Sequence record: OZ035771.1 | Length of the DNA stretch: 64,000 nucleotides | Reading direction: 5' to 3' (one strand) | Source: Phapecoctavirus DIJ07P2 | Shown: positions 1 through 64,000 of the stretch, piece by piece | Layout: each line of letters begins with the position of its first letter | How positions within the stretch are numbered: position 1 is the stretch's first letter | Position numbers and translations under genes: made by a program | The notes under the pieces: generated by a model | Seen by the model: only the letters and a program-made list of their open reading frames with translations | Databases searched by the model: none | Told to the model about the DNA's origin: nothing

Positions 1-49
1 TATTGCCAATAGTAGTGATCGCCGTATCAAAGAACAGAATAGCCGCAAT

Positions 50-265
50 GTGTTTACTATGAGACAAGTTCAAGTGTGGCAGTTCCCCACTGTGAAGCAG
101 TGTAAAAATTCAGAAAAGTATTGCAAAAAGGTGTTAGACACAGAAGCAGTGAGCAAATATGCTATGCCAGACGGCTACACAGAAACAGTGGAGCTATCTT
201 GTCTGGCATCAATACAAAACATTTATAAACTTTATGGTGGAATATTACAGGAGGAAACATGTTAG
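50..265 (+). CDS. hypothetical protein (weak; start unclear)
   Basis: 71-aa track ORF, no recognisable motif, overlaps next ORF. Confidence 0.3.
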   Translation: MFTMRQVQVWQFPTVKQCKNSEKYCKKVLDTEAVSKYAMPDGYTETVELSCLASIQNIYKLYGGILQEETC

Positions 266-624
266 TTGACGTTCAAATTATGCGCAACGAAAGAATGGAC
301 TTCTTTGAAGCAGTAGAGAAACATCTGATCAGATGGGACTATGAATTTGTTCCTGCTGGATGTGGACCAGTAGAGCATTTAGCGGAAGACGACGATGTAT
401 ACATGATCATTCGTCAAGTGTACCAGACAGACCAGTGTGAAGAAACTCCCGAACTGATTTTGTTTGAGTGTAAAGATCTTGCAAAATATTTTGACTATGG
501 CGGAAAAGAGGGTCATAATCTCTCCAGATACAATAAACGTCTACTTATCTTAGACTACATGCGGAACAATAAACACAAACTCATCGACGCAGACGCAGTT
601 TATGGCTACTGGTGGATGGATTAA
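259..624 (+). CDS. hypothetical protein
   Basis: 121-aa ORF; AGGAGG upstream of ATG. Confidence 0.55.
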   Translation: MLVDVQIMRNERMDFFEAVEKHLIRWDYEFVPAGCGPVEHLAEDDDVYMIIRQVYQTDQCEETPELILFECKDLAKYFDYGGKEGHNLSRYNKRLLILDYMRNNKHKLIDADAVYGYWWMD

Positions 625-637
625 CAAAGGAGAAACT

Positions 638-817
638 ATGGCACGTTTAGCAGACCATGAAATCTTTAAACCTATTCTGAACCACTATGATGAACTTAAA
701 GCAGTGTTGGATTGTTATAGAGAGGATGAAGAACGTTTGGAAGTCAATCTTAAGATAGTTCTGATGAAAGCTTTTCAAGACGGGCAAGCTAAAGTTTTAG
801 AAGGCATGAAAAAATGA
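638..817 (+). CDS. hypothetical small protein (59 aa)
   Basis: track ORF 602..817 trimmed to ATG 638 preceded by AAGGAG; stop overlaps next start. Confidence 0.5.
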   Translation: MARLADHEIFKPILNHYDELKAVLDCYREDEERLEVNLKIVLMKAFQDGQAKVLEGMKK

Positions 818-1356
818 GAATAACTGATGAATATGTATTCTTCTTTTCACATAAAGATGTGTTTAGTAATTGGTATATTGCACCCTTTACAGAAACTGAA
901 CCAGGTTACAATGAGACTTTCTGTTGTGTTGAGCAATATATGATGTGGCGTAAGGCTTTGCTGTTCAAGGATCATGCGATTGCAGCAGCTATCCTTGATC
1001 ACTCAACTATACGTGACAACGAGAGGAAACAAGCATACTACAAACGTATGGGTCGAGCGGTATCTGGTTTTAATAATGATATGTGGGAAGAGAACCGTGA
1101 GCGTATTGTTATGCGAGGTTTATGCTTGAAATATGTACAGAATCCAGATTTGTATGCAGACTTACACCTTTACCAATACAAAACGTTTGTTGAAGCAAGT
1201 CCTTACGATAAGGTTTACGGTATTGGAATGGGAATGTATGAACCAGGGGTGCTAAATCCGGTCAACTGGAAAGGGCAAAATCTTTTAGGTAAATATCATA
1301 ACAAACTGATCGAAATACTTTTCCCAGACAAAATACCGCAAAGACGATATTTGTGA
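814..1356 (+). CDS. NADAR (YbiA-like) domain protein
   Basis: N-terminal FFFSxxDxFSNWY and EQYMMWRKA motifs plus C-terminal YGIGMG...GQNLLGK resemble YbiA/NADAR proteins. Confidence 0.7.
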   Translation: MRITDEYVFFFSHKDVFSNWYIAPFTETEPGYNETFCCVEQYMMWRKALLFKDHAIAAAILDHSTIRDNERKQAYYKRMGRAVSGFNNDMWEENRERIVMRGLCLKYVQNPDLYADLHLYQYKTFVEASPYDKVYGIGMGMYEPGVLNPVNWKGQNLLGKYHNKLIEILFPDKIPQRRYL

Positions 1357-1412
1357 TATTTTAACTTTTTTCATTTTTAGAACAAAGGTGTCACTTTGTA
1401 GCACAGAAATAA

Positions 1413-1447
1413 GGCTCCTACAGCACCGTAGAGAGCCTATTATTTTG
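1413..1447 (+). terminator. rho-independent terminator after NADAR gene
   Basis: nested hairpin GGCTC-CTAC..GTAG-GAGCC followed by T-rich tract. Confidence 0.5.
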
Positions 1448-1598
1448 TCCTATACAAACCCTTGTCTTTTTCAGTTTGCATCACTAGGATTCGATCTGAG
1501 TGGGTTCCTGAAGGTCTGCCAATAAGATTAAAGGTTATCTCAAATTCCCACTACCTATTATCTCAAAAATCCCTCAAATTATTTAAACTTTTTAAGAA

Positions 1599-1784
1599 TT
1601 TACAAAAGTGAAAGTTGAAAACCAAAATTTAAAGTTTAGGAAAATTATCTTAAAATGTCAGATACAAAACAAAACTCAAAAGTCAAGGAAAATTTTAAAA
1701 ATTTTGCGCGCCCACAGTATTTAAAGTTTTTTTGCTTTTACAAAAATGAAAGTACAAAAGCAAAATTTAAAGTTTACAAAAATT
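1599..1784. repeat. two ~47-bp AT-rich direct repeats
   Basis: TTACAAAAGTGAAAGTTGAAAACCAAAATTTAAAGTTTAGGAAAATT (1599-1646) vs TTACAAAAATGAAAGTACAAAAGCAAAATTTAAAGTTTACAAAAATT (1737-1784). Confidence 0.55.
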
Positions 1785-1796
1785 TATGCAGATGGG

Positions 1797-1899
1797 AATG
1801 AGAAGAGTTCTCATATGGAAATGCAAATGATAATGATTCGCATTTAGGTTTATAAATGAGATTGATTCTTATTTGATAAGGTAAATGATAATCATTCTC
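1797..1899. promoter_or_regulatory. Fur-box-like operator cluster (two 19-mers plus a palindrome)
   Basis: GCAAATGATAATGATTCGC (1823-1841) and GTAAATGATAATCATTCTC (1881-1899) match GATAATGATAATCATTATC at 14/19 and 16/19; palindrome ATGAGAAgagTTCTCAT at ~1797-1814. Confidence 0.4.
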
Positions 1900-2161
1900 A
1901 TTTAGAGAATGACGCGCAGGGGCGGTGTTTGTCTCGCGCTCCCGTGTCCCCTCGCCATGTAATAAGAATAACAGATCCAGCCAGGAAAGCAAGCGATTAT
2001 TTTATCTTTACATTTCTTTACAAATATATAGCGCCCAGCCTACCGGCGATCAACCTTCCAACCAGCGCCCTGGTATGTTAGCCCCGCCTTTACGCCGTGG
2101 GGGTGGCGCTTCCTCTTCTGTATGTAAAACAGTATAAGCCCGATCCCTGGGCTTGTCAAGA

Positions 2162-2428
2162 TTATTTTTTGTTTTCTTGCCAGGTTAGGACACCTAGCCA
2201 AAAATGAATATCACCTTTTCCCCAATGTGGTATATTGCTTTCTTTCCCACCTTCACGCGCCCAGGTAAAACCGCCCGTGTAACTTTGTAATTGATAACTA
2301 TCCTCGACCTTATAATCTGATAGGTTGAGAACTGTTTCAACCTTTAAGCCCGTTGCGCTTGCTACCTGGTGCACCGTGCCGCCTTGCCAGCCCAATGAGT
2401 GCATAAGGTGTAATGTAGTATTTGTCAT
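2162..2428 (-). CDS. hypothetical protein in GC-rich island
   Basis: 88-aa minus ORF with AAGGG RBS-like sequence; local GC content visibly higher than surroundings. Confidence 0.35.
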   Translation of the reverse strand: MTNTTLHLMHSLGWQGGTVHQVASATGLKVETVLNLSDYKVEDSYQLQSYTGGFTWAREGGKESNIPHWGKGDIHFWLGVLTWQENKK

Positions 2429-2537
2429 GGTGTCGCCCTTTCTTTGTTGTGCGCCCTGGTTGGCGCGGTAGAAAGATGATAGCCCTTTCCTTTATATATA
2501 GCAAGCAAAAAGAAAATAAAAAAGATTGAAAAAGTGA

Positions 2538-2595
2538 TTGACGTTCGCCAGGTGGCGGCATAATATTTACCACGTAGGGCGGCAATGGTGCCGCT
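2538..2595 (+). promoter_or_regulatory. early promoter / 5' hairpin cassette 1
   Basis: -35 TTGACG 2538, 17-nt spacer, -10 TAATAT 2561, CACGTAGGGCGG box, stem GCGGC/GCCGC 2578-2595. Confidence 0.6.
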
Positions 2596-2615
2596 CATTA
2601 TTTGGAATTAAGATC

Positions 2616-2813
2616 ATGGCAACATTGCACATTGTGGCGAAAGCTGGACAAATCAACGTAGTAGTAAACGGTTTTACTGAGTTCAGTCATCCCCAGGATG
2701 ATCATGAAACGGTTTTATCTTTCATTGATTCACTGTTAGAAATGGGAGTCATTACAGAAGACCAGCACGCTACAAAATGCAAACGCGTTAATCAGATTGC
2801 AGGAATAGAATAA
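2616..2813 (+). CDS. hypothetical small protein (65 aa)
   Basis: track ORF 2538..2813 trimmed to ATG 2616 downstream of the cassette. Confidence 0.55.
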   Translation: MATLHIVAKAGQINVVVNGFTEFSHPQDDHETVLSFIDSLLEMGVITEDQHATKCKRVNQIAGIE

Positions 2814-2819
2814 AAAGTA

Positions 2820-2878
2820 TTGACAACAACCAACAACCTGATAAGATGTATCACATAAGGCGGGAAATGGTTTCCCGC
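2820..2878 (+). promoter_or_regulatory. early promoter / 5' hairpin cassette 2
   Basis: -35 TTGACA 2820, -10 TAAGAT 2842, CACATAAGGCGGG box, stem GCGGGA/TCCCGC 2860-2878. Confidence 0.6.
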
Positions 2879-2902
2879 TCACAACAGAAGAGAGAAATCA
2901 TC

Positions 2903-3175
2903 ATGGCATCATATAGCGCAACAATGATCGTAGCTGGTACCACTGGTAAACCTATGAGCGGTGGCGGATCTTTCGCTAATATTAATATTGATGGGCGTTT
3001 ATCCCTGGACGCAGCGATCACCGTGGCGCGGGAAACATTTAAGAAAGAATGTGATTTCAACAAGCAAGATTATTTAGGTTTTGCTATTGAAAAAACGGCG
3101 CGTTTTGTTGATTATAAAAGTCCGAAAATGGTTGATACTACACTAAAAGCGCAAGATGTAGCCTTTTTGCTTTAA
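2903..3175 (+). CDS. hypothetical small protein (90 aa)
   Basis: ATG 2903 after conserved ACAACAGAAGAGAGAAATCATC leader; track ORF 2846..3175 trimmed. Confidence 0.6.
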   Translation: MASYSATMIVAGTTGKPMSGGGSFANINIDGRLSLDAAITVARETFKKECDFNKQDYLGFAIEKTARFVDYKSPKMVDTTLKAQDVAFLL

Positions 3176-3178
3176 GGC

Positions 3179-3233
3179 TTGACATTAACGAATAATTTGT
3201 TAATATGTTACATAAAGCGGGAACTATTCCCGC
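3179..3233 (+). promoter_or_regulatory. early promoter / 5' hairpin cassette 3
   Basis: -35 TTGACA 3179, -10 TAATAT 3201, stem GCGGGA/TCCCGC 3217-3233. Confidence 0.55.
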
Positions 3234-3251
3234 TATTTGTAAGGTGGTAGA

Positions 3252-3509
3252 ATGTTTTACATCAAATTAAAAGGTCACGTGATCGCGTTCAAGGATAACG
3301 CTTTTTACAGATTAGCAAAATATGCGTTAATACATCCCCATTATGTTTATATAAGGGGGCGTGATGAAATAAATATCTTTGATCAAACAACATGCGAGAA
3401 CATCGAGATCCGCAAGGTTGGCGTACGTGACTATCGTACATCTTTCTACCCTTGCAAGGATTCAGCAAGTCTTTTTAAAGTATGCCAATTGTTGAAAAAA
3501 GGTGGTTAA
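3252..3509 (+). CDS. hypothetical protein (85 aa)
   Basis: track ORF; GGTGG RBS. Confidence 0.6.
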   Translation: MFYIKLKGHVIAFKDNAFYRLAKYALIHPHYVYIRGRDEINIFDQTTCENIEIRKVGVRDYRTSFYPCKDSASLFKVCQLLKKGG

Positions 3510-3510
3510 T

Positions 3511-4068
3511 ATGGGCCGCGAATATGTGATCCAGTCTTGGGTAAAACATGAAGCAGATGATCCGCGCATCATTCCTGATTATCTTGTCGATGAATCCACG
3601 GGCTATAGCGGGGAGCAAATAGGTAACAGATTAGCACGTAGTAACGGCAACGTAAAAGCGCGTTATGTGCGCCCTGGCTGGCTGGCAAATGGTAACGCTG
3701 ATTTATCCAGTGCGGAAGATGCGAGCGACGGCGCGAAAGATAATCCTTTGTACAAAGTTGATCCGGCTTTTCGTGTCCTGGATGAATACCCCAGCAAGAT
3801 AGCGGCGCTCGATCAGGCCCTGGAAAGTAAGCGCATCACCTGGACCGCTTACAACATGGCAAAAAACGTACTTGATGGTAAATTGATTCAAGCTGAAAGA
3901 AAATTAGCCAAAATTGCAGCCATAGCCCAGGAGGAAGACGAGGAGACAACGGAAGAGGAAGAGTACGAAGAGATCCCGCCGTTGTTGTGTGTTGATGCTT
4001 TTCCTGATTATCAGCCGACAGAGGAAGAAAAAAGGATCGCACTAGAAAACTTTGAAAATAGTCTTTGA
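3511..4068 (+). CDS. hypothetical protein with acidic C-terminus (185 aa)
   Basis: track ORF 3502..4068 trimmed to ATG 3511 (AAGGTGG 5 nt upstream); C-terminal EEDEETTEEEEYEE. Confidence 0.55.
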   Translation: MGREYVIQSWVKHEADDPRIIPDYLVDESTGYSGEQIGNRLARSNGNVKARYVRPGWLANGNADLSSAEDASDGAKDNPLYKVDPAFRVLDEYPSKIAALDQALESKRITWTAYNMAKNVLDGKLIQAERKLAKIAAIAQEEDEETTEEEEYEEIPPLLCVDAFPDYQPTEEEKRIALENFENSL

Positions 4069-4122
4069 CATATCGCCGCCACTGGCATAATATTTACCAC
4101 GTAGGGCGGCAATGGTGCCGCT
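4065..4122 (+). promoter_or_regulatory. early promoter / 5' hairpin cassette 4
   Basis: -35 TTGACA 4065 overlapping previous stop, -10 TAATAT 4088, stem GCGGC/GCCGC. Confidence 0.6.
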
Positions 4123-4150
4123 CATAGTGAAATTATGCAAGAGGCTTACA

Positions 4151-4246
4151 ATGATTAATAAAGGAAATAGCTTGACGGTTGGAACGATTAACGCTATCAT
4201 TCTCGCCGTTCCATTTTGGGTTGTAGTAGCGGCTATTATTTTCTAA
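4151..4246 (+). CDS. hydrophobic micro-protein (31 aa, single TM helix)
   Basis: ATG 4151 after AGAGG; MINKGNSLTVGTINAIILAVPFWVVVAAIIF; below 60-aa track cutoff. Confidence 0.45.
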   Translation: MINKGNSLTVGTINAIILAVPFWVVVAAIIF

Positions 4247-4255
4247 AAAATATTC

Positions 4256-4316
4256 TTGACAACGTTTTTTAATCTGATAAGATGTATCACATAGGGCGGC
4301 GGAATACTTCCCCGCC
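4256..4316 (+). promoter_or_regulatory. early promoter / 5' hairpin cassette 5
   Basis: -35 TTGACA 4256, -10 TAAGAT 4278, stem GGCGGCGG/CCCCGCC. Confidence 0.6.
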
Positions 4317-4337
4317 AAAACAAAAAAGGGTAACACA

Positions 4338-4700
4338 ATGAGCAAGCAAATCAATACTATCATGTTTAATCTGGTATCTTTCCGCGATGATATGAAAAAT
4401 TTACCACGTGAAACGGTTGATATTCATGTTTCAGCTTATCGCGCCCTTATTGACATGTTACCGCTAAAACGTGATCAACATGCCGCTAATATGATGCTTA
4501 ATGCTATGCTTAAAAAGATGATTCAAACGGATCTCACCCTGGCATATGAGTATCAAGGGCGCTTATATGCAAATTACAACAGAGCGGTACCTGGTCTGGG
4601 AAGTACTGAAGAGTTGCACGGCTTAAACCTGGATCAAAACACTTGGGATAGTATGCGCCGCGTTATGGTATGGGCCGAAAGCGGTAAAATTTACGAATAA
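4338..4700 (+). CDS. hypothetical protein (120 aa)
   Basis: track ORF directly downstream of cassette 5. Confidence 0.6.
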   Translation: MSKQINTIMFNLVSFRDDMKNLPRETVDIHVSAYRALIDMLPLKRDQHAANMMLNAMLKKMIQTDLTLAYEYQGRLYANYNRAVPGLGSTEELHGLNLDQNTWDSMRRVMVWAESGKIYE

Positions 4701-4706
4701 AAACGG

Positions 4707-4763
4707 TTGACACTGTTTTTTATTCTGGTATAGTTTATCACGTAGGGCGGCAATGGTGCCGCC
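4707..4763 (+). promoter_or_regulatory. early promoter / 5' hairpin cassette 6
   Basis: -35 TTGACA 4707, -10 TATAGT 4729, stem GCGGC/GCCGC. Confidence 0.6.
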
Positions 4764-4783
4764 AACAATAAAAGGTTAACATC

Positions 4784-4963
4784 ATGACCATCATTGCAAA
4801 AACTGAGATTATAGGTTTAGATTCGATCCTCCTGGCTTATGAGGAAACTTTAAAAATGTATGTAGTGACCTATGGTGATTATGTGCGTGAATACGAATAC
4901 ATTGATCTTGCTTTCGAATGTTACATTCGCCAGGTCAATAAAGCCTATAACGATTATCGTTAA
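4784..4963 (+). CDS. hypothetical micro-protein (59 aa)
   Basis: ATG 4784 after AAAGG; 60 codons; below track cutoff. Confidence 0.5.
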   Translation: MTIIAKTEIIGLDSILLAYEETLKMYVVTYGDYVREYEYIDLAFECYIRQVNKAYNDYR

Positions 4964-4982
4964 AAGTTTTAGTCTTATACTA

Positions 4983-5034
4983 TTGACAATGAGTGATAGT
5001 ATAAGCATAATAACTTTTATCGGGAATACTTCCC
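4983..5034 (+). promoter_or_regulatory. early promoter / weak hairpin cassette 7
   Basis: -35 TTGACA 4983; short stem GGGAA/TTCCC 5021-5034. Confidence 0.45.
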
Positions 5035-5059
5035 ACTAACCAAAAAAGAGAGTAATATC

Positions 5060-5425
5060 ATGGCTATTAATATCAATGTTTCCTCTTATGCTACCCTGGC
5101 TGACACGGCTAAAATTGAATTATCCAGCATTGAGGCGGTGCATATTAGCGCCCGTCGTTGGTTTCAACAGTCCTACGGTAACACATATTTTTCTTTAATG
5201 GTTGACGTTGAGATCGGCGGTAAACTGATCGAGGTGGTTAACGTTCCGTTTCAATATGGTTATGGTGATCATTTTGATACCGTCGCCCTGGAAGAATTTA
5301 GCAAGGTTATTAATATGGAAGGTAAAGAGTTTTCACGCGGCGCGTATCTTTCCCGTTTTTGCCGTGATAATGGGATCACTGTATACAGTCATGCGAGCGA
5401 TGTTAAACGTAAAAAAGATTTATAA
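5060..5425 (+). CDS. hypothetical protein (121 aa)
   Basis: track ORF; conserved leader and ATG-GCT start. Confidence 0.6.
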   Translation: MAININVSSYATLADTAKIELSSIEAVHISARRWFQQSYGNTYFSLMVDVEIGGKLIEVVNVPFQYGYGDHFDTVALEEFSKVINMEGKEFSRGAYLSRFCRDNGITVYSHASDVKRKKDL

Positions 5426-5431
5426 AAAGCA

Positions 5432-5490
5432 TTGACAGCACGAATAAAAAGAGTAAACTGTATTACATAGAGAGCGGGAACACTTCCCGC
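5432..5490 (+). promoter_or_regulatory. early promoter / 5' hairpin cassette 8
   Basis: -35 TTGACA 5432, -10 TAAACT ~5455, stem GCGGGAA/TTCCCGC. Confidence 0.55.
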
Positions 5491-5515
5491 CTCACTGAAA
5501 AAAGAGATTAACATC

Positions 5516-5755
5516 ATGGCTAAATCAAAAATGTTCTTAGGTCACAAAAATAAAACTCATTGGAATGTAAGCCTTTGGATTAATAACGATGAATCGTTAT
5601 ATCGGTTGGCGAAAGAATTTATCGCCGCTAATACTAATCGTAATGATGCTGCCCGTGATATGATGTTATTCCTGGAACAAACTGGACAAGATAAAACTCC
5701 AGACGGTTTCAAGTATAGCACTACAGCGATCCGCGCCGCGATGGTTGGAATGTAA
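5516..5755 (+). CDS. hypothetical protein (79 aa)
   Basis: track ORF. Confidence 0.6.
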   Translation: MAKSKMFLGHKNKTHWNVSLWINNDESLYRLAKEFIAANTNRNDAARDMMLFLEQTGQDKTPDGFKYSTTAIRAAMVGM

Positions 5756-5768
5756 AGGAGATATAAAA

Positions 5769-5849
5769 ATGAAACATCGTTCTACCTATCTAACAAAACG
5801 TTTTAGCTTAGATCATAAATTGGGCTATTACGGAAGAAATAGAAAATAA
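5769..5849 (+). CDS. possible micro-ORF (26 aa)
   Basis: ATG 5769 with strong AAGGAG 7 nt upstream. Confidence 0.3.
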   Translation: MKHRSTYLTKRFSLDHKLGYYGRNRK

Positions 5850-5850
5850 T

Positions 5851-5910
5851 TTGACAACGTTTAAAATTAGTGTAAGATGTATCACATAGGGCGGGAAGTG
5901 GTTTCCCGCC
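5851..5910 (+). promoter_or_regulatory. early promoter / 5' hairpin cassette 9
   Basis: -35 TTGACA 5851, -10 TAAGAT 5873, stem GCGGGAA/TTCCCGC. Confidence 0.6.
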
Positions 5911-5932
5911 AACAACAGAGAGATTAAAGATT

Positions 5933-6160
5933 ATGGCTATCAATATTGTTCGCGTATCCGGCACCGTTGGCACTTCCCAAGTTATTGCAGTTGTAACAAA
6001 CAAAAAGATTAATGATGTATGTGAAAGCTTGAATAAGTGGGCTATTGTTAATTTTGGGGAATATGCAAGCGTCGAGTACATCGAATCCTACCAGGTGCCA
6101 ACCATCAGCCTAACCGATCTCAACGTTGATCGCTTGTTGTGCCTGGATGAATTAATCTGA
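5933..6160 (+). CDS. hypothetical protein (75 aa)
   Basis: track ORF. Confidence 0.6.
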   Translation: MAINIVRVSGTVGTSQVIAVVTNKKINDVCESLNKWAIVNFGEYASVEYIESYQVPTISLTDLNVDRLLCLDELI

Positions 6161-6170
6161 AAAAAGATTG

Positions 6171-6227
6171 TTGACACCGGAAAGAAAAAGAGTAGAATAT
6201 ATTACATAGGGCGGCAATGGTGCCGCT
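6171..6227 (+). promoter_or_regulatory. early promoter / 5' hairpin cassette 10
   Basis: -35 TTGACA 6171, -10 TAGAAT 6194, stem GCGGC/GCCGC. Confidence 0.6.
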
Positions 6228-6251
6228 CACAACAGAAGAGAGATTATCACG

Positions 6252-6467
6252 ATGGCTAATATCCGCACTTTACTGAAAAATGCAAGTCAAGTTTTATTTT
6301 CAGATGATGAGTATTTCAATAAAGACATTACAGGCGTGAAAAATTTAAAAGACGTGAAGGATGTTATCGGTATTCGTGGATCTTTACGTAAAGGTGACTA
6401 CTATGGTAACAAGGTGCAATATAAACTGTCAAAGGATTACAATTTTACTTTGACAATTATTTCATAA
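6252..6467 (+). CDS. hypothetical protein (71 aa)
   Basis: track ORF. Confidence 0.6.
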   Translation: MANIRTLLKNASQVLFSDDEYFNKDITGVKNLKDVKDVIGIRGSLRKGDYYGNKVQYKLSKDYNFTLTIIS

Positions 6468-6473
6468 AACCGC

Positions 6474-6536
6474 TTGCAATACTGCAAAAATAAAGTAAAC
6501 TGTATTCATCAAGGCGGTGGAATAGCCAACCGCCTA
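6474..6536 (+). promoter_or_regulatory. early promoter / 5' hairpin cassette 11
   Basis: -35 TTGCAA 6474, -10 TAAACT ~6497, stem AGGCGGT/ACCGCCT. Confidence 0.5.
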
Positions 6537-6558
6537 ACAAAGAGAAGAGGAAAACATC

Positions 6559-6726
6559 ATGATCACTTTCGCTACCCGTGAAGCCGCTCGCAACGTTGCA
6601 CGTAAAGTTAACGCCGCCAACCTGGGCGCTACGCTTAAAGCTCCGGTAAAAGATGAATCAGGCAAATGGATCTTCCCTGGTCTGCGTCATGCTGACAAGT
6701 TAGGTACTTTAAGCCTTAAAAAATAA
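6559..6726 (+). CDS. hypothetical basic micro-protein (55 aa)
   Basis: ATG 6559 after AGAGGAAAAC leader; below track cutoff. Confidence 0.5.
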   Translation: MITFATREAARNVARKVNAANLGATLKAPVKDESGKWIFPGLRHADKLGTLSLKK

Positions 6727-6729
6727 TCG

Positions 6730-6766
6730 TTGACTTTTCGTTATAGCGCCTTACAATGGGCGCTAT
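6730..6766 (+). promoter_or_regulatory. early promoter / hairpin cassette 12 (-10 inside the loop)
   Basis: -35 TTGACT 6730, -10 TACAAT 6752 lying in the loop of stem TAGCGCC/GGCGCTA. Confidence 0.45.
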
Positions 6767-6801
6767 AGAGAAGAGAAACCACTACTAACAAGGAAACCAT
6801 T

Positions 6802-7023
6802 ATGATCACTTTCGCTATTGTCGCCGTTGTTGCTGGTCAAGTTTACGTAAATGAGACATTTACTACAGAAGACAAGGCAGCAGGAGATATAACCGCCGTT
6901 TACAATGAGTGCAAGGCAGTAGAAAGGATGTTAGCGCCTTGTATGCTAATGAGTGAACGCCAGGACGGAATAACAGTATTTACTAACATTGGAACAGGGT
7001 ACCAAATGGTAGTAACAAAATAA
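6802..7023 (+). CDS. hypothetical protein (73 aa)
   Basis: track ORF. Confidence 0.55.
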   Translation: MITFAIVAVVAGQVYVNETFTTEDKAAGDITAVYNECKAVERMLAPCMLMSERQDGITVFTNIGTGYQMVVTK

Positions 7024-7026
7024 AGC

Positions 7027-7083
7027 TTGACACCGATTTAATTTTTAGTAAACTGTTACACGTAGGGCGGGAATAGTTCCCGC
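7027..7083 (+). promoter_or_regulatory. early promoter / 5' hairpin cassette 13
   Basis: -35 TTGACA 7027, -10 TAAACT 7049, stem GCGGGA/TCCCGC 7067-7083. Confidence 0.6.
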
Positions 7084-7102
7084 TCAAAAAGAGAGAAAGA
7101 TC

Positions 7103-7456
7103 ATGAAAGCACAAAATGCAATTAAAGAGTACATCCTTGCCGCTATCGGTTTTAATGATTACGGTATTACAACAGAAAAAGAGAAGATCGCGGAATTGAT
7201 GCGCCGTTTTAATTCCGAGTACTGGTACCCTGATAACCAATCACGTTTTAATTATAGTATTGTTAAAGCACTTGCATCATGGTTACAAGGTTTGCCATCA
7301 GATATTAATATCGCTTTCGAATATTGGGAAGTGGATCGCTTGTTAACATCCTGGGGATACATTAAAGAGAATAGCAGCGATGATAAAATCCAACGAGAAA
7401 GGGAAAATTATTGGCTTTATATTGCAGGCGTGATCCTTGCTTGCTCTTATGAATGA
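7103..7456 (+). CDS. hypothetical protein (117 aa)
   Basis: track ORF. Confidence 0.6.
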   Translation: MKAQNAIKEYILAAIGFNDYGITTEKEKIAELMRRFNSEYWYPDNQSRFNYSIVKALASWLQGLPSDINIAFEYWEVDRLLTSWGYIKENSSDDKIQRERENYWLYIAGVILACSYE

Positions 7457-7462
7457 TAAACC

Positions 7463-7516
7463 TTGACAATTTTACAAAACAGTTTAAATTAACAATATAG
7501 CGGCAATGGTGCCGCT
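7463..7516 (+). promoter_or_regulatory. early promoter / 5' hairpin cassette 14
   Basis: -35 TTGACA 7463; stem AGCGGC/GCCGCT 7499-7516. Confidence 0.5.
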
Positions 7517-7535
7517 CATATAAAGAGGAAACAAA

Positions 7536-7682
7536 ATGAATACATCTAATCGCGCAGAAAAAATTCAATCTTCCAAGATCCGCAAGGCCTGGAACGAGGA
7601 AGTGATCCGCAAAGGCGACAAGCGTAATAAAACAAAGCGCGGGAAGAGTGACAAATATAATTGGATGGATTTAGAGGATTAA
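7536..7682 (+). CDS. basic micro-protein (48 aa)
   Basis: ATG 7536 after AAGAGGAAAC; lysine/arginine-rich; below track cutoff. Confidence 0.5.
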   Translation: MNTSNRAEKIQSSKIRKAWNEEVIRKGDKRNKTKRGKSDKYNWMDLED

Positions 7683-7688
7683 CATAAC

Positions 7689-7716
7689 AAGGGCGCACCA
7701 AGCGCCCTTTCTTTTT
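7689..7716 (+). terminator. rho-independent terminator (conserved hairpin type, copy 1)
   Basis: AAGGGCGCACCAAGCGCCCTT followed by TCTTTTT. Confidence 0.6.
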
Positions 7717-7737
7717 ATATGCAGAGGATAAACAAAG

Positions 7738-7923
7738 ATGACTTTAAACGAGCTTAAAACAGCCTACAACGCAACATTAAAAATAGCCGTGCGTTACCGT
7801 GATGCGTATGGTTTTATCGCGCAGGGCGTGATCCTGGGCTTTTCTGACGATGGTTTGATCTATGTTGATGCACATCACAACAAGGTTAAACCTGAAAACG
7901 TCATTAATATAAAATATCTTTAA
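7738..7923 (+). CDS. hypothetical protein (61 aa)
   Basis: track ORF; AGAGGA RBS. Confidence 0.5.
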   Translation: MTLNELKTAYNATLKIAVRYRDAYGFIAQGVILGFSDDGLIYVDAHHNKVKPENVINIKYL

Positions 7924-7929
7924 AAATGG

Positions 7930-7988
7930 TTGACACCATAACCGGACCTGTTAAACTGTATTACATCAGGCGGGGAATAGTTCCCCAC
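7930..7988 (+). promoter_or_regulatory. early promoter / 5' hairpin cassette 15
   Basis: -35 TTGACA 7930, -10 TAAACT 7952, stem GGGG/CCCC. Confidence 0.5.
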
Positions 7989-8008
7989 CATACAAAAAGG
8001 TAAATATT

Positions 8009-8215
8009 ATGATCACCGCAAAACAAGAAAAAATCATTATCGACGTTGCAGCCGTTGCCGCTATCGCTATTATTGGATCTTATTATGATACCCGTTTCCC
8101 GTCGGCTATGCATGAGGTCGCCGCCGTTGCATCAGTTGGCGTACTGTTTTACGTTGGTAAACGCTATTTATCACCAATGATTAACAAGCTGACACCGTGG
8201 AAAAATAAAGGTTGA
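8009..8215 (+). CDS. small membrane protein (68 aa)
   Basis: track ORF; hydrophobic stretches. Confidence 0.55.
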   Translation: MITAKQEKIIIDVAAVAAIAIIGSYYDTRFPSAMHEVAAVASVGVLFYVGKRYLSPMINKLTPWKNKG

Positions 8216-8266
8216 TCCTGTTTTACATTATGTTATAGTTATCGTGTAGGGCGGCAATGGTGCCGC
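8212..8266 (+). promoter_or_regulatory. early promoter / 5' hairpin cassette 16
   Basis: -35 TTGATC 8212, -10 TATAGT 8234, stem GGCGGC/GCCGC. Confidence 0.5.
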
Positions 8267-8286
8267 GCCCCTTTGAGGATGCAATC

Positions 8287-8571
8287 ATGAGTAAAGCTAA
8301 CACCGTGCTAATGTTTTCCCTGATTAATGATCTCGCTTACTTGTCCAACATGACGCAGGAGGGTAACACATTAACGGCAACATTCACCAATAAGCTTGAC
8401 CGAGTGATCATCGTCTCACTGAAAACAGTTAGTAAAGGCTTTTACTTGTTAGCTTATCATTGTATCACTGATACCGATGAGACAAGCCAGGACTATAGCG
8501 CCCCTTTCCCTGAATCAATGGCACGGGAGATCATCGCCGCCGTTGTAAATGATGGTTTGTTTACTGCATAA
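8287..8571 (+). CDS. hypothetical protein (94 aa)
   Basis: track ORF 8257..8571 trimmed to ATG 8287. Confidence 0.55.
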   Translation: MSKANTVLMFSLINDLAYLSNMTQEGNTLTATFTNKLDRVIIVSLKTVSKGFYLLAYHCITDTDETSQDYSAPFPESMAREIIAAVVNDGLFTA

Positions 8572-8589
8572 AATAATTTAGAAAAAGGC

Positions 8590-8646
8590 TTGCAATCATT
8601 TTGAGATAGTGTATATTTAATTCATAGGGCGGCGGGAATAGTTCCC
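8590..8646 (+). promoter_or_regulatory. early promoter / 5' hairpin cassette 17
   Basis: -35 TTGCAA 8590, -10 TATATT 8612, stem GGGAA/TTCCC. Confidence 0.45.
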
Positions 8647-8669
8647 AAAGCAAACGAGAGGATTACACG

Positions 8670-8789
8670 ATGAGCAAGTACACAGTAGAATACACGGTAG
8701 AGAATCCGGCAGTATCCGAAGGTAAAAAGATGACATTTACCATCAGTATAATCGCTTTCGTTGTCACTATCTTATCAATCATCTTATAA
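8670..8789 (+). CDS. hydrophobic micro-protein (39 aa)
   Basis: ATG 8670 after GAGAGG; C-terminal TM segment; below track cutoff. Confidence 0.45.
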   Translation: MSKYTVEYTVENPAVSEGKKMTFTISIIAFVVTILSIIL

Positions 8790-8799
8790 GGTGCACACC

Positions 8800-8961
8800 A
8801 TGAAAACAACAGATATTATCAAAGAGATCGCCCTTGCCGCTGGCGTTGAGATCGAGGAAGTGATCGCGCTCAATCTTACAGAAAACGATCTGCGCAACTA
8901 TGAAGCGGAAAGCGTGAAAGCAAGTGGCGCGGTCCTGGCATATAATCCGGCTAACAAATAG
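8800..8961 (+). CDS. hypothetical micro-protein (53 aa)
   Basis: track ORF 8761..8961 trimmed to ATG 8800. Confidence 0.45.
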   Translation: MKTTDIIKEIALAAGVEIEEVIALNLTENDLRNYEAESVKASGAVLAYNPANK

Positions 8962-8962
8962 T

Positions 8963-9017
8963 TTGACAAGCTGAATCAACCTGATAAGATGTATCACATA
9001 GGGGCGACAAGCGCCCC
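8963..9017 (+). promoter_or_regulatory. early promoter / 5' hairpin cassette 18
   Basis: -35 TTGACA 8963, -10 TAAGAT 8985, stem GGGGCG/CGCCCC. Confidence 0.6.
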
Positions 9018-9038
9018 GCCTAACAGAGAGATAGAATC

Positions 9039-9317
9039 ATGACCATCGCCAAATTATCCGCCGAAGAAATCGAACAAGTGCTAACTACTAACCTGGAACA
9101 ATGGAAACGTGAGGCAGATATACAATCAGCACAATGGCTTAACGAGAAGTTAACACCGGATGATCTGAGTAAGATTATAGATCCTCAATTCTACGAAGAT
9201 ATTCACGACACCGTTTTAAGCGTCGAGGATGTACTTGATAAGCATTATATTGCTACTGATTTGCAGGTTTACGGGCGTAAAAACTTTATTACTATTCACG
9301 ACATTTACAATAACTAA
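9039..9317 (+). CDS. hypothetical protein (92 aa)
   Basis: track ORF. Confidence 0.6.
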   Translation: MTIAKLSAEEIEQVLTTNLEQWKREADIQSAQWLNEKLTPDDLSKIIDPQFYEDIHDTVLSVEDVLDKHYIATDLQVYGRKNFITIHDIYNN

Positions 9318-9325
9318 GGGATAAC

Positions 9326-9454
9326 ATGAATCCGAAAGATATGCAAGCATGGAAAGGGTACGACGATCTAAGCGCCTTGCGCAATAAGTCAAGCCGTAAC
9401 CTTAGACGGTTAGAAGCAAAGAAAAAGAAAAAACAGTTTGACAAGTCCGCTTAA
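9326..9454 (+). CDS. basic micro-protein (42 aa)
   Basis: ATG 9326 after TAAGGGATAAC; end overlaps next promoter; below track cutoff. Confidence 0.4.
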   Translation: MNPKDMQAWKGYDDLSALRNKSSRNLRRLEAKKKKKQFDKSA

Positions 9455-9494
9455 TCTGGTAAAGTGTATCTCGTAGGGCGGCAATGATGCCGCT
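9438..9494 (+). promoter_or_regulatory. early promoter / 5' hairpin cassette 19
   Basis: -35 TTGACA 9438, -10 TAAAGT 9460, stem GGCGGC/GCCGC (loop AATGAT). Confidence 0.55.
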
Positions 9495-9514
9495 CACAAG
9501 AAGAGAGAAAAATC

Positions 9515-9799
9515 ATGAAGATCACAAAAAGCCTAACTAATTATGCAGCACGTCGCGGATTATGCTTAACCGTTGAAAACTCAGGGAAAGAAGACTTTTT
9601 GTGTTTTTGGGAGCTTGAAAATGATTGCGAGTGGATGTTTTCTTATTCTATCTGCGAAGATCAAAACGGTTGTTTGTTAACCTGGCGCGGTAATATCTAT
9701 TTACCGGAAGAAATTAAAGAAGAGTTACCAGGTACGATCATGACAGAGAGACAGCTTAAGGAAGTGATCAATTTTGTAGGGCAAAACATTAAAAAATAA
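9515..9799 (+). CDS. hypothetical protein (94 aa)
   Basis: track ORF. Confidence 0.6.
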   Translation: MKITKSLTNYAARRGLCLTVENSGKEDFLCFWELENDCEWMFSYSICEDQNGCLLTWRGNIYLPEEIKEELPGTIMTERQLKEVINFVGQNIKK

Positions 9800-9800
9800 T

Positions 9801-9862
9801 TTGACAGCACGCAAACAACGTAGTAAAGTTTACCACATAGGGCGGCGGAATGGTCCACCGCT
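9801..9862 (+). promoter_or_regulatory. early promoter / 5' hairpin cassette 20
   Basis: -35 TTGACA 9801; CACATAGGGCGG box; GC stem ~9841-9862. Confidence 0.55.
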
Positions 9863-9884
9863 CACAACAGAAGAGAAACAAATC

Positions 9885-10055
9885 ATGATCCCGACTATGT
9901 TTTATGTATCGCGCAAAGGTCACAATATTTTTTGGTCTGAAGATTTAAATGAAGCCATGACGTTTGCCCGTGATCGTGTTGCTATCGGTGGCGTTAACAT
10001 CACCGTAACCGATGAAAATGGCATTGAATACTATAACGGCGACGATGAAGAGTAA
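9885..10055 (+). CDS. hypothetical micro-protein (56 aa)
   Basis: track ORF 9801..10055 trimmed to ATG 9885. Confidence 0.5.
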   Translation: MIPTMFYVSRKGHNIFWSEDLNEAMTFARDRVAIGGVNITVTDENGIEYYNGDDEE

Positions 10056-10062
10056 TTAATAA

Positions 10063-10082
10063 GGCGGGGAATACTTCCCGCC
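10063..10082 (+). other. orphan GC hairpin of the cassette type, no promoter
   Basis: GGCGGGGAATACTTCCCGCC directly after a stop codon with no -35/-10 upstream. Confidence 0.5.
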
Positions 10083-10121
10083 ACGCAGTGAATTTTCCGT
10101 TTGGGAAGTAAAAAATAAATC

Positions 10122-10182
10122 TTGACGATAATTTGTTATCTGATAGAATGTATTTCGTAGGGCGGGGCAATAAGGCAAGCCC
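10122..10182 (+). promoter_or_regulatory. early promoter / 5' hairpin cassette 21
   Basis: -35 TTGACG 10122, -10 TAGAAT 10144, TCGTAGGGCGG box. Confidence 0.55.
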
Positions 10183-10199
10183 ACAAAGAGGAAAATAAA

Positions 10200-10568
10200 A
10201 TGAGCAAATCAGCAATTAAAGCACTTGAAAAAGCACAAGAAGTGATCGCAACGTCAACCACTGGCGCAAAGGTTAATCTCGTTTGTTATCTGACAGATGA
10301 AACTATCCGTAAAAATTGGCGTAATGCTGATTTACTGGCTTGCTTATTGATTAATAGTGTCGCTAATGCTTTCCAGTGTGAAACAGCCGAGAGCCTGGAG
10401 GAAAACTTGTTTGATAATATGGATCAAGCCATTGAAACCTATATACAATCAAACCTGGATAGCTGGAACAGTAAAACATGGCCCGACAATTTACGCGATA
10501 CAACTGATCAACTGATCCGCCTTGCCCTGATGGTTGAACGCGATAACGTTTACAACAGCACAAAGTAA
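10200..10568 (+). CDS. hypothetical protein (122 aa)
   Basis: track ORF. Confidence 0.6.
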   Translation: MSKSAIKALEKAQEVIATSTTGAKVNLVCYLTDETIRKNWRNADLLACLLINSVANAFQCETAESLEENLFDNMDQAIETYIQSNLDSWNSKTWPDNLRDTTDQLIRLALMVERDNVYNSTK

Positions 10569-10576
10569 GATTATAC

Positions 10577-10598
10577 AAGGGCGCACTAAGCGCCCTTT
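10577..10598 (+). terminator. terminator-like hairpin (conserved type, copy 2)
   Basis: AAGGGCGCACTAAGCGCCCTT; weak T-tract. Confidence 0.4.
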
Positions 10599-10632
10599 AA
10601 CGTAAAGAAATGTAAATAATGCGCTATCCCTA

Positions 10633-10668
10633 TTGACAGGGGATCGGCGTTATATTATATTTAACTTA
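10633..10668 (+). promoter_or_regulatory. sigma70-like promoter without hairpin
   Basis: TTGACA 10633, 17-nt spacer, TATATT. Confidence 0.45.
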
Positions 10669-10706
10669 CTGGCAGCAAACAACGAAACGAAACAAAGGAC
10701 AACATC

Positions 10707-11126
10707 ATGAACATTAAATCAAATAATCCAGCTTACTCCTTCGATAACGCTTTTTGTCACGGTAGCGCCGCCAAAGGCTTCGAAATCGATGGTAAATTGG
10801 TTATCGTGAACGTTGACGGGGAAGAGGTTGCAGTGTATCCGGTAAACGATGTTAAAAGCCGTTTACAATGCCGCATGGATGTTACCGCATATCAGCTTGA
10901 TCCGGTCCGTGTAGTTGCCCTGGTATTAGAGGAAGAGATCAAAGCAATGCATCACAGTAATAAGTTTATTGGTGACGCGCAGGATAATATGAACGTTTGC
11001 CGCCATAAAGTTAATGAAGCATTGAAAGAATGCGGTTTTAAGGATCTGATGATTAAACGTGATGAAAAATTCCGCTTTCGTAATGACCTGGCAAACCGGA
11101 TCTACTCAATCTATGAAGCTTTATAA
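10707..11126 (+). CDS. hypothetical protein (139 aa)
   Basis: track ORF. Confidence 0.6.
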   Translation: MNIKSNNPAYSFDNAFCHGSAAKGFEIDGKLVIVNVDGEEVAVYPVNDVKSRLQCRMDVTAYQLDPVRVVALVLEEEIKAMHHSNKFIGDAQDNMNVCRHKVNEALKECGFKDLMIKRDEKFRFRNDLANRIYSIYEAL

Positions 11127-11139
11127 TCGACAACAAAAC

Positions 11140-11169
11140 AAGGGGCGCACAAAGCGCCCTTTCTTTTTG
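11140..11169 (+). terminator. rho-independent terminator (conserved type, copy 3)
   Basis: AAGGGGCGCACAAAGCGCCCTT followed by TCTTTTTG. Confidence 0.6.
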
Positions 11170-11199
11170 CCCGAACAATGTTGATAGCTTTCGCCTATG

Positions 11200-11680
11200 A
11201 AAAACCGACACAGAACAAAACTGAATAAATCGCGGTATCGAGCTAATCAACCAGCAAACGAATAACCATACCTCCCAGGGTTACAGGCTGTTAGAGAGCC
11301 ATTTAGAGCGGTTAAAATCGATCAACAACCAACAACAAACCATCAAAAACACCCTTTTACCTCCTTTCTAGTGCAATGATAACCATTATCATCTACCCAT
11401 GATTATCTATGCAATATAAGCGCATAATTATAATGTTGATAATAGTTCGCAACAACTAACCAACAAACAACATAAAACAATAAGCAAACTAATCATAATC
11501 AAAGGAATAATAGCAAGATGATTGATAACGACAAACAATCGAACCATGATGAATACTAAGCAAGATAACGATAACACGACAAAACAACCAACTAACGAAC
11601 AATAACAAACGAAACCATTAAAATAATAACTATTAGCAAAATAGTGCCTGAATGAAATCATTACAAAACGAATCATTCAC
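11200..11680. repeat. A+C-rich, strand-asymmetric low-complexity tract
   Basis: plus strand dominated by CAA/ACA/AAC repeats with very few G; no credible ORF. Confidence 0.5.
11372..11390. promoter_or_regulatory. Fur-box-like 19-mer
   Basis: TGCAATGATAACCATTATC; 3' 15 nt match Fur consensus at 14/15. Confidence 0.35.
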
Positions 11681-11699
11681 AGAGTCATCATTAGCACGC

Positions 11700-12060
11700 T
11701 ATGCCGGACACATAGCGAGCTAATAATAAGCCAACTACACCCCAACAATCATAACCATCGGTGACGGTTATTTCTTGTTACTGCGTAGCTTGCAATAATT
11801 GCAAGCGTAATGACGCTTACACTTATTGCGCTGGCTTATTATTAGCATTATATGTAATTACCAAGATCATAACATTAGCGCAATAACAATAGTCATTGTA
11901 ATAATTACATGAGTTATCACTATCGTTCAGTGTGATCATCATTAGCACAGTGAATAATTGCACGTAGCAACATGAGCGAATAGCGACAGGTTGCATAGTG
12001 TGCACATAGTGTATAAACATACAAGAAAATAAAGGCTAATCTTTTGGGGGCGAATACTAT
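11700..12060. repeat. cluster of palindromes and inverted repeats
   Basis: GCTAATAATAAGCC (11718) / GGCTTATTATTAGC (11838); CTTGCAAT-A-ATTGCAAG; AGCGT-AATG-ACGCT; ACAAT-AGTC-ATTGT; ATAGTGT direct repeat. Confidence 0.5.
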
Positions 12061-12150
12061 CGCGTAGCGATATGTTGAGCACCTTCTCTTAAACGTAAAT
12101 AAAATCAGAAAATTCTTGATTTATTTTAGTTTTTATGTTAATAAACGTTT

Positions 12151-12169
12151 AAATAATAATCATTCTCAT
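12151..12169. promoter_or_regulatory. Fur-box-like 19-mer
   Basis: AAATAATAATCATTCTCAT, 14/19 to Fur consensus. Confidence 0.3.
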
Positions 12170-12328
12170 ATAAATAATAGTCTGCTTGTCATGAGCGGGA
12201 TTAGTTGACAATGTTCCGTCATATGATGAAGTTGCCAAGCCATTGATAAATAAGTGTTTGTGTGATTTATAATCAGGTGGCCCACCTTGTCGCTATGTTG
12301 GCATGAGCCTTGCATAAGTCATTGAATA

Positions 12329-12350
12329 CGAATGATAATTATTCTCATTC
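12329..12350. promoter_or_regulatory. Fur-box-like palindrome
   Basis: CGAATGATAATTATTCTCATTC, near-perfect palindrome, 14/19 to Fur consensus. Confidence 0.35.
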
Positions 12351-12690
12351 GCATGATATTTGGGAATTGTCGCTGCGTGGACCTGACGGCCCGAAAATTC
12401 GCGTTAAGCACTTCTTACGTATACGCCATGATTTTTGCCATATGATATTGATTCTATTAGATATTCTTGCCATTATTGCCATGAAACATGGTGTCCCGAA
12501 ATAATCTCTCCCCGTAGATATTTTGGGTTACTTTTTATACAAGAGTGGGGTGTCAAAAATAATCAGTATATATGGGATAATTGATAGGAATCCCCTATGA
12601 TAATTCGATTGTAATTCCCTAAGATTGATCGTATGATGTTGGTGATTGATGATTGCCATGAAAGATGGCTAACGATGAGAGGAGATTGTC

Positions 12691-13065
12691 ATGCAAGAGA
12701 GTAAAAATGTTCCGTTGAGTAGTGCAACATTGCTTCGCTTCTATAAAGCATGGATTGCCAACTATCCTGCAATGAATCGCACAACGAGTGGCTTATGTGG
12801 TTGTCTGGTAGATTATGTAAATGATTTTGTTGGTGAGACAACTAGAGAAGAAGATAGAAGATGGCGGGATAGTTTGTTGGACCGTTTGAAATATGAAATG
12901 AGGAAACAATTTACATGTGCAGGGCTGGACTATAATCTTCCGTTCAATGCAGATTGCATGGATTACCTTTCAGAGTGTATAAACTTGGCGTGTCATACCA
13001 ACACGTTACGTCTTCAGTGGGTGAAAGACAGAATTGAAGATGCAAATAATGCTTGCATTGAATAA
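12691..13065 (+). CDS. hypothetical protein, paralog family A
   Basis: motifs GLCGCL and LRLQWVKDRIEDA shared with 13796, 16543 and 17800 genes. Confidence 0.55.
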   Translation: MQESKNVPLSSATLLRFYKAWIANYPAMNRTTSGLCGCLVDYVNDFVGETTREEDRRWRDSLLDRLKYEMRKQFTCAGLDYNLPFNADCMDYLSECINLACHTNTLRLQWVKDRIEDANNACIE

Positions 13066-13114
13066 AGATGTTTGTATAATGGATGACATAACAGATAGCC
13101 AATGAGGAGATGAA

Positions 13115-13324
13115 ATGAAGAATTTGAAAACTGTCACAATGTTCTTGACTAATCCTACACGTGTGCAAGCACTGGCTAAAGCCAGCCGTGTAGCTGTAGA
13201 ATTCCAAAACTTTAAGCCGTCCGTTGTGACAGGCAGTGAAACGTGTGTTATCGATTTCATTAACGAATACTTCCGAGGGAATCCGGTTGGTCGTTACTTT
13301 ATTAAGGGTCTGAAGGATGCATAA
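13115..13324 (+). CDS. hypothetical protein (69 aa)
   Basis: track ORF; GAGGAG RBS. Confidence 0.5.
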   Translation: MKNLKTVTMFLTNPTRVQALAKASRVAVEFQNFKPSVVTGSETCVIDFINEYFRGNPVGRYFIKGLKDA

Positions 13325-13547
13325 CATGAAACGCATGAAAATTCGTATTGAGAATGATGGTGGTTATAAAGGATTGGCACATGCAAAATTTCCACTTGTG
13401 TTGGAAGCTACGGTGGAATACAGTGGGCTTGCTCATGTGCGATTCTCGAAGATGATGGAAGTGCAGGAATGGTTTTGGGACGAGATAGATGCACGAGAAG
13501 GAGAAGATTATGTTTTCTTTCCTCACGAATATAACATTGTCTATTAA
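13317..13547 (+). CDS. hypothetical protein (76 aa)
   Basis: track ORF, overlapping start/stop. Confidence 0.5.
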   Translation: MHNMKRMKIRIENDGGYKGLAHAKFPLVLEATVEYSGLAHVRFSKMMEVQEWFWDEIDAREGEDYVFFPHEYNIVY

Positions 13548-13550
13548 AGG

Positions 13551-13799
13551 TTGTGTGCAATGATCACACCACAACAGAATGAAGCAGCAATGGATCTTCT
13601 TGATAGTTTGTATTTCGATAATTGGTACTCTGAATGTGAATGGATGAATATGCAAACTCTGAAAGAGAAGACAAAAGCGTTGATTACAGTAGATCAATTT
13701 CTTGCAGAGACGGAAAGAATGAATTATGATATGGCATCTCGCGCACGACGCGTTTCCATTTTCAATAAAATGTTAGCATTATGGGGAGGTAGAAAATGA
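13551..13799 (+). CDS. hypothetical protein (82 aa)
   Basis: track ORF. Confidence 0.5.
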   Translation: MCAMITPQQNEAAMDLLDSLYFDNWYSECEWMNMQTLKEKTKALITVDQFLAETERMNYDMASRARRVSIFNKMLALWGGRK

Positions 13800-14023
13800 G
13801 ACAATTCACTATACTGGAAGCACATGTGCAATGTGTTGCAGATTATGTCAAAGAACATTCAAGTTTGTTGGATGTAACCTGTGCAGTGCAAAATGATGTA
13901 GGTATTGTCTGTGTGCAACATATCCTATCTGAAACTCGTTACGAAGTATTCCGTGCTACCTTGTTTGGATGTGATCGTGTGAACTGGGTAAAAGAACGTG
14001 TAGCAGAAGAAATAATTGGTTGA
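13796..14023 (+). CDS. hypothetical protein, paralog family A (short form)
   Basis: C-terminal CDRVNWVKERVAEE motif. Confidence 0.5.
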   Translation: MRQFTILEAHVQCVADYVKEHSSLLDVTCAVQNDVGIVCVQHILSETRYEVFRATLFGCDRVNWVKERVAEEIIG

Positions 14024-14077
14024 CAGAAGGATCTGTCTTTGTCATAATCATCTCATCGAAACAGAGAGGAGAAAATC

Positions 14078-14491
14078 ATGAAAAAGTTTATTTGCACCCG
14101 TTCCACTAACAGTGATATCCTTGTAGGTAAGGTTATCAAAGGAGAACTCTTCCATGCAAACGGTAAGAAATATATTCTGCTGAAAGATTCTTTCAACGGG
14201 GAATATCCGCGCTGCACTTTCTTCAATTACAACACTCCATTTGCTTTAGAAGGAGATGCTTGGGAATGGGCTGAACTCAATCCTTGTTGTGAGGAAGAAG
14301 AATCTATGTTCTTAGGTTTAAACGTTTACCGTGTAGATTACACCATGTGCGGAGCGGAACATTCTGTTCGCGTAGAAGCCGAATCCAAACTACAAGCACC
14401 TTTCAAGGCAGGATTGACTTTGGGTCATTGTTTGGCAAACATTGAAGATGTTGTGATCCAAAGAGTTGTTTTAGAGAAAGAGGCTATTTGA
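14078..14491 (+). CDS. hypothetical protein (137 aa)
   Basis: track ORF; GAGAGGAG RBS. Confidence 0.55.
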   Translation: MKKFICTRSTNSDILVGKVIKGELFHANGKKYILLKDSFNGEYPRCTFFNYNTPFALEGDAWEWAELNPCCEEEESMFLGLNVYRVDYTMCGAEHSVRVEAESKLQAPFKAGLTLGHCLANIEDVVIQRVVLEKEAI

Positions 14492-14545
14492 CAGAAGACG
14501 GTACAATATTTAAAATATAAAGATTAACCACAAAAGGAGAGAAAC

Positions 14546-14845
14546 ATGCAAGTTGAAGACCTGATCAAGATTCTGAATAAAGCCAAAGAGAAGGGTGCTA
14601 TCAAAGACTGGAAACGTGAAACAAGTGAAGATTTATCTCATTGTTGTCGAGAATTTTACATTGAAGGTATTGCTAACGATCATTATACTATTGAATGGTA
14701 TATTAACTTAATGACTCTTAAACACGGTTCATTTGAGGTTTGGTTTGATGACATTGATGTAAATGGTTTTCATCCTGGCTATAAAATCGCTATGCAGTTA
14801 TCTTATCGTAGAGAAGTTGTAGCACATTTGGGTTTACATAACTAA
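14546..14845 (+). CDS. hypothetical protein (99 aa)
   Basis: track ORF; AAAGGAGAG RBS. Confidence 0.55.
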   Translation: MQVEDLIKILNKAKEKGAIKDWKRETSEDLSHCCREFYIEGIANDHYTIEWYINLMTLKHGSFEVWFDDIDVNGFHPGYKIAMQLSYRREVVAHLGLHN

Positions 14846-14855
14846 GGAGAAAAGA

Positions 14856-15179
14856 ATGCAAGCAGTTGTTAACGAAGCTATTATGAACTTATCCTTCTTG
14901 TTAGCTGGTTTAGGAGGTGTTCTCATAGGTTTGGCTCTTATCTGGTGTATTCGTCGATTAATCGGGTACCGACAAAAAGGTGTTTCATGTTTTGTATCTT
15001 ACAATTTTACAACTGCTTACAGCAATGAGGTTGGATCTGGTAATGCTCAAGCATTTTTACCAACATATCCTCCTACGGTGGAGGATATTCGAAACTTGGA
15101 AGTAGAACTTATGGGACTAAGTGATAACTATACATCTCTCGTTATTCAAAATATTTTTCGACTAAAACAGGAGGCGTGA
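14856..15179 (+). CDS. membrane protein (107 aa)
   Basis: TM helix LSFLLAGLGGVLIGLALIWCI. Confidence 0.5.
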   Translation: MQAVVNEAIMNLSFLLAGLGGVLIGLALIWCIRRLIGYRQKGVSCFVSYNFTTAYSNEVGSGNAQAFLPTYPPTVEDIRNLEVELMGLSDNYTSLVIQNIFRLKQEA

Positions 15180-15392
15180 ATGAAGGCACATTACCCTCAT
15201 CCCTTTGATCCTAAAAACAAAGCCGTAATTCTTCGTCAGTGGCAACGGGTTTGTCGTACTAAATGTCCAATTAATAGCCAACACAATGTGGACAAGGATT
15301 ATCTTGGGACATTTGTTGAATACACTTACATAGACAAAAACAAGCGTAAACAACATGTCGAGGAATACTGCTTAAAAGTAGAATGGCTGTAA
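15180..15392 (+). CDS. hypothetical protein (70 aa)
   Basis: track ORF, ATGA overlap with previous gene. Confidence 0.45.
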   Translation: MKAHYPHPFDPKNKAVILRQWQRVCRTKCPINSQHNVDKDYLGTFVEYTYIDKNKRKQHVEEYCLKVEWL

Positions 15393-15404
15393 ATAATAAA
15401 TACC

Positions 15405-15433
15405 TTGACAAGTGTTTATTCGTTTTGTAAAGT
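15405..15433 (+). promoter_or_regulatory. sigma70-like promoter upstream of recombinase
   Basis: TTGACA 15405, 17-nt spacer, TAAAGT. Confidence 0.4.
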
Positions 15434-15462
15434 GAGAATACAGCAATGGTTTAGGAGTGGTT

Positions 15463-16134
15463 ATGAAAAAGTTTGTTGTTTACAGTCGTCTTTCTAAACA
15501 GAAAAAAGGTGAGGCACAATATGGTATGGAGAGCCAAGAGAACGATATCCGTTACTTCTTAGACTCTGTGCCTGATGCTGAAGTTATTGGTCAATTTTCT
15601 GAATACTATTCGGGTAAGGGCGATTGGAAGCAACGTAAGGAACTGGTTAAAGCGGTTGAAATGTGTAAAGCTACCGGAGCAACTTTATTGGTAGCTAAAG
15701 TTGACCGCTTGGGTCGTAACAACGCATCCGTAGCAACTCTTCTAGAAATGATTGATGTTAAGATAGCCATCATGCCAGACGCAGATAAAATGGTTATACA
15801 GCTTCTGTCTGTTCTGGCTGAACAAGAAGTTAGAGGTATTGCTGATCGTATTAAAAAGGGTCTTGCTGTAGCAAAAAGCAAAGGTGTTTTATTAGGCAGT
15901 GCTAATCCTAAAACTGCTGCTGCACGTAGAAAAGGAAAAATGGAATACAATTCTGTTAAAGCAGACGCTTTTGCAGAGACATTTCGTGAACGCTTGGAGA
16001 TCCTTAGAGATTTAAATACACCTTACAAAACTATTGCTGAAAAATTCAATAGTAAGAAAATAGCAACAGCACGTGGTGGTAAATGGGATGCTAAAACTGT
16101 TTCTCGTTTGTGTGCCAGACTTAACATTAAATAG
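15463..16134 (+). CDS. serine recombinase (resolvase/invertase family)
   Basis: YSRLSK nucleophile context, VDRLGRN motif, VLAEQEVRGIADRIKKG helix; track ORF 15457 trimmed to ATG 15463 after AGGAG. Confidence 0.65.
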   Translation: MKKFVVYSRLSKQKKGEAQYGMESQENDIRYFLDSVPDAEVIGQFSEYYSGKGDWKQRKELVKAVEMCKATGATLLVAKVDRLGRNNASVATLLEMIDVKIAIMPDADKMVIQLLSVLAEQEVRGIADRIKKGLAVAKSKGVLLGSANPKTAAARRKGKMEYNSVKADAFAETFRERLEILRDLNTPYKTIAEKFNSKKIATARGGKWDAKTVSRLCARLNIK

Positions 16135-16142
16135 GAGAGGAT

Positions 16143-16565
16143 ATGAAACAAGAAAATGAATCTGTAGATCACTTAATCATGCTGTCAGCCCTTTTTGCCG
16201 GATGGGACGTATTTTTTGAAAATTTATTCAATTCTGCTACAGATGGTTCCGATTTTATGCGGCAGTTTAAACGACGAACTGTTGAGGACTATGCTTTCTA
16301 TTCAGGTCGGATTGAAAAAGGTTACGAAGATACAAATACAACACTCACCATTAAAGTTTTAGATGTGATGTTTAGTGTTATAGATGCTATCGACGAAAGT
16401 CTTCCGATCCTAGACAATTGTAATACGAAAGCCTATGTTTACAAAATAGCTCGTGCTTATGTGTCTGCAAACAGTTGTCTTCTTTCCACCCAGATTGCCG
16501 TGAACAATCTTGCCAACTTGTTTGACGAAGGAGAAACTTTTTATGACAATCGATTTGAAGTGTAA
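16143..16565 (+). CDS. hypothetical protein (140 aa)
   Basis: track ORF. Confidence 0.5.
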   Translation: MKQENESVDHLIMLSALFAGWDVFFENLFNSATDGSDFMRQFKRRTVEDYAFYSGRIEKGYEDTNTTLTIKVLDVMFSVIDAIDESLPILDNCNTKAYVYKIARAYVSANSCLLSTQIAVNNLANLFDEGETFYDNRFEV

Positions 16566-16908
16566 GAGGATTCTTTTAGATTTCTATAATAATTGGTTAG
16601 AACACCTCCGTCTCTTTCCAAGAGAAAGTGGTTACGCTGATGTTGGCTTATGCCGAGGTCTGCGTATGTATATAAGTGATGAATTTCGGGCCGAGCATTC
16701 TTTAGCATATTCTGTTTATGGTATGCAATTAGCCAGTTTTGAAAACGCTGGCTTAGATACAACTTTCCCATTTAACACAGCAAAATCTTTTGAGCAAGAG
16801 TGTAAGGAAAAACGTTGCATGTTTAATGAAAAACGTGTACAGTGGGTTAAGGATCGAGTTAAACAACTGGAACAAGAGTTGGATTTCTTTTATGACGAGG
16901 CAGAATAA
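16543..16908 (+). CDS. hypothetical protein, paralog family A
   Basis: GLCRGL and EKRVQWVKDRVKQLEQ motifs; track ORF 16510 trimmed to ATG 16543 (GAAGGAG RBS). Confidence 0.5.
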   Translation: MTIDLKCKRILLDFYNNWLEHLRLFPRESGYADVGLCRGLRMYISDEFRAEHSLAYSVYGMQLASFENAGLDTTFPFNTAKSFEQECKEKRCMFNEKRVQWVKDRVKQLEQELDFFYDEAE

Positions 16909-17180
16909 TGGATAGACAAACCTTAAAAACAATGGCAGATGCTACTAATTCCCCGTACTTTGAAAAAGTAAGTAAATTGGTAGTTCAAGCCGCAGAGGAA
17001 GGATATTATAACATAAACATCCACAACCCAAATCTTATACTAGAAATGCCAAGTGATAAGAAGATACAAGAGAGTATCTGTGAAGGTATTGTTAGTTACT
17101 GGCGCGAGCGTGGGTGTGGTGCAAACATGGCTTTAGACAGTGCAAACATTGTAAGATATATAAATATTTCTTGGGGATGA
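16908..17180 (+). CDS. hypothetical protein (90 aa)
   Basis: track ORF. Confidence 0.5.
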   Translation: MDRQTLKTMADATNSPYFEKVSKLVVQAAEEGYYNINIHNPNLILEMPSDKKIQESICEGIVSYWRERGCGANMALDSANIVRYINISWG

Positions 17181-17184
17181 TTTT

Positions 17185-17796
17185 ATGATTCAATGCACTC
17201 ATATCCAAATTACTTGGAGAGATGAACTTTACCATTTGGGACAATTTACTGTAGGGGAAACATACCTTGTCATTAAACATAATCCTAACATCGCAAACTT
17301 TGACAGGATGGTTCTTGTTGAGGACGATCTAGGTCAAACTTATTCTTTAGATCTAAAATATCCGTTTTCTTACGGCTACGATTGGATCGTTACTTTTGAA
17401 GACGTGGAGGAAAATAAAACAATGAACGAAAAAAATTCTTGGTATTATCGTTGTGAACTGCCGCCAGTAGGTGAAAAGGTTATCTTTGTTCCTGATTTGG
17501 AAAGATATTCTTGGGACAGTTCTTATTCTGTTCCTAAAGAAGGCACCGAAGTTGAAGTTATTGCACATCGCACAACTTCGCATGGTAACGATGTAGCAGT
17601 TGTTTTCTGGGATGATGAAGGCGCTGCTTGTGCAGGTGGCTTTGTTGCAGGTAATTTTGAACCGCTGCCAGATCCTTTGAAGGAGGCAATTTTAGGCGTA
17701 GCTTCTTTTGGACTCTCTTACACATCTGCACAAGAGATCGTAGAAGGTATTTTAAACGGTACCGTTCCAAACGAAATTTTTAAACAGATTAAATAA
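17185..17796 (+). CDS. hypothetical protein (203 aa)
   Basis: track ORF. Confidence 0.55.
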   Translation: MIQCTHIQITWRDELYHLGQFTVGETYLVIKHNPNIANFDRMVLVEDDLGQTYSLDLKYPFSYGYDWIVTFEDVEENKTMNEKNSWYYRCELPPVGEKVIFVPDLERYSWDSSYSVPKEGTEVEVIAHRTTSHGNDVAVVFWDDEGAACAGGFVAGNFEPLPDPLKEAILGVASFGLSYTSAQEIVEGILNGTVPNEIFKQIK

Positions 17797-17799
17797 TAG

Positions 17800-18208
17800 T
17801 TGCACCCCGTTCTGCGGGGTGTTATTGTATACGTAAAGGAGGCGCTAATGTATTACACTGAAGACTACATATTGTATAACTTTTTTAAAGGCTGGTTGAA
17901 ATGGGCTGAACAAGCTCCTGTCGGAGATTGTGTTTTTCCTTGGGATTCTCGTCAAGGTTTGTGTCGTTGTTTGGAAGATTGGCTTATAACCACAAACTAC
18001 AACTCAGAAACTAAGAAATCTACATCACAGAGACTAAAAAATGTTATTTGAAGAAGATGGTTTAGATCCGATTTATCCTTTCGGTGAGGAAAGTTTCCAC
18101 AATGGTCTTTTCCTTGGCACTCAACATTATGATAAAGATCGTGTAGATTGGGTAAAAGAAAAGGTAGCACAGTATGAATGGGGGTTAAGAATTATCACCG
18201 CTGGTTAG
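17800..18208 (+). pseudogene. paralog family A member split by a frameshift in an A6 run (or sequencing indel)
   Basis: GLCRCL motif in ORF 17800..18051, LDPIYPFGEE and DRVDWVKEKV motifs in the next frame (18041..18208); junction at CTAAAAAATG 18034-18043. Confidence 0.45.
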
Positions 18209-18378
18209 AAAGCTATCTTAAGAAATGCGAACTTGGTGTTCCAGGTTATACTTACGACACGGACGAGATTCTTGATGAAATGGAAGTTTGGTTTAAAGAG
18301 CCTCGTGAACTATTGGCAAATATTCTAATGGCTTGGGATGGTACGGCACAAAGCATCGAAGGAGGTAGAAATGAGTAA
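18178..18378 (+). CDS. hypothetical protein (66 aa; weak)
   Basis: track ORF overlapping the end of the frameshifted gene. Confidence 0.3.
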   Translation: MGVKNYHRWLESYLKKCELGVPGYTYDTDEILDEMEVWFKEPRELLANILMAWDGTAQSIEGGRNE

Positions 18379-18504
18379 GAAATTGTTTAATATTCGTGAG
18401 AATCGTGATGGATCGTTCTCTGTAGTCAATGAATTTAACGTTTCGGTTGGGACTTTTATTACTAAACGTCAAGCAGAACAAGTAAGAGATACTTTAAACA
18501 AGTA
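18370..18504 (+). CDS. hypothetical micro-protein (44 aa)
   Basis: ATG after GGAGGTAGAA; below track cutoff. Confidence 0.4.
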
Positions 18505-18522
18505 AGTTTTTAAGGGGGACTT

Positions 18523-18942
18523 ATGTTAGGTAAGATCAAAGCTTTTTTCAAACGTGTTATTGAAGGAAGTCCAACAGAAGGTGCATTAGGAAGATCCCTA
18601 ACAGGAGAACCACTTGCCATAATTTCTATCAGTCGGCATGGTGGATATTCCATTCGACAAACACCTTTAGGTATAAAAGGTAGTATGCTTTCTTGGACAA
18701 TATCTCAAGTTGGTGATAACAGGCTTGCAGCTATAGCATTGCTTCGTGGGGAGTATGACTATTGTTTATCAGCATCTTGTAAAAAGCACCTTATAGAGCA
18801 CATTAGAGACAGAGTAGAAAGAGAAGGCGGATACTTCTTCGAAACTAAGAGAAACCAACAAGGGACTCTTGACTTCACTAAGGTTTACTGGGACAATCAT
18901 ACTCGTCAAACTGTTGAACAAATTCTGGAGGAAAGATGTTAA
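18523..18942 (+). CDS. hypothetical protein (139 aa)
   Basis: track ORF; AAGGGGGA RBS. Confidence 0.55.
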   Translation: MLGKIKAFFKRVIEGSPTEGALGRSLTGEPLAIISISRHGGYSIRQTPLGIKGSMLSWTISQVGDNRLAAIALLRGEYDYCLSASCKKHLIEHIRDRVEREGGYFFETKRNQQGTLDFTKVYWDNHTRQTVEQILEERC

Positions 18943-19145
18943 AAGCTTTTGCTATATACTCTACTGTAGGATTCTTTTATTGGATTATAGTTATTGTTGG
19001 ATGTTGGTTAGGTTCTTGTGTTGTAATGGGAGAATGGTTAACATACAATGTATTTGAATGGGATGTAGTTTGTAGATCATTACTTGTTATATGGACTGTT
19101 ATTGTTTGTTGGATAACTGTTAGTCTAACATTGGATCTATACTGA
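18936..19145 (+). CDS. small membrane protein (69 aa)
   Basis: two hydrophobic helices, Cys/Trp-rich. Confidence 0.45.
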   Translation: MLKAFAIYSTVGFFYWIIVIVGCWLGSCVVMGEWLTYNVFEWDVVCRSLLVIWTVIVCWITVSLTLDLY

Positions 19146-19438
19146 TTAATAGATGGTAGATAGATGATCATAGTTTATCTACCTTCACTTACGTTTCATA
19201 CCTCACTATCGTGAGTAACATGAAACATTATTATATAGAAATCTACTACTCGCTATCGCTCGTAAACATATGTTTAGGGTACCATATTTTTTTGAAAAAG
19301 TCAATGCTGATTCACCTATCAATTATCTGTTTAAGATAAGTCTTACCTATCAATCTAAGTCTTAACTAGTATTGCACCTATAGTAAGACTATTCCTATAG
19401 TTATTAACCCTCTTCTTCTGTAGAATGTAATTAGATCC
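19146..19438. repeat. hairpins and iteron-like short repeats upstream of the 19506 operon
   Basis: GGTAGATA..TATCTACC hairpin; GTTTCAT..CCTCAC-tatc-GTGAG..ATGAAAC nested hairpin; ACCTAT(C)AAT x2, CCTATAG x2, AAGTCTTA/TAAGACT inverted. Confidence 0.45.
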
Positions 19439-19467
19439 TTGACAAACTCACAAAACTTGTGTTACAT
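19439..19467 (+). promoter_or_regulatory. sigma70-like promoter
   Basis: TTGACA 19439, 17-nt spacer, TTACAT. Confidence 0.45.
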
Positions 19468-19505
19468 TGTGTCTCACAGGTGAATAATACCGAACAGGAG
19501 GAAGA

Positions 19506-19721
19506 ATGAGTTCCAATTTTCTATACAAAGCAAAAGATTCACGAGATGGAGAGAACCATTGGTGGTTGATCACAGAAGATGGTGTTATCATCCTACCGTG
19601 GGACGGAGAGACGAAAGTTCAAATATTAGAGAAAGTAAAAGGTGTTAGTTTTAATGTTAGTCATGACATAACAACTTTCAAAGCTTTTGCTATGAATCCT
19701 AGTCTTGTTGCTGAATGGTAA
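19506..19721 (+). CDS. hypothetical protein (71 aa)
   Basis: track ORF; AGGAGGAAGA RBS. Confidence 0.55.
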   Translation: MSSNFLYKAKDSRDGENHWWLITEDGVIILPWDGETKVQILEKVKGVSFNVSHDITTFKAFAMNPSLVAEW

Positions 19722-19953
19722 TCCAGGAGAAAATATGACTAAAATGTATGCAGCCGTTGATAAGCTGGATGGGTCTGATTCTGTTTTTATTTTGAATAAA
19801 ATGGGTGTCTTAGTTTATGCCCGAACTTCTCAAAACATAGAACACCAAGTGGAAGCAGCACAAATTTTAGAGCAAATAACCCCTCCATACCTATACTCAA
19901 ATGTTGAGCGTTTTAACGATGCACTTGGTTTGACGTTAATAGCGGAATGGTAA
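19705..19953 (+). CDS. hypothetical protein (82 aa)
   Basis: track ORF. Confidence 0.5.
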   Translation: MLLNGNPGENMTKMYAAVDKLDGSDSVFILNKMGVLVYARTSQNIEHQVEAAQILEQITPPYLYSNVERFNDALGLTLIAEW

Positions 19954-20153
19954 TAATGGCGAAAATGTTGGAAATTGATAATGTCGTAACAATCACTACG
20001 TCCATACCTTGTCCTCCTATGCCTTGCCCCTATTGTGGTGGTGCAGGATATGTTATGGCGGATGTAGGTCAAATTTACGAGTGTAACCCGTGCAAAACCA
20101 CAGGCTATATCGAAATAGAATCAGAGGAGAAACACTATGAGCCAAAACGCTAA
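19947..20153 (+). CDS. zinc-finger micro-protein (68 aa)
   Basis: CPYCGGAGY...CNPCKTTGY, CxxCxGxG-type repeats. Confidence 0.5.
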   Translation: MVIMAKMLEIDNVVTITTSIPCPPMPCPYCGGAGYVMADVGQIYECNPCKTTGYIEIESEEKHYEPKR

Positions 20154-20586
20154 AGAAAAAGAAGTAATCACGGTAATCCGTCAGATGGAAGGTGCCGAAA
20201 ACAATGCTTTTGTTACTAAGATTCTTCTTAATATCTTTGAAGATATTATTTTAAACAATCCTGGTCATAAAGATTATCAGTATGATGTTATGATGGGTGC
20301 TTTGCTTGAGATTAACAAAAACACTTTTGCTGAATATGAGCAACACATGCTTTTACCAGAGGAAGATCAGGATTATTTGTTATCTGGTGCTTTAAGTGCA
20401 CAAGAAAATTTCTACCACGTTCTTAATATGGCTTATGCAGATGAACTTGCTGTTTCCCTTGAAGAGCGTATTCAAATGGTTCGTGATGTGATGAATGAAC
20501 AAATCCAAGAAGTTGAAGACTTGGTAGCAGAACCTTTAGCAGAAATTCGTGCAGCTATTGAAAAACAAAAAGGAACTCAATCATGA
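20137..20586 (+). CDS. hypothetical protein (149 aa)
   Basis: track ORF. Confidence 0.5.
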   Translation: MSQNAKEKEVITVIRQMEGAENNAFVTKILLNIFEDIILNNPGHKDYQYDVMMGALLEINKNTFAEYEQHMLLPEEDQDYLLSGALSAQENFYHVLNMAYADELAVSLEERIQMVRDVMNEQIQEVEDLVAEPLAEIRAAIEKQKGTQS

Positions 20587-20750
20587 TGCAAGTAGGTGAT
20601 GTGGTTTGCCTTAAAGGTGCAAACAAACAAATGACAGTAATAGAAAGTTATGGTGAATCTTGTAAAGTAACTTGGTTCGATGAAAACGGGGAATTGCAAC
20701 ACGCCATATTCGATCAAAAAGCTTTGAGGAAGGTTGAAGAAAAAGAATGA
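20583..20750 (+). CDS. small conserved-type protein (55 aa)
   Basis: ATGA-overlapped ORF MMQVGDVVCLKGANKQMTV...WFDENGELQ; below track cutoff. Confidence 0.45.
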   Translation: MMQVGDVVCLKGANKQMTVIESYGESCKVTWFDENGELQHAIFDQKALRKVEEKE

Positions 20751-21010
20751 GCCATCCGTCAATATTTTTCTGTTTTGTAGATCTTGAAAACGAGTCTTTA
20801 ATCGTTGATAGTGAGGGTTACTTCACTTATTGGGAATCCGAGCACGAAACTATAAGCGTAGTGAAAGAAATTATGCAAACTAATCCAAACCTACCAGCAC
20901 ATAAGTACGGTATTGCAAAAGTGTTTGTTACTAAAACAGAGTACACAAAAGAGCGAAGCACTTTGTATCATAATATTGAAGTGATTCACTATTTCAAAGA
21001 TGTTATTTAG
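20747..21010 (+). CDS. hypothetical protein (87 aa)
   Basis: track ORF. Confidence 0.5.
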   Translation: MSHPSIFFCFVDLENESLIVDSEGYFTYWESEHETISVVKEIMQTNPNLPAHKYGIAKVFVTKTEYTKERSTLYHNIEVIHYFKDVI

Positions 21011-21018
21011 GAGGTTAT

Positions 21019-21627
21019 ATGGAAGAGAAGATTTGGGATGGTAAAGATCCTTTAGAAGTGGGACATGTAGCACGTGTCAAAAAATCTACTACAGGCCCTG
21101 GTTTTTCTGGTTCGTATCATATACCAGAAGAGGGTCAGCACGTTACAATTTTGGCTCGTGACAAACAAAACGGAGCAACGCCTGTGTGGATTGTTCGTTG
21201 GTATGACAAAGATCTTAACATTTGCTTGTCACCTATTATGGCTCATTTGCTGGAAGCCCCTTGCTCTGAAGAAGCTCTCATTTTTGTTTCGGCTTTTCAG
21301 AAAGCCACAGGTTTAACATTAGATGCAAAAGATGTGCAAAAAGCATTTGACATTATTCAGGAAGACAACGATACTACATCTAACGACGAACTGGTTGAAG
21401 TTACAATCTTATCTTCAGCAGATATTCGAGAGATTGATAATTGTGATTTTCCAATCACATTTAAAATGTCACAGAAAGACGTGCAGTCATCTGGAAGTTG
21501 TTTTGGTATACCTCGTTGGTTTTTTGATTCTATCAAAAATTCTACTACAGAGGGATCAGATTATGATCAAGATGACATGCTTTGGTTCTTAAAAAACCGA
21601 GAGATTGTTCTCTCACCACTTAAGTAA
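21019..21627 (+). CDS. hypothetical protein (202 aa)
   Basis: track ORF; GGAGG RBS. Confidence 0.55.
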   Translation: MEEKIWDGKDPLEVGHVARVKKSTTGPGFSGSYHIPEEGQHVTILARDKQNGATPVWIVRWYDKDLNICLSPIMAHLLEAPCSEEALIFVSAFQKATGLTLDAKDVQKAFDIIQEDNDTTSNDELVEVTILSSADIREIDNCDFPITFKMSQKDVQSSGSCFGIPRWFFDSIKNSTTEGSDYDQDDMLWFLKNREIVLSPLK

Positions 21628-21636
21628 GGAGAAATA

Positions 21637-21738
21637 ATGGTTTCATTTATCGTAGGTGTAGTTGTAGGCTATCTTATTAACAAATATCAAGACGTTATCA
21701 CGGCAAAAGTAAAAGACATTTTAGACTCATCTAAATAA
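21637..21738 (+). CDS. hydrophobic micro-protein (33 aa)
   Basis: ATG 21637 after TAAGGAGAAATA; MVSFIVGVVVGYLINKYQ... Confidence 0.4.
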   Translation: MVSFIVGVVVGYLINKYQDVITAKVKDILDSSK

Positions 21739-21747
21739 TCTATCAAA

Positions 21748-21775
21748 GCTGCATCTTCAATAGGTGCAGCCTTTT
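21748..21775 (+). terminator. terminator-like hairpin
   Basis: GCTGCA..TGCAGC stem followed by CTTTT. Confidence 0.4.
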
Positions 21776-21790
21776 AAAAGGAGATACGGC

Positions 21791-21964
21791 ATGACTAAAC
21801 GCACTGATTTTAAATGTATGCATTGTGGGAAATCTTTTGGGGATCATCAAGCTCGCACATTCAATTGTCCACGTAAAGGTCGCGGAAATTTTAAAGGTTT
21901 TAATACCGCACATGTTTATTCTCCAGATTACGATAAACCAGAAGAAGAAAAATTTGTTATTTAA
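21791..21964 (+). CDS. zinc-ribbon micro-protein (57 aa)
   Basis: track ORF 21764 trimmed to ATG 21791 (AAAGGAG RBS); CMHCGK...FNCPRKG. Confidence 0.5.
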   Translation: MTKRTDFKCMHCGKSFGDHQARTFNCPRKGRGNFKGFNTAHVYSPDYDKPEEEKFVI

Positions 21965-21976
21965 TAAGGAGGTAAT

Positions 21977-22258
21977 ATGGAACTCGTTCAAGAACTGTAT
22001 AATGCTTTAGGAGCAAAAGGAAAAGATTGGCCCGAACATGCGCTTATTGCTATAAGAGACTCCGATGGTGAGATTAAGTTTTCAAGCGTAAGTAAAGAGC
22101 ACATTGTACAAACAAAACTGGGTATTTATATGCGTGGAACTTATTGCTTATTCAACACCAGAATGGTAGAAGCCCCTGTTATCGAGGATGGAACAAAAGG
22201 TTGCCCCACAATCGTAACAAAAGCTGAATATGAGAAGTTTTTCTACGCTAAGGCTTGA
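21977..22258 (+). CDS. hypothetical protein (93 aa)
   Basis: track ORF; AAGGAGG RBS. Confidence 0.55.
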   Translation: MELVQELYNALGAKGKDWPEHALIAIRDSDGEIKFSSVSKEHIVQTKLGIYMRGTYCLFNTRMVEAPVIEDGTKGCPTIVTKAEYEKFFYAKA

Positions 22259-22302
22259 CACAGAAACAATACTATAGGATAGTGATTCTATCGTAGCAAT
22301 AG

Positions 22303-22325
22303 AACCCGCTTCGGCGGGTTTTTTC
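22303..22325 (+). terminator. rho-independent terminator
   Basis: AACCCGC-ttcg-GCGGGTT followed by TTTTT. Confidence 0.7.
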
Positions 22326-22349
22326 ATATCTGTAGCAATAGGAGGTCGT

Positions 22350-22580
22350 GTGTTAAATAAAATCGAAGAAGGTTGTATGGCATTTTTGGTAGATAACCCG
22401 TTTCCGTTTATGGTTAAGATCCACATAGGAGAGTATTTAGGTAATGACGAATGGGATTGTAGTATCAATAGTGAAATGCACCACTACCAACCAACAATCC
22501 TTAAGACGGATCAAATGGCGCGTATTACAGTAGAGGATGAATTGATTATTGAGTTATACGAGAGAGCACTACACAAGTAA
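22350..22580 (+). CDS. hypothetical protein (76 aa; GTG start)
   Basis: track ORF; AGGAGG 4 nt upstream of GTG. Confidence 0.4.
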   Translation: MLNKIEEGCMAFLVDNPFPFMVKIHIGEYLGNDEWDCSINSEMHHYQPTILKTDQMARITVEDELIIELYERALHK

Positions 22581-22623
22581 GCTAGAACCCACCTAAATCA
22601 AACAGAGACGCTCTAAAATAGGA

Positions 22624-22650
22624 AAGGCACCCAAGTGGGTGCCTTTATTT
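22624..22650. terminator. bidirectional terminator between convergent modules
   Basis: AAGGCACCC-aagt-GGGTGCCTT with A-tract upstream and T-tract downstream. Confidence 0.65.
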
Positions 22651-22922
22651 TATTCTTCGTTAGATTGCGTTTCAGACGCGTTAAATTCGGTTTCAGTACA
22701 ACTTGCTAGGTAACTTATGTTTTGCATCACTACAACTACAGGTGTTTTAAGTTTATCTTCTAGCCCAGCAGCCACTTGAGCCAAGGCATTATCAATATTT
22801 GATTTCCTAACACCTGTTCCATGCCCTGTTGCCAAGTAAAGATTACCTTCCCCTTTTTGTGTAGCATTAGCAAAGTAGTAAACGTAATGTGCAAGGTAGT
22901 AATCACGGATTTCTTCAGTCAT
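22650..22922 (-). CDS. hypothetical protein (90 aa)
   Basis: track ORF. Confidence 0.45.
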   Translation of the reverse strand: MTEEIRDYYLAHYVYYFANATQKGEGNLYLATGHGTGVRKSNIDNALAQVAAGLEDKLKTPVVVVMQNISYLASCTETEFNASETQSNEE

Positions 22923-22965
22923 TTTATTCTCCTAATAAGAAAGGGGCCGAAGCCCCTTGAGTGGT

Positions 22966-23766
22966 TTATTTGTTTAAATGGTCTTCAACCATTTTGATAA
23001 AGCCTTCATCACTGAAGACTGTTCCTGCTTTCTCTCGGTAGACAAGCACTCCACGTTCTTCGTAGAGAGTTTGTTCTACAAAATTCAAACCTGGGTTAAC
23101 TACAACCATCTTAACCCCAATATTCAGGGCAGGGAAGAGTTCCCAGTTGAAGTTGATTACTTGGTTAGAGCAGCCTACAACGATAACCATATCTTGTGAT
23201 GTTAGTTGATCCAGTTTGTGATACATGTCTGTGTAGAGCGGTGCATTCTCACCAAAAAACACCACATTAGGCTTCACATATTTGTAATCGTCTACATCAA
23301 TAGCTGCGTAACCCACATCTTTGATAATTTTGTTATCAACAACAACTTCTGGCAAGAAACCATGAACGTGCAATATTTCTTCTCTATCGATTCCAGCGCG
23401 TTCTAATAGATCGTCAACGTTAGTAGTGATGTTAATAATCCTTTCTGCACCGTATTTTTCGAACCATTCTCCAATCTGAAGATGTGCTGGATTCGGGTCA
23501 ACTTTCTCTAATTCCACGCGACGTTTATTGTAGAAGTCGTGAGTTTTACGGTAGAGGTTATATCCTTCCACATCTAAGCCACCCATAGCATCAGGAATAC
23601 CCTGTTCTTGCTGATAACCGGCACGGAAGTTGAAAATGTCACAAACCTCAGAAAGATCATAAGAAGACCATAACGCCTCCCCTGAAGAAGTATCTGTTCT
23701 AAAAGCTGGGATACCGCTATCCACAGATAGTCCTGCGCCAGTTATGAATATGACTCTACGCGGCAT
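22966..23766 (-). CDS. Sir2-family protein (no zinc ribbon)
   Basis: GAGLSVDSGIPAFR, TTNVDDL, HG, VVFFGE motifs; no CxxC...CxxC module. Confidence 0.7.
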   Translation of the reverse strand: MPRRVIFITGAGLSVDSGIPAFRTDTSSGEALWSSYDLSEVCDIFNFRAGYQQEQGIPDAMGGLDVEGYNLYRKTHDFYNKRRVELEKVDPNPAHLQIGEWFEKYGAERIINITTNVDDLLERAGIDREEILHVHGFLPEVVVDNKIIKDVGYAAIDVDDYKYVKPNVVFFGENAPLYTDMYHKLDQLTSQDMVIVVGCSNQVINFNWELFPALNIGVKMVVVNPGLNFVEQTLYEERGVLVYREKAGTVFSDEGFIKMVEDHLNK

Positions 23767-24496
23767 AAATCTCCTCCTTATATTTTTCGCAAATGCTTTT
23801 ATTTGCAGGTTTATATTTTTCTTTCATCACCTTCAATCTTAGCTTCTCCAGAGCTATAGCACATCTCTCTGGATCGTTGAAACCATATTTGCAATACGTG
23901 GTCTTGTCAAACACAAACTTGAAAAAGAATGTTCTCTCTCTTGTTGCCACAAACACACAACTTAATCCTGAAGTGTTATCTATACGCTTCTTTTCTTTTT
24001 TGATATAAGATCCTTTCAAAATTTCTTGTTTTGCTAAAGCTCTAGCTACAATAGCTTCCTCTTTAGTTTTGAAACCTGAAACAGAGAAAGTTTCTTGGTT
24101 GTAGTTTATAACCCAAAGAAAAACACCATCCTTTTCATAAATACCTTCTAACCCATCCACATGTCTATTATTATTATTTAATAAATAGTTACTATCTAAT
24201 AAATTACTTTCCGCATTATTAAGTTTATTGCCGTCGTCATGGTCTATAACATCTGGACAGTAATTATGGTACATTTTAAAACAAACTCTGTGCTCCAAGT
24301 ATACAATACCATCTATTTTGACATGAGAGTAACCAACTTTATCAATAGTCCCTGCAATCTTCCCTGCGTATCTGCTATTCCACCTTTTGTTCTCTTTTGT
24401 TGTAGAAGGTTTAGGTTTCCAAACAAGACGACCATTCTCCACACTAAACCTTGATAACAAGTAATCTCTATCTGGTAAGGGTTTTCGTTCTATCAT
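23756..24496 (-). CDS. HNH homing endonuclease with AP2-like DNA-binding domain
   Basis: YLEHRVCFKMYHNYCPDVIDHDDGNKLNNAESNL HNH motif; GFKTKEEAIVARA AP2-like segment. Confidence 0.75.
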   Translation of the reverse strand: MIERKPLPDRDYLLSRFSVENGRLVWKPKPSTTKENKRWNSRYAGKIAGTIDKVGYSHVKIDGIVYLEHRVCFKMYHNYCPDVIDHDDGNKLNNAESNLLDSNYLLNNNNRHVDGLEGIYEKDGVFLWVINYNQETFSVSGFKTKEEAIVARALAKQEILKGSYIKKEKKRIDNTSGLSCVFVATRERTFFFKFVFDKTTYCKYGFNDPERCAIALEKLRLKVMKEKYKPANKSICEKYKEEIYAA

Positions 24497-24981
24497 TCAC
24501 CCTCGTCCTCCTCAAATGGATCATAAGAATCATATTCGTAAGTATCATCTTCTGAAAATTCTACTTCAAAGTAAATATCAAACTCTGCAAACAAACGTAG
24601 AATGTTGGACATGCTGTAATAGTTATCATAAGCTTCCTCTGCTTCATAGTAGAGGCGTAGCAAACGTTCAGCTTCTTCATCTTCTACCCATTTATGATCG
24701 ACATAGACAGAAGCAGCGTAGGTATTGTAGGCTTGTTCCCGAATATCGACAAGATTTCGGCTCAACAGTTCAGGGAAGTCCTTATAATTTACATTCAGTC
24801 TTCCGCATAACCACAAAGCAATATCATGCCAATCTGCATCCATACCACTAAAGCAACTTGCTTCTTCTCCAAAAGAAGCTTCTCCTAAATCACCACTAAT
24901 ACGAACAACATTAGATGAATTATAGCCACACGTTTCACAATCAGAGTAACTATTATGCACATTGATATTTACTTGAAACAT
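24493..24981 (-). CDS. highly acidic hypothetical protein (162 aa)
   Basis: Asp/Glu-rich throughout, C-terminus DDTYEYDSYDPFEEDEGE. Confidence 0.5.
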   Translation of the reverse strand: MFQVNINVHNSYSDCETCGYNSSNVVRISGDLGEASFGEEASCFSGMDADWHDIALWLCGRLNVNYKDFPELLSRNLVDIREQAYNTYAASVYVDHKWVEDEEAERLLRLYYEAEEAYDNYYSMSNILRLFAEFDIYFEVEFSEDDTYEYDSYDPFEEDEGE

Positions 24982-25039
24982 ATTCCCTCCTATAAAAGAA
25001 AAGCCCCCTGAAACAGGAGGCTTTGTTCAGATGTTGGCA

Positions 25040-25690
25040 CTATACCAGACTTTGTAGGTATTTGTCAAGGGCTTCTTGATCACCTTGGCAAACATAGCAA
25101 CGAAAGTCTTTAACAGATGGTACTTTATTCTCATCCCAGTCCCACATTATATTACCTTTGTAACGTGAACTAGGGAAGTCGAAAAATGCTGTATGGGTGA
25201 TGTGGTGTGGACCGCCCCAAACCTCTGTAAAGGTGAACTGCGGATACGCTACCTTCACCGCCTCCATAAACCAAGCTTTACGAATCAAAGCATTGTTGAT
25301 AAAATGCGCGTGACGTTCCATTTCTTCCCAGTTCTTCCACACACTTTTCTCGTCAAGGGAGAATACAAGATCCTCTTCAATATACAAGCCATCTTCGCAT
25401 TCATCAAAATCTGCCTCAAGACCTCCTACAGGTTCGTCGAGTCTAACACCATCAAAAGCAGAATATACCCACCAACCATCTTCCAGTAAGGCTTTGATAG
25501 GGACGAAGCCTTTATCAGCATATTGATCGAATTGTTTGACACGGTGGCTTGTGCAGTCTTCAAACTCACATTCTAAACGATATGCACCTTTTCGACGAGC
25601 CTCAAGACCGTGTGTACTGAAAATAACAACACTTCCTTCACCATCATTACGATCTACTTGATAAGCAACCACTGGTTTTGAATTTGACAT
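25040..25690 (-). CDS. hypothetical protein (216 aa) abutting MTase-like gene
   Basis: track ORF; start overlaps stop of 25690..26373. Confidence 0.5.
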   Translation of the reverse strand: MSNSKPVVAYQVDRNDGEGSVVIFSTHGLEARRKGAYRLECEFEDCTSHRVKQFDQYADKGFVPIKALLEDGWWVYSAFDGVRLDEPVGGLEADFDECEDGLYIEEDLVFSLDEKSVWKNWEEMERHAHFINNALIRKAWFMEAVKVAYPQFTFTEVWGGPHHITHTAFFDFPSSRYKGNIMWDWDENKVPSVKDFRCYVCQGDQEALDKYLQSLV

Positions 25691-26373
25691 TATTTCTCCT
25701 TATCTAGAAGATTGTTAGACAAAAACACTGCACGAGCAAAACCACGTGCGGTTAGTGATCTAAGTTGTTTTGTTTTTGCACTAGCTCCACCTAAGCTTTT
25801 CCAACCCCAGAAGCAGCCTATATGATCTACTGGTTTCTTCACTGGTTGAACAAAACCATTGCCGTGCCAAATACAAGTTTTCTTTGTATACCCATCACGG
25901 GTAGGCATTTTAGGATGAAAGCTTCCTTCCTCTTCAAACAAATACCCACCATACTCATAAGGATCAAAGTAAAAATCTGGTTTACGCCATAAGGTTGAAA
26001 GTTTACCTACTGGGTTCTCAATCATCCAAGGAACATTATATTTGTTACCCAAAGCTTCCACTACACGAATATTAGCTAAAGCTTCATCTAATTCCTCTGT
26101 GCTACGTTCGTGTTTGCTACCACTACCTGCTAACATAGTGCAAGGTGGAAATCCAAAAATAATATCGGGTTTAGGTATTCCATGATCTTCAGGGTTGAAT
26201 GTAGAATCTATCCAAGCATTCACATAGGTTATGTTTGGGTGCTCCATCCTAACCTCGTATTTACCGTGATCCCCTTCATCAGCGTTTACACAAAAACACT
26301 TGTGACCTGCTTCGGCATAACGTAACACCATGATCCCAGATCCGTCAAACATAGACAAAACTGTTTTACTCAT
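25690..26373 (-). CDS. compact C5-cytosine methyltransferase-like protein
   Basis: motif I-like LSMFDGSG, motif IV-like FGFPPC, motif VI-like ENPVG; track ORF trimmed to ATG 26373. Confidence 0.45.
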   Translation of the reverse strand: MSKTVLSMFDGSGIMVLRYAEAGHKCFCVNADEGDHGKYEVRMEHPNITYVNAWIDSTFNPEDHGIPKPDIIFGFPPCTMLAGSGSKHERSTEELDEALANIRVVEALGNKYNVPWMIENPVGKLSTLWRKPDFYFDPYEYGGYLFEEEGSFHPKMPTRDGYTKKTCIWHGNGFVQPVKKPVDHIGCFWGWKSLGGASAKTKQLRSLTARGFARAVFLSNNLLDKEK

Positions 26374-26764
26374 TACCCCTCCATTCAAGACAAGCCATAA
26401 CTTTACGCCAATCACTTTCTGTTAGGAAGATCTGTTCTGAACTGATCCACAAATCTAAATCTTCTACATCTGGAAGGCGGTAGCGTAACTCCAAGAGATC
26501 ATGTTCTTCAGGAGAAATGTATCCCAAATGTTCTGCCATATCGTGGAACCAAGCCCAACCGTGCATATTTTTAACTACATGCTCTCGTTGCGTCATGACT
26601 TTACGTTTCAGTCCAAACCAAGAAGTGATTACCACTTTACTCTCTCGGAGACGTTTGTCAATAGCCACTGTTTCTTTTTCGATACTCAACAACTTCACTC
26701 TTGCTTTGTTGAGATCCGCATGTGTTACTTTGAAGTAACTTTGTGACTGATCACACCAACCCAT
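26366..26764 (-). CDS. hypothetical protein (132 aa)
   Basis: track ORF. Confidence 0.45.
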   Translation of the reverse strand: MGWCDQSQSYFKVTHADLNKARVKLLSIEKETVAIDKRLRESKVVITSWFGLKRKVMTQREHVVKNMHGWAWFHDMAEHLGYISPEEHDLLELRYRLPDVEDLDLWISSEQIFLTESDWRKVMACLEWRGNE

Positions 26765-26765
26765 A

Positions 26766-27437
26766 TCAATAACCTCCTTCGTAAGGTTTCACCTTAGCCC
26801 TATCATAATATAACATCTCTGCCTCCTTCCGTTTACGAATAGCTTCTTCTTTACTGTTACCATAGTATAAACTAATATGCTCTCCATTGACTCGGATGTA
26901 TGCAATCCATTTGCCCCTATCTTTTCTGTATTTTACCCCACAAATACCGGATAGATTATCTTTCCTTAGTTTTTGATCATAAGATTGCATTGCGAGTGAA
27001 GCCCACTCACAGGTTTCTTTGCTATAAACATCAGCAGAATTAATTCTGTTTAAGGTTGTGTTTTGTGGTCTACTACCCATATCCTCAACGAAATTCAAAA
27101 AACCTAAGTCCCCCTTCTCTAACCATCTACAGCATACAGAAACTCCACTACCTCCATACTTAGGATAATTCGGTGAGTTCTCATTGGTGCACCTGTCTAT
27201 CATGGCATTGTAGGAATTATATGTATATCTATCCTCAATGAACTTGTAATGGTAACGCTCACAACCACAAGATTTAGTTTTACCAGATTTTAATCTTTCG
27301 GCTGTAGTAACAAACTTCTCACCGCAATGACAAATACAATTCCATTTTGTAGATCGTCCAGTCTCCTTAATTGCTACATCAAGAACTGTTATACCATTGA
27401 ATACCATTCCAGACAGGTTTTCTAATTTCCTCCCCAT
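26766..27437 (-). CDS. homing-endonuclease-like protein with AP2 domains
   Basis: Cys cluster WNCICHCG..KSCGC, VSVCCRW segment, GVKYRKDRGKWIAYIRVNGEHISLYYGNSKEEA AP2 module; start trimmed to ATG 27437. Confidence 0.55.
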   Translation of the reverse strand: MGRKLENLSGMVFNGITVLDVAIKETGRSTKWNCICHCGEKFVTTAERLKSGKTKSCGCERYHYKFIEDRYTYNSYNAMIDRCTNENSPNYPKYGGSGVSVCCRWLEKGDLGFLNFVEDMGSRPQNTTLNRINSADVYSKETCEWASLAMQSYDQKLRKDNLSGICGVKYRKDRGKWIAYIRVNGEHISLYYGNSKEEAIRKRKEAEMLYYDRAKVKPYEGGY

Positions 27438-27438
27438 A

Positions 27439-28374
27439 CTATTCCTCAAAAGGTTTAAGTAAGTGTTTATTAGCGTGGAATCTTTTGATGTAATCATCTT
27501 CTCCCATACTTTCATAAAGCTTCATCACGACATGGAAGGATTCATAGGCATATTCACGAAACCAACCACTAGTGATAGATGTGCAAACTTTAGATAAAGC
27601 CATCATAAAACTTTGCTTAGGTGTTGGACCTCCGATCTCTTCACCGAAAGGAATTTGTGAACGTTCCAAAGCCAAAACACACGCTTCTTCATAAACACCT
27701 AACAGGCGCACATGTTTTGGTTGAGCAAAAAACTTTTCTTTGCTGGTCATAACTTCACTTCCATCTTTCATATAAGATTTATATGCTGGAGCATCCATTA
27801 CCGCGATTGCTTCATGGATAGAATCATGATCATAAACATACGGAACCTCATCACCTTTAAAGAAGTCTTTACTTTTTACGTTTAAGTTCGGATGAGAGTA
27901 AGTGTATGTTTCTTTCTCACGCAACTCATAAATACTCTTAAGATTTTCTGGGATCTTTGCGCCCAGTGACCGCATGAAATGAATATCTTTCATAGTTTTA
28001 AAGAAGTGAGGACTATCCTTTTTAAAACGATGACTCATTTTAAGAAGGTAGAGCACATCTAAAGGAGCAACAACATGTCCAGCGTAAGTTCGACGAACAT
28101 CATCAGAATCTTCACAATAACTAATCAAAGCTTCTGTGCTATCTCCTTGAGAAGCAATATCGTATTCCAAATGTGCACCAGCTATCATTTTGACGTGGCC
28201 TTTGTTCCCTTTACGTTCTACAAGTTCAACAAACTCGTCTTGAGAGAACATTTTTGATAATTCTTCCCACTCTTGTTCTGTACAGAGATAATCTAAATCT
28301 ACACAAGGGCGATACAAGTCTTTTCCCATGTCCATAGCATGAATTTGTAATGCACGGCTACCAATTAACACCAT
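27439..28374 (-). CDS. hypothetical protein with possible nucleotidyltransferase-like motif
   Basis: N-terminal LIGSRAL...VDLDY resembles hG[GS]...DxD of Pol-beta-type NTases but spacing is atypical. Confidence 0.4.
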   Translation of the reverse strand: MVLIGSRALQIHAMDMGKDLYRPCVDLDYLCTEQEWEELSKMFSQDEFVELVERKGNKGHVKMIAGAHLEYDIASQGDSTEALISYCEDSDDVRRTYAGHVVAPLDVLYLLKMSHRFKKDSPHFFKTMKDIHFMRSLGAKIPENLKSIYELREKETYTYSHPNLNVKSKDFFKGDEVPYVYDHDSIHEAIAVMDAPAYKSYMKDGSEVMTSKEKFFAQPKHVRLLGVYEEACVLALERSQIPFGEEIGGPTPKQSFMMALSKVCTSITSGWFREYAYESFHVVMKLYESMGEDDYIKRFHANKHLLKPFEE

Positions 28375-28464
28375 AATATTTCTCCTCTATTGGTTGATAG
28401 GTTAAGTTTATCAAGCTTCCAGATTTCTGTCAATAAAAAACCCGCCGAAGCGGGTTATTATTTA

Positions 28465-28737
28465 CTAACACATTGAGGAAGAAGAGATCCAAACACCTCT
28501 TGTGGTTAAACCATTTTCATCCAACTCTACACCATAATCTTCACAAATGAAATCAATATAGTGATCTGCGGCTGGCGTTCCTGTAGGGTAATAAGTTTCT
28601 CCGTTACCGTAGTCACCTATCCAAGCTTGTTCCTGAAACTGTTCACAAAGTTCTTCGATTTCCTTACGAAACTTTCTTTGTGCTTGTTCCATCTCTTTAA
28701 CTTTCTTTTTTATCAGCAGTTCGCCTTCAGACTCCAC
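28465..28737 (-). CDS. small acidic protein, paralog family B
   Basis: C-terminus RGVWISSSSMC. Confidence 0.5.
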   Translation of the reverse strand: MESEGELLIKKKVKEMEQAQRKFRKEIEELCEQFQEQAWIGDYGNGETYYPTGTPAADHYIDFICEDYGVELDENGLTTRGVWISSSSMC

Positions 28738-28746
28738 AATCTCTCC

Positions 28747-29007
28747 TTAACAGCTACTACTGTGCCAAACGCCTTGAGAATTAACGACGAAACCATCATC
28801 ACCTTCACCATAACAAGAAGAGGATTGCCAATCTTCAAAACAGATTGCGTTATCTTCTAAACTAAGACCAAAACCAGCATCTTCAGCTTCTTTTGTAAGT
28901 TCGTCCACTAAAGCCATAATAGCTTGGGCTTTTTCAGTTAATTCTTCAACATTACGATCACTCATTAGTATTTCTCCTCCGGTTGGAAAACTGAACGACA
29001 AGCCCAC
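28747..29007 (-). CDS. small acidic protein, paralog family B (two motif copies)
   Basis: internal EDWQSSSC and C-terminal QGVWHSSSC. Confidence 0.5.
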   Translation of the reverse strand: MGLSFSFPTGGEILMSDRNVEELTEKAQAIMALVDELTKEAEDAGFGLSLEDNAICFEDWQSSSCYGEGDDGFVVNSQGVWHSSSC

Positions 29008-29279
29008 ATACTAGCTTCTTTTAAATGTTTAATAGCACAACGGATTTGATCAATACGCTCGTATGCAACATCTAATTCTTTTTCTGTGCCGTCAAAAGAC
29101 CCATGATATGCTTCACAATACTCTTCCTCTAAAGCTTTGAAGATTAAACCTAAACGCTCTTCTGCATCTTTAATAGCGTTAACCTTGCCAATCTTATCGT
29201 CAGTATGCGCCTTATAACCTTTGATATCTTCGATTCCCACTTTACCTCCTATTAACAACTTAAAGAAGATGGATGCCAA
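28965..29279 (-). CDS. hypothetical protein (104 aa)
   Basis: track ORF. Confidence 0.4.
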   Translation of the reverse strand: MASIFFKLLIGGKVGIEDIKGYKAHTDDKIGKVNAIKDAEERLGLIFKALEEEYCEAYHGSFDGTEKELDVAYERIDQIRCAIKHLKEASMWACRSVFQPEEKY

Positions 29280-29449
29280 TTTGTCCCAGTATTCTCATTT
29301 TCATCTTCTGGATCATAATAACCACCCATCCCATATTCAGGGGAGAAACGGAAACCTTCTCCAGTCTCGTCTGCTAACTGCTCTGCTTCCGCTAAAGCAT
29401 CATAAGCTGCTTTTACGGCTTCTTCTACTGTTTTAAACTTGGTCGTCAT
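29252..29449 (-). CDS. small acidic protein, paralog family B
   Basis: C-terminus TNWHPSSLSC. Confidence 0.5.
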   Translation of the reverse strand: MTTKFKTVEEAVKAAYDALAEAEQLADETGEGFRFSPEYGMGGYYDPEDENENTGTNWHPSSLSC

Positions 29450-29723
29450 AAAATTTCTCCTCTCCTAAAGACATGGTGACATGAAATGCACGATATGTAA
29501 ATTCGTTGTCCGTTGTATTTGAATAAAACTCAAATTGAACAACACCGTCTTGAGAAGACAAATACATGCCAATTTGAACTGTACCTTCTGGTACTAGGTA
29601 AGCATACTCTGGGCGTAGTGTTACATTGTAAAAATAAAGTTCACCAACACCCATTTCATCCCAAGCTTCCCAAGCGGTAACGAAGTTACTTTCAAAACTT
29701 GTTACTGATCCGAACTCTGCCAT
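29433..29723 (-). CDS. hypothetical protein (96 aa)
   Basis: track ORF. Confidence 0.45.
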   Translation of the reverse strand: MAEFGSVTSFESNFVTAWEAWDEMGVGELYFYNVTLRPEYAYLVPEGTVQIGMYLSSQDGVVQFEFYSNTTDNEFTYRAFHVTMSLGEEKFYDDQV

Positions 29724-30214
29724 AAAACCTCCTCAATTTTGTAGTTTGACTCCATCTCCAACACATTTCCACGAACGTCTCTCCGAAGAAAGGCATAAGC
29801 TTTATTAGGTATTGTAGACTCATATTTAACCATATCTGGCACAGCAAAAGATACTACTACTCCTGCTGGGCTTCTGTCAAGAGCCTTATTAATATTTCTA
29901 AGGATATCGTTAGCCAAGATTTCTGCCAATTCTCCAAGAACAGTTTCTGTTATATCTTTATATCCCATTAAGTATTTGTTGATATCTTTCATCTCCGTAT
30001 TGTTCAGAGTATAGTCCAAAGGATAGAAATTCAAAGCGGAGTCACTTTTATGTGTCCACATGAAATGCACCCGATCCGAGCAGAATCGTAACCCTCTTTG
30101 AAGAATATCTTCTACAACAGGCAGAATTTCTTTTGTCACATCATTAACCATGTTGTAATCTAAGATTTCTGCCAAGTTTGTTCTTTGTTCACCACGTTTA
30201 CGTTTAGGAATCAC
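29702..30214 (-). CDS. hypothetical protein (170 aa)
   Basis: track ORF. Confidence 0.5.
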   Translation of the reverse strand: MIPKRKRGEQRTNLAEILDYNMVNDVTKEILPVVEDILQRGLRFCSDRVHFMWTHKSDSALNFYPLDYTLNNTEMKDINKYLMGYKDITETVLGELAEILANDILRNINKALDRSPAGVVVSFAVPDMVKYESTIPNKAYAFLRRDVRGNVLEMESNYKIEEVLWQSSDQ

Positions 30215-30809
30215 TTGTTATTGCCCTCATTACCAAAGGTCGTAGAAAATCGTAAATCTCTTGTTTTGTTTTCCCACGAATGTTTAAACAAGGAACATTA
30301 TTGGCTTTAGCTATCTTCCAAGCCGTAGCTGTTCCACCTTTTGCATCTCCATGTTTATCAGTATTAGCACAAGCCAACAAGAAACATGATGGAGCAGGAT
30401 TCTCCAAATCTCTACCTAACACTTGATGCACATTACGTTGGTGCAATTTTCTAGCACCCTGCTTAAGCTTTTCATAGGCTGGGTGAACATCTTTGATCCA
30501 TTGCACAGAGATAGCATAGTTCATTGTATCTGGTTTTGCAAGAACAATAACATCCCCTGGAATCTGATTACCTTTGAAATTTTCCCAAGGAACATAAATC
30601 TCCTTGTTAGTAGGATTTTCAGACTCTTGGACACCTGTTTCAAAAGCAGAATCACTACCCTCTGCCTTCCCAGACCTTAATTTAAACCCAAGGTTTGAAA
30701 GCCATTTCCCTATGCCTACCATCAAAGCCCACTCTTCTTCGGATATGTCTCTACTTCCAACTCCCGTATAGAACAGTTCTGCCATAATCACCTCAACAAG
30801 TAATTTCAA
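30204..30809 (-). CDS. Rossmann-like (DprA/SLOG-type) nucleotide-binding protein
   Basis: GVGSRDIS ... RSGKAEGSDSAFETG pattern resembling the GxGxR / SGxAxGxD signature. Confidence 0.4.
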   Translation of the reverse strand: MKLLVEVIMAELFYTGVGSRDISEEEWALMVGIGKWLSNLGFKLRSGKAEGSDSAFETGVQESENPTNKEIYVPWENFKGNQIPGDVIVLAKPDTMNYAISVQWIKDVHPAYEKLKQGARKLHQRNVHQVLGRDLENPAPSCFLLACANTDKHGDAKGGTATAWKIAKANNVPCLNIRGKTKQEIYDFLRPLVMRAITSDS

Positions 30810-31101
30810 AAGGTGTATAGGGTTCCGTATTTCTCATGATCCAAGGACTGCTAGGATTGCTCGGATCATAAGGACCAAAAGGTTTTATGGTAGGTTGTGT
30901 TTCTTTCTTCTGAATCTCTTCAAAAATACGACGAAGTTCAGAATATTCTTGATCCACCATAAGATTCGGTGCATCTGATTCTACAGCTTGCAGATTATCT
31001 TCCTTAAAAAGAATCTCACGAACAAGATTAACATCTTCTGTTTCTAAGATAACTTCTTTACGGATATTGCCTACACTTTGAATAATTGTAATCTTATACA
31101 T
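30793..31101 (-). CDS. hypothetical protein (102 aa)
   Basis: track ORF. Confidence 0.45.
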   Translation of the reverse strand: MYKITIIQSVGNIRKEVILETEDVNLVREILFKEDNLQAVESDAPNLMVDQEYSELRRIFEEIQKKETQPTIKPFGPYDPSNPSSPWIMRNTEPYTPFEITC

Positions 31102-31844
31102 TAATCCTCCTCAAGAGTTGAATAAAATTGAAGACCACCGTCCATATCGAAATAAGCAAATGTTAAGTTATTATTGAACACAGATCCAGTATCCATATAA
31201 ACACGATTCGCATTGATAATAGGTGTTTTTACATAAGAGTGTCCATGAAACACATAGTCCACACCCATCACAACAGGAAGTTTCATTCCCTCTTTAGCAC
31301 AGTCCACCATATCTCTGTCCCACATAAGTGCTTCAGCAAAACGGTTTTCCTGTGTTTTTGTCATCTTCAAAGTGTATTCTGGAATATCTGTTACAGGGAG
31401 ATATTCCAAAGAAGATGGATACCCACCATGAATAAACGCAAGTTTCATGCCTCTGTAGTTAACAATGAGAACAACAGGTAAATCTTCTGTCATCATTGCT
31501 AAGGCTGTAGCTCCTTCTTCACCACATTCTTCAAGGACTGTATATCCTCCATTTTGATACCAACACTCGAAGTAGCTACGATCTCCTTCCAGCATAGCTT
31601 TAATCATCATGTCTTCATGATTTCCACGAATAGCATAGCGATTGTGTTTACGAGTAAATTCTAAAACACAACGAAAGTTTTGCTTTCCACGGTCAGTAAG
31701 ATCTCCTAAAGATACAACTACATCTGTATCTCGGATACCTAACTTTGCCTTTCCTTTTTCATACAAATTATAACAACCGTGCAGATCTCCAATTATAAAA
31801 AGATCTTGATCGCTTTTAACAGTAATTTCTCTATGTATGATCAC
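31101..31844 (-). CDS. Ser/Thr protein phosphatase (PPP / lambda-phosphatase family)
   Basis: GDLHG, GDLTDRG, GNHE metallophosphatase motifs. Confidence 0.8.
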   Translation of the reverse strand: MIIHREITVKSDQDLFIIGDLHGCYNLYEKGKAKLGIRDTDVVVSLGDLTDRGKQNFRCVLEFTRKHNRYAIRGNHEDMMIKAMLEGDRSYFECWYQNGGYTVLEECGEEGATALAMMTEDLPVVLIVNYRGMKLAFIHGGYPSSLEYLPVTDIPEYTLKMTKTQENRFAEALMWDRDMVDCAKEGMKLPVVMGVDYVFHGHSYVKTPIINANRVYMDTGSVFNNNLTFAYFDMDGGLQFYSTLEED

Positions 31845-32170
31845 TTATCCTCCTCAAAATCTAAGAAAATAAAAATATTCACCTTTCCTTCAATCTTTTG
31901 TTCTAAAACAAGATCGGCAAATTCTGCATAAGCTTTCTCTTCAACTTTTTCAATATGCTCTGCGGCATCTTTAAAAGGTGTATCCCCATCCACCTTTACT
32001 AATAAGAAAAGAGATCGCATTTCGACGCTTTTACTGTTACGAGGAAGGAAATCTACAGCTTCAACAATTCTCCAACCCAAATAGCCAGGAGTTTTATGAA
32101 TCTCCCCTAAATGCTTTTCTAAGATTTTACGACCCTCGTCGATAAGGGCTTGTTCTGTAGTAATTTCCAT
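31841..32170 (-). CDS. hypothetical protein (109 aa)
   Basis: track ORF. Confidence 0.5.
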   Translation of the reverse strand: MEITTEQALIDEGRKILEKHLGEIHKTPGYLGWRIVEAVDFLPRNSKSVEMRSLFLLVKVDGDTPFKDAAEHIEKVEEKAYAEFADLVLEQKIEGKVNIFIFLDFEEDK

Positions 32171-32180
32171 TCCTTCCTCC

Positions 32181-32771
32181 TCAAATTATTAACGAAACCG
32201 CATGACTAAATTTTGGTTCAGATATAACCTCTGCTACAGTCACATATGTATCGTGCAGCCAAAAAGATTCTACTCTACAAACACAAATACCGTTGATAAT
32301 GAAATCTACACAGGCTTTATTATTTTCGCACACTTGTTGTCTATAAACAACCCCTAAAGAGTCATAAAGTGATCTCACTGTTGCTACCATTTCATCTGTT
32401 TCATCTTCGTGCGAAACAAAGAAAACGAATACAGACAAGTTGTTAGCGAAAGTACTGCTATTCTCTACTTCAACCGACTTACAAGGTAAAAAGGAGTAAT
32501 ATTTACCGTTAGGTATCAATTTCGCCTCAACCTGGTTAAGTATGCTTTGAGATGGTTTTGTTACATAAAAAAGATTTTCTGTTGGGTTTTCAACATTACT
32601 CCTTACTATGCAACGAGTGGGGTTCGAAGGATCAAAAACATGATCGAAATCGACACACACAGGTAAGTTAACAACTTTAAACTTTTTGCTAAGAATGCTT
32701 ACTGCGGTAAAAATCAAACCAGCGTTTATTTTGCCAGTGAAAGTTGAACGCATAACTACTCCTCGGATCAT
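32181..32771 (-). CDS. hypothetical protein (196 aa)
   Basis: track ORF. Confidence 0.45.
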   Translation of the reverse strand: MIRGVVMRSTFTGKINAGLIFTAVSILSKKFKVVNLPVCVDFDHVFDPSNPTRCIVRSNVENPTENLFYVTKPSQSILNQVEAKLIPNGKYYSFLPCKSVEVENSSTFANNLSVFVFFVSHEDETDEMVATVRSLYDSLGVVYRQQVCENNKACVDFIINGICVCRVESFWLHDTYVTVAEVISEPKFSHAVSLII

Positions 32772-32962
32772 TCTACCAAAGAGAATTCCGCCTCTTCCAG
32801 GTAGATTACAGACCTTGTTGCATGATATTTAACGCTCCAGAAATTACCTTCGCGCCGTAAAAGTATCTCATTCACATCAAGATTACTTAGAAAAACCATA
32901 TAACTTAAAGCTTGTTGACGCGTTGAGAATTGTTTCTCTAAAAGTTCTTCTCCGCTCTGCAT
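32768..32962 (-). CDS. hypothetical protein (64 aa)
   Basis: track ORF. Confidence 0.4.
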   Translation of the reverse strand: MQSGEELLEKQFSTRQQALSYMVFLSNLDVNEILLRREGNFWSVKYHATRSVIYLEEAEFSLVE

Positions 32963-33210
32963 AATCCCTCCTTAAAAATACTCCCTCCGAGAAGGGAGTA
33001 TAAGTATATCACGTAGTTGTTATGTTGTCTTCTTGGATACCAGAATCCACTTCTGCAAACATATCTTCTGCACTGTAATTATTTCCAGTCCAGCGTGATA
33101 GAAGGATAGCACCAATCTCTTTTGCATGAGATTCAGACTCCGCATAAACGTTAGTCCCAGTGTCACCTTTTTCTTTTCATGTGCATAAATGCAGTAATAA
33201 TTGTAAGCCA

Positions 33211-33447
33211 TTAGTCTTCCCAGTCATTGTTCTCGGTAGAGTGAACCAAAGCTCGCACGATGCCGCCATAGTCTACTGCTTGGTTTGCAGCATGTTCGGC
33301 ATAAACTTCAATAGCTTTTTTGAAGAAAAGAGCAGTAGCTGCTTCAATATTATCCATTTCACCCTCTACATCAGTAGAAAGTGAAAGGTTGAGGCTTTCA
33401 TCTACTTCATCAAAATCAATAGCCACTGTCATAATTAGTTTACCCAT
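33211..33447 (-). CDS. hypothetical acidic protein (78 aa)
   Basis: track ORF. Confidence 0.4.
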   Translation of the reverse strand: MGKLIMTVAIDFDEVDESLNLSLSTDVEGEMDNIEAATALFFKKAIEVYAEHAANQAVDYGGIVRALVHSTENNDWED

Positions 33448-33459
33448 AGTTCACACTCC

Positions 33460-33969
33460 TTAAACAAAATAAAATGGTTGAGAGAGGCCCAAACGATTCT
33501 TTGGGTCGTATACATACCAAGCGTATGCTGTCTTATCTGTTCCACCTGCAACAAACGAAGGCCGTTCTGAAAGAACTATAAGGTTTGTCGGTGGATTCTT
33601 TTGATGGAACTCTCGTCGTTTCTTTGACTCCAAGAAGCCCAACCGAAGAAGATAAATACAAACATCCGCCTCTTTTAAGCTCTTTTCCAAGAACTCCATT
33701 GCTAACTTAAATGGAGGGTTTGTGATTATAATGTCGGGACGATTTTCCCACTCGTGACTAAAATAATCCTTACCTTCTTCAAGTTCACAATATTCTGAAC
33801 CTTCAGGAAAATGGCGATAAATCGCTTCAGCTTCACCTCTGCAAGGTTCTGCAAAAACCCAACCTTCTTCCTTTAGATTTTTGAAATCTATAACACTAAA
33901 CAAACTATTGATTGCTTTTTGCGGTGTAGGATAATAATCGCTCGTTGGGCGATCATAATCTAATGCCAT
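33460..33969 (-). CDS. small methyltransferase-like protein (NPPF motif)
   Basis: DIIITNPPF catalytic-type tetrapeptide as in N6-adenine / amino-MTases. Confidence 0.5.
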   Translation of the reverse strand: MALDYDRPTSDYYPTPQKAINSLFSVIDFKNLKEEGWVFAEPCRGEAEAIYRHFPEGSEYCELEEGKDYFSHEWENRPDIIITNPPFKLAMEFLEKSLKEADVCIYLLRLGFLESKKRREFHQKNPPTNLIVLSERPSFVAGGTDKTAYAWYVYDPKNRLGLSQPFYFV

Positions 33970-34387
33970 CTAAAATCTCCTCTTTTGTAATATTATCCAA
34001 CTCTTTAAAAGATGAAATCTCGTTTAATAATCCTATTTGATCAGCCTCTAGAGGATAAGTGTTTTTATCTGTTTTTCTAGACAAAATATCCTCAACAAAC
34101 TTATCAATAGCCAAAGAAGAATCATAAAATTTTAAAAGTTGGTAATCCATAGGAGATATTTTGTCATCTCTTAGAAATATTTCTAACATGTTTTCAGGAG
34201 TATCGTGGTTTAGTTTATGTTCACCAAAAATATTAACTTCGTAAACATCTTTGCCAAACCAACGTTTCTTCTTTTCAACAGTATAGGTTTTTGCCACCAG
34301 ACCATCTAAACAGTTTCTTGCCCTCTTACATGTTTGACGGTAAGAGTGGATAGCGCCTTCAACAAACTTAGCAGGAACTTGTAACAT
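33953..34387 (-). CDS. hypothetical protein (144 aa)
   Basis: track ORF. Confidence 0.45.
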   Translation of the reverse strand: MLQVPAKFVEGAIHSYRQTCKRARNCLDGLVAKTYTVEKKKRWFGKDVYEVNIFGEHKLNHDTPENMLEIFLRDDKISPMDYQLLKFYDSSLAIDKFVEDILSRKTDKNTYPLEADQIGLLNEISSFKELDNITKEEILDGIRL

Positions 34388-34432
34388 TATTAATCTCCTA
34401 TGTTTAAGAAATGCCCCCGAAGGGGCAGTTTG

Positions 34433-35125
34433 TTAAATAGCGGTTCCTTCGAAATCCGCCACATTTACGAGATTAATATTTTCAGATTTAGAAGTCAAGT
34501 TGTTTTCTGCAACAGATTTTTCTTCAGTATCCGCCTCGTTACCTGCCACGTTACGAGGTTCTTCTTCACCGTAGGGATTACCGAATTTCAAAAGATTGAT
34601 TAATTCTTCTTTGGAGAAGTTTTCTAAATCATCGTCTGTTAATTCAATAATCTCGTCTTGTTCTTCAATAAATGTTTCACCACCAGAAAAAGCATCTCGC
34701 TTTTTAGCTACTTCCATAGCTTGTTCTGGTGTTGCCCCTGCATCAAGAGCAGCTAAAGCAAAGTCTGACCCACTTCCTACTGCATAATATTCTTCATCAA
34801 TCGGATATGCACGTGTTGGATTGTTACCTTCGTGCAGGAAAATACGTCCGTCTGGATGAACAACAAGCGCAATAAACTCTTCATCTTCTTTATCTGGATC
34901 AGAATGAATCATCAAACCAGGGACAGCATCACGTGCTGCTTCGCACTGTAGGTTTTGTTCAAACCATTGAAAGAAAGAAAGCACGGAGGTCAGACGACCA
35001 GCACCACCTACAAGGTAATCTCCAATTTTTCGGACCTTTTTGAAATTAATAGAATCTACACGTCCGCCAAAAGTTACCTTACCATCACTCAAAATCTTAT
35101 TCTTGGTTGCAATAATTGTCGTCAC
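34433..35125 (-). CDS. HslV-like (proteasome beta-type) peptidase with long acidic C-terminal tail
   Basis: N-terminus MTTIIATKN (Thr right after Met), GGAG and GSGSDFALAA motifs; ~70-aa Glu/Asp-rich extension. Confidence 0.65.
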   Translation of the reverse strand: MTTIIATKNKILSDGKVTFGGRVDSINFKKVRKIGDYLVGGAGRLTSVLSFFQWFEQNLQCEAARDAVPGLMIHSDPDKEDEEFIALVVHPDGRIFLHEGNNPTRAYPIDEEYYAVGSGSDFALAALDAGATPEQAMEVAKKRDAFSGGETFIEEQDEIIELTDDDLENFSKEELINLLKFGNPYGEEEPRNVAGNEADTEEKSVAENNLTSKSENINLVNVADFEGTAI

Positions 35126-35628
35126 TATTCTTCCTCCTCTGTTAATGTTTTAAGAACCGCTTTCCCGCCATTCACATATTTGCAGATGTATTCTATCGCA
35201 CGTAGTGTCTCTTTGTCAACAAAAATTTGATCAGACGTTGCGAGCGGGTTATTAAGAAGATCACTGCAATCACGAACAAGCAGTGCTTTCTTATTAAACA
35301 AATTACTTAAGAACAGTAACTTCGCCTCTTCTTCTGTTATGTGCAGAAGGCTAGGATCGGAGCCAGCTATTCCTATTATACAATCAAACAAGCTTTCTTT
35401 ACTATCAGAAAGTTCTTGAAAATGGTTTAAAAGCCAATCTTCTCCTAGACACCAACATTTAAACATTTCCAGTTTATCTCGGAGGGTCATATTCTCTAAA
35501 GTAAGAGCAATCTCTTTTTCAATATGGTTTACACAAATTTGACGAAATTCGTTAGGTTTTACGAGTCCCGTTTGATAGCACTCATCTATACCACTTCTTC
35601 CGATAGCTATTGTTGCTACACCCATCAA
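35125..35628 (-). CDS. hypothetical protein (167 aa)
   Basis: track ORF. Confidence 0.45.
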   Translation of the reverse strand: MMGVATIAIGRSGIDECYQTGLVKPNEFRQICVNHIEKEIALTLENMTLRDKLEMFKCWCLGEDWLLNHFQELSDSKESLFDCIIGIAGSDPSLLHITEEEAKLLFLSNLFNKKALLVRDCSDLLNNPLATSDQIFVDKETLRAIEYICKYVNGGKAVLKTLTEEEE

Positions 35629-35660
35629 TCCTCCTTATAAATGGCTTCCCTGCCACGTTA

Positions 35661-36470
35661 TTAAATAAACACTTCAGTAATCAGTTTAGACAAACGTCCA
35701 CGTTTATTATCGTCCGTTGTCAGTTCAACATATCCAATAAAATCTACAATTGGCTCACGAACACCTTCTTCATTTTCTGGATATAAAAGTTCCAAAATTT
35801 GATGCAGACCATTGCTACGTTTTTTAATTGCATATGTCTGGCGAACATCGCCTAATACAATAACATGCGTATTAATACCTGCACGTTCAATAAGAAGTTT
35901 AAGTGTTTCTGTTGACATAAGTTGTGCTTCGTCAATAATGACAATTGTATTATCCAGGGTAGCTCCCAACAAATAGTTAGGAATATTCAATTCGATCTTA
36001 CCTGATCCAATATCATTTTCCAATTTATTGGCTGTCATGAATTGCTGGAAAATACGTTTTGTAGATTCGTAGTGTGCTGCTAGTTTATCTGTTTTATCCC
36101 CAGACAAGAAACCAATCTGGTCATCTCCGACTTCAGTAGGGTTCTTGATAAAAAGTAGTTTACGGAAGTCTCCTGAACGAAGCATCTGCAAAGCTTTCCA
36201 TAAAGCAACAGAGGTTTTACCAGTCCCTGCCGGAGCATTTACAACAGTCAGATCATTCCAAATCATGCTTTGAACAATCTTATTTTGGTCCCCTTCAGGC
36301 ATAAATTCATCTAAACGGTAATCGTCATTACCTACCGCTTTTGCTGCATAACGGCTTTCAATCTTTGCTGAATTAGCCAGTTTCTGCCGTTGTGTTTTAG
36401 CTGCGGTTTTATTTCCCATAGTAGCACTCCTTTTAGAAGGGGCCGAAGCCCCTTTATTAGTTGTAAGCAT
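35661..36470 (-). CDS. phoH: PhoH-like ATPase
   Basis: Walker A NAPAGTGKTS, Walker B IIDEAQ. Confidence 0.8.
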   Translation of the reverse strand: MLTTNKGASAPSKRSATMGNKTAAKTQRQKLANSAKIESRYAAKAVGNDDYRLDEFMPEGDQNKIVQSMIWNDLTVVNAPAGTGKTSVALWKALQMLRSGDFRKLLFIKNPTEVGDDQIGFLSGDKTDKLAAHYESTKRIFQQFMTANKLENDIGSGKIELNIPNYLLGATLDNTIVIIDEAQLMSTETLKLLIERAGINTHVIVLGDVRQTYAIKKRSNGLHQILELLYPENEEGVREPIVDFIGYVELTTDDNKRGRLSKLITEVFI

Positions 36471-36957
36471 CTAAAGTTCCAGAAGTCAGAACTTTAATTA
36501 CTCGTTCAGCACGGTTTGGCGTCTGGCTATACCATCGGCTTTTACGCATGTTTTTACCTGCTTGAGTATAATATGCATTGCTGATTAAAGTCAAGCTATT
36601 TTTAAACCCTTCAGCACCTTTTAACCCCAACTGGAAAACCATGTTGATTATTCCCAATTTACGAGTATCACTCACCTTATCATAGATTGGTGATAAGATA
36701 GCACTGTTTTTTATGTCTCTCTTCACTTTTGCAACATCGTCAGCAAAGATTTGACGGGCTTCTTTTTCTGTGATAACTCCATTGGTCTTACGACCAAGGA
36801 GATTATCTAAGATTTGAATAGCCTTTGCTTTATCTTTTATTTTAGTCAGAAGGTGTCCTATGCCGACTGTCCAATAACCAAGATGGTCTTGATAAACAGT
36901 AAGCTTCAGTCCTTCATCGACTCGTAGCATATCAAACTCATCTACTACTTTAGCCAT
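36457..36957 (-). CDS. T4-type lysozyme (endolysin)
   Basis: LRVDEGLKLTVYQDHLGYWTVGIGHLL and KSRWYSQTPNRAERVI closely resemble T4 gene e lysozyme. Confidence 0.85.
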   Translation of the reverse strand: MAKVVDEFDMLRVDEGLKLTVYQDHLGYWTVGIGHLLTKIKDKAKAIQILDNLLGRKTNGVITEKEARQIFADDVAKVKRDIKNSAILSPIYDKVSDTRKLGIINMVFQLGLKGAEGFKNSLTLISNAYYTQAGKNMRKSRWYSQTPNRAERVIKVLTSGTLDAYN

Positions 36958-36964
36958 TTACTTC

Positions 36965-37114
36965 CTATTCGTCATCTCCTACTCCGTGATCCAACTCGTT
37001 AAACAACAGGTGTTCTGGAGAAGTTTCACGTTTTGGTTTCGTTTTCTTTATGTTGGACTTCAGCTCATTTGCCAAAGCACGAGAAAAGATCTTACGTTTC
37101 TGTTTACTTTTCAT
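36965..37114 (-). CDS. basic micro-protein (49 aa)
   Basis: ATG 5 nt after glutaredoxin stop, GGAG RBS; MKSKQKRKIFSRALANELK... Confidence 0.4.
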   Translation of the reverse strand: MKSKQKRKIFSRALANELKSNIKKTKPKRETSPEHLLFNELDHGVGDDE

Positions 37115-37119
37115 AATTG

Positions 37120-37380
37120 TTACTCCGCAATTTGAGCCATGAGATCACGCAGTTCGGTAAAACCGCCTACGTATGTTACCTCCCCGTTCACTTCAGACAG
37201 AATTTGTGGAAATGTGCGTGGAGGAACTCCGGTAAGATCAACAACTGTTTTAGTCATTGATTCTAAATCGTAGTCTTGGTCAAGACTTAAATATTCAAAC
37301 TGTTTATTGCGCATGGTTAATAGTTGTTTTGACATTTCGCAAAATTGACAGTTAGGTTTACCAAAAATTACAAATTCCAT
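37120..37380 (-). CDS. glutaredoxin (NrdH/NrdC-like)
   Basis: CQFC active site in an 86-aa thioredoxin-fold-sized protein next to RNR genes. Confidence 0.7.
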   Translation of the reverse strand: MEFVIFGKPNCQFCEMSKQLLTMRNKQFEYLSLDQDYDLESMTKTVVDLTGVPPRTFPQILSEVNGEVTYVGGFTELRDLMAQIAE

Positions 37381-38222
37381 TACCTCTCCTTATTAAGTAA
37401 TACTGCTAAAGACCGTTCAATACCTTTATTTAAATCTGATTTTGTAAGATAGTGACTGGTTACTAATTGTGACTTCACCGGACGTGCTGCTGGAGCATTA
37501 TAGGTTGAAGCTGATACCGCCGATATCTTAACAGGTTCTGGCATCTGTGTCAAGATCTTTTCCGCAAACTCCGCCCAAGAAATAAGATGGCTTCCTGCAA
37601 AATGGTAAGTCTTTACAGATCTTGACCAACCTGTTTTTAATACTTCAAAAATAGCTTCTGCTAAATCTGGGGCATATGTTGGACAAGAGAACTGATCAGC
37701 AACAATAATAAAATCACGTTGTCCATCATTATAGCGAGACAACATGGTTTTTAGAAAGTTATTTCCAAATTCACTATATACAGACGCTGTTCGAATAATA
37801 TATGCGTTTGGGTTAACTCCTCGCACCATTTTTTCACCGAGTTCTTTCGTATACCCATAATTGTTTATCGGGTTAGGTGTAGTGTCTTCAAAAATAGGAT
37901 GAGAATAATTAAAAATATAGTCTGTAGAAATATGCACAAAATCAATTTTAAGTTTGCTGCACACTGCCGCAATATTTGCAGGGCCATAGGCATTAACAGC
38001 CAAAGCAGTAGCAAAATCCTGTTCTGCTTTATCTACAGCCGTATAAGCAGCGCAATTAATAACACCATCTACATAATCTTCAACAATAGCGTTTCGCACA
38101 GCTTCAAAATTTGTAATATCTACACGTTCTTTAGGATAAATTAAAGACACATTTGAAGGAGCCACTTTACGTAAAGCTTGTCCCAGTTGTCCATTACCAC
38201 CCAATACCAGATATGTTAGCAT
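37380..38222 (-). CDS. rmlD: dTDP-4-dehydrorhamnose reductase-like
   Basis: N-terminal LVLGGNGQLG Rossmann motif, 280 aa, translationally coupled to the RmlC-like gene. Confidence 0.7.
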   Translation of the reverse strand: MLTYLVLGGNGQLGQALRKVAPSNVSLIYPKERVDITNFEAVRNAIVEDYVDGVINCAAYTAVDKAEQDFATALAVNAYGPANIAAVCSKLKIDFVHISTDYIFNYSHPIFEDTTPNPINNYGYTKELGEKMVRGVNPNAYIIRTASVYSEFGNNFLKTMLSRYNDGQRDFIIVADQFSCPTYAPDLAEAIFEVLKTGWSRSVKTYHFAGSHLISWAEFAEKILTQMPEPVKISAVSASTYNAPAARPVKSQLVTSHYLTKSDLNKGIERSLAVLLNKER

Positions 38223-38782
38223 ACACCCTCGCTACGTAGCTGTTGAAAAGACTTAGCCATTGCATCTTTTGTTGATAAGATAGGTTTAAAATCTTCGTCA
38301 AAAATCATATCGAAGCCCCAATCAATCCCTATATCAGGATCATCCCAACGTAAACTTTGTTCGCTGGAAGGGTCGTATGGAGTTGTGCATTTGTATTCGA
38401 AGATAGCATCCATACTCAACACTATAAAACCATGCGCCAAACCAGGTGGAAGCCAGAACTGTGTATGGTGTCGTGCACGAAGAACAACACCGTCCCAAGC
38501 ACCGTAAGTAGGACTATCTTTACGTAGGTCTACAGCGAAATCCAATACTTCCCCACTTACACAACGAACAAGCTTACCTTGCGGATTATTTGTTTGAAAG
38601 TGCATTCCTCGCAAAACACCGAAGTTTGATTTAGACATGTTATCTTGAACGAAAGTTTGTCTACCGATGATATCTTCGTATTTTTGTTCATTATATGTTT
38701 CTAAAAAGAAACCACGATCATCTTTATAAACGTCTGGTTTGATAATTACCGCACCTTCAATTTTTGTTTTTTCTACTTTCAT
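38216..38782 (-). CDS. rmlC: dTDP-4-dehydrorhamnose 3,5-epimerase-like
   Basis: RGFFLETY ... VLRGMHFQ ... GKLVRCVSGEVLDFAVDLR ... WLPPGLAHGF; start trimmed to ATG 38782 (GGAGAG RBS). Confidence 0.8.
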   Translation of the reverse strand: MKVEKTKIEGAVIIKPDVYKDDRGFFLETYNEQKYEDIIGRQTFVQDNMSKSNFGVLRGMHFQTNNPQGKLVRCVSGEVLDFAVDLRKDSPTYGAWDGVVLRARHHTQFWLPPGLAHGFIVLSMDAIFEYKCTTPYDPSSEQSLRWDDPDIGIDWGFDMIFDEDFKPILSTKDAMAKSFQQLRSEGVC

Positions 38783-38926
38783 TTTCTCTCCGCTAATTTG
38801 AGTAGGTATTGCCCGTACTCTGTTTTCTTCAGTGAGTTTCCATGATATACCAAAGTCTCTAAAGAAATCCACCCTTTTTTGAAAGCAATTTCTTCCAGGC
38901 ACGCAATCTTCAACCCTTGACGGTTC

Positions 38927-39847
38927 TCAATAGTTTGCACTCCAACCCAGTTCAGACTCTATCTTAGAAGGATTGATTTCATAACGCAAGTCATGCCCTT
39001 TACGATCTTCAACAAAAGTTATCAAGTTGGAAGAAGGGTAGGTTCCTGCTTCTGGATGTACAGCATCCATGTAGTCACAAACCATATAGATGATCTCCAT
39101 ATTGGTTTTGGGATTACGTGTTCCCACATTATACGTTTTACCTGGTTCTCCACCTGTTGCCACTTGAAGAATAGCTCGCGCATGATCCTCAACAAAAAGC
39201 CAGTCTCGCACCTGATCGCCTTTACCATACACCGGAATCTCTTTATTCGTCAAGATACTTGTGATGATTTTTGGGATCAGCTTTTCTGGATGTTGATAGG
39301 GTCCAAAGTTATTGGAGCAGTTGGTTATCACAACAGGCAAATCGTAGGTACGGTGCCAAGCTTTCACAAGATGGTCAGATGCTGCCTTAGACGCACTGTA
39401 TGGGCTTGAAGGGGCATAAGCTGTCTCTTCGGTAAAGGGAACGCCAGAGTCTGCCATATCGCCGTACACTTCGTCTGTGGAGACGTGTACGAACATCTTC
39501 AGTTTATTCTTTGGGAGGAGCCTTGCAGCTTCCAATAAATTGTATGTACCAATAATATTGGAGTCGATGAAAACTCGTGGATTCTTGATAGAATTATCCA
39601 CATGACTCTCTGCCGCTAAGTGAATGATGAAATCGGGATTGCACTCTACTACTAAACTTTTTACTTGGGCTTCGTTTGCCAAATCTGTCATGCTTAGTTT
39701 AACGTGAGTGATATCGCCTACATTCTCAATATCTGCTGCATAGCTCATCTTATCAACGACAAAAACTTCGTTATTAGGATCTTGACAAAGAGAGCGCACC
39801 ACGGCACTCCCAATAAAACCAAGACCACCTGTTACCAGATAGCGCAT
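38927..39847 (-). CDS. rmlB: dTDP-glucose 4,6-dehydratase
   Basis: MRYLVTGGLGFIGSAVV, HLAAESHVD, YAPSSPYSASKAASDHL, YGKGDQVRDWLFVEDHA match RmlB/RffG-type enzymes. Confidence 0.85.
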   Translation of the reverse strand: MRYLVTGGLGFIGSAVVRSLCQDPNNEVFVVDKMSYAADIENVGDITHVKLSMTDLANEAQVKSLVVECNPDFIIHLAAESHVDNSIKNPRVFIDSNIIGTYNLLEAARLLPKNKLKMFVHVSTDEVYGDMADSGVPFTEETAYAPSSPYSASKAASDHLVKAWHRTYDLPVVITNCSNNFGPYQHPEKLIPKIITSILTNKEIPVYGKGDQVRDWLFVEDHARAILQVATGGEPGKTYNVGTRNPKTNMEIIYMVCDYMDAVHPEAGTYPSSNLITFVEDRKGHDLRYEINPSKIESELGWSANY

Positions 39848-39856
39848 CAGTTCTCC

Positions 39857-40183
39857 TTACCAGACGTTTTGTGATACTAATGTTTCAGTTTCAATATTAT
39901 ACTTATTAAGCAGTTCAAAATAGATCTCATTCGCTTTTTTATTTAAGCTTGTGAGGTCTATGGCACAAGCACCACAGCCGCTACACAGCTTGACACCGAA
40001 GACACAATCTTCAGGATCTGCATCGTACCACGGGGAAATGTTTTCCAAGCCCAAACCTTCGCAGAGAAACCAATTAAAGTCCCCATCGAACTGGTCTTCA
40101 ACTTGTGGGTCGTCTCCAAATATTTCTTTCCATTTATCATATGGTGCACCCTGTAACATACGCCATTCGATATCAATACCCAT
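39857..40183 (-). CDS. hypothetical protein (108 aa)
   Basis: track ORF. Confidence 0.45.
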   Translation of the reverse strand: MGIDIEWRMLQGAPYDKWKEIFGDDPQVEDQFDGDFNWFLCEGLGLENISPWYDADPEDCVFGVKLCSGCGACAIDLTSLNKKANEIYFELLNKYNIETETLVSQNVW

Positions 40184-40337
40184 TATTCATCTCCTCCTCT
40201 TCTTGAGCAGCTTTAATAATTGCTTCATAAATATCGTAAGCAATACCTCCACAACATCTAGCTTCGAAAGCTATTGCTTCTGCAATGTGATCTGTTAATT
40301 CTCGTGGAATGCGGACATACTCTTTTTCACTCTCCAT
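40173..40337 (-). CDS. possible micro-protein (54 aa)
   Basis: ATG overlapping neighbours; acidic C-terminus; below track cutoff. Confidence 0.3.
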   Translation of the reverse strand: MESEKEYVRIPRELTDHIAEAIAFEARCCGGIAYDIYEAIIKAAQEEEEMNNGY

Positions 40338-40479
40338 CTTCTACCTCCAACCCTTCTTTTTCAAAGACTACTACTCGCCCCTCACCATGACAATTCAGGC
40401 AAGGAAATGTTACCATAATTTCCACTTCCATTTGTCCAGTCCCACCACACACAGGACAAAAAATAAGTTTTTCAGCCAT
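40327..40479 (-). CDS. zinc-ribbon micro-protein (50 aa)
   Basis: CPVCGG...CLNCHG; TAATG overlap with upstream stop. Confidence 0.4.
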   Translation of the reverse strand: MAEKLIFCPVCGGTGQMEVEIMVTFPCLNCHGEGRVVVFEKEGLEVEDGE

Positions 40480-40688
40480 TATTCCTCCTTAATTATTTCA
40501 AACTTGGCAACACCATTTACAATAATATGACCACAAGACATAACTCCTAGCCAAGGATCGCCGTTTTTCTTCAGGCGTTTACCGAATACATCACAAAAAC
40601 CATTCTTCATTTCAGAGGCTTCATAAGAAGCCCCTTTATCAAAAACGTCTTTGAATGTGTCGATTATACCAACACATTTCAAAATCAT
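40479..40688 (-). CDS. hypothetical protein (69 aa)
   Basis: track ORF. Confidence 0.45.
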   Translation of the reverse strand: MILKCVGIIDTFKDVFDKGASYEASEMKNGFCDVFGKRLKKNGDPWLGVMSCGHIIVNGVAKFEIIKEE

Positions 40689-41773
40689 TCGAAGTCAAGC
40701 TCCTCATCATCAGAGAGATCTTTGTTAGCTGAATTTAATTTGTAGTTAGTTAACTGAATCTCTTGGGCTGCTGACTGAATCAAATCAGGATTCAACCATT
40801 TTTCCATCCAAGCTAAAGGACTATGTTTAGGTGCTTTAAACTTGGCTTTCATTTTCAATCGACGATAAATAGGAGCAGCATTGAAATAAACCCATTGTTT
40901 AGACAATTCGGCGTTAAGACCTACAATAAAACGCCCTTCACTAAACAGGTAGTCACACCACTGTTCCTCTTGTTCAACAACAGTGTCGAGAATCAAAGTC
41001 AACTCTTCGATATTGTCTTCGTAAATTTTACGCCAAATTGGGTCATGCATCAATGCATCAATTACAGCATAATCCATCTTAACATGCAAGATTTCATCTA
41101 GCATAATTTTCTGGATCAGTTTACAAGCTCCAACAAACAGTTGTTGTTCTGCCATAGCAAAAGTAGCAGAGAAGGAAGATATAAACTGAATACCTTCTAA
41201 CCCAATCAGGGCTACCATCCCTTTAAGAATCAGCAGTCGAAGTTCATCGTTAGCTTCAATCAATCCTAGAGCATACTTATGACCAGCTTCTTCCAACTGA
41301 CCCATGATATCAGCAATGATACCCATACGATTGAAAATTTTATCATTAATCATAATCTGATTGATGACTTCGATTGGATCTGGAGTACATTGACGGATTA
41401 TTTCAGAATACGTTAACGCATGGAGAACTTCCATTTCACTCTGCTTCATCATCATAGCACAGGCTTCATTGTTACTCAAGAATGGAGAGAACAAAGTGAT
41501 GATTGATTTTGCAAGAGAATCATTTTCCCATTGGAACGATAAGTTTTTAATCATAACATCATAGTTGTTTTTAGAACAAGCTACGAAATCTTTACGTGTC
41601 TGATCCAAGTTAACTTCGTTTTCATCCCAATCTTGTGCTTTTTGAAGTTTGTAGAGTTTGTGCATTTCTGGATAAGTCACGTTAACAGAATCAAAGATCC
41701 CTAATTGTTCCCCTAAAAATACTGGATATTTTCCTGTTTTGTAAACTTCATTGTGTAAATTAATTGCTGCCAT
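40685..41773 (-). CDS. nrdB: ribonucleotide reductase small (beta) subunit, class I
   Basis: 362 aa, ferritin-like helices with E/H clusters, ATGA-coupled to next gene. Confidence 0.85.
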   Translation of the reverse strand: MAAINLHNEVYKTGKYPVFLGEQLGIFDSVNVTYPEMHKLYKLQKAQDWDENEVNLDQTRKDFVACSKNNYDVMIKNLSFQWENDSLAKSIITLFSPFLSNNEACAMMMKQSEMEVLHALTYSEIIRQCTPDPIEVINQIMINDKIFNRMGIIADIMGQLEEAGHKYALGLIEANDELRLLILKGMVALIGLEGIQFISSFSATFAMAEQQLFVGACKLIQKIMLDEILHVKMDYAVIDALMHDPIWRKIYEDNIEELTLILDTVVEQEEQWCDYLFSEGRFIVGLNAELSKQWVYFNAAPIYRRLKMKAKFKAPKHSPLAWMEKWLNPDLIQSAAQEIQLTNYKLNSANKDLSDDEELDFE

Positions 41774-41818
41774 TTAAAATTCTCCTCGATAAAAAAGGGG
41801 GCCGAAGCCCCTTTATAT

Positions 41819-42475
41819 TTAGCCTCGAAACACTGTTTTTGTTTCAGCCAGATGCCAATAGAAATCCGCCTTGTTTACAAGAGTGTTGTACACCTCTTGA
41901 TAAAAATGTTCTTCCTCTTTGTAACGATCCGCTGTTTCCCTGATTGACTTAGCTTTATCCTTTAGCCAAGCGAAGTGTGCCTCTTCCTCTGTAGCGAAGT
42001 AACCTAAATGCTTACCTTTGCTCCCAGAAGCTTTGGCATAAATCTTACCATCTTTCCTAACATGTGCTCCTAGTAAGTATTTTCTTTCATACCTCTTAGC
42101 ATAACTTAAGAGTGTATTTATGTAAGGAGGAACAAACCTACAATATTCAGGACAGTAAACAGTATTTCCTTCAAGAACAAGATCTTTATCTAAAACAAAG
42201 CCTTCCACGTTATGTTCTTGATACCAGTTATCAAAGTTTGAAAAGGTGAACCAAGCATCACACACGGTAACATCTTTATAACCTGGTCTAATGTTTTCCA
42301 TACGATATGCGCGATTAAACATGCCTTTCCAAGCTGCATAGGAAGGATCTATGAATGTATTAACCCTTTTTCCATTGATAACACCACCTTCCCACAATCT
42401 ACGTTCAACATCCACAATCAAGGGGATTTCTCCCCTCTCTGTGAGAACGGTAACTTTACGTTTACCCTTCTTCAT
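41819..42475 (-). CDS. homing-endonuclease-like protein between nrdA and nrdB
   Basis: VTVCDAWFTFSNFDNWY and LGYFATEEEAHFAW segments shared with the 26766 protein. Confidence 0.5.
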   Translation of the reverse strand: MKKGKRKVTVLTERGEIPLIVDVERRLWEGGVINGKRVNTFIDPSYAAWKGMFNRAYRMENIRPGYKDVTVCDAWFTFSNFDNWYQEHNVEGFVLDKDLVLEGNTVYCPEYCRFVPPYINTLLSYAKRYERKYLLGAHVRKDGKIYAKASGSKGKHLGYFATEEEAHFAWLKDKAKSIRETADRYKEEEHFYQEVYNTLVNKADFYWHLAETKTVFRG

Positions 42476-42486
42476 CTGTTCTCCTA

Positions 42487-44730
42487 CTACATTTTACAGG
42501 CACTACACCCTTCGTCTTCAGAATCTTCTTGTGCTAAAGAATCTGCTGATTTTGTTCTACTGTTAAGATAATACAACGACTTGCCACCCAATCTAGCAAA
42601 ATTCAGAATAAACTGCATCTCGGCTTTCACTGATAAACGTCCACCTACCAATTTAGAATAATCTAGCCAAGAATCACAAGAAATTCCTTGGTCTGTAAAC
42701 TTGGTAAAGATACCATACATTTCTGCAAGGTCTTTAGCCGGAGTATCCCAGGCGGATTGGTAGAACATTTTCAGTTTTTCGTAGTCTGGAACAATAAATA
42801 ATACACTACCTTTCTGACTTTGTTTATACATAATAGTATCACGAACAGGGTACAGAGAGTTAGTAGTATTGCTTACCAAACTGCTGGACTCATTAGGTGC
42901 AATAGCAGCCAAGACACTATTACGGATACCACCTTGTTCAATGATTTCAGCACGTAAACCTTCCCAGTCCATTTTAAGATCAAAGTTACCGACACTATCT
43001 ACTGCTTTAGCATAGGTGTCAATCGGTAGCCAACCTTGAGGCCATTTGGTCTTATCGATCCATTCTGCATTACCTTTTTCCTTAGCCAGACGCAAAGAGG
43101 CTTTTGCCAACCAAAAGTAATGACGTTCTGCAAGTTCATGCATTAATTTTTTAGCATAATCATCTGAATAATTTACAAAATTACTTGCCAAGTAATGTGC
43201 TAAGTTTGTAATGCCTACACCAATAGATCTACGTGCTTTAGCAGTTATTTCGTTATGTTTAAATGGATAATCCATTGTTTCAATAACGTTGTCAATTGTC
43301 AATACAGTGTAGTATGCAACATCCTCATATTCTTCAGGTAATACACGACCAGCAACAATAGAAGATAAGAAACATAAAGCCAATTCTTGATCTTCTGTAT
43401 TTTCACCAGTAAAGAGATCCGGCATACTGTGAAAAGCTTTAGTTGGTAAGAAGATCTCTTGACACAGGTTTGATTGATACACCGTATCCAAGAAAGGTGT
43501 ATGGTTGTTAACGTTGTCAGCAAAGAACATGTAAATACGTCCTGTTTCTGCACGTTGAACAATAATCTCTGTCAGAAGATCACGAGCCTTAACAAATTTT
43601 TTCTTAATGCGACGTCGGCTTACTTTGTCATAAACTGCATCAAACTCTTCTTCACTTTTATACAAAGCTTCATAAAGTTCAGGAGCATCATCACAACTAA
43701 CTAACATCCAGTCTTCGTTTTTTGCTGCTCGACGCAAGAACGAACGGTTAACAACAATAGAATAATCCAGTTTGTCTACTCGTTTATCTATAGGTGTTGT
43801 TGGATTCTTCAGTCGAATCAGATCGTCGAAGTCTGGTTCAAGTATGGTAAAGGTAACTGTAGCACTACCTCCACGGCTTGCTTGCTTCGAAGCTCCAACA
43901 CTATCTTCCATCCATTTCAGATACGGAAGAAGACCACCGTGAATAATACGATTATTCTTAACACCTTGACCTGTGGCACGAGTTTGAAGATTAACACCAA
44001 TACCTGCGTTATTCAATGTATACTCATGAGCTAAGTAATTAGCAATGGCTAAAGATTCTGCCGTATCGTCTGCACGGAATAAACAACAAGACGCACTTCC
44101 TTTGATTGGAGTTCGTAGAGTCGTCAGATACGGCGATGGCAGATTAATCTTAAGATCGCTAACATAAGTATAAAGTTTTTTAATATCTTCTATACGGCGT
44201 TCTTTTGGTTGGATCTCCATAACCTTCATTGCGATACCAATGAAAAGAAACTGTGGAGACTCATGCACCACATCGTTTACTGCATCTCGAATAAGATATT
44301 TATCTACCATCTGACGTAAAACAGAATAACCATAAGTTAGATTTTTATTATGCTTTACAATCTTACCGATTTCTTTGATCTCTTCGTCAGTATAATCCAT
44401 TTTAGCCCAATGTCCACGTTCTACCATATCATGATAAAAGGTATTCAGTGAAGGGATACTGTGGTATCCCCCATGAGCCTGTTTGTAAATCATACCCAGA
44501 AGAAGTCTTCCTGCCATATCACTGTAAGCTTGTGTTTTCTTGTCAATACACGCTGCAATCATTGCTTTATGCAGATCACGTGTAGACACACCGTCATAAC
44601 ACCGCTTCACAGCTTCTAATTCAATTTCAGACCAGTTTAGTTTACCTGCTGCAAATTCAGACCACTTGCGAAGTTTTTCTGGATTAAACTCCTCTGTCTT
44701 ACCGTTAGATTTAGTTACAAAACGAATCAA
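42487..44730 (-). CDS. nrdA: ribonucleotide reductase large (alpha) subunit, class I
   Basis: 747 aa, NLCQEI catalytic region, C-terminal CSAC pair. Confidence 0.9.
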   Translation of the reverse strand: MIRFVTKSNGKTEEFNPEKLRKWSEFAAGKLNWSEIELEAVKRCYDGVSTRDLHKAMIAACIDKKTQAYSDMAGRLLLGMIYKQAHGGYHSIPSLNTFYHDMVERGHWAKMDYTDEEIKEIGKIVKHNKNLTYGYSVLRQMVDKYLIRDAVNDVVHESPQFLFIGIAMKVMEIQPKERRIEDIKKLYTYVSDLKINLPSPYLTTLRTPIKGSASCCLFRADDTAESLAIANYLAHEYTLNNAGIGVNLQTRATGQGVKNNRIIHGGLLPYLKWMEDSVGASKQASRGGSATVTFTILEPDFDDLIRLKNPTTPIDKRVDKLDYSIVVNRSFLRRAAKNEDWMLVSCDDAPELYEALYKSEEEFDAVYDKVSRRRIKKKFVKARDLLTEIIVQRAETGRIYMFFADNVNNHTPFLDTVYQSNLCQEIFLPTKAFHSMPDLFTGENTEDQELALCFLSSIVAGRVLPEEYEDVAYYTVLTIDNVIETMDYPFKHNEITAKARRSIGVGITNLAHYLASNFVNYSDDYAKKLMHELAERHYFWLAKASLRLAKEKGNAEWIDKTKWPQGWLPIDTYAKAVDSVGNFDLKMDWEGLRAEIIEQGGIRNSVLAAIAPNESSSLVSNTTNSLYPVRDTIMYKQSQKGSVLFIVPDYEKLKMFYQSAWDTPAKDLAEMYGIFTKFTDQGISCDSWLDYSKLVGGRLSVKAEMQFILNFARLGGKSLYYLNSRTKSADSLAQEDSEDEGCSACKM

Positions 44731-44746
44731 CTTCTCCTCCCTATTA

Positions 44747-45001
44747 TTAATGCATATTCAAAACATCTACATCATAACCGAACTTCATTTCATTAAAAAG
44801 TCCATTAGCATATAGAAAACCTTCAAAATGAGTTATGTCATCAAACCCTTTTGCTTTTGCTCGACGGTCTGCTTCTTGTCTTTTAGGAGATAAACGTTTT
44901 GAAGTGTCTAGAATTACAGTTACATTACAACCAACAGTTTCATCAAAATAGACTTCGATTTCACAGCCTTCATATTTATTATCAGTCATTGTCCCTCTCA
45001 T
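44747..45001 (-). CDS. hypothetical protein (84 aa)
   Basis: track ORF. Confidence 0.45.
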   Translation of the reverse strand: MRGTMTDNKYEGCEIEVYFDETVGCNVTVILDTSKRLSPKRQEADRRAKAKGFDDITHFEGFLYANGLFNEMKFGYDVDVLNMH

Positions 45002-45408
45002 TGATTAGCATCATCTGCTTTCGCAGGATCATAAGAGTTACCGAAATCATCCATCTTAATATGTGACGCACCCCAACCTGTAAATTCTTCATCACCAAAA
45101 TGAAAAATATCATTTTCTTGATAGATTCGTTTAAAACCACAATTAGGTGAAACAGGGAAAGTGAAAAGCGTTGTATTTGCAAACACTACTCGCTTATCGT
45201 TATTGCTTCGGATATTCACATTACGCTCAACAGAATAGTGTGAATCTTCAGCCATACCCAGCATTACAAGCGACGCTCTAATAATAGCATTTTGTTTCTC
45301 GTGTGGGATATTGCCATTGTGTTTATTTGATTCTAGTTTCCAGATAGGGGTAGACATTACAGTAGACATGCTTACGGTAGCCCAAGTTGTAGTATTTACT
45401 AATGACAT
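44998..45408 (-). CDS. hypothetical protein (136 aa)
   Basis: track ORF 44998..45441 trimmed to second ATG with AAGGAG RBS. Confidence 0.45.
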   Translation of the reverse strand: MSLVNTTTWATVSMSTVMSTPIWKLESNKHNGNIPHEKQNAIIRASLVMLGMAEDSHYSVERNVNIRSNNDKRVVFANTTLFTFPVSPNCGFKRIYQENDIFHFGDEEFTGWGASHIKMDDFGNSYDPAKADDANQ

Positions 45409-45507
45409 ATTTTCTCCTTCATTTTGAATGGGAGGACTCACCTCCTCCCAGTATTGTGCTATATTATACTAAAACTAATACTAAAGTCAATAACTATTTA
45501 AAACAGA

Positions 45508-46506
45508 TCACCATTTAGTATGATTTGTTAAAAGTTGACGATGTTGAATCCAGCCTTTGAAATTGCCAGACCAAAACTTACCATTACGATCTACATGGGT
45601 AATACCTGGCTCCCAAGAGTTAAAATCCCAGGGAGCATTGATAAACCAATCTTCAAAACAATTCTCTCCGTATTGTTCGCATGTTTCTTGCATTGGGGTG
45701 GCTTGATGTTCAAACGGAGAAGCATGAACCTTGCGCCCAGTCAGCAAACGACCATAGATATCTAAAGCTTTATCTTTAGTTGCATTTAAACGACGATAGC
45801 TAACCTGTGCACAACACGACGCTGAAATAGCTTTAGCTTCTTCCAAAGTAAGCATAACAACTTCTCCAGATTCGTCTTGAACACAGTATCCACCAAAAAC
45901 AAAATGATCATCACCTTCTGTGCCAATATTATCGTAGAAATGATCTACATAAGGTGTATGCCATTGTCCTGGTTCCAGCACTTCTGGTGTAGATTCTTCA
46001 TACTCTTTGTGCATCTCTTTAGCCAAAGCTTCGATAGTAGGATCAGCTTCTTTGTCATCACGTAGCCACCAGAAATTTTCATACTCTGTTGCTGTCAGAA
46101 CTGTTTTAATTCGTTGGAAAGGTTCCAGAAGACGGTTTGCAACTTGTTTGTGGTACCCTGCCAAAGAGAATTCTTCTGCGAAACGTGCTGCACTAAGCGC
46201 GGCAAGATCCCACCACTCTTGAGCAGTATAACCTGCATCAATAAGAGCGTCATGATCAACACCTTTATCCTGCATACCAGGTTGGTTAGCCCCAAAACGA
46301 TAAGGACGAGCAGGTTGATTTCGCACCATTTCAATCAGTGTTTTAACAGGTATAGCACGGCTAGAAGCAGCATTACGACTGAACAGGCGGTGAGTCATCA
46401 ATTCTGAATGAATAATACGTGGATATTCCAGTTCAAAAGTTACAATCTCTTTTCCGTCTTCAGTGATGGAATGCGCAATAATACTAGCCGAAATCTGTTT
46501 TGTCAT
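45508..46506 (-). CDS. thyX: flavin-dependent thymidylate synthase
   Basis: ELMTHRLFSRNAASSRAIP carries the RHRxxxxxS ThyX signature. Confidence 0.75.
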   Translation of the reverse strand: MTKQISASIIAHSITEDGKEIVTFELEYPRIIHSELMTHRLFSRNAASSRAIPVKTLIEMVRNQPARPYRFGANQPGMQDKGVDHDALIDAGYTAQEWWDLAALSAARFAEEFSLAGYHKQVANRLLEPFQRIKTVLTATEYENFWWLRDDKEADPTIEALAKEMHKEYEESTPEVLEPGQWHTPYVDHFYDNIGTEGDDHFVFGGYCVQDESGEVVMLTLEEAKAISASCCAQVSYRRLNATKDKALDIYGRLLTGRKVHASPFEHQATPMQETCEQYGENCFEDWFINAPWDFNSWEPGITHVDRNGKFWSGNFKGWIQHRQLLTNHTKW

Positions 46507-46515
46507 TTTTTCTCC

Positions 46516-47124
46516 TTAGTTTTTAAAATTGTTCAAAGTGTTAAAAACGTCCAAACATGTTAGCCACTGATCTTCTAAACCTGTGATCACAACATTTGGT
46601 TTTTTCTTTAGTTCTTCTAGATGGTTATCTTTATAAGGTGTATTAAAATATATTTTAACCACTTCATCTGGAAAATATAGTAGGTTATCAGCCCTGTCAT
46701 CTATTGCTATATCACAAGGCAATAAATATTTTTCTTTTGTAGCAAAAAAGCCGTTACCAGATCCTTTGCTAAAATCAATCGTATCTAATGTTCTTAAAAC
46801 ATGTTTATGCTTGGAACTCAAGTGACCACCTTTTGTCACACTTGCGATCAAAATATTGCTGCCTTTCCTTGAAACACACTTTAAGAAATCTGGCATACCT
46901 GTAACAAAACCCATTGTATCATAGAGATGAGGATTATCCAGGAATCCGTAAGGATCTATATTGAACTCCTCCCTGAAACCAGGGAAGTAGTTGGTAAGAT
47001 CGTAGTCTGCATTTTTTGTGAATGTGTCTATCTTAACACCAAGTCCACTAATCTTATTCAACCATTCTAACCAAGCAACATCTAATGGAGCCACAACTAA
47101 ATCCCAATCACATACGATCTGCAT
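46516..47124 (-). CDS. HAD-family hydrolase, putative 5'-deoxyribonucleotidase
   Basis: DxDxV motif (CDWDLV) near N-terminus and DD motif (IAIDDRADN). Confidence 0.5.
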   Translation of the reverse strand: MQIVCDWDLVVAPLDVAWLEWLNKISGLGVKIDTFTKNADYDLTNYFPGFREEFNIDPYGFLDNPHLYDTMGFVTGMPDFLKCVSRKGSNILIASVTKGGHLSSKHKHVLRTLDTIDFSKGSGNGFFATKEKYLLPCDIAIDDRADNLLYFPDEVVKIYFNTPYKDNHLEELKKKPNVVITGLEDQWLTCLDVFNTLNNFKN

Positions 47125-47160
47125 AAAACCTCCTCTCTCTTTTAGTATAGTTATCTTATA

Positions 47161-47736
47161 CTAACTTTCAATTTCCTGCAATAGGATTTTGACTATTTGT
47201 TTACGGCGTTTCGCTACTGTGCTTTCAGGTTCTATTTTACGCTTCTTCAACCAAGCTTTATCTTTCTTAGCTCTACACAAAGCTATCGCTTCTTTTTCAG
47301 CTTTCGCTTCTTCAAAAGATATACCTTGTTTGTCTGCATAAGCAAGAATAGAGTTGCACAATTTACAAACCATGCGCAAATCTTCTTCTTTCACATAGAT
47401 TAAACGGAAAACAAAAAGAGGAATATCATCAAAACATTGAAGTTGTTTTGCTGCGTGAATATGATCCACTTGGAAGTCTTTCATTCCTCCTCTATGTCCA
47501 CATATTTCGCACTCACAATTCCAAACTTGTTTTGGTTTTCCAGTTTTCTTGTCTATCATCACATTGCCGTCTTTATCTACTCGATCAACTTTAAAACGCC
47601 TTGCATTGATAACCTTAATTTTATTAGGGTGTCTCATCCATGCTTTTCTAAAACATCCCCTAAGATAAGTATAAAATTCAGCTTGTGTTTTCCAAGGTGT
47701 TCCTTCACCCCACATTATTTTTGGTTCACCTGCCAA
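47161..47736 (-). CDS. HNH endonuclease
   Basis: CECEICGHRGG...QVDHIHA...CKLCN. Confidence 0.7.
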   Translation of the reverse strand: MAGEPKIMWGEGTPWKTQAEFYTYLRGCFRKAWMRHPNKIKVINARRFKVDRVDKDGNVMIDKKTGKPKQVWNCECEICGHRGGMKDFQVDHIHAAKQLQCFDDIPLFVFRLIYVKEEDLRMVCKLCNSILAYADKQGISFEEAKAEKEAIALCRAKKDKAWLKKRKIEPESTVAKRRKQIVKILLQEIES

Positions 47737-47903
47737 TATTGCTCACCTTTTTAGCTGTATATTCCCCTGGTGGGATATTGTGTTTAAAAAACAAAAGGCG
47801 GTCTAACCCCGCCTTGCACATTGTTTCTGGAATAGTCAAAGTTAGTAAAAGTTTATCACCTTTTCGGTTGAATATTTTATAAACTTCTCCTGCTCCATAT
47901 TGT

Positions 47904-48305
47904 TTAGTATTGCTCGCCACTAATACGTTCCTTAAGTTGTTTAATAGCTTCAACTGCATCTACATAAGAAGAGTTATACATGTGTTTCAGTGCCACTCGG
48001 ATTAAAGGATCTTTTGTGAAGAAATCAATAAGAAGCATAGCTTGATCATGTTTAGCTGCATTTGTCATAGATGGATAATTTTCACGAACCATATACGTGC
48101 TATTTTGCATAAGGGTTCTTTCCAGTTCAATACAATGAATAGCTTTATCTAGGTTAATCTGACGTTCACCTTTAATACGTGTTGCGTATTTTGCCAATTT
48201 GCAAAAACAAGGTGTGCCACCAACCAAATAAGCTAGTTCAATAGGTTGCATTGCCATTTTTGTGTAGTGATCACCGTCAACCTGATTATCAAAAGCATTA
48301 GACAT
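47904..48305 (-). CDS. hypothetical protein (133 aa)
   Basis: track ORF. Confidence 0.45.
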   Translation of the reverse strand: MSNAFDNQVDGDHYTKMAMQPIELAYLVGGTPCFCKLAKYATRIKGERQINLDKAIHCIELERTLMQNSTYMVRENYPSMTNAAKHDQAMLLIDFFTKDPLIRVALKHMYNSSYVDAVEAIKQLKERISGEQY

Positions 48306-48570
48306 AATTTTCCTCCTGAATTCCTACTGCACCTTCTTCTGGGTAGTCTGCATAATAAGCTACCCTACCTTGATAGATAATATCACCATCGTCATTATAA
48401 ATTGCTGTATCTTCTTGGATTGTTATTTCAACGTCAAGAAGATCTGGATCTTTATTGATGGTATAGTTCAAACCTAACATTTCAAACAGTTCGAAAATTT
48501 CGTTACCTGTTAATGTAATGCTCATATTTCCTCCTTTTATTGTGGTTAGCAGAGTATACACTAATATCAA
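48298..48570 (-). CDS. hypothetical protein (90 aa)
   Basis: track ORF. Confidence 0.45.
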   Translation of the reverse strand: MILVYTLLTTIKGGNMSITLTGNEIFELFEMLGLNYTINKDPDLLDVEITIQEDTAIYNDDGDIIYQGRVAYYADYPEEGAVGIQEENYV

Positions 48571-48611
48571 ATTTTTGTCAATAAAAAAGGGAGCAAGAAG
48601 CTCCCTTATTA

Positions 48612-49571
48612 TTAGATTCCGATGATAGTTGCTGCTCGTTTATCCTTGGATCTGGTGTTTGCTCTACTACGTGACAAACCTCCGCAAGATTCACAACGAA
48701 TGATATCGAAAGAACTTACCGCAGTGTGGTATTGCTTACCAGTAACAACGTGAACGTGATCACTGCCACAACGAGAACAACGGACCTTCTCATCTGGATA
48801 ATAAGCGGATAAGTTAGGATGTTGTGGAATCCACGGAAGGATTTTCATATACAAATCACGGAGTGAAACAACATCACCATCATTGTAAATCTGCATACGT
48901 TCAAAAGCATCACGATCACCTTCACAACATGCTTTCCATAAAGGGAACCCCTCGTTATCCAGTTTTTCACTTTCTGTTTCGAAATATGCTCCCATTTCTT
49001 TAAGGGAGTTGGAAGGAAGTGCAAATTGTTTCTTAGCTGCCTTCAATGTATCAACAACTACATAGTTAGAAGGAGGAGCCATATCATGATATGCAAATCG
49101 TTGGTTAATATATGCACGGTCAAACTTGTATCCGTTGTGTGCCACAACTACATCTGCCTCATTTAGAAGGTTCCAAAGATCTTGGCAAAGCTCCCAATCA
49201 TCTGTATGATCAATATCAAAAAGAGGATAAGAAGATAAGTTCTTACCTTCCACTTCACCAGTATACAGGTCAGCAGAAGAGTAAGATAACAAATAACCCC
49301 TACGAATTACTTGATCTGGAGAAATGAAGGCTTTGAATCGACGGAAAGTATATGCAATCTCTGGTGCAGTTTCAACATCAATAATTTTAATAACTGGTTG
49401 TTTCTTTTTAACTGGCTCTTGTTTACTTGCTCCGAATCGTGCAAGGAAATCGTTCACTGTGCTTTTTCTTGTTGGACTACCTAAAACAATTGCTGCAATA
49501 TTGCGAGAAGACATACCCTCTGCACTCATACTAAGGATATCTGCTTTCTGCTCTTCTGTTAATCTGCTCAC
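48612..49571 (-). CDS. DnaQ-like 3'-5' exonuclease (DEDDy) with N-terminal HTH and C-terminal zinc ribbon
   Basis: Exo I IIDVETAP, Exo II VAHNGYKFD, Exo III YNDGD; CSRCGSD...CESCGG. Confidence 0.5.
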   Translation of the reverse strand: MSRLTEEQKADILSMSAEGMSSRNIAAIVLGSPTRKSTVNDFLARFGASKQEPVKKKQPVIKIIDVETAPEIAYTFRRFKAFISPDQVIRRGYLLSYSSADLYTGEVEGKNLSSYPLFDIDHTDDWELCQDLWNLLNEADVVVAHNGYKFDRAYINQRFAYHDMAPPSNYVVVDTLKAAKKQFALPSNSLKEMGAYFETESEKLDNEGFPLWKACCEGDRDAFERMQIYNDGDVVSLRDLYMKILPWIPQHPNLSAYYPDEKVRCSRCGSDHVHVVTGKQYHTAVSSFDIIRCESCGGLSRSRANTRSKDKRAATIIGI

Positions 49572-50257
49572 TCTTCCTCCTGTTGCGAGATGTATGACTG
49601 AAGCATACTCTCAAATGTTGTATCGTCATTATCCCAGCGTTTCATGTATACCAACTGGAAAATTGTTTCTATCCATTCGTCTGTTGTCATATGGACTTCT
49701 TCTCCATCCCAAGAAGTAAAATTAACACCATCTGGGAACCATGAGTAGTAAGTATCTTTAACTGTTTGGAAAAGCTCTGCTTGAGTTTTACAAGCTGAAA
49801 GAAGATTAAAACAAGTAATATCTCCAAACTTAATATCAAAATCTTGATAAGGTCGGATACTATCTGTTTTATCTCCCATTAGCATCTGATATGCTAACCA
49901 GTAACTGCCCCAACCTTTAACTTCTTTCTTTTTACCTTTATCTACGATCCATATATCGCCAATAGACTCGTCAATAAGAATTATATCTGGATTTTTAAAT
50001 ACTCCATCCTCTTTGTAGAAATTAAAAAGGATACTAGGAGTATGTAAACTATCTTTATCTATAGACACTACGATATAAGAAAATTTACCCGTCCTTTTAT
50101 AATCTTTATAACCTTGGAAACCATACTTCTCTAACTCATCATCAGCTTCTATTACAGTAACAACATCACCATTGTGGAACTCCACAAGATAATCTTTGGT
50201 TTCTGAAAGCTGAAGTGGTTTGATATCTAATCGTTCAGATTTATATTCTACAGGCAT
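49568..50257 (-). CDS. C-terminal part of an RNase H / 5'-3' exonuclease-like gene
   Basis: in-frame stop-free extension to ~50690 contains TIAAIDYDQIAFQAAS and GVIGVGKTF (H3TH-like); no canonical start in extension. Confidence 0.4.
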   Translation of the reverse strand: MPVEYKSERLDIKPLQLSETKDYLVEFHNGDVVTVIEADDELEKYGFQGYKDYKRTGKFSYIVVSIDKDSLHTPSILFNFYKEDGVFKNPDIILIDESIGDIWIVDKGKKKEVKGWGSYWLAYQMLMGDKTDSIRPYQDFDIKFGDITCFNLLSACKTQAELFQTVKDTYYSWFPDGVNFTSWDGEEVHMTTDEWIETIFQLVYMKRWDNDDTTFESMLQSYISQQEEE

Positions 50258-50698
50258 TTTGAAGGCGTGTCTGAAAGTTTTTCCTACGCCAATAACTCCG
50301 CAATATTTTTCTAAACGTAGATGTTTTAGAATACCTAAGACTTTTGTTTTAGCTGCTTGGAAGGTGTGTCCGATATCTTCTGGCGGGTATTGCTTATCAA
50401 TGATTTCGAACTCTTCCTTTGTGAAGGGACGTTTGTTTTTGGAGGCTCTTTCTGCATTTGTATCTCCTAGCCAACCTCCAATTTTAGTCTTGCTTTTACC
50501 CCAAAACTCTGTCTTATTTTTAAATTCCTTTTGAGCACCTGAAGGGATGTGCTTCGCAATGATTGTTCTTTTCTCTAATGCAGATGCTGCTTGGAAAGCG
50601 ATCTGATCATAATCAATTGCAGCTATTGTTTCTTCGTTGACATATAAATGAAGATCTTCAGGTTTAATTAAAATATAACCGCTAATATTTCCCCCTAA

Positions 50699-50908
50699 TT
50701 ATTCATCGTCATCCTCTGTTGAGAATGTTTTAGTATACGGACATTGACGACTTTTCGGGATTGCTATAACTTCATCTTGGTTAGCGTTAGAATAGTAGCA
50801 ATATTTTGTGTTGCCATTAACTTCAGAATCAGACAAGATTAAAGTAATTTGACCTGCTGCTACTGTGAAACTAAAAGCTAAAAGAACGACTGTCAGAATC
50901 TTTTTCAT
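50699..50908 (-). CDS. small secreted protein (signal peptide, two Cys)
   Basis: MKKILTVVLLAFSFTVAAGQ signal-peptide-like N-terminus; acidic C-terminus. Confidence 0.5.
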   Translation of the reverse strand: MKKILTVVLLAFSFTVAAGQITLILSDSEVNGNTKYCYYSNANQDEVIAIPKSRQCPYTKTFSTEDDDE

Positions 50909-50980
50909 AACGCCTCCTAAAAAGCCTACCTCATTAAGTAGGTAGGCATAATATCATAACTAATCCCGCAAGTCAAGAAC

Positions 50981-51859
50981 TTATTTAAGGATTGTTGCTT
51001 TGGTTAAATCTTCCATCAGACCTCGAATCTCATTGAAGCACAGAAGGACTGAAGCTTCAATACTACCTTCTTCGTCTGCAAAATATTTCGGAAAACGTAG
51101 TTTAGAAAGTTTAAACTCTTTATCCACTACAAAATCTACAACACCGTCATATTCAAGACCGATTGCAACAACATCTTTACCATCTTCTTTTAGTTCGACA
51201 GCTTTAGACTCGTATAGGGATTCTTTACTCCAAACAACAACGCCCTCGCTATCCTCCATTTTGATATAATTTCCGAGAGTAATACGATCTGCTTCGTGAT
51301 TCTCCAGCAATTCACCAAAACCTTTTACAATAGCTTCTTCGTGCACACTAAAACCTACCGAAGGGAAAGTCCCCAGAACGGAACGGAGGAAAGAAGTAAT
51401 CTCTTCTGCAACCTTTTTACTTCCATTAAGAACATAAAGAAGATTCGTAGTTTTATCCAAGACAACATAGTTAAAGAAATCTTCAGGTTCTGTTTCAGGC
51501 AATAGTGCAAATTCAATATCTTCCTTCATTGCTTTGACTACTTCTTTATCGACATAAAACTCTTTACCTTCGCTCTCCATGTCCTGACGCATTTCTTCTA
51601 GCCGTTCATTCAGAATACGTTTAACTTTCTTTTTATCTACCTTCTTCACAGATTGACCTACATTAAGCAGTTCAAGATCTGAGAACTCTTTTACAAATTT
51701 AGAGTCATCTTCGAAACGAACAAGACCGATAGTGTGTGACTGGGAGCCTTCTGCTGTTACAAATTCCAGAGGAATATCTGTAATGCTGTTAAGGGATGCT
51801 ACAGAAGCATTGTCACCAACAACCATAGGCAGAGCGGATTTAAAAGATTTTACAAACAT
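50981..51859 (-). CDS. hypothetical protein (292 aa)
   Basis: track ORF. Confidence 0.5.
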   Translation of the reverse strand: MFVKSFKSALPMVVGDNASVASLNSITDIPLEFVTAEGSQSHTIGLVRFEDDSKFVKEFSDLELLNVGQSVKKVDKKKVKRILNERLEEMRQDMESEGKEFYVDKEVVKAMKEDIEFALLPETEPEDFFNYVVLDKTTNLLYVLNGSKKVAEEITSFLRSVLGTFPSVGFSVHEEAIVKGFGELLENHEADRITLGNYIKMEDSEGVVVWSKESLYESKAVELKEDGKDVVAIGLEYDGVVDFVVDKEFKLSKLRFPKYFADEEGSIEASVLLCFNEIRGLMEDLTKATILK

Positions 51860-51915
51860 GTTTCCTCCTATTTAATACATCTCACATTACCGCCCGTAAA
51901 GGGCGGCTTACAACA

Positions 51916-52641
51916 TTACTTGTTAATAATACCTGCAATATTAGGTTTGACAAAGGTCGATGGTTTCATAATCTTACCTTTATCATCAAAGAACACATAC
52001 ACTTTCTGTTTTTCATTATAAACAGCATGAACACCAGTGTATGCCCCTTCTGGACGATTGGCATTTCGTTCTTCAATTGCAGCGCATTCTTGTGCAATGG
52101 CTGAATTGATATCCGAAGTTTTCCAAGTTTTCAGCAACTGTTGTTTAGTTGGATACTTGGAATCATTACTTTTCAATACCTCTTTAATAACTTTCTTTTC
52201 TGGATATTTTGAACGGATTAGAGTGTCACGAGACATACGCATAATACCAGCAGCCATTAGTGCCATTTGAACTGGCTCTGTAAATGTTTGTTCCAAAGCA
52301 TCGAAATCGGTATACACAGTTGGAGTAAAAACATCGCCTACAGCATAGTCCAAGAAATTCATCGTATGTTCTTCACCAAAGAACATGTAAGTCAGATAAC
52401 TGGATACTACAAAAATATCCGCTGCTGCATCCAAGAGTTCTACATGATCGTTTACTTTCGCGGCTGTTTCATACTCTTTAAGCTCTTCACGAACGAACCC
52501 GATTTGGGACATAAATAGCTCTTGAGTGAATTCAGGTTGTTCACCACCTCGTGCTTTGGCATTCCAATCAATTACGTGCTTTGCTGCATTTTTGAAAAAT
52601 TCAGTATCGAATTTAATATCTTTAAAAAAATTCTCGATCAT
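51916..52641 (-). CDS. hypothetical protein, possibly MazG-like NTP pyrophosphohydrolase
   Basis: REELKEYETAAKVNDHVELLDAAADI loosely resembles MazG acidic helix motifs. Confidence 0.35.
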   Translation of the reverse strand: MIENFFKDIKFDTEFFKNAAKHVIDWNAKARGGEQPEFTQELFMSQIGFVREELKEYETAAKVNDHVELLDAAADIFVVSSYLTYMFFGEEHTMNFLDYAVGDVFTPTVYTDFDALEQTFTEPVQMALMAAGIMRMSRDTLIRSKYPEKKVIKEVLKSNDSKYPTKQQLLKTWKTSDINSAIAQECAAIEERNANRPEGAYTGVHAVYNEKQKVYVFFDDKGKIMKPSTFVKPNIAGIINK

Positions 52642-52650
52642 TATAACTCC

Positions 52651-52911
52651 TTATTTAAAATAGCTTTCTAGAAAGTTGCTAATATTTACTACAGTCTCAC
52701 CCATGTAAATTCCTGCGAAACCGAAAACAAGCATACGTGGAATATTGAAATACCATTTATCCGCCGGAAAATATGCCAGAATTACAATAGCAATTGCTAT
52801 CAACATCATAAGAATTGTTGCTAAAATTATCATAAAAATGCCTCCAGGTATTTTGCACAATGATAAGCTAAGAAACAAGAAACTACCGCATACCCAACTC
52901 CAGACATACAT
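52651..52911 (-). CDS. small membrane protein (86 aa)
   Basis: three hydrophobic segments. Confidence 0.45.
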   Translation of the reverse strand: MYVWSWVCGSFLFLSLSLCKIPGGIFMIILATILMMLIAIAIVILAYFPADKWYFNIPRMLVFGFAGIYMGETVVNISNFLESYFK

Positions 52912-53033
52912 GAATCAATCGCAACACATATGGTTCTTTTCTTTGAATTCTTAGGAAAGTTTTCAGAAGCATTCATACAATAAAAAGAAAGCACACTGAA
53001 AACGATTAAAATGGCTAAGAACATTTTTCCTCC

Positions 53034-54161
53034 TTATTCTGCTGGTTCCCAAGTGCCTGGGATCATTTCTCGAATACGAACACCAACAGGTTTTGTTGGA
53101 ATACCTTCATCTGAAAATTCTTCATACTCTATTTCAACGAACTGATTAATCAAGGTAGAAGCATTCTCTGCTTTACGATAATTGATAGTCTCATGAGCAT
53201 CTTTACGCATTAAGAATTCGACTACTTTACCATTTTCCATCTCACCTGTCAACACTCCATCACCATTTTTATCACTTTTTGAATTTGTTACTTTAACTTC
53301 AAGGGTGTGGCGAGGCTTACGTTTAATAACGTCATAAGAACGTTTATCAAATTCGTAAACTCCGTGAGCATTACGATATACTACACCTTCAGCTTTCTCA
53401 AGTAAAGCTTTTTCATAGAAAGCATCAAACTGTTCTTGGTTTTCAATATACTCTGTATGAACTACGCAAATAAGCTCGTCAAGACCATAATCTTCAACTA
53501 CTGCCTTAAGAGCAGCAAGAACATCAACACGTTTTTCAAACGGTAGATCTGGAACTGGAATATCATATACGTAATAATTCAGCAAAGGTGTATTTGCATT
53601 ATGCTTCTTCCAGGCACTGTTAATTTGTTGCAGACTAAGGACACCTAACCCAGCAAACACTTCACCATCAAGAGGATGACCAACAACTTCACTAATAAAG
53701 TTTGGAATACCTTTCCAATGAGGTGGCAGGTTATACACTTCCCCAGCTTTTGATAAACACTCCCCTTTCATGTTAATCATAGAACGTAACCCGTTCAGTT
53801 TGTATTGTGCATAACCAGGGAACACAACCCTTTCAGGATAATCTTTATAATCCTGGCATTTCATTGGTGTAGAAGGAACATGGTTTTCAGCTTCTTCTTT
53901 TGTTTTATAATAGCCATTCTTTAACTGTTTTGTCCATTTGGCAAAAGCTTCAAGTTCAGCTTGTTCTTCTGGTGTTGTTTCATTGGAACGACCGATGTTT
54001 TTTGCTTCTGCTGTATAAGATTTTTCTGTGATTTTTCCACCTACCCTTCCATGAGCTACAGTAACAACTGCACCATCTGTATACACTGTCCACTGTTTAA
54101 GTTTTCCTTTTGAATCTTTACCATACAGTGTTTGATTTGTTTGTTGCATTAGTCCTCCCAT
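53034..54161 (-). CDS. ATP-dependent DNA ligase
   Basis: motif I KLNGLR, motif III DGEVFA, motif IV EGVVYR, motif V VIKRK. Confidence 0.7.
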   Translation of the reverse strand: MGGLMQQTNQTLYGKDSKGKLKQWTVYTDGAVVTVAHGRVGGKITEKSYTAEAKNIGRSNETTPEEQAELEAFAKWTKQLKNGYYKTKEEAENHVPSTPMKCQDYKDYPERVVFPGYAQYKLNGLRSMINMKGECLSKAGEVYNLPPHWKGIPNFISEVVGHPLDGEVFAGLGVLSLQQINSAWKKHNANTPLLNYYVYDIPVPDLPFEKRVDVLAALKAVVEDYGLDELICVVHTEYIENQEQFDAFYEKALLEKAEGVVYRNAHGVYEFDKRSYDVIKRKPRHTLEVKVTNSKSDKNGDGVLTGEMENGKVVEFLMRKDAHETINYRKAENASTLINQFVEIEYEEFSDEGIPTKPVGVRIREMIPGTWEPAE

Positions 54162-54370
54162 TTAAAAACTGAAATTTTCAATCTGTTACACACTTCATCC
54201 AAATCTGCGTCGAGTAACGTTGTAGATGTTGCCAACATATAATCAATGCTTGTGAAACCTTGCCCTTTGGCATAGTCAAGCATATCTTCATACATATCTT
54301 CAAGATCACCGTCATCAAAAGTAGCTAGAAAATCCTCGTCCCCGCTACGAACATAAAATGCAGTACTCAT
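54149..54370 (-). CDS. hypothetical acidic protein (73 aa)
   Basis: track ORF. Confidence 0.4.
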   Translation of the reverse strand: MSTAFYVRSGDEDFLATFDDGDLEDMYEDMLDYAKGQGFTSIDYMLATSTTLLDADLDEVCNRLKISVFKWED

Positions 54371-54558
54371 TCATCTTCATCCCAAGATTCAAAAGCACAA
54401 CAATCATCGGTTTCTATAATACCGACACGTCCACAGGTATTGCAAGTGATTTTATCCCCGTAGAATAAATAATTTTTATCACCCTCTGTGTTTACAGTTA
54501 TGTCATTACTACCACAAGGGCAAGTCAGCCAACCAACAACAACGATATCTTTTTTCAT
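54367..54558 (-). CDS. zinc-ribbon protein (63 aa)
   Basis: CPCGSND...CNTCGRVG. Confidence 0.45.
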   Translation of the reverse strand: MKKDIVVVGWLTCPCGSNDITVNTEGDKNYLFYGDKITCNTCGRVGIIETDDCCAFESWDEDE

Positions 54559-54567
54559 AATCCCTCC

Positions 54568-54894
54568 TTAAGCATTCAGTTCGTTGTTGAGTTCGTAAAT
54601 CTCTTCTTGAAGAGAATCGATCTCTTCCTCCAAACGGGAGATCTCTTCTTTTAGATATACCATTTCAGATTCTTTCTCTTCTAACTCATTTTCAAATTTT
54701 ACTTTATTCGCCTCATTTTCATAATGGAGTTCAGCGTAATCATCGCGCATTTGTTCAATAAGATGAATCAGAGACAAGATGTAATTATCTCCCGTTTCAT
54801 CACGCCACTCTTCACCGTGGCGGAGAACGGTAATTCGTCCAGTATCTTCATCTAAAATTGTCTCATATTTACGATCATCTGTATAAATCTGCAT
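54568..54894 (-). CDS. coiled-coil protein (108 aa)
   Basis: heptad-like EELEEKESEMVYLKEEISRLEEEIDSLQEEIYEL. Confidence 0.45.
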   Translation of the reverse strand: MQIYTDDRKYETILDEDTGRITVLRHGEEWRDETGDNYILSLIHLIEQMRDDYAELHYENEANKVKFENELEEKESEMVYLKEEISRLEEEIDSLQEEIYELNNELNA

Positions 54895-54903
54895 TATTAC
54901 TCC

Positions 54904-55308
54904 TTATTGAAGTTTAAGTGAACCACGAAGACGTTTCTCTTGCTGATCACGAATATATTGTGGAACCTCGTGAATTGAATCATTACCGTGCCTATTTTCA
55001 ACAACTAAAGAGATAACTTGATAACCAAACTCTTCAGCAAGAGTTAGATAAGGTTTAAGTTCTTTCTCTGTGGTTGAAGTGTTAGAAACAATAATCTTGT
55101 TAAGATTAGATGCCATAGCATCACGAACAATATTCTGACACCATGCGTGTGCTTTACCTACATTTTCTGGCTTCCAATCGTAAACACCACTTTCTGTGTA
55201 ATGATATTGATCTGCCTCACAGATAGGCCAATAACCTTCAGAAATAATTTCTGCTACCGTAGATTTACCAGCACCTGAAACGCCACGTAAAATGATAAGT
55301 TGTTTCAT
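54904..55308 (-). CDS. P-loop kinase (polynucleotide-kinase-like)
   Basis: Walker A GVSGAGKST at N-terminus, 134 aa, adjacent to ligase and phosphoesterase. Confidence 0.55.
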   Translation of the reverse strand: MKQLIILRGVSGAGKSTVAEIISEGYWPICEADQYHYTESGVYDWKPENVGKAHAWCQNIVRDAMASNLNKIIVSNTSTTEKELKPYLTLAEEFGYQVISLVVENRHGNDSIHEVPQYIRDQQEKRLRGSLKLQ

Positions 55309-56241
55309 TTATCCTCCAAAGAAGTTTTCGATTTTTTCACGTCGCTCCTGCTGATTTAAAGCAGCCCATTGAGTCTTCGTAAAATTATTTCGAATCCATT
55401 CTAACAAAGCGTAATATTCTTCGTCAACAATTTGTTTGGCATTTTTTGGATTATCCCAAATCAGATCCCACTTTTTATCTCCACCACGCATAAGAAACTT
55501 CTTAGTAAGATAGTGTGGTGATTTAATTTTTAAAAGTAAGTTGAACGGATAGTTTGTTTCACGAACTACAAACCCTTCGTGTTTACAATGTTTAGACATT
55601 TCAACAACATCTGAAAACTTAACCATTGGATGAACTTCAGGACGCTTAAATTTGGTGACAGAAGCAATTCCATCAAGAGCACCTTCAGGTAACATAAAAC
55701 TTGTCCCATCAGGATTTTGAATTCTGGCACCAATTAAGTATGCACCTGGTTCTTCTTCGACAATATGCGGATCAGAAGGATCACAGATTTCAAACAGGAA
55801 AGTTGCTTTTGCACTCTCTGCCCATTTGATGAAATGTTCTATGTCATCGCACTCTGAAACAATATGATTCTTTGCAATACTTGCAAAATCTGATTCAAGG
55901 CTTCCTGTTGTCGATACAATAAGTTGACCTTTATATACACCTACAGAGGCCATAAAACCATTTACTTTACGAACCACATCTACAAGTTCATCCGCTGGTA
56001 GATCTGTGCCATTCTCAAAACGATTAAAAATCTTAGTGAAAGGCCAAATAACAACATTGTCATCAGCATCAACAACGATTCCGCGACATTCTAGAAGACG
56101 AGAATCAATGTTCCATAGGTTATCCCAGAAAACTTTGTTCTTATACTTAAGAACAGATAGACCAGAATACTCTCCTTCTTTATATGTTTTCTTATGAACT
56201 AAACCTTTTTCAACCAAATCGTCGCAATTAAATTTAGTCAC
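55309..56241 (-). CDS. RNA-ligase-like nucleotidyltransferase
   Basis: motif I KVNG, motif IV EGFVVR, motif V LKIK; second ligase in region, beside kinase and phosphoesterase. Confidence 0.55.
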   Translation of the reverse strand: MTKFNCDDLVEKGLVHKKTYKEGEYSGLSVLKYKNKVFWDNLWNIDSRLLECRGIVVDADDNVVIWPFTKIFNRFENGTDLPADELVDVVRKVNGFMASVGVYKGQLIVSTTGSLESDFASIAKNHIVSECDDIEHFIKWAESAKATFLFEICDPSDPHIVEEEPGAYLIGARIQNPDGTSFMLPEGALDGIASVTKFKRPEVHPMVKFSDVVEMSKHCKHEGFVVRETNYPFNLLLKIKSPHYLTKKFLMRGGDKKWDLIWDNPKNAKQIVDEEYYALLEWIRNNFTKTQWAALNQQERREKIENFFGG

Positions 56242-56242
56242 A

Positions 56243-56794
56243 TTACTCTCCTTTGATTATTTTGTGATGGTCTACAGTTACGATATCTCGTTTACTCATC
56301 ATAGAAATTATCTCATCAAAATGTAAGATTTTTCCGTGTGCATCCCAACCCACATCTAACATTTTACCATAAGCTTCATCAGGGAAAGATCCGTGGGAAT
56401 GCCCGTGTAGCATGATTGATCCACGACCTTGTTTATTCCAGGAGGCTATAGGGTAATGGCTTAAGACGAAGAACAGCTTCTGATATTTCACTTCGTCATA
56501 ATACACCACTTCTCCATACTCTGCAAGCACTTCTCGGTGTTTGCTGTAATCATGGTTCCCAACACAATAAGTGATATCCCCTTGGAGGCGGGAAGCAATC
56601 TTACGGGTATCTTCTTCAGTCCCGAAACAGAAGTCACCCAAATGCCACATCTTGACACCTGGACTCGTAGCGCATTTATTCCATGCTTCGATCAGTGCTT
56701 CTGTCATGTGGTCCATATCTTCCCACGGTCGATATTCAGGAGCAAACTCTCGTATACGTTTGTGCATAAAATGCAAATCACTTGTAATAAACAT
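56243..56794 (-). CDS. calcineurin-like metallophosphoesterase
   Basis: DLHFMH, GDFCFG, GNHD, GHSHG motifs. Confidence 0.75.
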   Translation of the reverse strand: MFITSDLHFMHKRIREFAPEYRPWEDMDHMTEALIEAWNKCATSPGVKMWHLGDFCFGTEEDTRKIASRLQGDITYCVGNHDYSKHREVLAEYGEVVYYDEVKYQKLFFVLSHYPIASWNKQGRGSIMLHGHSHGSFPDEAYGKMLDVGWDAHGKILHFDEIISMMSKRDIVTVDHHKIIKGE

Positions 56795-57150
56795 TAGTAT
56801 AATCCCTCGCTAAATAGGTCACGATCATGACCATTACGTTCGTAGTCAATCTGGTCTGCGTGTTTTGCAATAATGTATGCATCTTCACGACTCCACCAAT
56901 TGTAGTATTGATCAATAAAACCTTGATTGTTTGGAAGACAATGCACTTTATCAAGTACACCTGCTTCTTTCAATACATTCAATTGTGCAGATAATACAGG
57001 ATTTGCATGTCGAACACAAGGAATAATTAACTCTTCACCATTATTCAAAATATACTTATTTGCAGCACAGACGATAACACGTTGCGCATAATGACCCTCA
57101 CCCATCCAGGTAAGAGGTTGGTAACAAATGTTGTTTTCAATACCACTCAT
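56794..57150 (-). CDS. hypothetical protein (118 aa)
   Basis: track ORF. Confidence 0.45.
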   Translation of the reverse strand: MSGIENNICYQPLTWMGEGHYAQRVIVCAANKYILNNGEELIIPCVRHANPVLSAQLNVLKEAGVLDKVHCLPNNQGFIDQYYNWWSREDAYIIAKHADQIDYERNGHDRDLFSEGLY

Positions 57151-57309
57151 TGTTTCCTAATCCTCCTCTCTTAAGTTATCCTCGAAAAAACTAGTATCTG
57201 GAAGTAAAAGATCATTACTTGTGTCGGGCCAATCCTCTTCTTCTCGGTAGATAAAGTAACCTTCGTCCTCTTCTTGTTCCGACCAAACCGAATGATGCAT
57301 GTTCTCTCC

Positions 57310-57666
57310 TTAATAGTGCACACGAATCATTTTAATACCATAACGCAGCATGGATTCTTTTGCAAGCATGAATTTATCCCCAGCGGCGGGATTAGAAGTA
57401 TGCACGAAAATGGTAGGTGAACCAAAGCAAGGTTTACCAAATGCCAGAAGTTCTTCCAGGCACAGGAAAACATCATACCCATCTTGGTCAGAATCTTCAC
57501 CCAAATCGTTGTCAAAATGCCACTCGTCTACAAAACGATAACCCTTCTGCACCTCATTCATGTAGCGAGAGGCAAGAAGTTCCTGTGATGTTTTAAACCA
57601 GATTGCATCTGGACAACCATAATCTTTTGGATCACGTAAATCATCAAGCCAAATAATAGTACCCAT
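57310..57666 (-). CDS. hypothetical protein (118 aa)
   Basis: track ORF. Confidence 0.45.
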   Translation of the reverse strand: MGTIIWLDDLRDPKDYGCPDAIWFKTSQELLASRYMNEVQKGYRFVDEWHFDNDLGEDSDQDGYDVFLCLEELLAFGKPCFGSPTIFVHTSNPAAGDKFMLAKESMLRYGIKMIRVHY

Positions 57667-57676
57667 ATAACCTCCT

Positions 57677-58147
57677 CTAAGCTGGCATGATTAAAAAAGA
57701 ACTCTCCACTTCAAAATGCCAATCATCTACAAGCCCTGATTCCCAATCCTTCTCTTCATGGAAAGAGCAAATCCAACGGTACATACCTGGCGGTGTATTC
57801 TCAACATCTTCTGGCAACCCGTAGTCCAAAGCTGTCAAACCGTTCTCTGTAAAACTAGGATGGAGATTAGGAGCTTTCAATACAGAAACCCTGCCTCCAA
57901 CATCTACAGCCACAATCCACTCTGTCATGTATGGGCTGTCATATTGAGGTTCATCAGAACCTACCTCAACAGCCTCTGTGCGTAAGATGATAATAGCCTG
58001 CTCTGTGATTGGGGCTTTGACAATATACCCGTGATCCTCAAAAAGATCGATAACCTCGAACTCATCGCCGTTTTCGACACCATAACTCTTATTCAAAGAG
58101 ATAAACTTCGGGTTATCATCGTAAGCTTTAGTTACTTTAATTCTCAT
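57677..58147 (-). CDS. hypothetical protein (156 aa)
   Basis: track ORF. Confidence 0.5.
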   Translation of the reverse strand: MRIKVTKAYDDNPKFISLNKSYGVENGDEFEVIDLFEDHGYIVKAPITEQAIIILRTEAVEVGSDEPQYDSPYMTEWIVAVDVGGRVSVLKAPNLHPSFTENGLTALDYGLPEDVENTPPGMYRWICSFHEEKDWESGLVDDWHFEVESSFLIMPA

Positions 58148-58368
58148 TTTTCCTCCTTCACTTTAACCTCAAATTCTACAGGCTTACCCTCAATGTAAAA
58201 ACAATGATACTCTGCCTTATCATCCTCATCACGAGGCCAAGTTACCAAGGAGTTATAGCAATCTTCTGGTGCTTTGAAGATGGTTTTAGTCTCCACAGTA
58301 ACATTCCCATTAAGTGTTGCCAATACCACCCACCCAGCTACAGGGATCATAGTGCCTCCACTTTCCAC
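58144..58368 (-). CDS. hypothetical protein (74 aa)
   Basis: track ORF. Confidence 0.45.
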   Translation of the reverse strand: MESGGTMIPVAGWVVLATLNGNVTVETKTIFKAPEDCYNSLVTWPRDEDDKAEYHCFYIEGKPVEFEVKVKEEK

Positions 58369-58529
58369 GTTTTACCCTTATCAACCAAGGTCTTTGCTAC
58401 AGCATACTCCTTCCCATTAACAAGGAAATAATAAACGATAAAAGATTTCCCGATTGTTACTGTCTTAGTAACCTCTACACGTTTAACACCTTGCATGTAT
58501 TTTGCCTTACCGGAATAGAGTAAAATCAT
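58347..58529 (-). CDS. hypothetical protein (60 aa)
   Basis: track ORF. Confidence 0.4.
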   Translation of the reverse strand: MILLYSGKAKYMQGVKRVEVTKTVTIGKSFIVYYFLVNGKEYAVAKTLVDKGKTWKVEAL

Positions 58530-58807
58530 TTTGCATTCCTCTTGTTGTTGATAACATCCATAGTAGTATATGGTTTATTAGTGCCATGATACTCCAGAAT
58601 CATTGGAGATCCTTCTTGCACTACTTCAAAGATACCATAAACAGAACTTTCAGCAAATACCATTTGCTTCGTACCTTCATCGTTTACAACGAGAGAAAAC
58701 TTCTTGCCTGTTCCGTTGAGGATCTCATATTTCTTTCCAACAGTAAATAATCCAGAGTACCACTCACTATCTGTTGCTTTTACACACTTCAGGAAAGTCT
58801 TGATCAT
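58526..58807 (-). CDS. hypothetical protein (93 aa)
   Basis: track ORF. Confidence 0.45.
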   Translation of the reverse strand: MIKTFLKCVKATDSEWYSGLFTVGKKYEILNGTGKKFSLVVNDEGTKQMVFAESSVYGIFEVVQEGSPMILEYHGTNKPYTTMDVINNKRNAK

Positions 58808-59157
58808 TTCTTTTTGCTCCTCTTTTTAGATTTCTCATACAAACCTAACACAGCAGCTTCTTTTGCACAAGTAGGAACTGAAGTCATTCCTCTTCGTTTT
58901 GCTTCTGGTAGTTGCAAAGTCCATATTCCCCACCAATAAATTTGGTCTGCCGTGAGTGGTTCAGCCATTGGATCTGCCTCCTGCTCCTCAAGACGTTGCA
59001 ACGCTTCTTCAATCTTCTCGATTGGTGTGTCAAAGACGAATGCCTCCGTATCAAATTTATCTTTCTTAGGAACTGATTTGGCTACTTTGAGAACCTCGTT
59101 TTTCGGTTTCTTAGTAACGTTCTTTGGCTTTGATAACTTCTTCGGTGTTTTCGCCAC
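58804..59157 (-). CDS. lysine-rich protein, possibly nucleic-acid-binding
   Basis: N- and C-terminal KK-rich tails (MAKTPKKLSKPKNVTKKPK ... KSKKRSKKK). Confidence 0.45.
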   Translation of the reverse strand: MAKTPKKLSKPKNVTKKPKNEVLKVAKSVPKKDKFDTEAFVFDTPIEKIEEALQRLEEQEADPMAEPLTADQIYWWGIWTLQLPEAKRRGMTSVPTCAKEAAVLGLYEKSKKRSKKK

Positions 59158-59350
59158 TTACTACCTCCATACGATCTAAAAAGTCATTCACAAATCTCCA
59201 GTAACGTTGACCTGTTCTAAGATCTTCATAGATAACCACAGGATCAAACACTTTAGATATTCCGGCAGGTTTTGGAAATTCCACTACCGTATATAAACCA
59301 CCTTTTGCTACACAAGAATAGGTTACGCCTGTAATTGGATAGTTGCTCAT
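59111..59350 (-). CDS. hypothetical protein (79 aa)
   Basis: track ORF. Confidence 0.4.
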   Translation of the reverse strand: MSNYPITGVTYSCVAKGGLYTVVEFPKPAGISKVFDPVVIYEDLRTGQRYWRFVNDFLDRMEVVSGENTEEVIKAKERY

Positions 59351-59541
59351 TTCTTTACGTACTCCATGATTGGGGTATGGTCGCCAGTAAGCGTAACACG
59401 GCTGTAGGACACATCTTGTGTCTTCAATGTATCAATCCACTCTAAGAAGTGTTCTTTCGCTTCTGTGTAGTTCTGTGTGCCTTTAACAACGTGTATACCA
59501 TCTAGCGTTACACGGAATACCATTTGAATAACGTCTTTCAT
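59347..59541 (-). CDS. hypothetical protein (64 aa)
   Basis: track ORF. Confidence 0.45.
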   Translation of the reverse strand: MKDVIQMVFRVTLDGIHVVKGTQNYTEAKEHFLEWIDTLKTQDVSYSRVTLTGDHTPIMEYVKK

Positions 59542-59637
59542 TTCTTACCTCCTTTGTTGTCAAAGTAGCTTACCAGAACATCGTGAACCACACACATGGC
59601 AAAAATCAGAACAATTGTTGCCAGGATTGGGTTCTCA

Positions 59638-59961
59638 CTAATTAGTGCTATCATCTTTAACCACCTCCAATTGCCTTTCGAGTTTAACTTTGTTTGAGAA
59701 CTGATAATGACACAACTTACATTGCATGTCAACAATCTGATCGTGATTTAACCCTACAATTTTAACTTCCTTTGCACCATCCCACTCCAAATACTCAAAA
59801 CCATCCAAATGATTACTCTTGTCCAACAGGAATGCTATCTGCTGCCATTCAATCTGAATATCATTTAAATGATATGCTGCACAGAAGATATCCTCGTAGT
59901 AAAAGACGATCATTGTCATTGCTTCGTCCAGCACAACTACCTCTTGTCTTGTAAATCTCAT
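59638..59961 (-). CDS. hypothetical protein (107 aa), first gene of minus-strand module
   Basis: AGGAGG RBS upstream of ATG 59961. Confidence 0.55.
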   Translation of the reverse strand: MRFTRQEVVVLDEAMTMIVFYYEDIFCAAYHLNDIQIEWQQIAFLLDKSNHLDGFEYLEWDGAKEVKIVGLNHDQIVDMQCKLCHYQFSNKVKLERQLEVVKDDSTN

Positions 59962-60215
59962 TCTAGCCTCCTAAACGCGTCTCTGACGCACTTTTTATAT
60001 ATAAGATGATAAATCACCTTACCTAGTAAGTGAACTTGCTCTACGAGCCTCTTATGAAGCTTATGTTATAGGCTATACTATTGCTACCTATTTAAGCAAG
60101 GTTTTTTGCACAAAGAAAATAATTTTTAATAAAACTCTTGACTTTTGTGTTCGAAGTATGCTACCCTAGAAATCTATTAACGAGCGCAGCGAGTTAAGGT
60201 TTTAGGTTGTTGATG

Positions 60216-60250
60216 TAGTACTCTGTACTCAAGTACTGTACTCCGTACTA
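60216..60250. repeat. GTACT iteron array (5 copies in 35 bp)
   Basis: tAGTACTctGTACTcaAGTACTGTACTccGTACTag. Confidence 0.6.
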
Positions 60251-60297
60251 GATTAATAATTATTAAATATTAATAATAAATAATTATTAGATCTAAC
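60249..60297. repeat. AT-only near-palindrome (~48 bp)
   Basis: TAGATTAATAATTATTAAATATTAATAATAAATAATTATTAGATCTA. Confidence 0.55.
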
Positions 60298-60443
60298 AAA
60301 CAGGTACAGTGTATCAGAACTGGTACGTACAGATCAACTTCTATCAATTAAAAATAAAATAATAAATTATTATAAATAATACTTGATCTATAGATTAGTA
60401 TGAAGTACAGTACGGAACATCTTAACAAGAATGGAGGTGTGCA

Positions 60444-60629
60444 ATGATTAGTGAGAATCCGTGCAAATGGCATCATGTGCCTATTAAAGATTGTATGTCT
60501 TGTAATCCACGTTCTATTTATAACATTGCATCTTATGATGATGACAATGTGTTAGACGATGATGAAGGCTGGGAGGATTTAGATTGGACTGGTTATGAAA
60601 CCAAAAAGGATAAAATTATTCCTAGTTGA
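60444..60629 (+). CDS. hypothetical protein (61 aa)
   Basis: track ORF; GGAGG RBS. Confidence 0.5.
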   Translation: MISENPCKWHHVPIKDCMSCNPRSIYNIASYDDDNVLDDDEGWEDLDWTGYETKKDKIIPS

Positions 60630-60658
60630 CTTAAGATATCCTTCGTGCTAAACTAGAA

Positions 60659-60919
60659 GTGAGGAGATGCCGATCACTCCCCATTTGGGGGTTCGAAGGA
60701 TATATGCAAAATAGCTTTTATTTTAGGTGCCGTGCTTGTAATAGGCATTTGACAAACCACTCCAGACGTGATAAAAATGGAGTCATCAAGGAATCAGACC
60801 TCTGTTCTATTTGCACAGGTTTGGCTTTTGATGATAGTCCCGAAAGGGTTTATCAGCATCAATATATAACAGACGTTCTCGTATCAAACTTGGTAGAGGA
60901 CGAACAACTAACAGATTAG
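60659..60919 (+). CDS. hypothetical Cys-rich protein (86 aa)
   Basis: track ORF; CRACNRH...CSICTG. Confidence 0.45.
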   Translation: MRRCRSLPIWGFEGYMQNSFYFRCRACNRHLTNHSRRDKNGVIKESDLCSICTGLAFDDSPERVYQHQYITDVLVSNLVEDEQLTD

Positions 60920-60927
60920 GAGGAACA

Positions 60928-61176
60928 ATGTCTCTATTAGAAAAACACGTGTTTGAAGATGGTAACGGCAATGCAGTTTTTCTTTTCCATCCAGAAAAAT
61001 ACACATCTGAAAACAATGGTACAACTTCTATTGTAATCACTAAAGATGTTAAAGTTATTGATTTCTTGGCTCTGATGCGAGAGATGGATCTTGAAATTAA
61101 TACTTTTAACGCAGAAGCTTTGGTTGTTGCTCTTCTGGAAAAGAAAGATAGTGAAGAAGTAGCAGAATACGCTTAA
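60928..61176 (+). CDS. hypothetical protein (82 aa)
   Basis: track ORF; AGGAGGAACA RBS. Confidence 0.55.
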   Translation: MSLLEKHVFEDGNGNAVFLFHPEKYTSENNGTTSIVITKDVKVIDFLALMREMDLEINTFNAEALVVALLEKKDSEEVAEYA

Positions 61177-61183
61177 ATAACTA

Positions 61184-61220
61184 TTGACAAACGTATCCTT
61201 CATATGTTAGGATACGTTCA
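61184..61220 (+). promoter_or_regulatory. promoter overlapped by a 9-bp inverted-repeat operator
   Basis: TTGACA 61184 followed by ACGTATCCT-tcatatgtt-AGGATACGT. Confidence 0.45.
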
Positions 61221-61226
61221 TCAAGT

Positions 61227-61417
61227 GTGGTAACAGGGTCGTTGACTTTTGTTAAGAGGGGCTTGCACTGCGGATAGTGTTAGAGACTACTTCTTCAGAG
61301 GTTAGCTACCAAAGAGGAAAAGGAATAGTCTCGGCTCAAGAACTTTTACGCTGAAAGTTGGGCTTGGTCTTAGAGAATGTAGCGGTTCTCTACAATCGTC
61401 AGCGTCTCTGTTACCAC
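61227..61417 (+). ncRNA. candidate structured leader / ncRNA upstream of first tRNA
   Basis: perfect 10-bp terminal inverted repeat GTGGTAACAG (61227) / CTGTTACCAC (61408) enclosing ~170 nt with internal inverted repeats; no ORF. Confidence 0.3.
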
Positions 61418-61423
61418 ATTTAT

Positions 61424-61498
61424 GGCCCTGTAGCTCAATGGGAGAGCTGTCGGCTCATAACCGATAGGTAGCTGGATCGAAACCAGCCAGGGCCACCA
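61424..61498 (+). tRNA. tRNA-Met (CAT) or Ile2
   Basis: acceptor GGCCCTG/CAGGGCC, anticodon loop CTCATAA, T-arm GCTGG-ATCGAAA-CCAGC, A73, CCA encoded. Confidence 0.75.
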
Positions 61499-61500
61499 AC

Positions 61501-61575
61501 GTCTTTATGGTGTAATGGATAGCACAGGAGTCTTCTAAACTCTTAGTCAAGGTTCGATTCCTTGTAAAGACACCA
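61501..61575 (+). tRNA. tRNA-Arg (TCT)
   Basis: acceptor GTCTTTA/TAAAGAC, anticodon loop CTTCTAA, T-loop TTCGATT. Confidence 0.75.
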
Positions 61576-61771
61576 GAACATTTTAACATGAATTAGCTCA
61601 AGTGATTTGAACCCACTACTGATCATGGTGGCAGAGAATGAGGCAAGTATGTCAGACATTATAAACAAAGGCCACGGTTATATTAGAAGACATAAATGCT
61701 CGAAGAGCACTGTTCGTGGAGAACGGGGGTTGGTGGAGTCACCATTCATGGTAAAATGTTTTAAAAAACTA

Positions 61772-61800
61772 TTGACAACAAGCATTATTTTATGTTAGAT
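61772..61800 (+). promoter_or_regulatory. sigma70-like promoter for downstream tRNAs
   Basis: TTGACA 61772, 17-nt spacer, TTAGAT. Confidence 0.45.
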
Positions 61801-61809
61801 TATAAGTAT

Positions 61810-61900
61810 GGAAGGGCAAATCGACGTGGCGACGAAAACGGTCTTGAAAACCGCCGAGCTTGAAAGAGCCTTGGGAGTTCGACTCTCCCTCCTTCCGCCA
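61810..61900 (+). tRNA. tRNA-Ser (TGA)
   Basis: anticodon arm CGGTCTTGAAAACCG identical to enterobacterial tRNA-Ser(UGA); long variable arm; T-arm GGGAG-TTCGACT-CTCCC. Confidence 0.75.
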
Positions 61901-61905
61901 GATTA

Positions 61906-61991
61906 GGTAGATTGGTGAAATGGTAGCCACGACAGTTTGCTAAACTGTAGTCGGAAACGGCGTGTAGGTTCGAGTCCTACATCTACCGCCA
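61906..61991 (+). tRNA. tRNA-Ser (GCT)
   Basis: acceptor GGTAGAT/ATCTACC, anticodon loop TTGCTAA, long variable arm. Confidence 0.7.
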
Positions 61992-62121
61992 AGTTCTTTT
62001 TAATGTAGCTTACTTTAGCAGAGTAAATCTTCGGCAAGTGGCGGTAACCACTTTACCGATAACTCATAGTTAGTGGTGTGAACACTGGCTATTTTAAAAA
62101 GAATTTAAATATTAGTATTTA

Positions 62122-62209
62122 GGTGAGTTAATTCCGTAGGGGTAGCGGGGCAGACTGTAAATCTGTTATCATTGCGATTCGGGTGGTTCGACTCCATCAC
62201 TCACCACCA
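62122..62209 (+). tRNA. tRNA-Tyr (GTA)
   Basis: acceptor GGTGAGT/ACTCACC, anticodon arm GCAGA-CTGTAAA-TCTGT, long variable arm, A73. Confidence 0.7.
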
Positions 62210-62215
62210 AATTAA

Positions 62216-62301
62216 GATGAGTTGGCTGAATGGTTTAAGCGGCGGACTGTTAATCCGTGTTCGAAAGAACAATATAGGTTCGAATCCTATACTCATCGCC
62301 A
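62216..62301 (+). tRNA. type-II tRNA with Asn anticodon GTT
   Basis: acceptor GATGAGT/ACTCATC, anticodon arm GCGGA-CTGTTAA-TCCGT, 15-nt variable region, G73. Confidence 0.55.
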
Positions 62302-62308
62302 GAATTAT

Positions 62309-62385
62309 GGACTTGTAGAGTTAAGGTAAACCCCCAGTCGCCAATAGGCTTCTGGAATTGCAGGTATCGAATCCTGCCGAGTCCC
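62309..62385 (+). ncRNA. tRNA-like element without canonical anticodon arm
   Basis: acceptor-like GGACTTG/CGAGTCC and T-arm GCAGG-TATCGAAT-CCTGC, but no 5-7-5 anticodon stem-loop and no encoded CCA. Confidence 0.3.
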
Positions 62386-62391
62386 AGCATT

Positions 62392-62466
62392 GCTCCTATA
62401 GTATAATGGCTATTACAACGGTTTTGTAATCCGTGGATCTCTGTTCGATTCAGTGTGGGAGCACCA
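62392..62466 (+). tRNA. tRNA-Thr (TGT)
   Basis: acceptor GCTCCTA/TGGGAGC, anticodon loop TTTGTAA, T-loop TTCGATT, A73. Confidence 0.7.
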
Positions 62467-62741
62467 ACACAACATTAAGAGCACTGTGATTGATCGTCGT
62501 ATCCTGTGCACAAGGTCTGCTCGAAAGACAGTGTTCTTAGTATTGTGTTGATCACAAAAAGAGTCACCCGAAACTTGACCGGAGTAGGGTTGGATGGGGC
62601 AAAATGAGAAGCGGCTCTCCCATCGACAGCAACGAAGAATAATATTTGACTTTGGTTTTGTATTATTTTAAGTTAGCTTACCGAACGTAGGGCTAGTCAC
62701 CCAAAGGGATACTCGTCACTGTCCCACCTATTAAATAACTA

Positions 62742-62771
62742 TTGACATTCGATAGTAAAATGTAGTATAGT
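62742..62771 (+). promoter_or_regulatory. sigma70-like promoter for downstream tRNAs
   Basis: TTGACA 62742, 18-nt spacer, TATAGT. Confidence 0.45.
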
Positions 62772-62788
62772 AAATATATATATACAAA

Positions 62789-62865
62789 GCGTTATTAGTG
62801 TTAGCGGTTCAGCATCCCGTCCTTCCAAGTCGGTGGCATCGGTTCGAATCCGATATAACGCTCCA
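62789..62865 (+). tRNA. tRNA-Gly (TCC)
   Basis: acceptor GCGTTAT/ATAACGC, anticodon loop CTTCCAA, T-arm ATCGG-TTCGAAT-CCGAT, U73. Confidence 0.7.
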
Positions 62866-62963
62866 AATTATTTAATAAAGGGTTGCCAGAAAACTTTCTC
62901 TTTTACTAATGGTTTTCTCTTTCTCTCACACCTCTTCTGGTTGCCCTTCATTAAATGATTTAT

Positions 62964-63039
62964 TGGTTTGTAGTGTAGTCCGGTAGCACACGACACTTTG
63001 ACTGTCGTAGGTTTGGTTCAAATCCAGACAGACCAGCCA
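62964..63039 (+). tRNA. tRNA-Gln (TTG)
   Basis: anticodon arm CGACA-CTTTGAC-TGTCG, T-loop TTCAAAT, G73. Confidence 0.7.
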
Positions 63040-63083
63040 TATAACAAAGGTGAGTCACTACCTTAAGTGCGAAGTTAAAATAT

Positions 63084-63160
63084 ACAGCCTTTAGCTCAAC
63101 CTGGTAGAGTGCATCGTTTGGGGCGATGAAGTTAAAAGTTCGAATCTTTTAAGGCTGACC
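63084..63160 (+). tRNA. tRNA-Pro (TGG)
   Basis: C1:G72 acceptor CAGCCTT/AAGGCTG, anticodon arm CATCG-TTTGGGG-CGATG, T-loop TTCGAAT, A73. Confidence 0.75.
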
Positions 63161-63235
63161 AAATTACAATTCCATGCGTCTGACAAAAGGTTAGTCGGTA
63201 TAAGACGTGGGATTTAATACTTATAAGGAGGACTT

Positions 63236-63577
63236 ATGTATAAATGTAGCCATTGTGGTGAAGAAGATCCGCAAAAGTTCTACGGTCATAAGAAATCTAT
63301 TTGTGGTTATTGTCATAATAAGTATACAATAGACTTAGGACAACAGAAAAAGAAGTATGCTCGTGATAAGTTAGGTGGTAAGTGTGTTTCCTGCGGTTAC
63401 GATAAATATCAGGAAGCTTTAGATATACACCATCTTGATCCGACAATAAAAGACCGGAGTTTCGCATCCATGCGTGGGTGGTCGCTTAAGAGGATTGATA
63501 AAGAGATAGAGAACTGCATCTTACTATGTAAGAACTGTCATTCAGCTTTCCATTCTGGTCATGATATTACTTGGTAG
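63236..63577 (+). CDS. HNH endonuclease within tRNA cluster
   Basis: CSHCG...CGYCH...DIHHLDP...CKNCH; AAGGAGG RBS. Confidence 0.75.
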   Translation: MYKCSHCGEEDPQKFYGHKKSICGYCHNKYTIDLGQQKKKYARDKLGGKCVSCGYDKYQEALDIHHLDPTIKDRSFASMRGWSLKRIDKEIENCILLCKNCHSAFHSGHDITW

Positions 63578-63591
63578 TAATACTAATTAAA

Positions 63592-63665
63592 TGTTTCGTA
63601 GTTCAATGGTAGAACCCACGACTGATAATCGTGAGACACAAGTTCGATTCTTGTCGAAACAACCA
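63592..63665 (+). tRNA. tRNA-Ile (GAT)
   Basis: acceptor TGTTTCG/CGAAACA, anticodon arm CACGA-CTGATAA-TCGTG, T-loop TTCGATT, A73. Confidence 0.7.
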
Positions 63666-63667
63666 GT

Positions 63668-63737
63668 TTCCCGTTAGACTTACAGGATAAGAGATCCACA
63701 ATTTATTGTGACGCTGGTTCGAATCCAGCACGGGATA
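63668..63737 (+). ncRNA. tRNA-like element with degenerate anticodon arm
   Basis: T-arm GCTGG-TTCGAAT-CCAGC and acceptor-like TTCCCGT/ACGGGAT (1-72 mismatch), middle forms CACAA-ttta-TTGTG instead of an anticodon arm. Confidence 0.3.
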
Positions 63738-63742
63738 CATAA

Positions 63743-63821
63743 TAGCGGGATAGAGGAGTCTGGTCGTCCTCGCCAGTTTCATATGCTGGAGATCATTGGT
63801 TCAAATCCAATTCCCGCCTCC
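63743..63821 (+). tRNA. tRNA with CAT anticodon (second Met/Ile2-type)
   Basis: anticodon arm CCAGT-TTCATAT-GCTGG, T-arm ATTGG-TTCAAAT-CCAAT, A1-C72 mismatch, U73. Confidence 0.6.
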
Positions 63822-63936
63822 AAATATCGCTTGCCAGCGGTATCTTTGAAGACCTTGCCTGGTTCCTTCTAAGATGGAGGGGTGCGACTCCTTAACGCAC
63901 AATCATAATAAAACATTTCAAATTAACAGTATTTAT

Positions 63937-63960
63937 TGGCCTCCTTATTGGAGGCTTTTT
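63937..63960 (+). terminator. rho-independent terminator
   Basis: GGCCTCC-ttatt-GGAGGC followed by TTTTT. Confidence 0.7.
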
Positions 63961-64000
63961 GCTATCTATTGAATAAAACTTGACTTATTATTTTTTATAT

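What the first reader, a model, noticed from the sequence alone, without database searches (positions are those of the whole stretch)
11700..12060. Dense palindrome and inverted-repeat cluster in the second gene desert (candidate origin or control hub)
Within about 350 bp: a 14-bp inverted repeat GCTAATAATAAGCC / GGCTTATTATTAGC spaced about 100 bp apart, perfect palindromes CTTGCAAT-A-ATTGCAAG, AGCGT-AATG-ACGCT and ACAAT-AGTC-ATTGT, plus direct repeats ATAGTGT. No ORF is credible. Together with the adjacent A+C tract and Fur-like boxes this looks like a specialised cis-acting locus, possibly a replication origin, packaging or nicking site, or multi-operator region.
Basis: partly seen in the sequence, partly recalled or inferred. 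Interest (0 to 1): 0.5.

Follow-up and report, generated by a model that had tools for sequence, protein, structure and literature searches.

The report
Conserved folded element beside phage genome end
The flagged inverted repeat is the closing stem of a roughly 165-base multi-hairpin element, kept by compensatory mutations across related large coliphages and lying about 230 bases from the physical end of the genome; it is probably a replication or packaging signal, or an unrecognised RNA.

Summary
The window is a phAPEC8-like coliphage (Phapecoctavirus). The finding lies in a 1.55-kb ORF-free gap that is the genome's end-to-end junction. By homology with two relatives whose ends were determined, a 328/329-bp direct terminal repeat (DTR) maps to 12078-12405/6, 18 bp right of the flagged interval.

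The 14-bp inverted repeat is a 15-bp long-range helix (11719-33 / 11832-46). It closes a domain of three hairpins and is preceded by a fourth hairpin (11690-11724).

Across 21 distinct homologues from at least three genera:
- 97% of cells pair.
- 15 pairs show double-sided changes.
- No shuffle (0/500) matches this.

A covariance model finds one copy in the window. It also finds a weaker hit (43 bits, no covariation test possible) with the same layout in Vequintavirus, in the equivalent gap. Rfam, E. coli genomes, plasmids and the literature give no match.

The 5-bp palindromes and the ATAGTGT repeats are at chance level or lineage-specific.

Pairing over 98 nt requires a single strand, either ssDNA or RNA; sequence alone cannot decide which. 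My best reading (0.4) is a cis-acting, folded-strand element of the concatemer junction that helps form genome ends, as proposed for T7. The main rival is an unannotated structured RNA (0.3).

The parts
11140..11162 (+). Intrinsic terminator of the upstream gene (homologue of phAPEC8_0017, 10707-11126). It marks the left edge of the ORF-free gap.
   Evidence: 9-bp stem, 6 G-C pairs, T-run. Annotated as a terminator in phAPEC8. Conserved in all genera examined.
11170..11684 (+). G-poor tract (A+C-rich in this genus) that is essentially unstructured as a single strand.
   Evidence: G = 13% and A+C = 66% here; G is 8-14% in all genera. ssDNA fold z = -1.4.
11690..11724 (.). Hairpin H1: ATTAGC-A-CGCTATG [CCGGACA] CATAGCG-A-GCTAAT. 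The inner stem is 11697-11703 / 11711-11717. The outer GCTAAT is shared with the long-range helix, so the two pairings are alternatives.
   Evidence: Inner stem is 100% paired in 21 sequences. Three pairs covary (CG<->GC, GC<->CG, UA<->CG).
11719..11733 (.).
   Evidence: 100% paired with 11832-11846 in 21 sequences. Four covarying pairs, including a within-genus A-U to U-A swap in phage arall.
11735..11788 (.). Arm made of an invariant 4-bp helix, CTAC (11735-38) / GTAG (11785-88), enclosing hairpin H2: ATAACCATC-GGT-GACGGTTAT (11751-11771).
   Evidence: RNAalifold. In H2, 6 of 9 pairs have double-sided changes. The stem sequence is wholly different in the Klebsiella and metagenome homologues, yet still pairs.
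11789..11805 (.). Hairpin H3: CTTGCAA-TAA-TTGCAAG. The stems are invariant and only the 3-nt loop varies.
   Evidence: Invariant in 25 homologues. No covariation, so sequence-specific recognition is possible.
11806..11830 (.). Helix H4a, CGTAAT / ATTGCG (11806-11 / 11825-30), enclosing a lineage-specific hairpin. In the window this is the overlapping AGCGT-AATG-ACGCT at 11804-17. In Justusliebigvirus it is ACAATATAC-ATG-GTATATTGT; in KP2025 it is ATGATGTAT-GTG-ATACATCAT.
   Evidence: Two covarying pairs and 96.8% of cells paired. A competing fold, GCAAT..ATTGC, is predicted on the - strand.
11832..11846 (.).
11886..11899 (.). Palindrome ACAAT-AGTC-ATTGT, outside the conserved fold.
   Evidence: Present only in close relatives. 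5-bp arms are at chance level.
11908..12040 (.). Variable segment. It is replaced by unrelated sequence in many close relatives. It contains the ATAGTGT direct repeats (11995, 12006) and one conserved ATCATTAGCA copy (11938-11947).
   Evidence: Similarity to ESCO13, ESCO5, Schickermooser, ZCKP1 and others stops near 11907. See also alignment A5.
12042..12072 (.). Conserved TTTTGGGGGCGAA, followed by a hairpin immediately left of the genome end (TATCGC-GTA-GCGATA, 12058-12072).
   Evidence: Relatives carry hairpins of unrelated sequence at the same place: CCGCC-ACA-GGCGG, CCGCC-TAT-GGCGG, TAGCGC-GATCA-GCGCTA. Justusliebigvirus has direct repeats there instead.
12074..12082 (+). Left boundary of the terminal repeat: GTTG^AGCAC, cut inferred between 12077 and 12078.
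   Evidence: Maps to the start of the 329-bp repeat found at both ends of the Schickermooser record, and to the boundary of the PhageTerm DTR of BME3.
12078..12406 (.). Direct terminal repeat (328/329 bp). It is present once in this collapsed assembly.
12403..12411 (+). Right boundary of the terminal repeat: GTTA^AGCAC. This is the same motif as at the left boundary.
   Evidence: GTTRAGC is found at both boundaries in both genera.

Best explanation
The interval is the sub-terminal, non-coding part of the phage's concatemer junction. Its core (about 11690-11846) is one conserved cis-acting element that works as a folded single strand, not as a set of separate duplex palindromes.

Shown:
- The fold is hairpin H1 plus a 15-bp long-range stem that closes three hairpins.
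- It is maintained by compensatory substitutions.
- It is present in one copy.
- It lies about 200-270 bp inside the right genome end in every lineage examined.
- It sits between a G-poor, structure-free tract and the cut motif GTTG^AGCAC.

Inferred mechanism:
1. The junction becomes single-stranded. This could happen through the 3' tail left by end replication, through exonuclease resection, or through strand displacement while the single junction copy of the 328-bp repeat is duplicated.
2. The element then folds into a stable structure that single-strand-binding protein (SSB) does not melt.
3. With the flanking ATTAGC(A) repeats, this structure positions the end-processing machinery (terminase, nuclease or primase) at a fixed distance from the cut sites.
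4. This would allow right-end formation and repeat duplication, in the way a hairpin intermediate has been proposed for T7 concatemer processing.
For: Location:
- Schickermooser carries an exact 329-bp repeat at both record ends, and this maps to window 12078-12406.
- The 342-bp PhageTerm DTR of BME3, from a different genus and laboratory, has boundaries at homologous positions: TGTTG|AGC and CGCGTT|AAGCAC.
- The distance from the element to the boundary is 232 bp here and about 270 bp in Justusliebigvirus and the Klebsiella phage. It is about 198 bp to the point where several Vequintavirus records are opened.

Structure:
- 97.3% of cells are paired.
- 15 pairs have double-sided changes.
- 0/500 shuffles reach this; versions with one arm slid are 23-49% paired.
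- RNAalifold independently returns the same fold.

Features that suggest DNA rather than RNA:
- Stems are perfect Watson-Crick, with no G.U in H1 or the long helix (462 cells).
- On the + strand, G.U and A.C intermediates are about equal (6 against 8 cells).
- Most hairpin loops are 3 nt (H2, H3, the lineage-specific inserts and most boundary hairpins).
- In Vequintavirus both strands fold equally well (-74.6 and -77.5 kcal/mol, z about -9.9).
- No convincing promoter or terminator flanks the core. The U-tract after H2 is not conserved.

Context:
- ATTAGC occurs 7 times in the kilobase 11001-12000, against about 0.5 per kb window-wide. Its multiplicity is conserved in other genera.
- The window has a single copy of the element.
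- It is absent from E. coli genomes and plasmids.
Against: - There is no direct evidence that this DNA is ever single-stranded, and packaging substrates are duplex.
- An RNA explains the covariation equally well.
- As RNA, the - strand is 10-20 kcal/mol more stable than the + strand in all 10 Stephanstirmvirinae homologues tested. Both one-sided changes in H2 are G.U on the - strand.
- The termini are inferred from relatives and were not measured on this isolate.
- The Vequintavirus end is only a point where records are opened.
- The Vequintavirus match is 43 bits, within the range of reverse-strand hits on true elements (31-60 bits), and could not be tested by covariation.
- The T7 hairpin model rests on my recollection of Chung, Nardone & Hinkle 1990, plus a secondary citation (PMC4281155). 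T7 shares no sequence with this element.
- The boundary hairpin is absent in Justusliebigvirus.
Confidence: 0.4

Rival explanations
1. The core is the gene for an unannotated structured non-coding RNA of about 130-170 nt, more likely read from the - strand. It could act in trans, or in cis as a replication primer or R-loop former, or as a transcript needed for packaging. Its position next to the genome end would then be incidental, or linked to a role in packaging or replication.
For: - Multi-helix folds of this size supported by covariation are typically RNAs.
- The RNAalifold consensus is -59.3 kcal/mol on the - strand, against -45.5 on the + strand.
- The - strand is more stable in all 10 homologues tested.
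- One-sided changes in H2 and in the CUACRY/GUGUAG extension keep pairing through G.U only on the - strand.
- A - strand RNA continuing leftward would be G+U-rich over a C-rich template, which favours R-loops.
- The loop and junction sequences (CCGGACA, ACUACAC, CACCCC) are conserved.
Against: - No conserved sigma-70-type promoter or intrinsic terminator was found on either strand.
- No Rfam family matches.
- Perfect Watson-Crick stems with 3-nt loops are unusual for RNA.
- In Vequintavirus neither strand is favoured.
- One one-sided change (H4a, U.G) fits the + strand.
- No transcriptome of these phages was found.
Confidence: 0.3
2. It is a replication start signal. One form would be a single-strand initiation (ssi) site of the G4 or phiX type: a cluster of hairpins that stays folded in SSB-coated DNA and recruits primase for the last lagging-strand primer near the right end. 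The other form would be the structured part of a terminal origin.
For: - A stable hairpin cluster (ssDNA z = -7 to -11) lies directly beside a 500-nt G-poor tract that does not fold (z = -1.4).
- ATTAGC repeats resemble iterons.
- The position near a linear end is where such priming would be useful.
- In T7, secondary origins lie next to the concatemer junction (my knowledge, not checked here).
Against: - There is no cluster of DnaA boxes.
- GC skew in the window follows gene orientation and does not mark this site.
- No marker-frequency or priming data exist.
- This reading overlaps with the best explanation and cannot be separated from it by sequence.
Confidence: 0.15
3. It is a multi-operator region. 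Each palindrome, and the pair of inverted 15-mers, would be duplex binding sites for dimeric phage or host proteins. The apparent covariation would then reflect half-sites changing together with the proteins.
For: - The H3 stems (CTTGCAA/TTGCAAG) are invariant, as expected for a protein site.
- ATTAGC(A) recurs.
- High-quality Fur-box-like sites flank the region.
Against: - Four or five helices with unrelated sequences all keep complementarity, which would need as many co-evolving proteins.
- H2 has completely different stem sequences in different lineages.
- Phage arall shows a single A-T to T-A swap in both arms of the long helix within a genus.
- Transition-type intermediate states are as expected for base pairing.
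Confidence: 0.08
4. It is a chance clustering of palindromes in AT-rich spacer DNA, with no function.
For: The 5-bp palindromes and the ATAGTGT repeats are at chance level. The segment 11908-12040 is freely replaced in relatives.
Against: - The core is conserved where its flanks diverge.
- Covariation: 0/500 shuffles.
- The 15-bp inverted repeat exceeds all 300 shuffles.
- The covariance model detects a layout-matched element in a second subfamily.
Confidence: 0.02

Closest known systems
Concatemer-junction cis elements of T7/T3-type phages with short terminal repeats (pac sequences and the proposed hairpin processing intermediate)
   Same: - A short exact direct terminal repeat.
- Cis-acting non-coding DNA in the unique sequence immediately left of the right repeat.
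- Inverted repeats there that could form a hairpin during duplication of the repeat.
- Short direct repeats near the boundary.
   Different: - No sequence similarity.
- The host is a 150-kb myovirus with an unrelated replication and packaging apparatus.
- The element is a 165-nt multi-branch fold closed by a long-range stem, not a simple palindrome.
- Its function is untested.
G4/phiX174-type single-strand initiation (ssi) signals and primosome assembly sites
   Same: A cluster of stable hairpins within about 150 nt of non-coding DNA, flanked by DNA that SSB would keep unfolded. They act only in single-stranded form.
   Different: - Those act on ssDNA phages and plasmids.
- No sequence similarity.
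- No priming evidence here.
- This element is closed by a 15-bp long-range stem.
phi29 packaging RNA (pRNA)
   Same: About 120-174 nt, encoded close to a genome end. A helix formed by the 5' and 3' ends closes a multi-way junction that carries hairpins.
   Different: - Rfam's pRNA model does not match.
- These phages are terminase-type myoviruses with DTRs, not protein-primed podoviruses.
- Transcription is not shown.
- The only loop complementarity I noticed, CCGG in the H1 loop, is not conserved.
Injection-stop / repeat-rich non-coding region at the inner edge of the T5 terminal repeat
   Same: A gene-free region next to a terminal repeat, dense in direct repeats, inverted repeats and palindromes.
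   Different: - The window is not T5-like.
- The repeat is 0.33 kb, not 10 kb.
- No two-step transfer is known for these phages.
- No homology.

Membership tests
Short-DTR (T7-type) genome terminus / concatemer junction | An exact direct repeat of a few hundred bp at both physical genome ends | tested here: met
   By homology only. The 329-bp repeat identical at both ends of the Schickermooser record maps to 12078-12406 (328 bp reported in PMC6563267). The boundaries of the 342-bp PhageTerm DTR of BME3 are homologous. Not measured on this isolate.
Short-DTR (T7-type) genome terminus / concatemer junction | Cis-acting processing or packaging sequences in the unique DNA left of the right-hand repeat | tested here: inconclusive
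   A conserved structured element lies 232 bp left of the boundary, with conserved blocks and a hairpin up to the cut. The position fits, but activity is untested.
Short-DTR (T7-type) genome terminus / concatemer junction | A hairpin-ended or nicked processing intermediate, and duplication of the repeat | not testable with these tools
   Needs Southern blots or alkaline gels of replicating DNA.
Any described RNA family (Rfam 15) | A covariance-model score at or above the family's gathering threshold | tested here: not met
   Only tRNAs pass in the window. In 11100-12700, the best sub-threshold hits score no more than 21 bits and are eukaryotic or archaeal snoRNA models with E >= 0.59.
Structured non-coding RNA gene (generic) | A conserved secondary structure supported by covariation | tested here: met
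   ssDNA would give the same signal.
Structured non-coding RNA gene (generic) | A defined promoter and 3' end, or evidence of a transcript | tested here: not met
   No conserved sigma-70-type promoter or terminator flanks the core. No transcriptome was found. Phage-specific promoters cannot be excluded.
Bacterial-type replication origin | A cluster of DnaA boxes | tested here: not met
   One 1-mismatch site in the gap. The window total is 23, against 20.7 expected.
Bacterial-type replication origin | Iterons next to an easily unwound region | tested here: inconclusive
   ATTAGC is enriched (8 of the window's 35 copies lie in the gap), and a G-poor tract with 65% A+T lies next to it. No initiator protein is identified.
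phi29-type pRNA | A match to the pRNA model, conserved intermolecular loop-loop complementarity, and a protein-primed phage | tested here: not met
   No Rfam hit. The CCGG in the H1 loop is not conserved in the Klebsiella homologues. Loop-loop complementarity was not searched systematically. The phage family is different.
MITE / transposon terminal inverted repeats | Multiple copies and target-site duplication | tested here: not met
   Single copy in the window. The flanks GA..AT are not duplicated. The position is fixed across genera.

The most novel reading that the evidence does not exclude
The element is transcribed into a new family of structured RNA of about 130-170 nt. It would be shared by Stephanstirmvirinae and Vequintavirinae and would work at the genome end, either as a packaging-associated RNA or as a primer or R-loop RNA for a terminal origin. 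That would be the first such RNA in terminase-type myoviruses.
Probability: 0.25. Interest if true: 0.75.

Novelty: new variant of a known kind. Interest (0 to 1): 0.58.

Why it matters
Phages like phAPEC8, phi92 and rV5 are isolated constantly and used in therapy cocktails. Their 1.5-2.5-kb end region is nevertheless left blank, or filled with spurious ORFs, in GenBank records, and records are opened at arbitrary points.

This analysis provides three things:
- It fixes the physical ends, with a shared cut motif GTTR^AGCAC at both repeat boundaries.
- It shows that the gap is organised and conserved.
- It identifies one discrete folded element, supported by covariation, that can be tested directly by disrupting and then restoring its stems.

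How large myoviruses with short terminal repeats recognise, cut and duplicate their ends is essentially unknown outside T7/T3. This element is a concrete handle on that question. It is also useful for engineering these phages, for example in deciding what must be kept in a minimal packageable genome. If the element proves to be an RNA, it is a new RNA family.

Tried and rejected
- **T5 hypothesis.** My first guess from composition was the T5 injection-stop region. BLAST shows a Phapecoctavirus instead.
- **Coding explanations.** Every ORF of at least 20 codons in the gap was listed. The 82-codon - strand ORF has an in-frame stop in all close relatives. The ORFs inside the interval break up in relatives.
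- **Known RNAs.** tRNA/tmRNA and Rfam give nothing at the locus.
- **Promoters and terminators.** The sigma-70 and terminator scan is at chance level, apart from the upstream gene's terminator. Hand inspection of both strands found no conserved promoter for the core. The phAPEC8 'PHIRE promoters' are a repeated 5'-UTR hairpin and are absent from the gap.
- **DnaA boxes.** At chance level.
- **Metagenome scan.** The pattern AGCTTGCAANNNTTGCAAGC was too degenerate.
- **Strand assignment.** G.U against A.C counts, and folding energies, give conflicting or weak answers.
- **Covariation within Vequintavirus.** Impossible, because the element is nearly invariant there.
- **MITE or transposon ends.** Rejected (single copy).
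- **Other collections and literature.** No homologues in E. coli genomes or plasmids. Literature searches for transcriptomes, termini and the motifs themselves gave only the two DTR statements.

Full report
**Identity of the window.** The 1.6 kb around the finding matches 78 phage records. The best match is Escherichia phage nieznany (97.6%), and phAPEC8 matches at 96%. The window is therefore a Phapecoctavirus (Stephanstirmvirinae), a myovirus of about 150 kb. The finding lies in a 1.55-kb gap without annotated genes. The gap runs between the homologue of phAPEC8_0017 (10707-11126, followed by a strong terminator at 11140-11162) and the homologue of phAPEC8_0018 (12691-13065). Equivalent ORF-free gaps of 1.5-2.5 kb exist in Justusliebigvirus, in Klebsiella relatives and in Vequintavirus.

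**Observation check.**
- The inverted repeat is 15 bp and perfect (11719-33 / 11832-46). No inverted repeat in 300 dinucleotide shuffles of the interval exceeds 12 bp.
- Palindromes with arms of at least 6 are enriched: 6 against 1.5 expected (3/300 shuffles).
- Palindromes with 5-bp arms are not clearly enriched: 10 against 5.3 (15/300).
- Folding as ssDNA gives z = -5.1 for 11700-12060 and only -2.3 for 11850-12077. The A+C tract to the left is unstructured, with z = -1.4.
- No ORF in or beside the interval survives comparison with relatives.

**The gap is the junction of the genome ends.**
- Korf et al. reported a 328-bp terminal repeat for the Phapecoctavirus Schickermooser (PMC6563267).
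- The two ends of that record share an exact 329-bp sequence. It maps to window 12078-12406. The 10C3 record ends at 12077 and starts at 12078.
- Independently, the Justusliebigvirus BME3 has a 342-bp DTR called by PhageTerm (PMC12210895).
- Mapped onto junction-spanning relatives, the BME3 boundaries read ...TTTGTTG|AGCCTAC... and ...ATCGCGTT|AAGCACC.... The window has ...ATGTTG|AGCACC... and ...TCGCGTT(A)|AGCAC... at the homologous positions.
- Both boundaries, in both genera, thus carry GTTR^AGC (GTTR^AGCAC in the window, at 12074-82 and 12403-11). This looks like a repeated cut motif.
- The window is a collapsed assembly with a single copy of the repeat. The flagged interval is the last ~380 bp of unique DNA before the right-hand repeat.

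**The core is one folded element.** A distant BLAST search showed that only about 11687-11810 of the interval is conserved outside the genus, at about 80%. I collected 25 homologues, 21 of them distinct over the core. They came from Phapecoctavirus, Justusliebigvirus, Klebsiella phages, IMG/VR and metagenomes.
Within one genus, phage arall has AATATTA/TAATATT.
- RNAalifold, and separately my hand-drawn model, give the same structure:
  - H1, inner stem 11697-703 / 11711-717;
  - a 15-bp long-range helix closing a multiloop;
  - CTAC/GTAG (11735-38 / 11785-88) enclosing H2 (11751-71);
  - H3 (11789-805);
  - H4a (11806-11 / 11825-30).
- On this structure 97.3% of 924 cells pair. Fifteen of 44 pairs have changes on both sides. 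No shuffle reaches the observed covariation (0/500). Versions with one arm slid are 23-49% paired.
- H1 and the long helix are 100% paired.
- H2 has entirely different stem sequences in some lineages. H3 is invariant. The interior of H4 is replaced by unrelated hairpins in some lineages.
- The outer part of H1 (ATTAGC/GCTAAT) and the long helix compete for GCTAAT.

**Distribution.**
- A covariance model built from the alignment finds one copy in the window (185 bits).
- It also finds full-length hits of 36-43 bits, on the same strand relative to the upstream gene, in four Vequintavirus records. BLAST sees no similarity there. These scores lie within the range of reverse-strand hits on true elements (31-60 bits), so this match is weaker evidence than the alignment above.
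- The Vequintavirus element has the same layout:
  - a hairpin, CGCGAC-GGA-GTCGCG;
  - a perfect 16-bp long-range helix, ACATAATATAAAAGCA/TGCTTTTATATTATGT;
  - three enclosed hairpins;
  - a CACCCC single strand.
- It folds with z about -9.9 on both strands. It is nearly invariant while its flanks are 91-93% identical, so covariation could not be tested there.
- Several Vequintavirus records are opened about 198 bp to its right. This is suggestive of a terminus but is not proof.
- Rfam has no match. E. coli genomes and plasmids have none. The motifs do not appear in the searchable literature in any phage context.

**RNA or DNA?** A helix whose arms are 98 nt apart and that encloses three hairpins cannot be a cruciform. 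The element must therefore fold as a single strand, either ssDNA or RNA.

Points for RNA, on the - strand:
- The consensus energy is -59.3 against -45.5 kcal/mol.
- The - strand is more stable in all 10 homologues tested.
- Both one-sided changes in H2 are G.U on the - strand.

Points for DNA:
- There is no G.U in 462 cells of H1 and the long helix.
- On the + strand, G.U and A.C intermediates are about equal overall (6 against 8 cells).
- Stems are perfect and most loops are 3 nt.
- Vequintavirus shows no strand preference.
- No conserved promoter or terminator was found.

I could not resolve this. No transcriptome of these phages was found.

**Surroundings.**
- Left of the core is a 500-nt G-poor tract, conserved as G-poor in all genera.
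- ATTAGC(A) is strongly enriched, and its multiplicity is conserved across genera.
- Right of the core, 11908-12040 is a replacement hot spot.
- Next come the conserved TTTTGGGGGCGAA and a hairpin of lineage-specific sequence, immediately before the cut.

**Interpretation.** I rank the explanations as follows.
- A cis-acting, folded-strand element of the concatemer junction, involved in end formation and duplication of the repeat. The closest analogy is T7 concatemer processing (secondary citation PMC4281155; otherwise my recollection): 0.4.
- A new structured RNA: 0.3.
- A priming or origin signal: 0.15.
- A duplex operator hub: 0.08.
- Chance: 0.02.

The operator reading is weak because several helices with unrelated sequences all keep complementarity.

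Noticed in passing
window 12074-12082 and 12403-12411: Both boundaries of the inferred 328/329-bp terminal repeat carry the same motif, GTTR^AGCAC(C)TTCT. GTTR^AGC is also found at both boundaries in Justusliebigvirus. This is a candidate terminase or nickase cut motif.
   Followed up: partly
window 11372-11396, 12149-12167, 12328-12352 (the last two inside the terminal repeat); also 1823-1905: Near-consensus Fur boxes. There are 16 sites with at most 5 mismatches to GATAATGATAATCATTATC, against 5.5 expected, and they are clustered in the two ORF-free gaps. BME3 has a 17/19 match inside its DTR. AATGATAAnTATTCTCA motifs also occur in the Vequintavirus gap. They may be iron-responsive early promoters or sites where host Fur binds at the genome ends.
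   Followed up: partly
window 11281-11352, - strand (with 11358-11368 and 11385-11414): A 23-codon hydrophobic ORF (17 codons in many relatives) with a strong GGAGG ribosome-binding site. It is preceded on the - strand by TTGCAT-18-GATAAT, which overlaps the Fur-like box. This is a possible unannotated mini-gene or leader, conserved only within Phapecoctavirus.
   Followed up: partly
window 11170-11684: The + strand is G-poor (G 13%; 8-14% in every genus), A+C-rich here and essentially unfolded. It could be a Rho-dependent termination zone that insulates the junction, a loading pad for single-strand-binding proteins, or an R-loop template.
   Followed up: partly
window 2574-9473, + strand (e.g. 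2574, 4101, 4742, 6206, 8246, 9473): About nine copies of a hairpin repeat, GTAGGGCGGCAATGGTGCCGCC (variant GGGCGGCGGGAATAGTTCCC), between promoters and ribosome-binding sites of small early genes. In phAPEC8 these are annotated as 'PHIRE promoters'. They look like 5'-UTR stem-loops.
   Followed up: no
window 11229-11250: The block ATCGCGGTATCGAGCTAATCAA is conserved across three genera within the otherwise drifting G-poor tract. It lies about 70 nt right of the terminator.
   Followed up: no
window 12479-12491 and 12656-12668: A repeated TTGCCATGAAA(C/G)ATGG, 177 bp apart, in the unique DNA just inside the left end. The first copy contains the small palindrome CCATG-AAA-CATGG. It lies among promoter-like sites for the first early gene.
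   Followed up: no
window 11908-12040: A replacement hot spot. Many close relatives (ESCO13, ESCO5, Schickermooser, ZCKP1 and others) carry unrelated sequence here, while both flanks stay above 95% identical.
   Followed up: partly
window 10707-11126: The last gene before the right end is about 90% identical in protein sequence in Vequintavirus (rV5-like) phages, although the non-coding DNA downstream is unalignable. One record notes a 'Rel homology domain'.
   Followed up: no
L144 4290-4466 (Vequintavirus WalterGehring); L007 about 1925-1961 (BME3): Short G/T-rich direct repeats pile up just left of the presumed left boundary of the repeat in other lineages: TGTGTAAAC and TGTCA in Vequintavirus, and CCCTATTTGTTG twice in Justusliebigvirus. 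The window has ATAGTGT twice in the same zone.
   Followed up: no
window 61424-63822: A cluster of 10-11 tRNA genes on the + strand (Met, Arg, Ser, Asn, Thr, Gly, Gln, Pro, Ile, Met).
   Followed up: no
GenBank records PsgM04F, AMO3598, EP57, ETEC-TG: Several records annotate many tiny 'hypothetical proteins' across this gap, and some list implausible hosts (Campylobacter, Pseudomonas, Acinetobacter). These are probably over-prediction and host mislabelling.
   Followed up: no

What the first reader, a model, noticed from the sequence alone, without database searches (positions are those of the whole stretch)
12691..18208. Four-member paralog family with conserved GLCxCL and DRVxWVK(D/E)R(V/I) motifs
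Genes at 12691-13065, 16543-16908 and 17800-18208 share a central G-L-C-x-(C/G)-L motif and a C-terminal hh(D/K)RVxWVK(D/E)R(I/V) motif (LRLQWVKDRIEDA, EKRVQWVKDRVKQLEQ, KDRVDWVKEKVAQYEW); 13796-14023 carries only the C-terminal motif (CDRVNWVKERVAEE). I do not recognise the family. Repeated diversified copies in one module suggest a protein under diversifying selection, such as a specificity or anti-defence factor.
Basis: seen in the sequence. Interest (0 to 1): 0.55.

Follow-up and report, generated by a model that had tools for sequence, protein, structure and literature searches.

The report
Decaying paralogs of unknown early-phage domain
The four look-alike genes are real relatives: two are intact, one is frameshifted and one is a deletion scar, and all descend from a very widespread but uncharacterised small helical protein that phages of Proteobacteria encode among their early genes; its function is still unknown.

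Summary
The window comes from a Phapecoctavirus-like E. coli myophage (~98% identical to EF1-1, ASO2A and REC). Gene 12691-13065 is intact, yet it is a recombinant of two tandem paralogs. Gene 16543-16908 is intact. The third gene starts at 17848, not 17800, and an extra A (A6 versus A5, 18036-18041) splits it into two ORFs. ORF 13796-14023 is an in-frame scar of a ~6.8 kb deletion that keeps only the last ~13 codons of a family member. Full relatives carry six copies.

The family is PHROG 2510, function unknown. It has more than 2000 clusters at 50% identity, often as tandem domains. It has no Pfam, NCBIfam or PADLOC model and no structural neighbour in the PDB. Members include phage N4 gp3, early-region genes of Mu-like prophages and nin-region genes of lambdoid prophages. 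The AlphaFold models (pLDDT 92-93) show a five-helix domain. One Cys and one Arg are conserved in essentially all 226 domains examined.

Orthologues of copies 2 and 3 are under purifying selection (pN/pS 0.07 and 0.10). Only the copy-1 locus shows mosaic alleles.

Most likely role (inferred, not shown): a dispensable early host-interaction protein with a conserved Cys/Arg ligand or catalytic site.

The parts
12691..13065 (+). Copy 1: intact 124-aa family member. It is the first gene after a ~1.5 kb gene-less stretch and is a recombinant of a tandem paralog pair.
   Evidence: It matches PHROG 2510 at E = 1.9e-25. The AF2 model has pLDDT 93 and five helices. The upstream region and codons 1-11 (MQESKNVPLSS) match REC_00071, and the rest matches REC_00072. 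The crossover lies in the shared TTCCGTTGAGTAGT.
13796..14023 (+). 75-aa chimeric ORF formed by an in-frame ~6.8 kb deletion. The 5' part comes from a PHROG 14944 gene (153 aa in relatives). The 3' tail comes from a family member of the ASO2A_043 type.
   Evidence: Residues 1-63 match PHROG 14944 at E = 1.4e-34. The DNA alignment to phAPEC8_0023 and ASO2A_043 shows the two parents. None of 50,697 phage records spans the junction.
13965..13980 (.). Deletion junction: the microhomology TTGGATGTGATCGTGT, present with 1-2 differences in both parental genes.
13981..14023 (+). The only family-derived sequence in the chimera: NWVKERVAEEIIG plus the stop codon.
   Evidence: The window from 13965 on is 96% identical at DNA level (93 of 97 aligned positions) to the 3' end of ASO2A_043 and the sequence downstream of it.
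16543..16908 (+). Copy 2: intact 121-aa family member. It overlaps the upstream gene and abuts the downstream one.
   Evidence: It matches PHROG 2510 at E = 2.2e-26. The AF2 model has pLDDT 91.6 and five helices. It is identical to ASO2A_050. pN/pS is 0.067.
17848..18051 (+). Copy 3, N-terminal fragment (67 aa, includes GLCRCL). It ends early because of the frameshift.
   Evidence: HMM E = 6e-23
18036..18041 (+). A6 homopolymer. The one extra A relative to A5 in 11 relatives splits copy 3.
18041..18208 (+). Copy 3, C-terminal fragment (55 aa). It starts at the Met that is internal in the intact 112-aa protein, and it carries PFG and RVDWVKEKV.
   Evidence: HMM E = 5e-18
18180..18184 (+). G5 run (G4 in 10 of 11 relatives, G5 in AV125). 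It removes the normal stop of copy 3 and moves the start of the downstream gene 18178-18378.
17802..17822 (+). Terminator-like hairpin in front of copy 3. An AAGGAGG ribosome-binding site follows at 17836-17842.
   Evidence: annotated as a terminator in ASO2A

Best explanation
These genes are what remains, in this genome, of a six-copy paralogous family of an uncharacterised phage domain: about 105 residues, five helices, PHROG 2510.

State of the copies (shown). Copy 1 is a fusion of two tandem paralogs. Two copies and most of a third were removed by a ~6.8 kb deletion at a microhomology, leaving a 13-codon tail inside a chimeric ORF. Copy 2 is intact. Copy 3 is split by a +1 A in a homopolymer.

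Role and mechanism (inferred). The proteins are dispensable accessory factors made early in infection. They probably act in the host cytoplasm through one conserved site at one end of the helical bundle. That site would be formed by the near-invariant Cys at the N-terminus of helix 2 (GLC), the invariant Arg and near-invariant Asn at the start of helix 5 (N-x-x-R-x-x-W-V), and the PF(N/G) loop. It would bind or chemically modify a ligand common to many Proteobacteria, either a small molecule or a conserved host protein. The variable stretch between helices 2 and 3 and the helix surfaces would differ between paralogs and tune what each copy does.
For: Identity and evolutionary state:
- PHROG 2510 matches and pairwise homology.
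- Six copies in REC and in ASO2A.
- Deletion junction and microhomology.
- Tandem-pair recombinant.
- Frameshift unique among 12 genomes.

Early, accessory position:
- The module lies in the small-gene + strand block at the left of the genome.
- Homologues include N4 gp3 in the N4 early region (HMM E = 1.8e-25).
- One homologue lies between Gam/gp11 and GemA/Mor in Mu-like prophages; Mu itself lacks it.
- Others lie in the nin region of lambdoid prophages next to DUF551 and downstream of a cI-like repressor gene.
- Copy number varies through deletion and fusion, which shows the copies are dispensable.

Conserved site:
- Over 226 domains, Cys is present in all but one, Arg, Pro and Phe round to 100%, Gly is 98%, Asn is 93% and Trp is 96-98%.
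- These residues are kept in nearly every domain of the tandem two- and three-domain proteins; one second domain has Val for the Cys.
- In both AF2 models they sit at helix N-termini or in loops.
- Columns 75, 84 and 90 covary.
- Purifying selection: pN/pS 0.07-0.10.
- The family is large (2070 clusters at 50% identity with E <= 1e-3) and spans phages of Escherichia, Rhizobium, Achromobacter, Burkholderia, Delftia and Erwinia.
Against:
- The conserved His is replaceable by Y, W, M or R, and is Met in copy 2. A classical Cys-His catalytic pair is therefore unlikely.
- An invariant Cys and Arg could be purely structural.
- Expression timing is inferred from gene position only.
- The frameshift could be a sequencing error rather than gene decay: only 6 isolated homopolymer indels were seen in ~39 kb aligned against REC.
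Confidence: 0.45

Rival explanations
1. The copies are protein-binding inhibitors or specificity factors locked in an arms race with variable host defences, and each paralog diversifies under positive selection to track a different target.
For: - Several copies per genome and tandem-domain proteins.
- Early-gene position.
- Mosaic, highly divergent alleles at the copy-1 locus.
- Easy loss of copies.
Against: - Orthologues of copies 2 and 3 are 96-99% identical across 64 genomes, with pN/pS 0.07-0.10.
- A near-invariant polar core (Cys, Arg, Asn) is shared from Rhizobium phages to coliphages, which is unusual for surfaces that track variable targets.
- The allelic diversity at copy 1 looks like recombination between pre-existing cassettes rather than point-mutation diversification.
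Confidence: 0.2
2. The proteins are host-takeover adaptors. Each is a small helical protein that docks on a highly conserved host machine (RNA polymerase or sigma factor, replisome, division apparatus), in the manner of T4 AsiA or N4 gp8. The conserved residues form the docking surface.
For: - Small, all-helical, mildly acidic proteins (pI 4.7-5.3) encoded among the first genes of N4, Mu-like and rV5-like phages.
- Conservation across Proteobacteria would fit a conserved host target.
Against: - No fold similarity to any solved phage or host regulator complex.
- An essentially invariant Cys is atypical for a docking surface.
- Six paralogs per genome, and their dispensability, are hard to reconcile with a single essential takeover step.
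Confidence: 0.15
3. The copies no longer do anything useful. They are decaying remnants of an old expansion, carried along in a gene-dense accessory region.
For: Within 5.5 kb of this one genome there is a fusion, a deletion scar and a frameshift.
Against: - Strong purifying selection on orthologues.
- All 11 other genomes compared keep copy 3 free of the frameshift.
- More than 2000 sequence clusters retain the same core residues.
Confidence: 0.1
4. The shared motifs are a chance resemblance between unrelated small ORFs.
For: None found.
Against: - BLASTP E-values of 6e-12 to 3e-5 over the full length.
- A common PHROG.
- The same predicted five-helix topology in two copies.
- Motif counts of about zero in shuffled windows.
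Confidence: 0.01

Closest known systems
PHROG 2510 (pVOG VOG7392 in depositors' notes): a catalogued phage protein family of unknown function
   Same: All three full-length copies match over their whole length at E = 1e-25 to 1e-27. The extra paralogs of relatives match at 1e-31 to 1e-32. Orthologues in ASO2A and nepoznato are labelled VOG7392.
   Different: The catalogue entry carries no function, fold or motif description. The 75-aa ORF belongs to PHROG 14944, not to this family.
Escherichia phage N4 gp3 (YP_950481, NC_008720 positions 1214-1528)
   Same: It has the same domain (family HMM E = 1.8e-25) with GLC, PFN and CHLNxxRxxW, and is the third gene of the N4 early region.
   Different: N4 has a single copy and belongs to a different virus family (Schitoviridae). 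To my knowledge, and in the literature searches run here, no function is reported for gp3.
Accessory early genes of temperate phages: the slot between gam/gp11 and gemA in Mu-like prophages, and nin-region genes next to DUF551 in lambdoid prophages
   Same: Homologues P0040 and P0098 occupy these slots. The slots hold non-essential, exchangeable early genes.
   Different: Mu itself has unrelated genes (gp12-gp15) in that slot. In some prophages the domain is fused to long N- or C-terminal extensions.
Small helical phage counter-defence or takeover proteins (Acb2/Vs.4 nucleotide sponge, Ocr DNA mimic, AsiA). These were recalled from my own knowledge as leads only.
   Same: Similar size (~100 aa), helical, encoded early, widespread.

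Membership tests
PHROG 2510 | Full-length match to the family profile | tested here: met
   E = 1.9e-25 (12691 gene), 2.2e-26 (16543 gene) and 6.1e-27 (intact ASO2A_053 orthologue of copy 3, one residue different from the repaired window protein). Not met for the 75-aa ORF, which matches PHROG 14944.
PHROG 2510 (signature derived here from 226 domains) | Five-helix, ~105-residue domain with GLC at the start of helix 2, a PF(N/G) loop, and N-x-x-R-x-x-W-V at the start of helix 5 | tested here: met
   The residues are present in all three long copies. The five-helix topology is predicted for copies 1 and 2 with pLDDT 93 and 91.6. Copy 3 was not modelled.
pVOG VOG7392 | Assignment by the pVOG profile | not testable with these tools
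   No pVOG library is available here. Depositors' notes give VOG7392 for ASO2A_040 and _053 and for nepoznato_101 and _104.
Any Pfam, NCBIfam or PADLOC family | Score above the curated cut-off | tested here: not met
   No hit reaches a cut-off for window copies, prophage homologues or fused proteins.
Papain-like or other Cys-His hydrolases | Invariant catalytic Cys plus invariant His | tested here: not met
   Cys is conserved in all but one of 226 domains, but His is only 80% conserved. It is replaced by Y, W, M, R and others, and is Met in the 16543 protein. The fold is all-alpha with no PDB match.
Zinc-binding anti-sigma (ZAS) domain | H-x3-C-x2-C zinc motif in a four-helix domain | tested here: not met
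   The motif is absent from the alignments. There is no Pfam hit.
DNA-mimic anti-restriction proteins (Ocr, ArdA) | Strongly acidic protein with a DNA-like charge pattern and a matching fold | tested here: not met
   pI is 4.7-5.3 for the window copies and the family median is 5.5. There is no fold match in the PDB.
Acb2/Vs.4-type cyclic-nucleotide sponges | Fold similarity to solved Acb2 structures | tested here: not met

The most novel reading that the evidence does not exclude
The domain is a new thiol-dependent enzyme or ligand-sensing fold that phages of alpha-, beta- and gammaproteobacteria deploy in the first minutes of infection. Members include N4 gp3 and genes of Mu-like and lambdoid prophages. 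It would be a previously unrecognised, very widespread counter-defence or host-takeover activity, with the Cys/Arg site acting on a conserved host metabolite or immune signal.
Probability: 0.2. Interest if true: 0.75.

Novelty: new member of a known kind. Interest (0 to 1): 0.35.

Why it matters
The genes themselves are ordinary: near-identical copies are deposited as 'hypothetical protein' in dozens of Phapecoctavirus genomes. The family behind them is less ordinary.

- It is one of the larger unnamed pieces of phage 'dark matter', with more than 2000 clusters at 50% identity.
- It has no Pfam model and no structural neighbour.
- It has a confident predicted fold and a conserved Cys/Arg core.
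- It sits in the early or accessory regions of model phages (N4, Mu-like, lambdoid) that are easy to manipulate.

That makes it a tractable target for functional discovery. The window also gives a compact example of how accessory paralogs are lost and reshuffled: a tandem-paralog fusion, a deletion at a microhomology that leaves an in-frame chimera, and a homopolymer frameshift.

Tried and rejected
- Pfam, NCBIfam, PADLOC and a PDB sequence profile gave nothing above threshold.
- Domain fusions (Ea22-like N-termini, DUF551-type neighbours, tandem repeats) carry no annotated catalytic domain.
- Literature searches for the PHROG or pVOG ids, accession numbers, N4 gp3 and Phapecoctavirus transcriptomics found nothing on these genes.
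- I checked whether the anti-defence gene bas54_0140 from the HIDEN-SEQ preprint (10.1101/2025.11.20.689424) could be a member. I did not find the Bas54 record. The presumed syntenic 20 kb of the related Vequintavirus Bas57 (genes 102-158) contains no family member.
- Programmed -1 frameshifting at A_AAA_AAT was rejected. The second ORF is in the +1 frame, which a -1 slip does not reach (reading of the sequence).
- A Zn site or a Cys-His dyad was rejected because the second Cys (54%) and the His (80%) are not conserved.
- Rfam found no RNA family in 11000-19000.
Full report
**Source of the window.** The region 12600-18300 matches 178 phage records. The best are Phapecoctavirus genomes (Stephanstirmvirinae, ~150 kb E. 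coli myophages such as EF1-1, DE16, ASO2A and tuntematon) at ~98% identity. They match only from window position ~13965 onward. The stretch to the left, 11100-13980, matches a different and more distant part of the same genomes. Every gene in the module is annotated as hypothetical, apart from a serine recombinase (DNA invertase) and a small ORF that some depositors label a putative ABC-transporter ATP-binding protein.

**Check of the observation.** A regex scan of all six frames finds the central motif GLCx[CG]L three times (12790, 16645, 17956). It finds the C-terminal motif R[VIL]xWV[KR][DE][RK][VI] four times (13009, 13976, 16834, 18140). All hits are on the + strand. The mean per shuffled window was 0.095 and 0.0. 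The three long proteins align end to end:
- 12691 versus 16543: E = 6e-12, 32% identity.
- 16543 versus the repaired 17848 protein: E = 2e-9, 31% identity.
- 12691 versus the repaired 17848 protein: E = 3e-5, 23% identity.

A family HMM run over a six-frame translation of the whole window finds these genes and nothing else. The resemblance is therefore real homology.

**Copy 3 is broken.** The listed ORFs are 17800-18051 and 18041-18208, in different frames. Relatives have one 339-nt gene (112 aa) that starts at the ATG corresponding to window 17848, five bases after AAGGAGG. In an alignment of 12 genomes, the window alone has A6 instead of A5 at 18036-18041. It shares G5 instead of G4 at 18180-18184 only with AV125.

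The extra A ends the reading frame after 67 residues. The second ORF begins at the Met that is internal in the intact protein. The second ORF lies in the +1 frame, so a -1 slip on A_AAA_AAT would not restore the protein.

Against the closest relative, REC, there are only six isolated homopolymer indels in ~39 kb. The assembly is therefore not generally error-prone, and I cannot tell a real mutation from a rare sequencing error.

**The fourth 'member' is a deletion scar.** Residues 1-63 of ORF 13796-14023 match PHROG 14944 (E = 1.4e-34), a family whose profile is 153 positions long. DNA alignment shows two parents:
- The 5' part equals the start of phAPEC8_0023 / ASO2A_021.
- From 13965 on, the sequence equals the last codons of ASO2A_043, a family member, and the terminator region behind it.
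- The two parents share the microhomology TTG(G/A)ATGT(G)GATCG(T/A)GT at the crossover.

Relative to ASO2A, about 6.8 kb is missing (record ~7958 to ~14789). This removes family members ASO2A_029 and ASO2A_040 and all but the tail of ASO2A_043. None of 50,697 phage records spans this junction, so it is private to this genome.

**Copy 1 is a recombinant.** REC, phAPEC8 and two metagenomic contigs carry two adjacent family genes here, of 114 aa and 122 aa. The window gene has the upstream region and first 11 codons of the first gene and the body of the second. They are joined inside the shared TTCCGTTGAGTAGT. This fused allele is common: ASO2A_017 has it, and cluster P0015 holds 198 sequences.

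Alleles at this locus are mosaic. Compared with the window protein, the first 11 residues are identical, the middle is 32-42% identical, and the C-terminal part is 41-94% identical. The locus always follows a ~1.5 kb stretch without genes.

**Copy number.** REC and ASO2A each have six members. The window has two intact copies, one split copy and one 13-codon remnant.

**Selection.** Across 12 genomes, pN/pS is 0.067 for the 16543 gene and 0.10 for the 17848 gene. The four neighbouring genes range from 0.07 to 0.24. All 64 genomes that hold this segment are 96-99% identical. These two paralogs are conserved, not diversifying.

**The family.**
- All long copies fall in PHROG 2510, function unknown.
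- There is no Pfam, NCBIfam, PADLOC or PDB-sequence match.
- A profile of 36 sequences finds 2070 clusters (50% identity) at E <= 1e-3 and 1206 at E <= 1e-10 among 1.84 billion representatives.
- Of 211 retrieved proteins that match the family profile, 21 have two tandem domains and one has three.
- tblastn finds members in 234 phage records: Escherichia, Achromobacter, Rhizobium, Salmonella, Klebsiella, Erwinia and Burkholderia phages, including N4 gp3 and phi92 gp010. N4 gp3 scores E = 1.8e-25 against the family HMM.
- In E. coli chromosomes one member lies in Mu-like prophages between Gam/gp11 and GemA/Mor; Mu itself has none.
- Another lies in the nin region of lambdoid prophages next to a DUF551 gene. 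A third lies downstream of a cI-like repressor gene.
- All database names are 'hypothetical protein' or 'prophage protein', apart from two shorter cluster members labelled 'DUF551 domain-containing protein'.

Conservation over 226 domains:

| Residue | Conservation |
|---|---|
| Cys of GLC | all but one domain |
| Arg of RxxWV | rounds to 100% (one His) |
| Pro-Phe | rounds to 100% (one Ser, one Trp) |
| Gly of GLC | 98% |
| Asn three residues before the Arg | 93% |
| Two Trp | 96-98% |
| His before that Asn | 80%, otherwise Y, W, M, R |
| Second Cys | 54% |

The Cys, Arg and PF residues are retained in nearly every domain of the tandem proteins. Columns 75, 84 and 90 covary. In the models the conserved polar residues lie at the N-termini of helices 2 and 5 and in the two loops between helices 3, 4 and 5. 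This suggests one site at one end of the bundle. I could not measure distances because coordinates are not exposed. The proteins are mildly acidic (pI 4.7-5.3).

**Interpretation.** Shown: the family membership, the evolutionary state of each copy, the purifying selection and the family's distribution.

Inferred: early expression (from gene position in N4, Mu-like, lambdoid and rV5-like genomes), dispensability (from copy loss), and a functional Cys/Arg/Asn site that binds or modifies a ligand common to Proteobacteria.

I rate the identity statements at ~0.95, the 'early dispensable host-interaction factor' statement at ~0.6, and the specific Cys/Arg ligand or catalytic site at ~0.3. The rivals are an arms-race protein inhibitor, a docking adaptor for a conserved host machine, and functionless decay. 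They are weighed in the structured fields.

**Verdict.** This is a real paralog family that is correctly flagged as unrecognised. It is already catalogued (PHROG 2510 / VOG7392) and is present almost unchanged in many deposited genomes. The window adds no new kind of system. The value lies in the clarified anatomy and in pointing to a large, tractable, uncharacterised early-phage domain.

Noticed in passing
window 11163-12690: A ~1.5 kb stretch without any convincing ORF follows the terminator-like hairpin at 11140-11162 and precedes copy 1. It is 95-97% conserved and equally gene-less in ASO2A, phAPEC8 and two metagenomic contigs. The 10-12 kb bin that includes it has unusually high AT skew (0.19). 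No Rfam family matches. It contains a 20-nt direct repeat, AT(T/G)ATTGCCATGAAA(C/G)ATGG, at 12472 and 12649, with a -35-like TTGCCA. Its function is unknown.
   Followed up: partly
window 15457-16134 (+): A serine recombinase (Pfam Resolvase, E = 5e-18), annotated as DNA invertase in relatives, sits in the middle of the early small-gene module between the paralogs. No inverted target repeats were looked for.
   Followed up: no
window 18174-18378 (+): The G5 run at 18180-18184 disrupts the normal start of the downstream gene (ATGAATGGGGTT..., MNGVK...). The gene stays open from a new ATG at 18178 (MGVK...). Phage AV125 has the same G5, and its depositors did not call the downstream gene.
   Followed up: partly
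window 32974, 33168, 41797, 45500: These are four further single-base homopolymer length differences relative to phage REC. I did not check whether they fall in genes or shift frames.
   Followed up: no
window 61424-63822 (+): A cluster of 10 tRNA genes: Met, Arg, Ser, Asn, Thr, Gly, Gln, Pro, Ile, Met.
   Followed up: no
window ~22000-23000 and ~60000: GC skew changes sign at these points. This fits a switch from a + strand early block to a long - strand block and back.
   Followed up: no
L025 (phage REC) 19991-20791 and 32966-36244: The close relative annotates a Sir2-like protein and a four-gene dTDP-rhamnose pathway in the part of its genome that aligns to window ~23-40 kb. The alignment is interrupted around both sets of genes, and I did not check whether the window carries them.
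   Followed up: no

What the first reader, a model, noticed from the sequence alone, without database searches (positions are those of the whole stretch)
15405..16134. Serine recombinase with its own promoter inside a lytic-phage-like module
The 223-aa protein has the resolvase/invertase catalytic domain (YSRLSK, VDRLGRN, conserved E-helix) plus a C-terminal extension, and a TTGACA-17-TAAAGT promoter upstream. No inverted repeats flanking an invertible segment and no att-like sequence are visible within the window, so its substrate is unknown.
Basis: partly seen in the sequence, partly recalled or inferred. Interest (0 to 1): 0.5.

Follow-up and report, generated by a model that had tools for sequence, protein, structure and literature searches.

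The report
Core serine recombinase of virulent coliphage
This is a real, intact small serine recombinase gene with its own host-type promoter in a strictly lytic phAPEC8-like coliphage; it appears to be kept by essentially the whole phage subfamily, yet no invertible segment, integration site or prophage copy exists, so it most likely joins or separates copies of the phage's own DNA, a function nobody has tested.

Summary
Observation confirmed. Window 15463-16134 (+) encodes a 223-aa serine recombinase. The catalytic residues Y7, R9, S11, R58, D81, R82 and R85 are invariant across the family and gamma-delta resolvase. The AlphaFold model has pLDDT 90 and matches Sin, gamma-delta and Bxb1. A TTGACA-17-TAAAGT promoter and an AGGAG ribosome-binding site lie upstream.

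The window is a Phapecoctavirus, a ~150-kb virulent myovirus. The protein is 100% identical in 62 phage records, and all nucleotide differences seen are synonymous. Orthologues occur in roughly all ~132 Stephanstirmvirinae records and, in conserved synteny, in marine Vibrio and Shewanella phages. In Phapecoctavirus the gene has moved from the DNA-metabolism cluster to the early cluster, 3.4 kb from the left physical genome end.

I found no evidence for an invertase or an integrase:
- No repeat pairs in the complete phAPEC8 genome.
- Four complete genomes are fully collinear.
- No copy in 5,426 E. coli genomes or in 185,579 species representatives.

Full-length relatives sit on 5.8-6.4-kb plasmids, where such enzymes usually resolve multimers.

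Best guess (about 0.4): a resolvase-type enzyme acting on a site that is single-copy per genome, circularising or monomerising phage DNA. The substrate is unidentified. It is a known kind of enzyme and of moderate interest.

The parts
15405..15433 (+). Sigma-70-type promoter: TTGACA (15405-15410), 17-nt spacer, TAAAGT (15428-15433).
   Evidence: By eye, a sigma-70-like -35/-10 pair is present at the same position upstream of all 13 orthologues in L002-L014, although the flanking sequence is not conserved. No nucleotide differs between the window, phAPEC8 and nieznany across 15380-15462.
15453..15457 (+). Shine-Dalgarno sequence AGGAG, five nucleotides before the ATG.
   Evidence: Read directly from the sequence.
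15463..16134 (+). Serine recombinase CDS, 223 aa plus stop. The catalytic serine S11 is the TCT codon at 15493-15495.
   Evidence: The protein is 100% identical in 62 phage records. The 10-11 nucleotide differences from phAPEC8 and nieznany are all at third codon positions.
15475..15888 (+). Catalytic (Resolvase, PF00239) domain, residues 5-142, including the E-helix at residues 109-139 (15787-15879).
   Evidence: Pfam E=5e-18. AlphaFold2 secondary structure, mean pLDDT 89.9. Foldseek matches to Sin, gamma-delta resolvase and TP901-1 catalytic domains at E 1e-5 to 1e-7.
15907..16119 (+). C-terminal four-helix DNA-binding domain, residues 149-219. It is related to the N-terminal part of the large-serine-recombinase 'Recombinase' domain. 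There is no zinc ribbon and no coiled coil.
   Evidence: PF07508 matches sub-threshold in this protein (E=0.003, residues 187-216, profile positions 19-48 of 102). It matches in 25 of 45 family members, best E=5.9e-6, and PF20552 'Recombinase-like HTH' matches in 2. The longest Foldseek alignments are with the Bxb1 and other large serine integrases (252-260 columns).
12078..12406 (.). Direct terminal repeat of the virion DNA, 328-329 bp, marking the physical genome ends. This is a candidate location (inferred, not shown) for a recombination site that exists in two copies only in virion DNA.
   Evidence: The linear GenBank records of Schickermooser and WPEC6 each carry an identical 329- or 328-bp repeat at both ends. 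These map to window 12078-12406 and 12078-12405. The Schickermooser paper reports a 328-bp terminal repeat (PMC6563267).
11170..12690 (.). A 1.5-kb ORF-free region containing the terminal repeat. It is one of only two sizeable ORF-free stretches in the early part of the window, the other being ~1400-1930. It is a candidate region for cis-acting sites (inferred).
   Evidence: No CDS is annotated in the homologous stretch of phAPEC8 or nieznany. Many GenBank records open or close inside it.
32963..33020 (-). Empty ancestral position of the recombinase gene. It lies between the homologues of the two small genes that flank the recombinase in Justusliebigvirus.
   Evidence: tblastn of the BME3 flanking proteins against the window and phAPEC8. 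Synteny of loci L003-L014.

Best explanation
The gene encodes a catalytically competent small serine recombinase. It has a resolvase-type catalytic domain, an E-helix, and a ~75-aa helical DNA-binding domain related to the first part of the recombinase domain of large serine integrases.

It is a vertically inherited, apparently core gene of the virulent Stephanstirmvirinae myoviruses and their marine relatives. It is probably transcribed by host RNA polymerase from its own promoter, and so probably early in infection.

The most likely mechanism is resolvase-like. The enzyme recognises one site per phage genome. Two directly repeated copies of that site therefore exist only in terminally redundant virion DNA, in replicative dimers, or in concatemers. 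Recombination between them circularises the incoming linear genome or reduces multimers to unit circles. This is the job Cre/loxP does for P1 and that res/resolvase systems do for small plasmids.

Shown: the identity and integrity of the enzyme, purifying selection, wide conservation across the subfamily, the promoter-like motif at every orthologue, the absence of repeats, inversions and prophage copies, and the position of the physical ends.

Inferred: early timing, activity on phage DNA, one site per genome, and the location of that site. Candidate locations are the 328-bp terminal repeat at 12078-12406 or elsewhere in the ORF-free region 11170-12690.
For: - Active enzyme: Y7, R9, S11, R58, D81, R82 and R85 are invariant across 45 relatives and gamma-delta resolvase. 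The AlphaFold model is confident and matches the serine-recombinase fold.
- Selection: the protein is identical in 62 records. All 10 differences from phAPEC8 and all 11 from nieznany are third-codon-position and synonymous.
- Apparent core gene of a lytic lineage: recombinase hits (~131 records) roughly match the count of Stephanstirmvirinae-grade capsid hits (64+50+18 = 132). The neighbourhood (PhoH, HslV-like, methyltransferase, DprA-like) is conserved out to Vibrio-type and Shewanella phages at 35-44% identity.
- Its own promoter-like motif is present at all 13 orthologues, and is preceded by a terminator-like hairpin in L010 and L012.
- The function does not depend on adjacent DNA: the gene moved between clusters in Phapecoctavirus and was still retained.
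- Single-copy-site logic: the complete phAPEC8 genome has no direct or inverted repeat pair apart from the early-region repeat families (which the direct-repeat listing filtered out), one palindrome, and three 20-22-bp matches between hairpin sequences, one a pair of terminator-like hairpins. Four complete genomes are fully collinear.
- Not an integrase: no hit in 5,426 E. coli genomes, and no close relative in 185,579 species representatives.
- Family precedent: full-length relatives at 36-40% identity sit on 5.8-6.4-kb non-mobilizable plasmids downstream of ~650-680 bp without annotated genes. This is the usual layout of multimer-resolution systems.
- The virion DNA has 328-bp terminal repeats, and the gene starts 3.4 kb from the left end.
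Against: - No recombination site has been identified, and nothing links the enzyme to the terminal repeat or to any other sequence.
- The 70-nt region upstream of the gene is too short for a res-like site and is not conserved between genera. This differs from plasmid and transposon resolvases, whose site adjoins the gene.
- From general knowledge, phages with short exact terminal repeats such as T7 replicate without circularising, and concatemers are the normal packaging substrate. A monomerising activity is therefore not obviously useful.
- The related Vequintavirinae manage without this gene.
- In ICP1 the 30% homologue was found in only two isolates, inside a variable island. Reference ICP1 nevertheless appears to circularise (PMC7145576).
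- Early timing is inferred only from promoter-like motifs.
Confidence: 0.4

Rival explanations
1. It is a DNA invertase of the Gin/Cin/Hin type. It flips a segment of the phage genome, for example a tail-fibre or promoter cassette, to vary phenotype.
For: PHROG 125 is named 'DNA invertase', and many GenBank records carry that label. From general knowledge, the phages Mu and P1 carry small serine invertases. Very short sites (about 14 bp) could escape a repeat search.
Against: No inverted-repeat pair flanks a segment in the window or in the complete phAPEC8 genome. The only hits there are one palindrome and two 20-22-bp hairpin matches, one a pair of terminator-like hairpins. Four complete Phapecoctavirus genomes from different sources show no HSP of 60 nt or more in opposite orientation. 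Tail-fibre genes form one co-directional block. The gene changed neighbourhood without carrying an adjacent segment. The Hin/Gin-type HTH_7 domain does not match.
Confidence: 0.07
2. It acts on DNA that is not the phage's own. The target would be a site in the host chromosome, a prophage, a satellite or a defence island, rearranged or excised early in infection for host takeover or counter-defence.
For: Expression from a host-type promoter in all lineages. There is no need for a cis site next to the gene. No repeated site exists in the phage genome. In ICP1 the homologue was found only in two isolates, inside a variable island; from general knowledge, such islands often hold counter-defence genes.
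Against: Conservation across phages of E. coli, Klebsiella, Vibrio and Shewanella would require a target conserved in, or co-evolving with, very different hosts. There is no direct evidence for any host target.
Confidence: 0.15
3. It is a selfish or recently mobile promoter-plus-gene cassette, a self-mobilising serine recombinase, with little benefit to the phage.
For: The gene occupies different positions in Phapecoctavirus and in all other lineages, leaving a clean empty site. It travels with its own promoter. Relatives are scattered over plasmids and many viral contigs. It is accessory in ICP1.
Against: Only one relocation is seen over a deep phylogeny. Otherwise synteny is stable from E. 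coli phages to Shewanella phages. The gene is present in roughly all Stephanstirmvirinae records. Nucleotide divergence within the gene (~1.5%) is similar to that of the flanks, so there is no sign of a recent sweep. Purifying selection is strict. No terminal repeats or duplicated target sites were noticed at the gene borders.
Confidence: 0.1
4. It is an integrase or plasmid-maintenance recombinase serving a rare lysogenic, pseudolysogenic or carrier state.
For: The C-terminal domain is related to that of large serine integrases. In IMG/VR, 405 stretches encode relatives, and most of the 80 best loci lie on contigs under 60 kb, a size compatible with temperate phages; their lifestyle was not examined.
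Against: No copy in 5,426 complete E. coli genomes, even at blastn sensitivity. No close relative in 185,579 species representatives. The protein lacks the zinc-ribbon and coiled-coil domain that, from general knowledge, large serine integrases need for att-site synapsis and directionality. The phages are described as strictly lytic with no prophage matches (PMC10282059).
Confidence: 0.06
5. It no longer recombines DNA and serves only as a sequence-specific DNA-binding regulator.
For: No substrate was found. A 9-N8-9 dyad, AATAAATAC-N8-GTGTTTATT, overlaps its own -35 element.
Against: All catalytic residues, including the nucleophilic serine, are invariant over relatives down to ~30% identity. 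That would not be expected for a purely binding role. The dyad is not conserved in the 75%-identical orthologue and is weakly supported statistically.
Confidence: 0.05

Closest known systems
Plasmid and transposon resolvases (Tn3/gamma-delta TnpR, Sin, beta, RP4 ParA)
   Same: The catalytic domain and E-helix have the same catalytic residues. The fold matches Sin and gamma-delta resolvase. Size is similar, about 200-220 aa. Full-length relatives at 36-40% identity sit on 5.8-6.4-kb plasmids, preceded by ~650-680 bp without annotated genes.
   Different: The C-terminal DNA-binding domain is not the HTH_7 type. About 10 residues between the last strand and the E-helix are missing. There is no res-like region next to the gene: only 70 nt upstream, not conserved between genera. 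The host replicon is a virulent phage.
Phage DNA invertases Gin (Mu), Cin (P1), and Hin/Pin
   Same: They are small serine recombinases encoded by phages or prophages. The catalytic fold is the same, with weak sequence matches to DNA-invertase chains 4m6f and 3uj3.
   Different: There is no invertible segment, no flanking inverted repeats, and no orientation polymorphism among isolates. The DNA-binding domain differs. The gene is not adjacent to a fixed substrate.
Large serine recombinases / phage integrases (Bxb1, phiC31, TP901-1)
   Same: The helical domain after the E-helix matches the first part of their recombinase domain (PF07508 positions 19-48). The longest structural alignments are to the Bxb1 and other large serine integrases.
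   Different: The protein is 223 aa against roughly 450-600 aa for the integrase chains matched. It lacks the rest of the recombinase domain, the zinc ribbon and the coiled coil. There is no lysogeny and no prophage copy.
P1 Cre/loxP (functional analogue only)
   Same: This is the proposed job, not a homology. From general knowledge of P1, a phage-encoded site-specific recombinase acts on a single site per genome to cyclise terminally redundant DNA and resolve dimers, and loxP lies a few kb from the packaging start. Here the gene lies 3.4 kb from the physical end.
   Different: Cre is a tyrosine recombinase with an unrelated fold. P1 is temperate and needs Cre mainly for plasmid-prophage stability. 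No site has been found here.
IS607-type serine transposases
   Same: The serine recombinase catalytic domain matches structurally, for example 6dgc. The gene has changed position once.
   Different: From general knowledge of IS607, those proteins place a MerR-like DNA-binding domain before the catalytic domain. Here the order is the reverse. No multiple copies or element ends were seen.

Membership tests
Serine recombinase superfamily (Pfam PF00239 Resolvase) | Nucleophilic serine in the N-terminal Y-x-R-x-S motif | tested here: met
   Y7, R9 and S11 are invariant in 45 relatives and align with Y6/R8/S10 of gamma-delta resolvase.
Serine recombinase superfamily (Pfam PF00239 Resolvase) | Conserved active-site Arg/Asp set (gamma-delta R45, D67, R68, R71) and the acidic residue at position 36 | tested here: met
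   R58, D81, R82 and R85 are invariant. Position 36 is Glu (E47) instead of Asp, and this is Glu or Asp throughout the family.
Serine recombinase superfamily (Pfam PF00239 Resolvase) | Alpha/beta catalytic fold followed by a long E-helix | tested here: met
   Pfam score 66 bits against a 23.3-bit cut-off. AlphaFold2 mean pLDDT 89.9 with helix 109-139. Foldseek probability 1.00 to Sin, gamma-delta and TP901-1 catalytic domains.
Serine recombinase superfamily (Pfam PF00239 Resolvase) | Site-specific strand exchange activity | not testable with these tools
   This needs biochemical or in vivo recombination assays.
Small resolvase/invertase subgroup (Tn3, gamma-delta, Hin, Gin) | C-terminal HTH_7-type DNA-binding domain (PF02796) | tested here: not met
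   There is no PF02796 match in the protein or in any of 45 relatives. PF07508 matches in 25 and PF20552 in 2 instead.
Small resolvase/invertase subgroup (Tn3, gamma-delta, Hin, Gin) | Substrate next to the gene: a res site upstream, or an invertible segment bounded by inverted repeats | tested here: not met
   The upstream gap is 70 nt and is not conserved. There are no inverted-repeat pairs in the window or the whole genome. Four genomes are collinear. The gene relocated without its neighbours.
Large serine recombinases (phage integrases) | Complete recombinase domain plus zinc-ribbon/coiled-coil domain, total about 450-600 aa | tested here: not met
   The protein is 223 aa. Only profile positions 19-48 of 102 of PF07508 match, below the gathering score. 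No zinc-ribbon family matches. The model shows four short helices after the E-helix.
Large serine recombinases (phage integrases) | Integration into a host attB, seen as prophage copies | tested here: not met
   No match in 5,426 complete E. coli genomes. No close relative in one genome per 185,579 species.
IS607-like serine transposases | DNA-binding domain N-terminal to the catalytic domain; element present in several copies | tested here: not met
   The catalytic domain is N-terminal. The gene is single-copy in each genome.
Single-site multimer-resolution or cyclisation systems (functional class: Cre/loxP, plasmid res) | One specific site per replicon, recombined when present twice in direct repeat | tested here: inconclusive
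   The absence of any repeated site, plasmid-borne relatives and a 328-bp terminal repeat are all compatible with this class. No site was identified.

The most novel reading that the evidence does not exclude
This would be a minimal (223-aa) serine recombinase that a strictly virulent phage needs immediately after injection. It would recombine a site inside the 328-bp terminal repeat (window 12078-12406), or in the conserved multi-hairpin element beside it (11697-11846), to circularise the linear genome or to set up the switch to rolling-circle replication. That would be a serine-type counterpart of Cre/loxP operating in a lytic cycle.
Probability: 0.15. Interest if true: 0.65.

Novelty: new member of a known kind. 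Interest (0 to 1): 0.35.

Why it matters
Phapecoctaviruses and Justusliebigviruses are being developed for phage therapy and biocontrol. Recombinase genes are routinely treated as warning signs of a temperate lifestyle in safety screens (PMC10282059). Here the gene appears to be a core gene of a virulent lineage, it lacks the integrase-specific domains, and it has no prophage copy. It should therefore not be read as a lysogeny marker.

Biologically, it is an unexplained but clearly selected activity in the early phase of a large lytic phage. Finding its site would show how these terminal-repeat genomes are processed after entry. It could also provide a very small serine recombinase and site pair for genome engineering.

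Tried and rejected
- Inverted repeat I2 (15450-15474 against 50897-50921, 88%) is the ribosome-binding site plus ATGAAAAAG of two genes. My rough estimate is that a few such matches arise by chance in 64 kb, so I rejected it.
- The dyad AATAAATAC-N8-GTGTTTATT over the -35 element was considered as an operator or crossover site. It has no second good copy in the window and is not conserved in the 75%-identical orthologue.
- The 'repeat_region' annotated in phage nieznany is a 44-bp repeat inside a paralogous gene, not a terminus.
- The BME3 GenBank record, with a PhageTerm-derived repeat of 342 bp, turned out to contain an 861-bp tandem duplication around the repeat. I used it only to locate the homologous region.
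- ICP1 as an experimental proxy fails. The 30% homologue was found in two isolates only, inside a variable island.
- Rfam finds nothing in window 1-24000 at E up to 0.1.
- Neighbouring genes have no known function and include no obvious accessory factor.
- NCBIfam gives only far sub-threshold hits: YneB, XisF, Mpi, CcrB.
- GC skew simply follows transcription direction.
- The literature contains only annotation-level remarks. One paper asserts a concatemer-resolving role without data.

Full report
**The observation**

The ORF runs from the ATG at 15463 to the stop at 16134 on the + strand and encodes 223 aa. AGGAG lies five nucleotides before the ATG. The protein matches Pfam Resolvase (PF00239, E=5e-18, residues 5-142), PHROG 125 'DNA invertase' (E=2.6e-32), and solved Tn3 and gamma-delta resolvase chains.

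In alignments with 18 and then 44 relatives, Y7, R9, S11, R58, D81, R82 and R85 are invariant. These residues line up with its Y6, R8, S10, R45, D67, R68 and R71. Position 36 is Glu instead of Asp.

An AlphaFold2 model built on 45 sequences is confident, with mean pLDDT 89.9. It shows the alpha/beta catalytic core, a long E-helix (residues 109-139) and four further helices. Foldseek finds Sin, gamma-delta and TP901-1 catalytic domains. The longest alignments are with the Bxb1 and other large serine integrases.

On its own it is not above chance (43 sites found against 37 expected). However, by eye all 13 orthologous loci have a sigma-70-like -35/-10 pair at the same place, although the sequence around it differs. 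In two loci a terminator-like hairpin precedes it.

**What the window is**

The window is about 97% identical to Escherichia phage phAPEC8, genus Phapecoctavirus, subfamily Stephanstirmvirinae. This is a ~150-kb myovirus described as strictly lytic. The window corresponds to phAPEC8 141140 through the record junction to 61326. It therefore covers the early small-gene block, an ORF-free region, the DNA-metabolism block and the tRNA cluster. The recombinase lies in the rightward block of small genes of unknown function.

**Selection and distribution**

The protein is 100% identical in 62 phage records. Against phAPEC8 and nieznany the gene carries 10 and 11 nucleotide differences (~1.5%, similar to the flanks). 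All are at third codon positions and none changes the protein. The promoter region has no difference at all.

Recombinase hits comprise 62 at >=99% identity, 2 at 80-90%, 7 at 60-80%, and then Justusliebigvirus and Klebsiella phages at 52-58%. These roughly match in number the 64 + 50 + 18 records found with the phAPEC8 major head protein at >=80% identity. The gene therefore appears to be a core gene of the subfamily, although I did not intersect the accession lists. Vequintavirinae (capsid ~42% identical) do not appear among the recombinase hits.

Orthologues at 35-44% identity occur in Shewanella phages 1/4 and 1/40 and in two ~150-kb viral contigs. GenBank Vibrio phages match at 38%.

**Position**

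In Justusliebigvirus, in those two contigs and in the Shewanella phages, the gene lies in the DNA-metabolism cluster. In most of these loci it sits just downstream of a 169-aa DNA methyltransferase, and in all of them near PhoH-, HslV- or DprA-like genes. In Phapecoctavirus, both the window and the 75%-identical lineage L002, that site is empty (window ~32963-33020). The gene sits instead in the early block behind a DUF7202 gene.

This means one relocation occurred in a deep tree, with the gene retained afterwards. Whatever it acts on need not be next to it.

**Search for a substrate**

- The window has no inverted-repeat pair bounding a segment.
- A self-comparison of the complete phAPEC8 genome gives 29 short matches. 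Most fall among the early-region repeat families. The only others are one palindrome and three 20-22-bp matches between hairpin sequences, one of them a pair of terminator-like hairpins.
- Four complete Phapecoctavirus genomes from Belgium, Iran, the USA and one unstated source align to each other only in one orientation. There is no opposite-strand HSP of 60 nt or more.
- The 70-nt upstream gap is not conserved between genera.
- There is no match to the gene in 5,426 complete E. coli genomes, and no close relative in one genome from each of 185,579 species.

An invertase with a flipping segment and an integrase are therefore both poorly supported.

**Family clues**

The C-terminal domain is not the HTH_7 of resolvases and invertases. 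PF07508, the 'Recombinase' domain of large serine integrases, matches its first part in 25 of 45 relatives. PF20552 'Recombinase-like HTH' matches in two. The zinc ribbon and coiled coil are absent.

Full-length relatives at 36-40% identity sit on very small non-mobilizable plasmids: 5.8 kb in Klebsiella and Marinovum, 6.4 kb in Synechococcus. In the two I inspected the gene follows ~650-680 bp without annotated genes. From general knowledge, this is the usual layout of a multimer-resolution system.

**Genome ends**

A 1.5-kb ORF-free region (11170-12690) lies 2.8 kb upstream of the gene. Many GenBank records start or stop inside it. Two independent linear records, Schickermooser from Germany and WPEC6 from Thailand, carry identical 329- and 328-bp repeats at both ends. 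These map to window 12078-12406. The Schickermooser paper reports a 328-bp terminal repeat (PMC6563267), and BME3 of the sister genus a 342-bp one (PMC12210895).

The recombinase ATG is therefore 3.4 kb from the left physical end, and the gene reads inward.

**Interpretation**

The enzyme is active-looking, strongly selected, apparently core to a virulent lineage and independently promoted. It is not tied to neighbouring DNA, and its genome shows no repeated site, no inversion and no integration.

The reading that fits best is a resolvase-type enzyme with one site per genome. It would have two sites to work on only in terminally redundant virion DNA, in dimers or in concatemers. It would then circularise or monomerise phage DNA, as Cre/loxP does in P1 and res systems do in plasmids.

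I put this at about 0.4. No site was found. From general knowledge, short-repeat phages such as T7 do not need to circularise. Close relatives that lack the gene cope without it.

The rivals are action on host or competitor DNA (0.15), a largely selfish cassette (0.10), an invertase with very short sites (0.07), a rare integration or carrier state (0.06), and a non-catalytic regulator (0.05).

**Comparison and novelty**

It works like, and is a member of, the serine recombinase superfamily. It fails the defining features of the Hin/Gin-Tn3 subgroup (HTH_7 domain, adjacent substrate), of large serine integrases (full C-terminal domains, integration), and of IS607 transposases (domain order).

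GenBank records already label it variously as recombinase, resolvase, invertase, and, wrongly, as a methionine ABC transporter protein. One paper asserts a concatemer role without data. It is a new, uncharacterised member of a known kind, and interest is moderate.

Noticed in passing
window 12078-12406: These are the physical genome ends. The 328-329-bp direct terminal repeat found in the linear records of Schickermooser and WPEC6 maps here. The window therefore spans the junction of the right and left virion ends (PMC6563267).
   Followed up: yes
window ~11697-11846 (outer stem 11719-11733 with 11832-11846; central palindrome GCTTGCAA-TAA-TTGCAAGC at about 11790-11808): A conserved multi-hairpin element lies ~230 bp left of the terminal repeat. 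Its structure is a 15-bp outer stem enclosing three hairpins, preceded by a fourth. Across six sequences from Phapecoctavirus, Justusliebigvirus and Klebsiella phages, 97% of cells are paired against 19-51% when partners are slid. 11 of 51 pairs show changes on both sides, and the covariation score is 0.209 against 0.083 in shuffles (0 of 500 reach it). Nearly all pairs are Watson-Crick, so either strand could fold. It could be a replication origin, a packaging signal, a structured RNA, or a protein-binding cruciform. There is no Rfam match.
   Followed up: partly
window 1826-1844, 1855-1873, 1884-1902, 11375-11393, 12152-12170, 12331-12349: Six 19-bp palindromes of the form AATGATAATnATTcTCATT occur, against ~0.3 distinct sites expected by chance (one search counts 12 strand-matches against 0.61). 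From my own knowledge they closely resemble the E. coli Fur box consensus GATAATGATAATCATTATC. Three are spaced 29 bp apart in one ORF-free region, and two lie inside the terminal repeat. The same motif recurs in the homologous region of Justusliebigvirus BME3. They may be iron-responsive control of early events or binding sites for a phage protein.
   Followed up: partly
window 11333-11607: The A/C-rich part of the ORF-free region contains three weakly similar units spaced 128 bp apart (CAACnAAC... motifs). They may be iteron-like.
   Followed up: no
window ~2550-10200: A family of early promoter units is repeated more than a dozen times. Each has TTGACA, 17 nt, TAAGAT-like, then GTATCACATAGGGCGG...CCGCC, a conserved G+C hairpin at the predicted 5' end of the transcript. 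One unit precedes almost every small early gene. phAPEC8 annotates parts of these as PHIRE and MEME promoters.
   Followed up: no
window 12691-13065, 16510-16908; probably also 13796-14023 and 17800-18208: Paralogous small proteins (phrog_2510, unknown function) end in a shared (Q/N/D)WVK(D/E)(R/K)(I/V) motif. They are scattered around the recombinase gene, with further copies in the Justusliebigvirus early region.
   Followed up: no
window 32963-33020 (- strand) versus 15380-16140: The recombinase gene with its promoter has moved from the DNA-metabolism cluster, where all other lineages have it, to the early cluster in Phapecoctavirus. It left a clean ~58-nt intergenic gap.
   Followed up: yes
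window 1575-1784: Two 72-nt AT-rich direct repeats (82% identical, 138 nt apart) lie in a second ORF-free stretch (~1400-1930), just upstream of the three tandem Fur-box-like sites.
   Followed up: no
L083/L084 (PP239276.1, phage BME3): This GenBank record contains an 861-bp tandem duplication around its annotated 342-bp terminal repeat, and its last 342 nt repeat its first 342 nt. This is probably an assembly artefact of the true ends.
   Followed up: partly
L085 (MW794144.1, ICP1 isolate 2017_DRC_48) 7001-7756: A 30%-identical homologue of the recombinase was found in only two ICP1 records, inside a block of genes that do not carry the old gp numbers, between gp30 and gp41. In ICP1 the gene is therefore accessory.
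   Followed up: partly
GenBank records listed (for example OR352956.1, LR597654.1, MT496970.1): Several records list 'methionine ABC transporter ATP-binding protein' as the annotated feature under the recombinase match. In nieznany a similar label is attached to the 70-aa DUF7202 gene upstream. This looks like a propagated annotation error.
   Followed up: no
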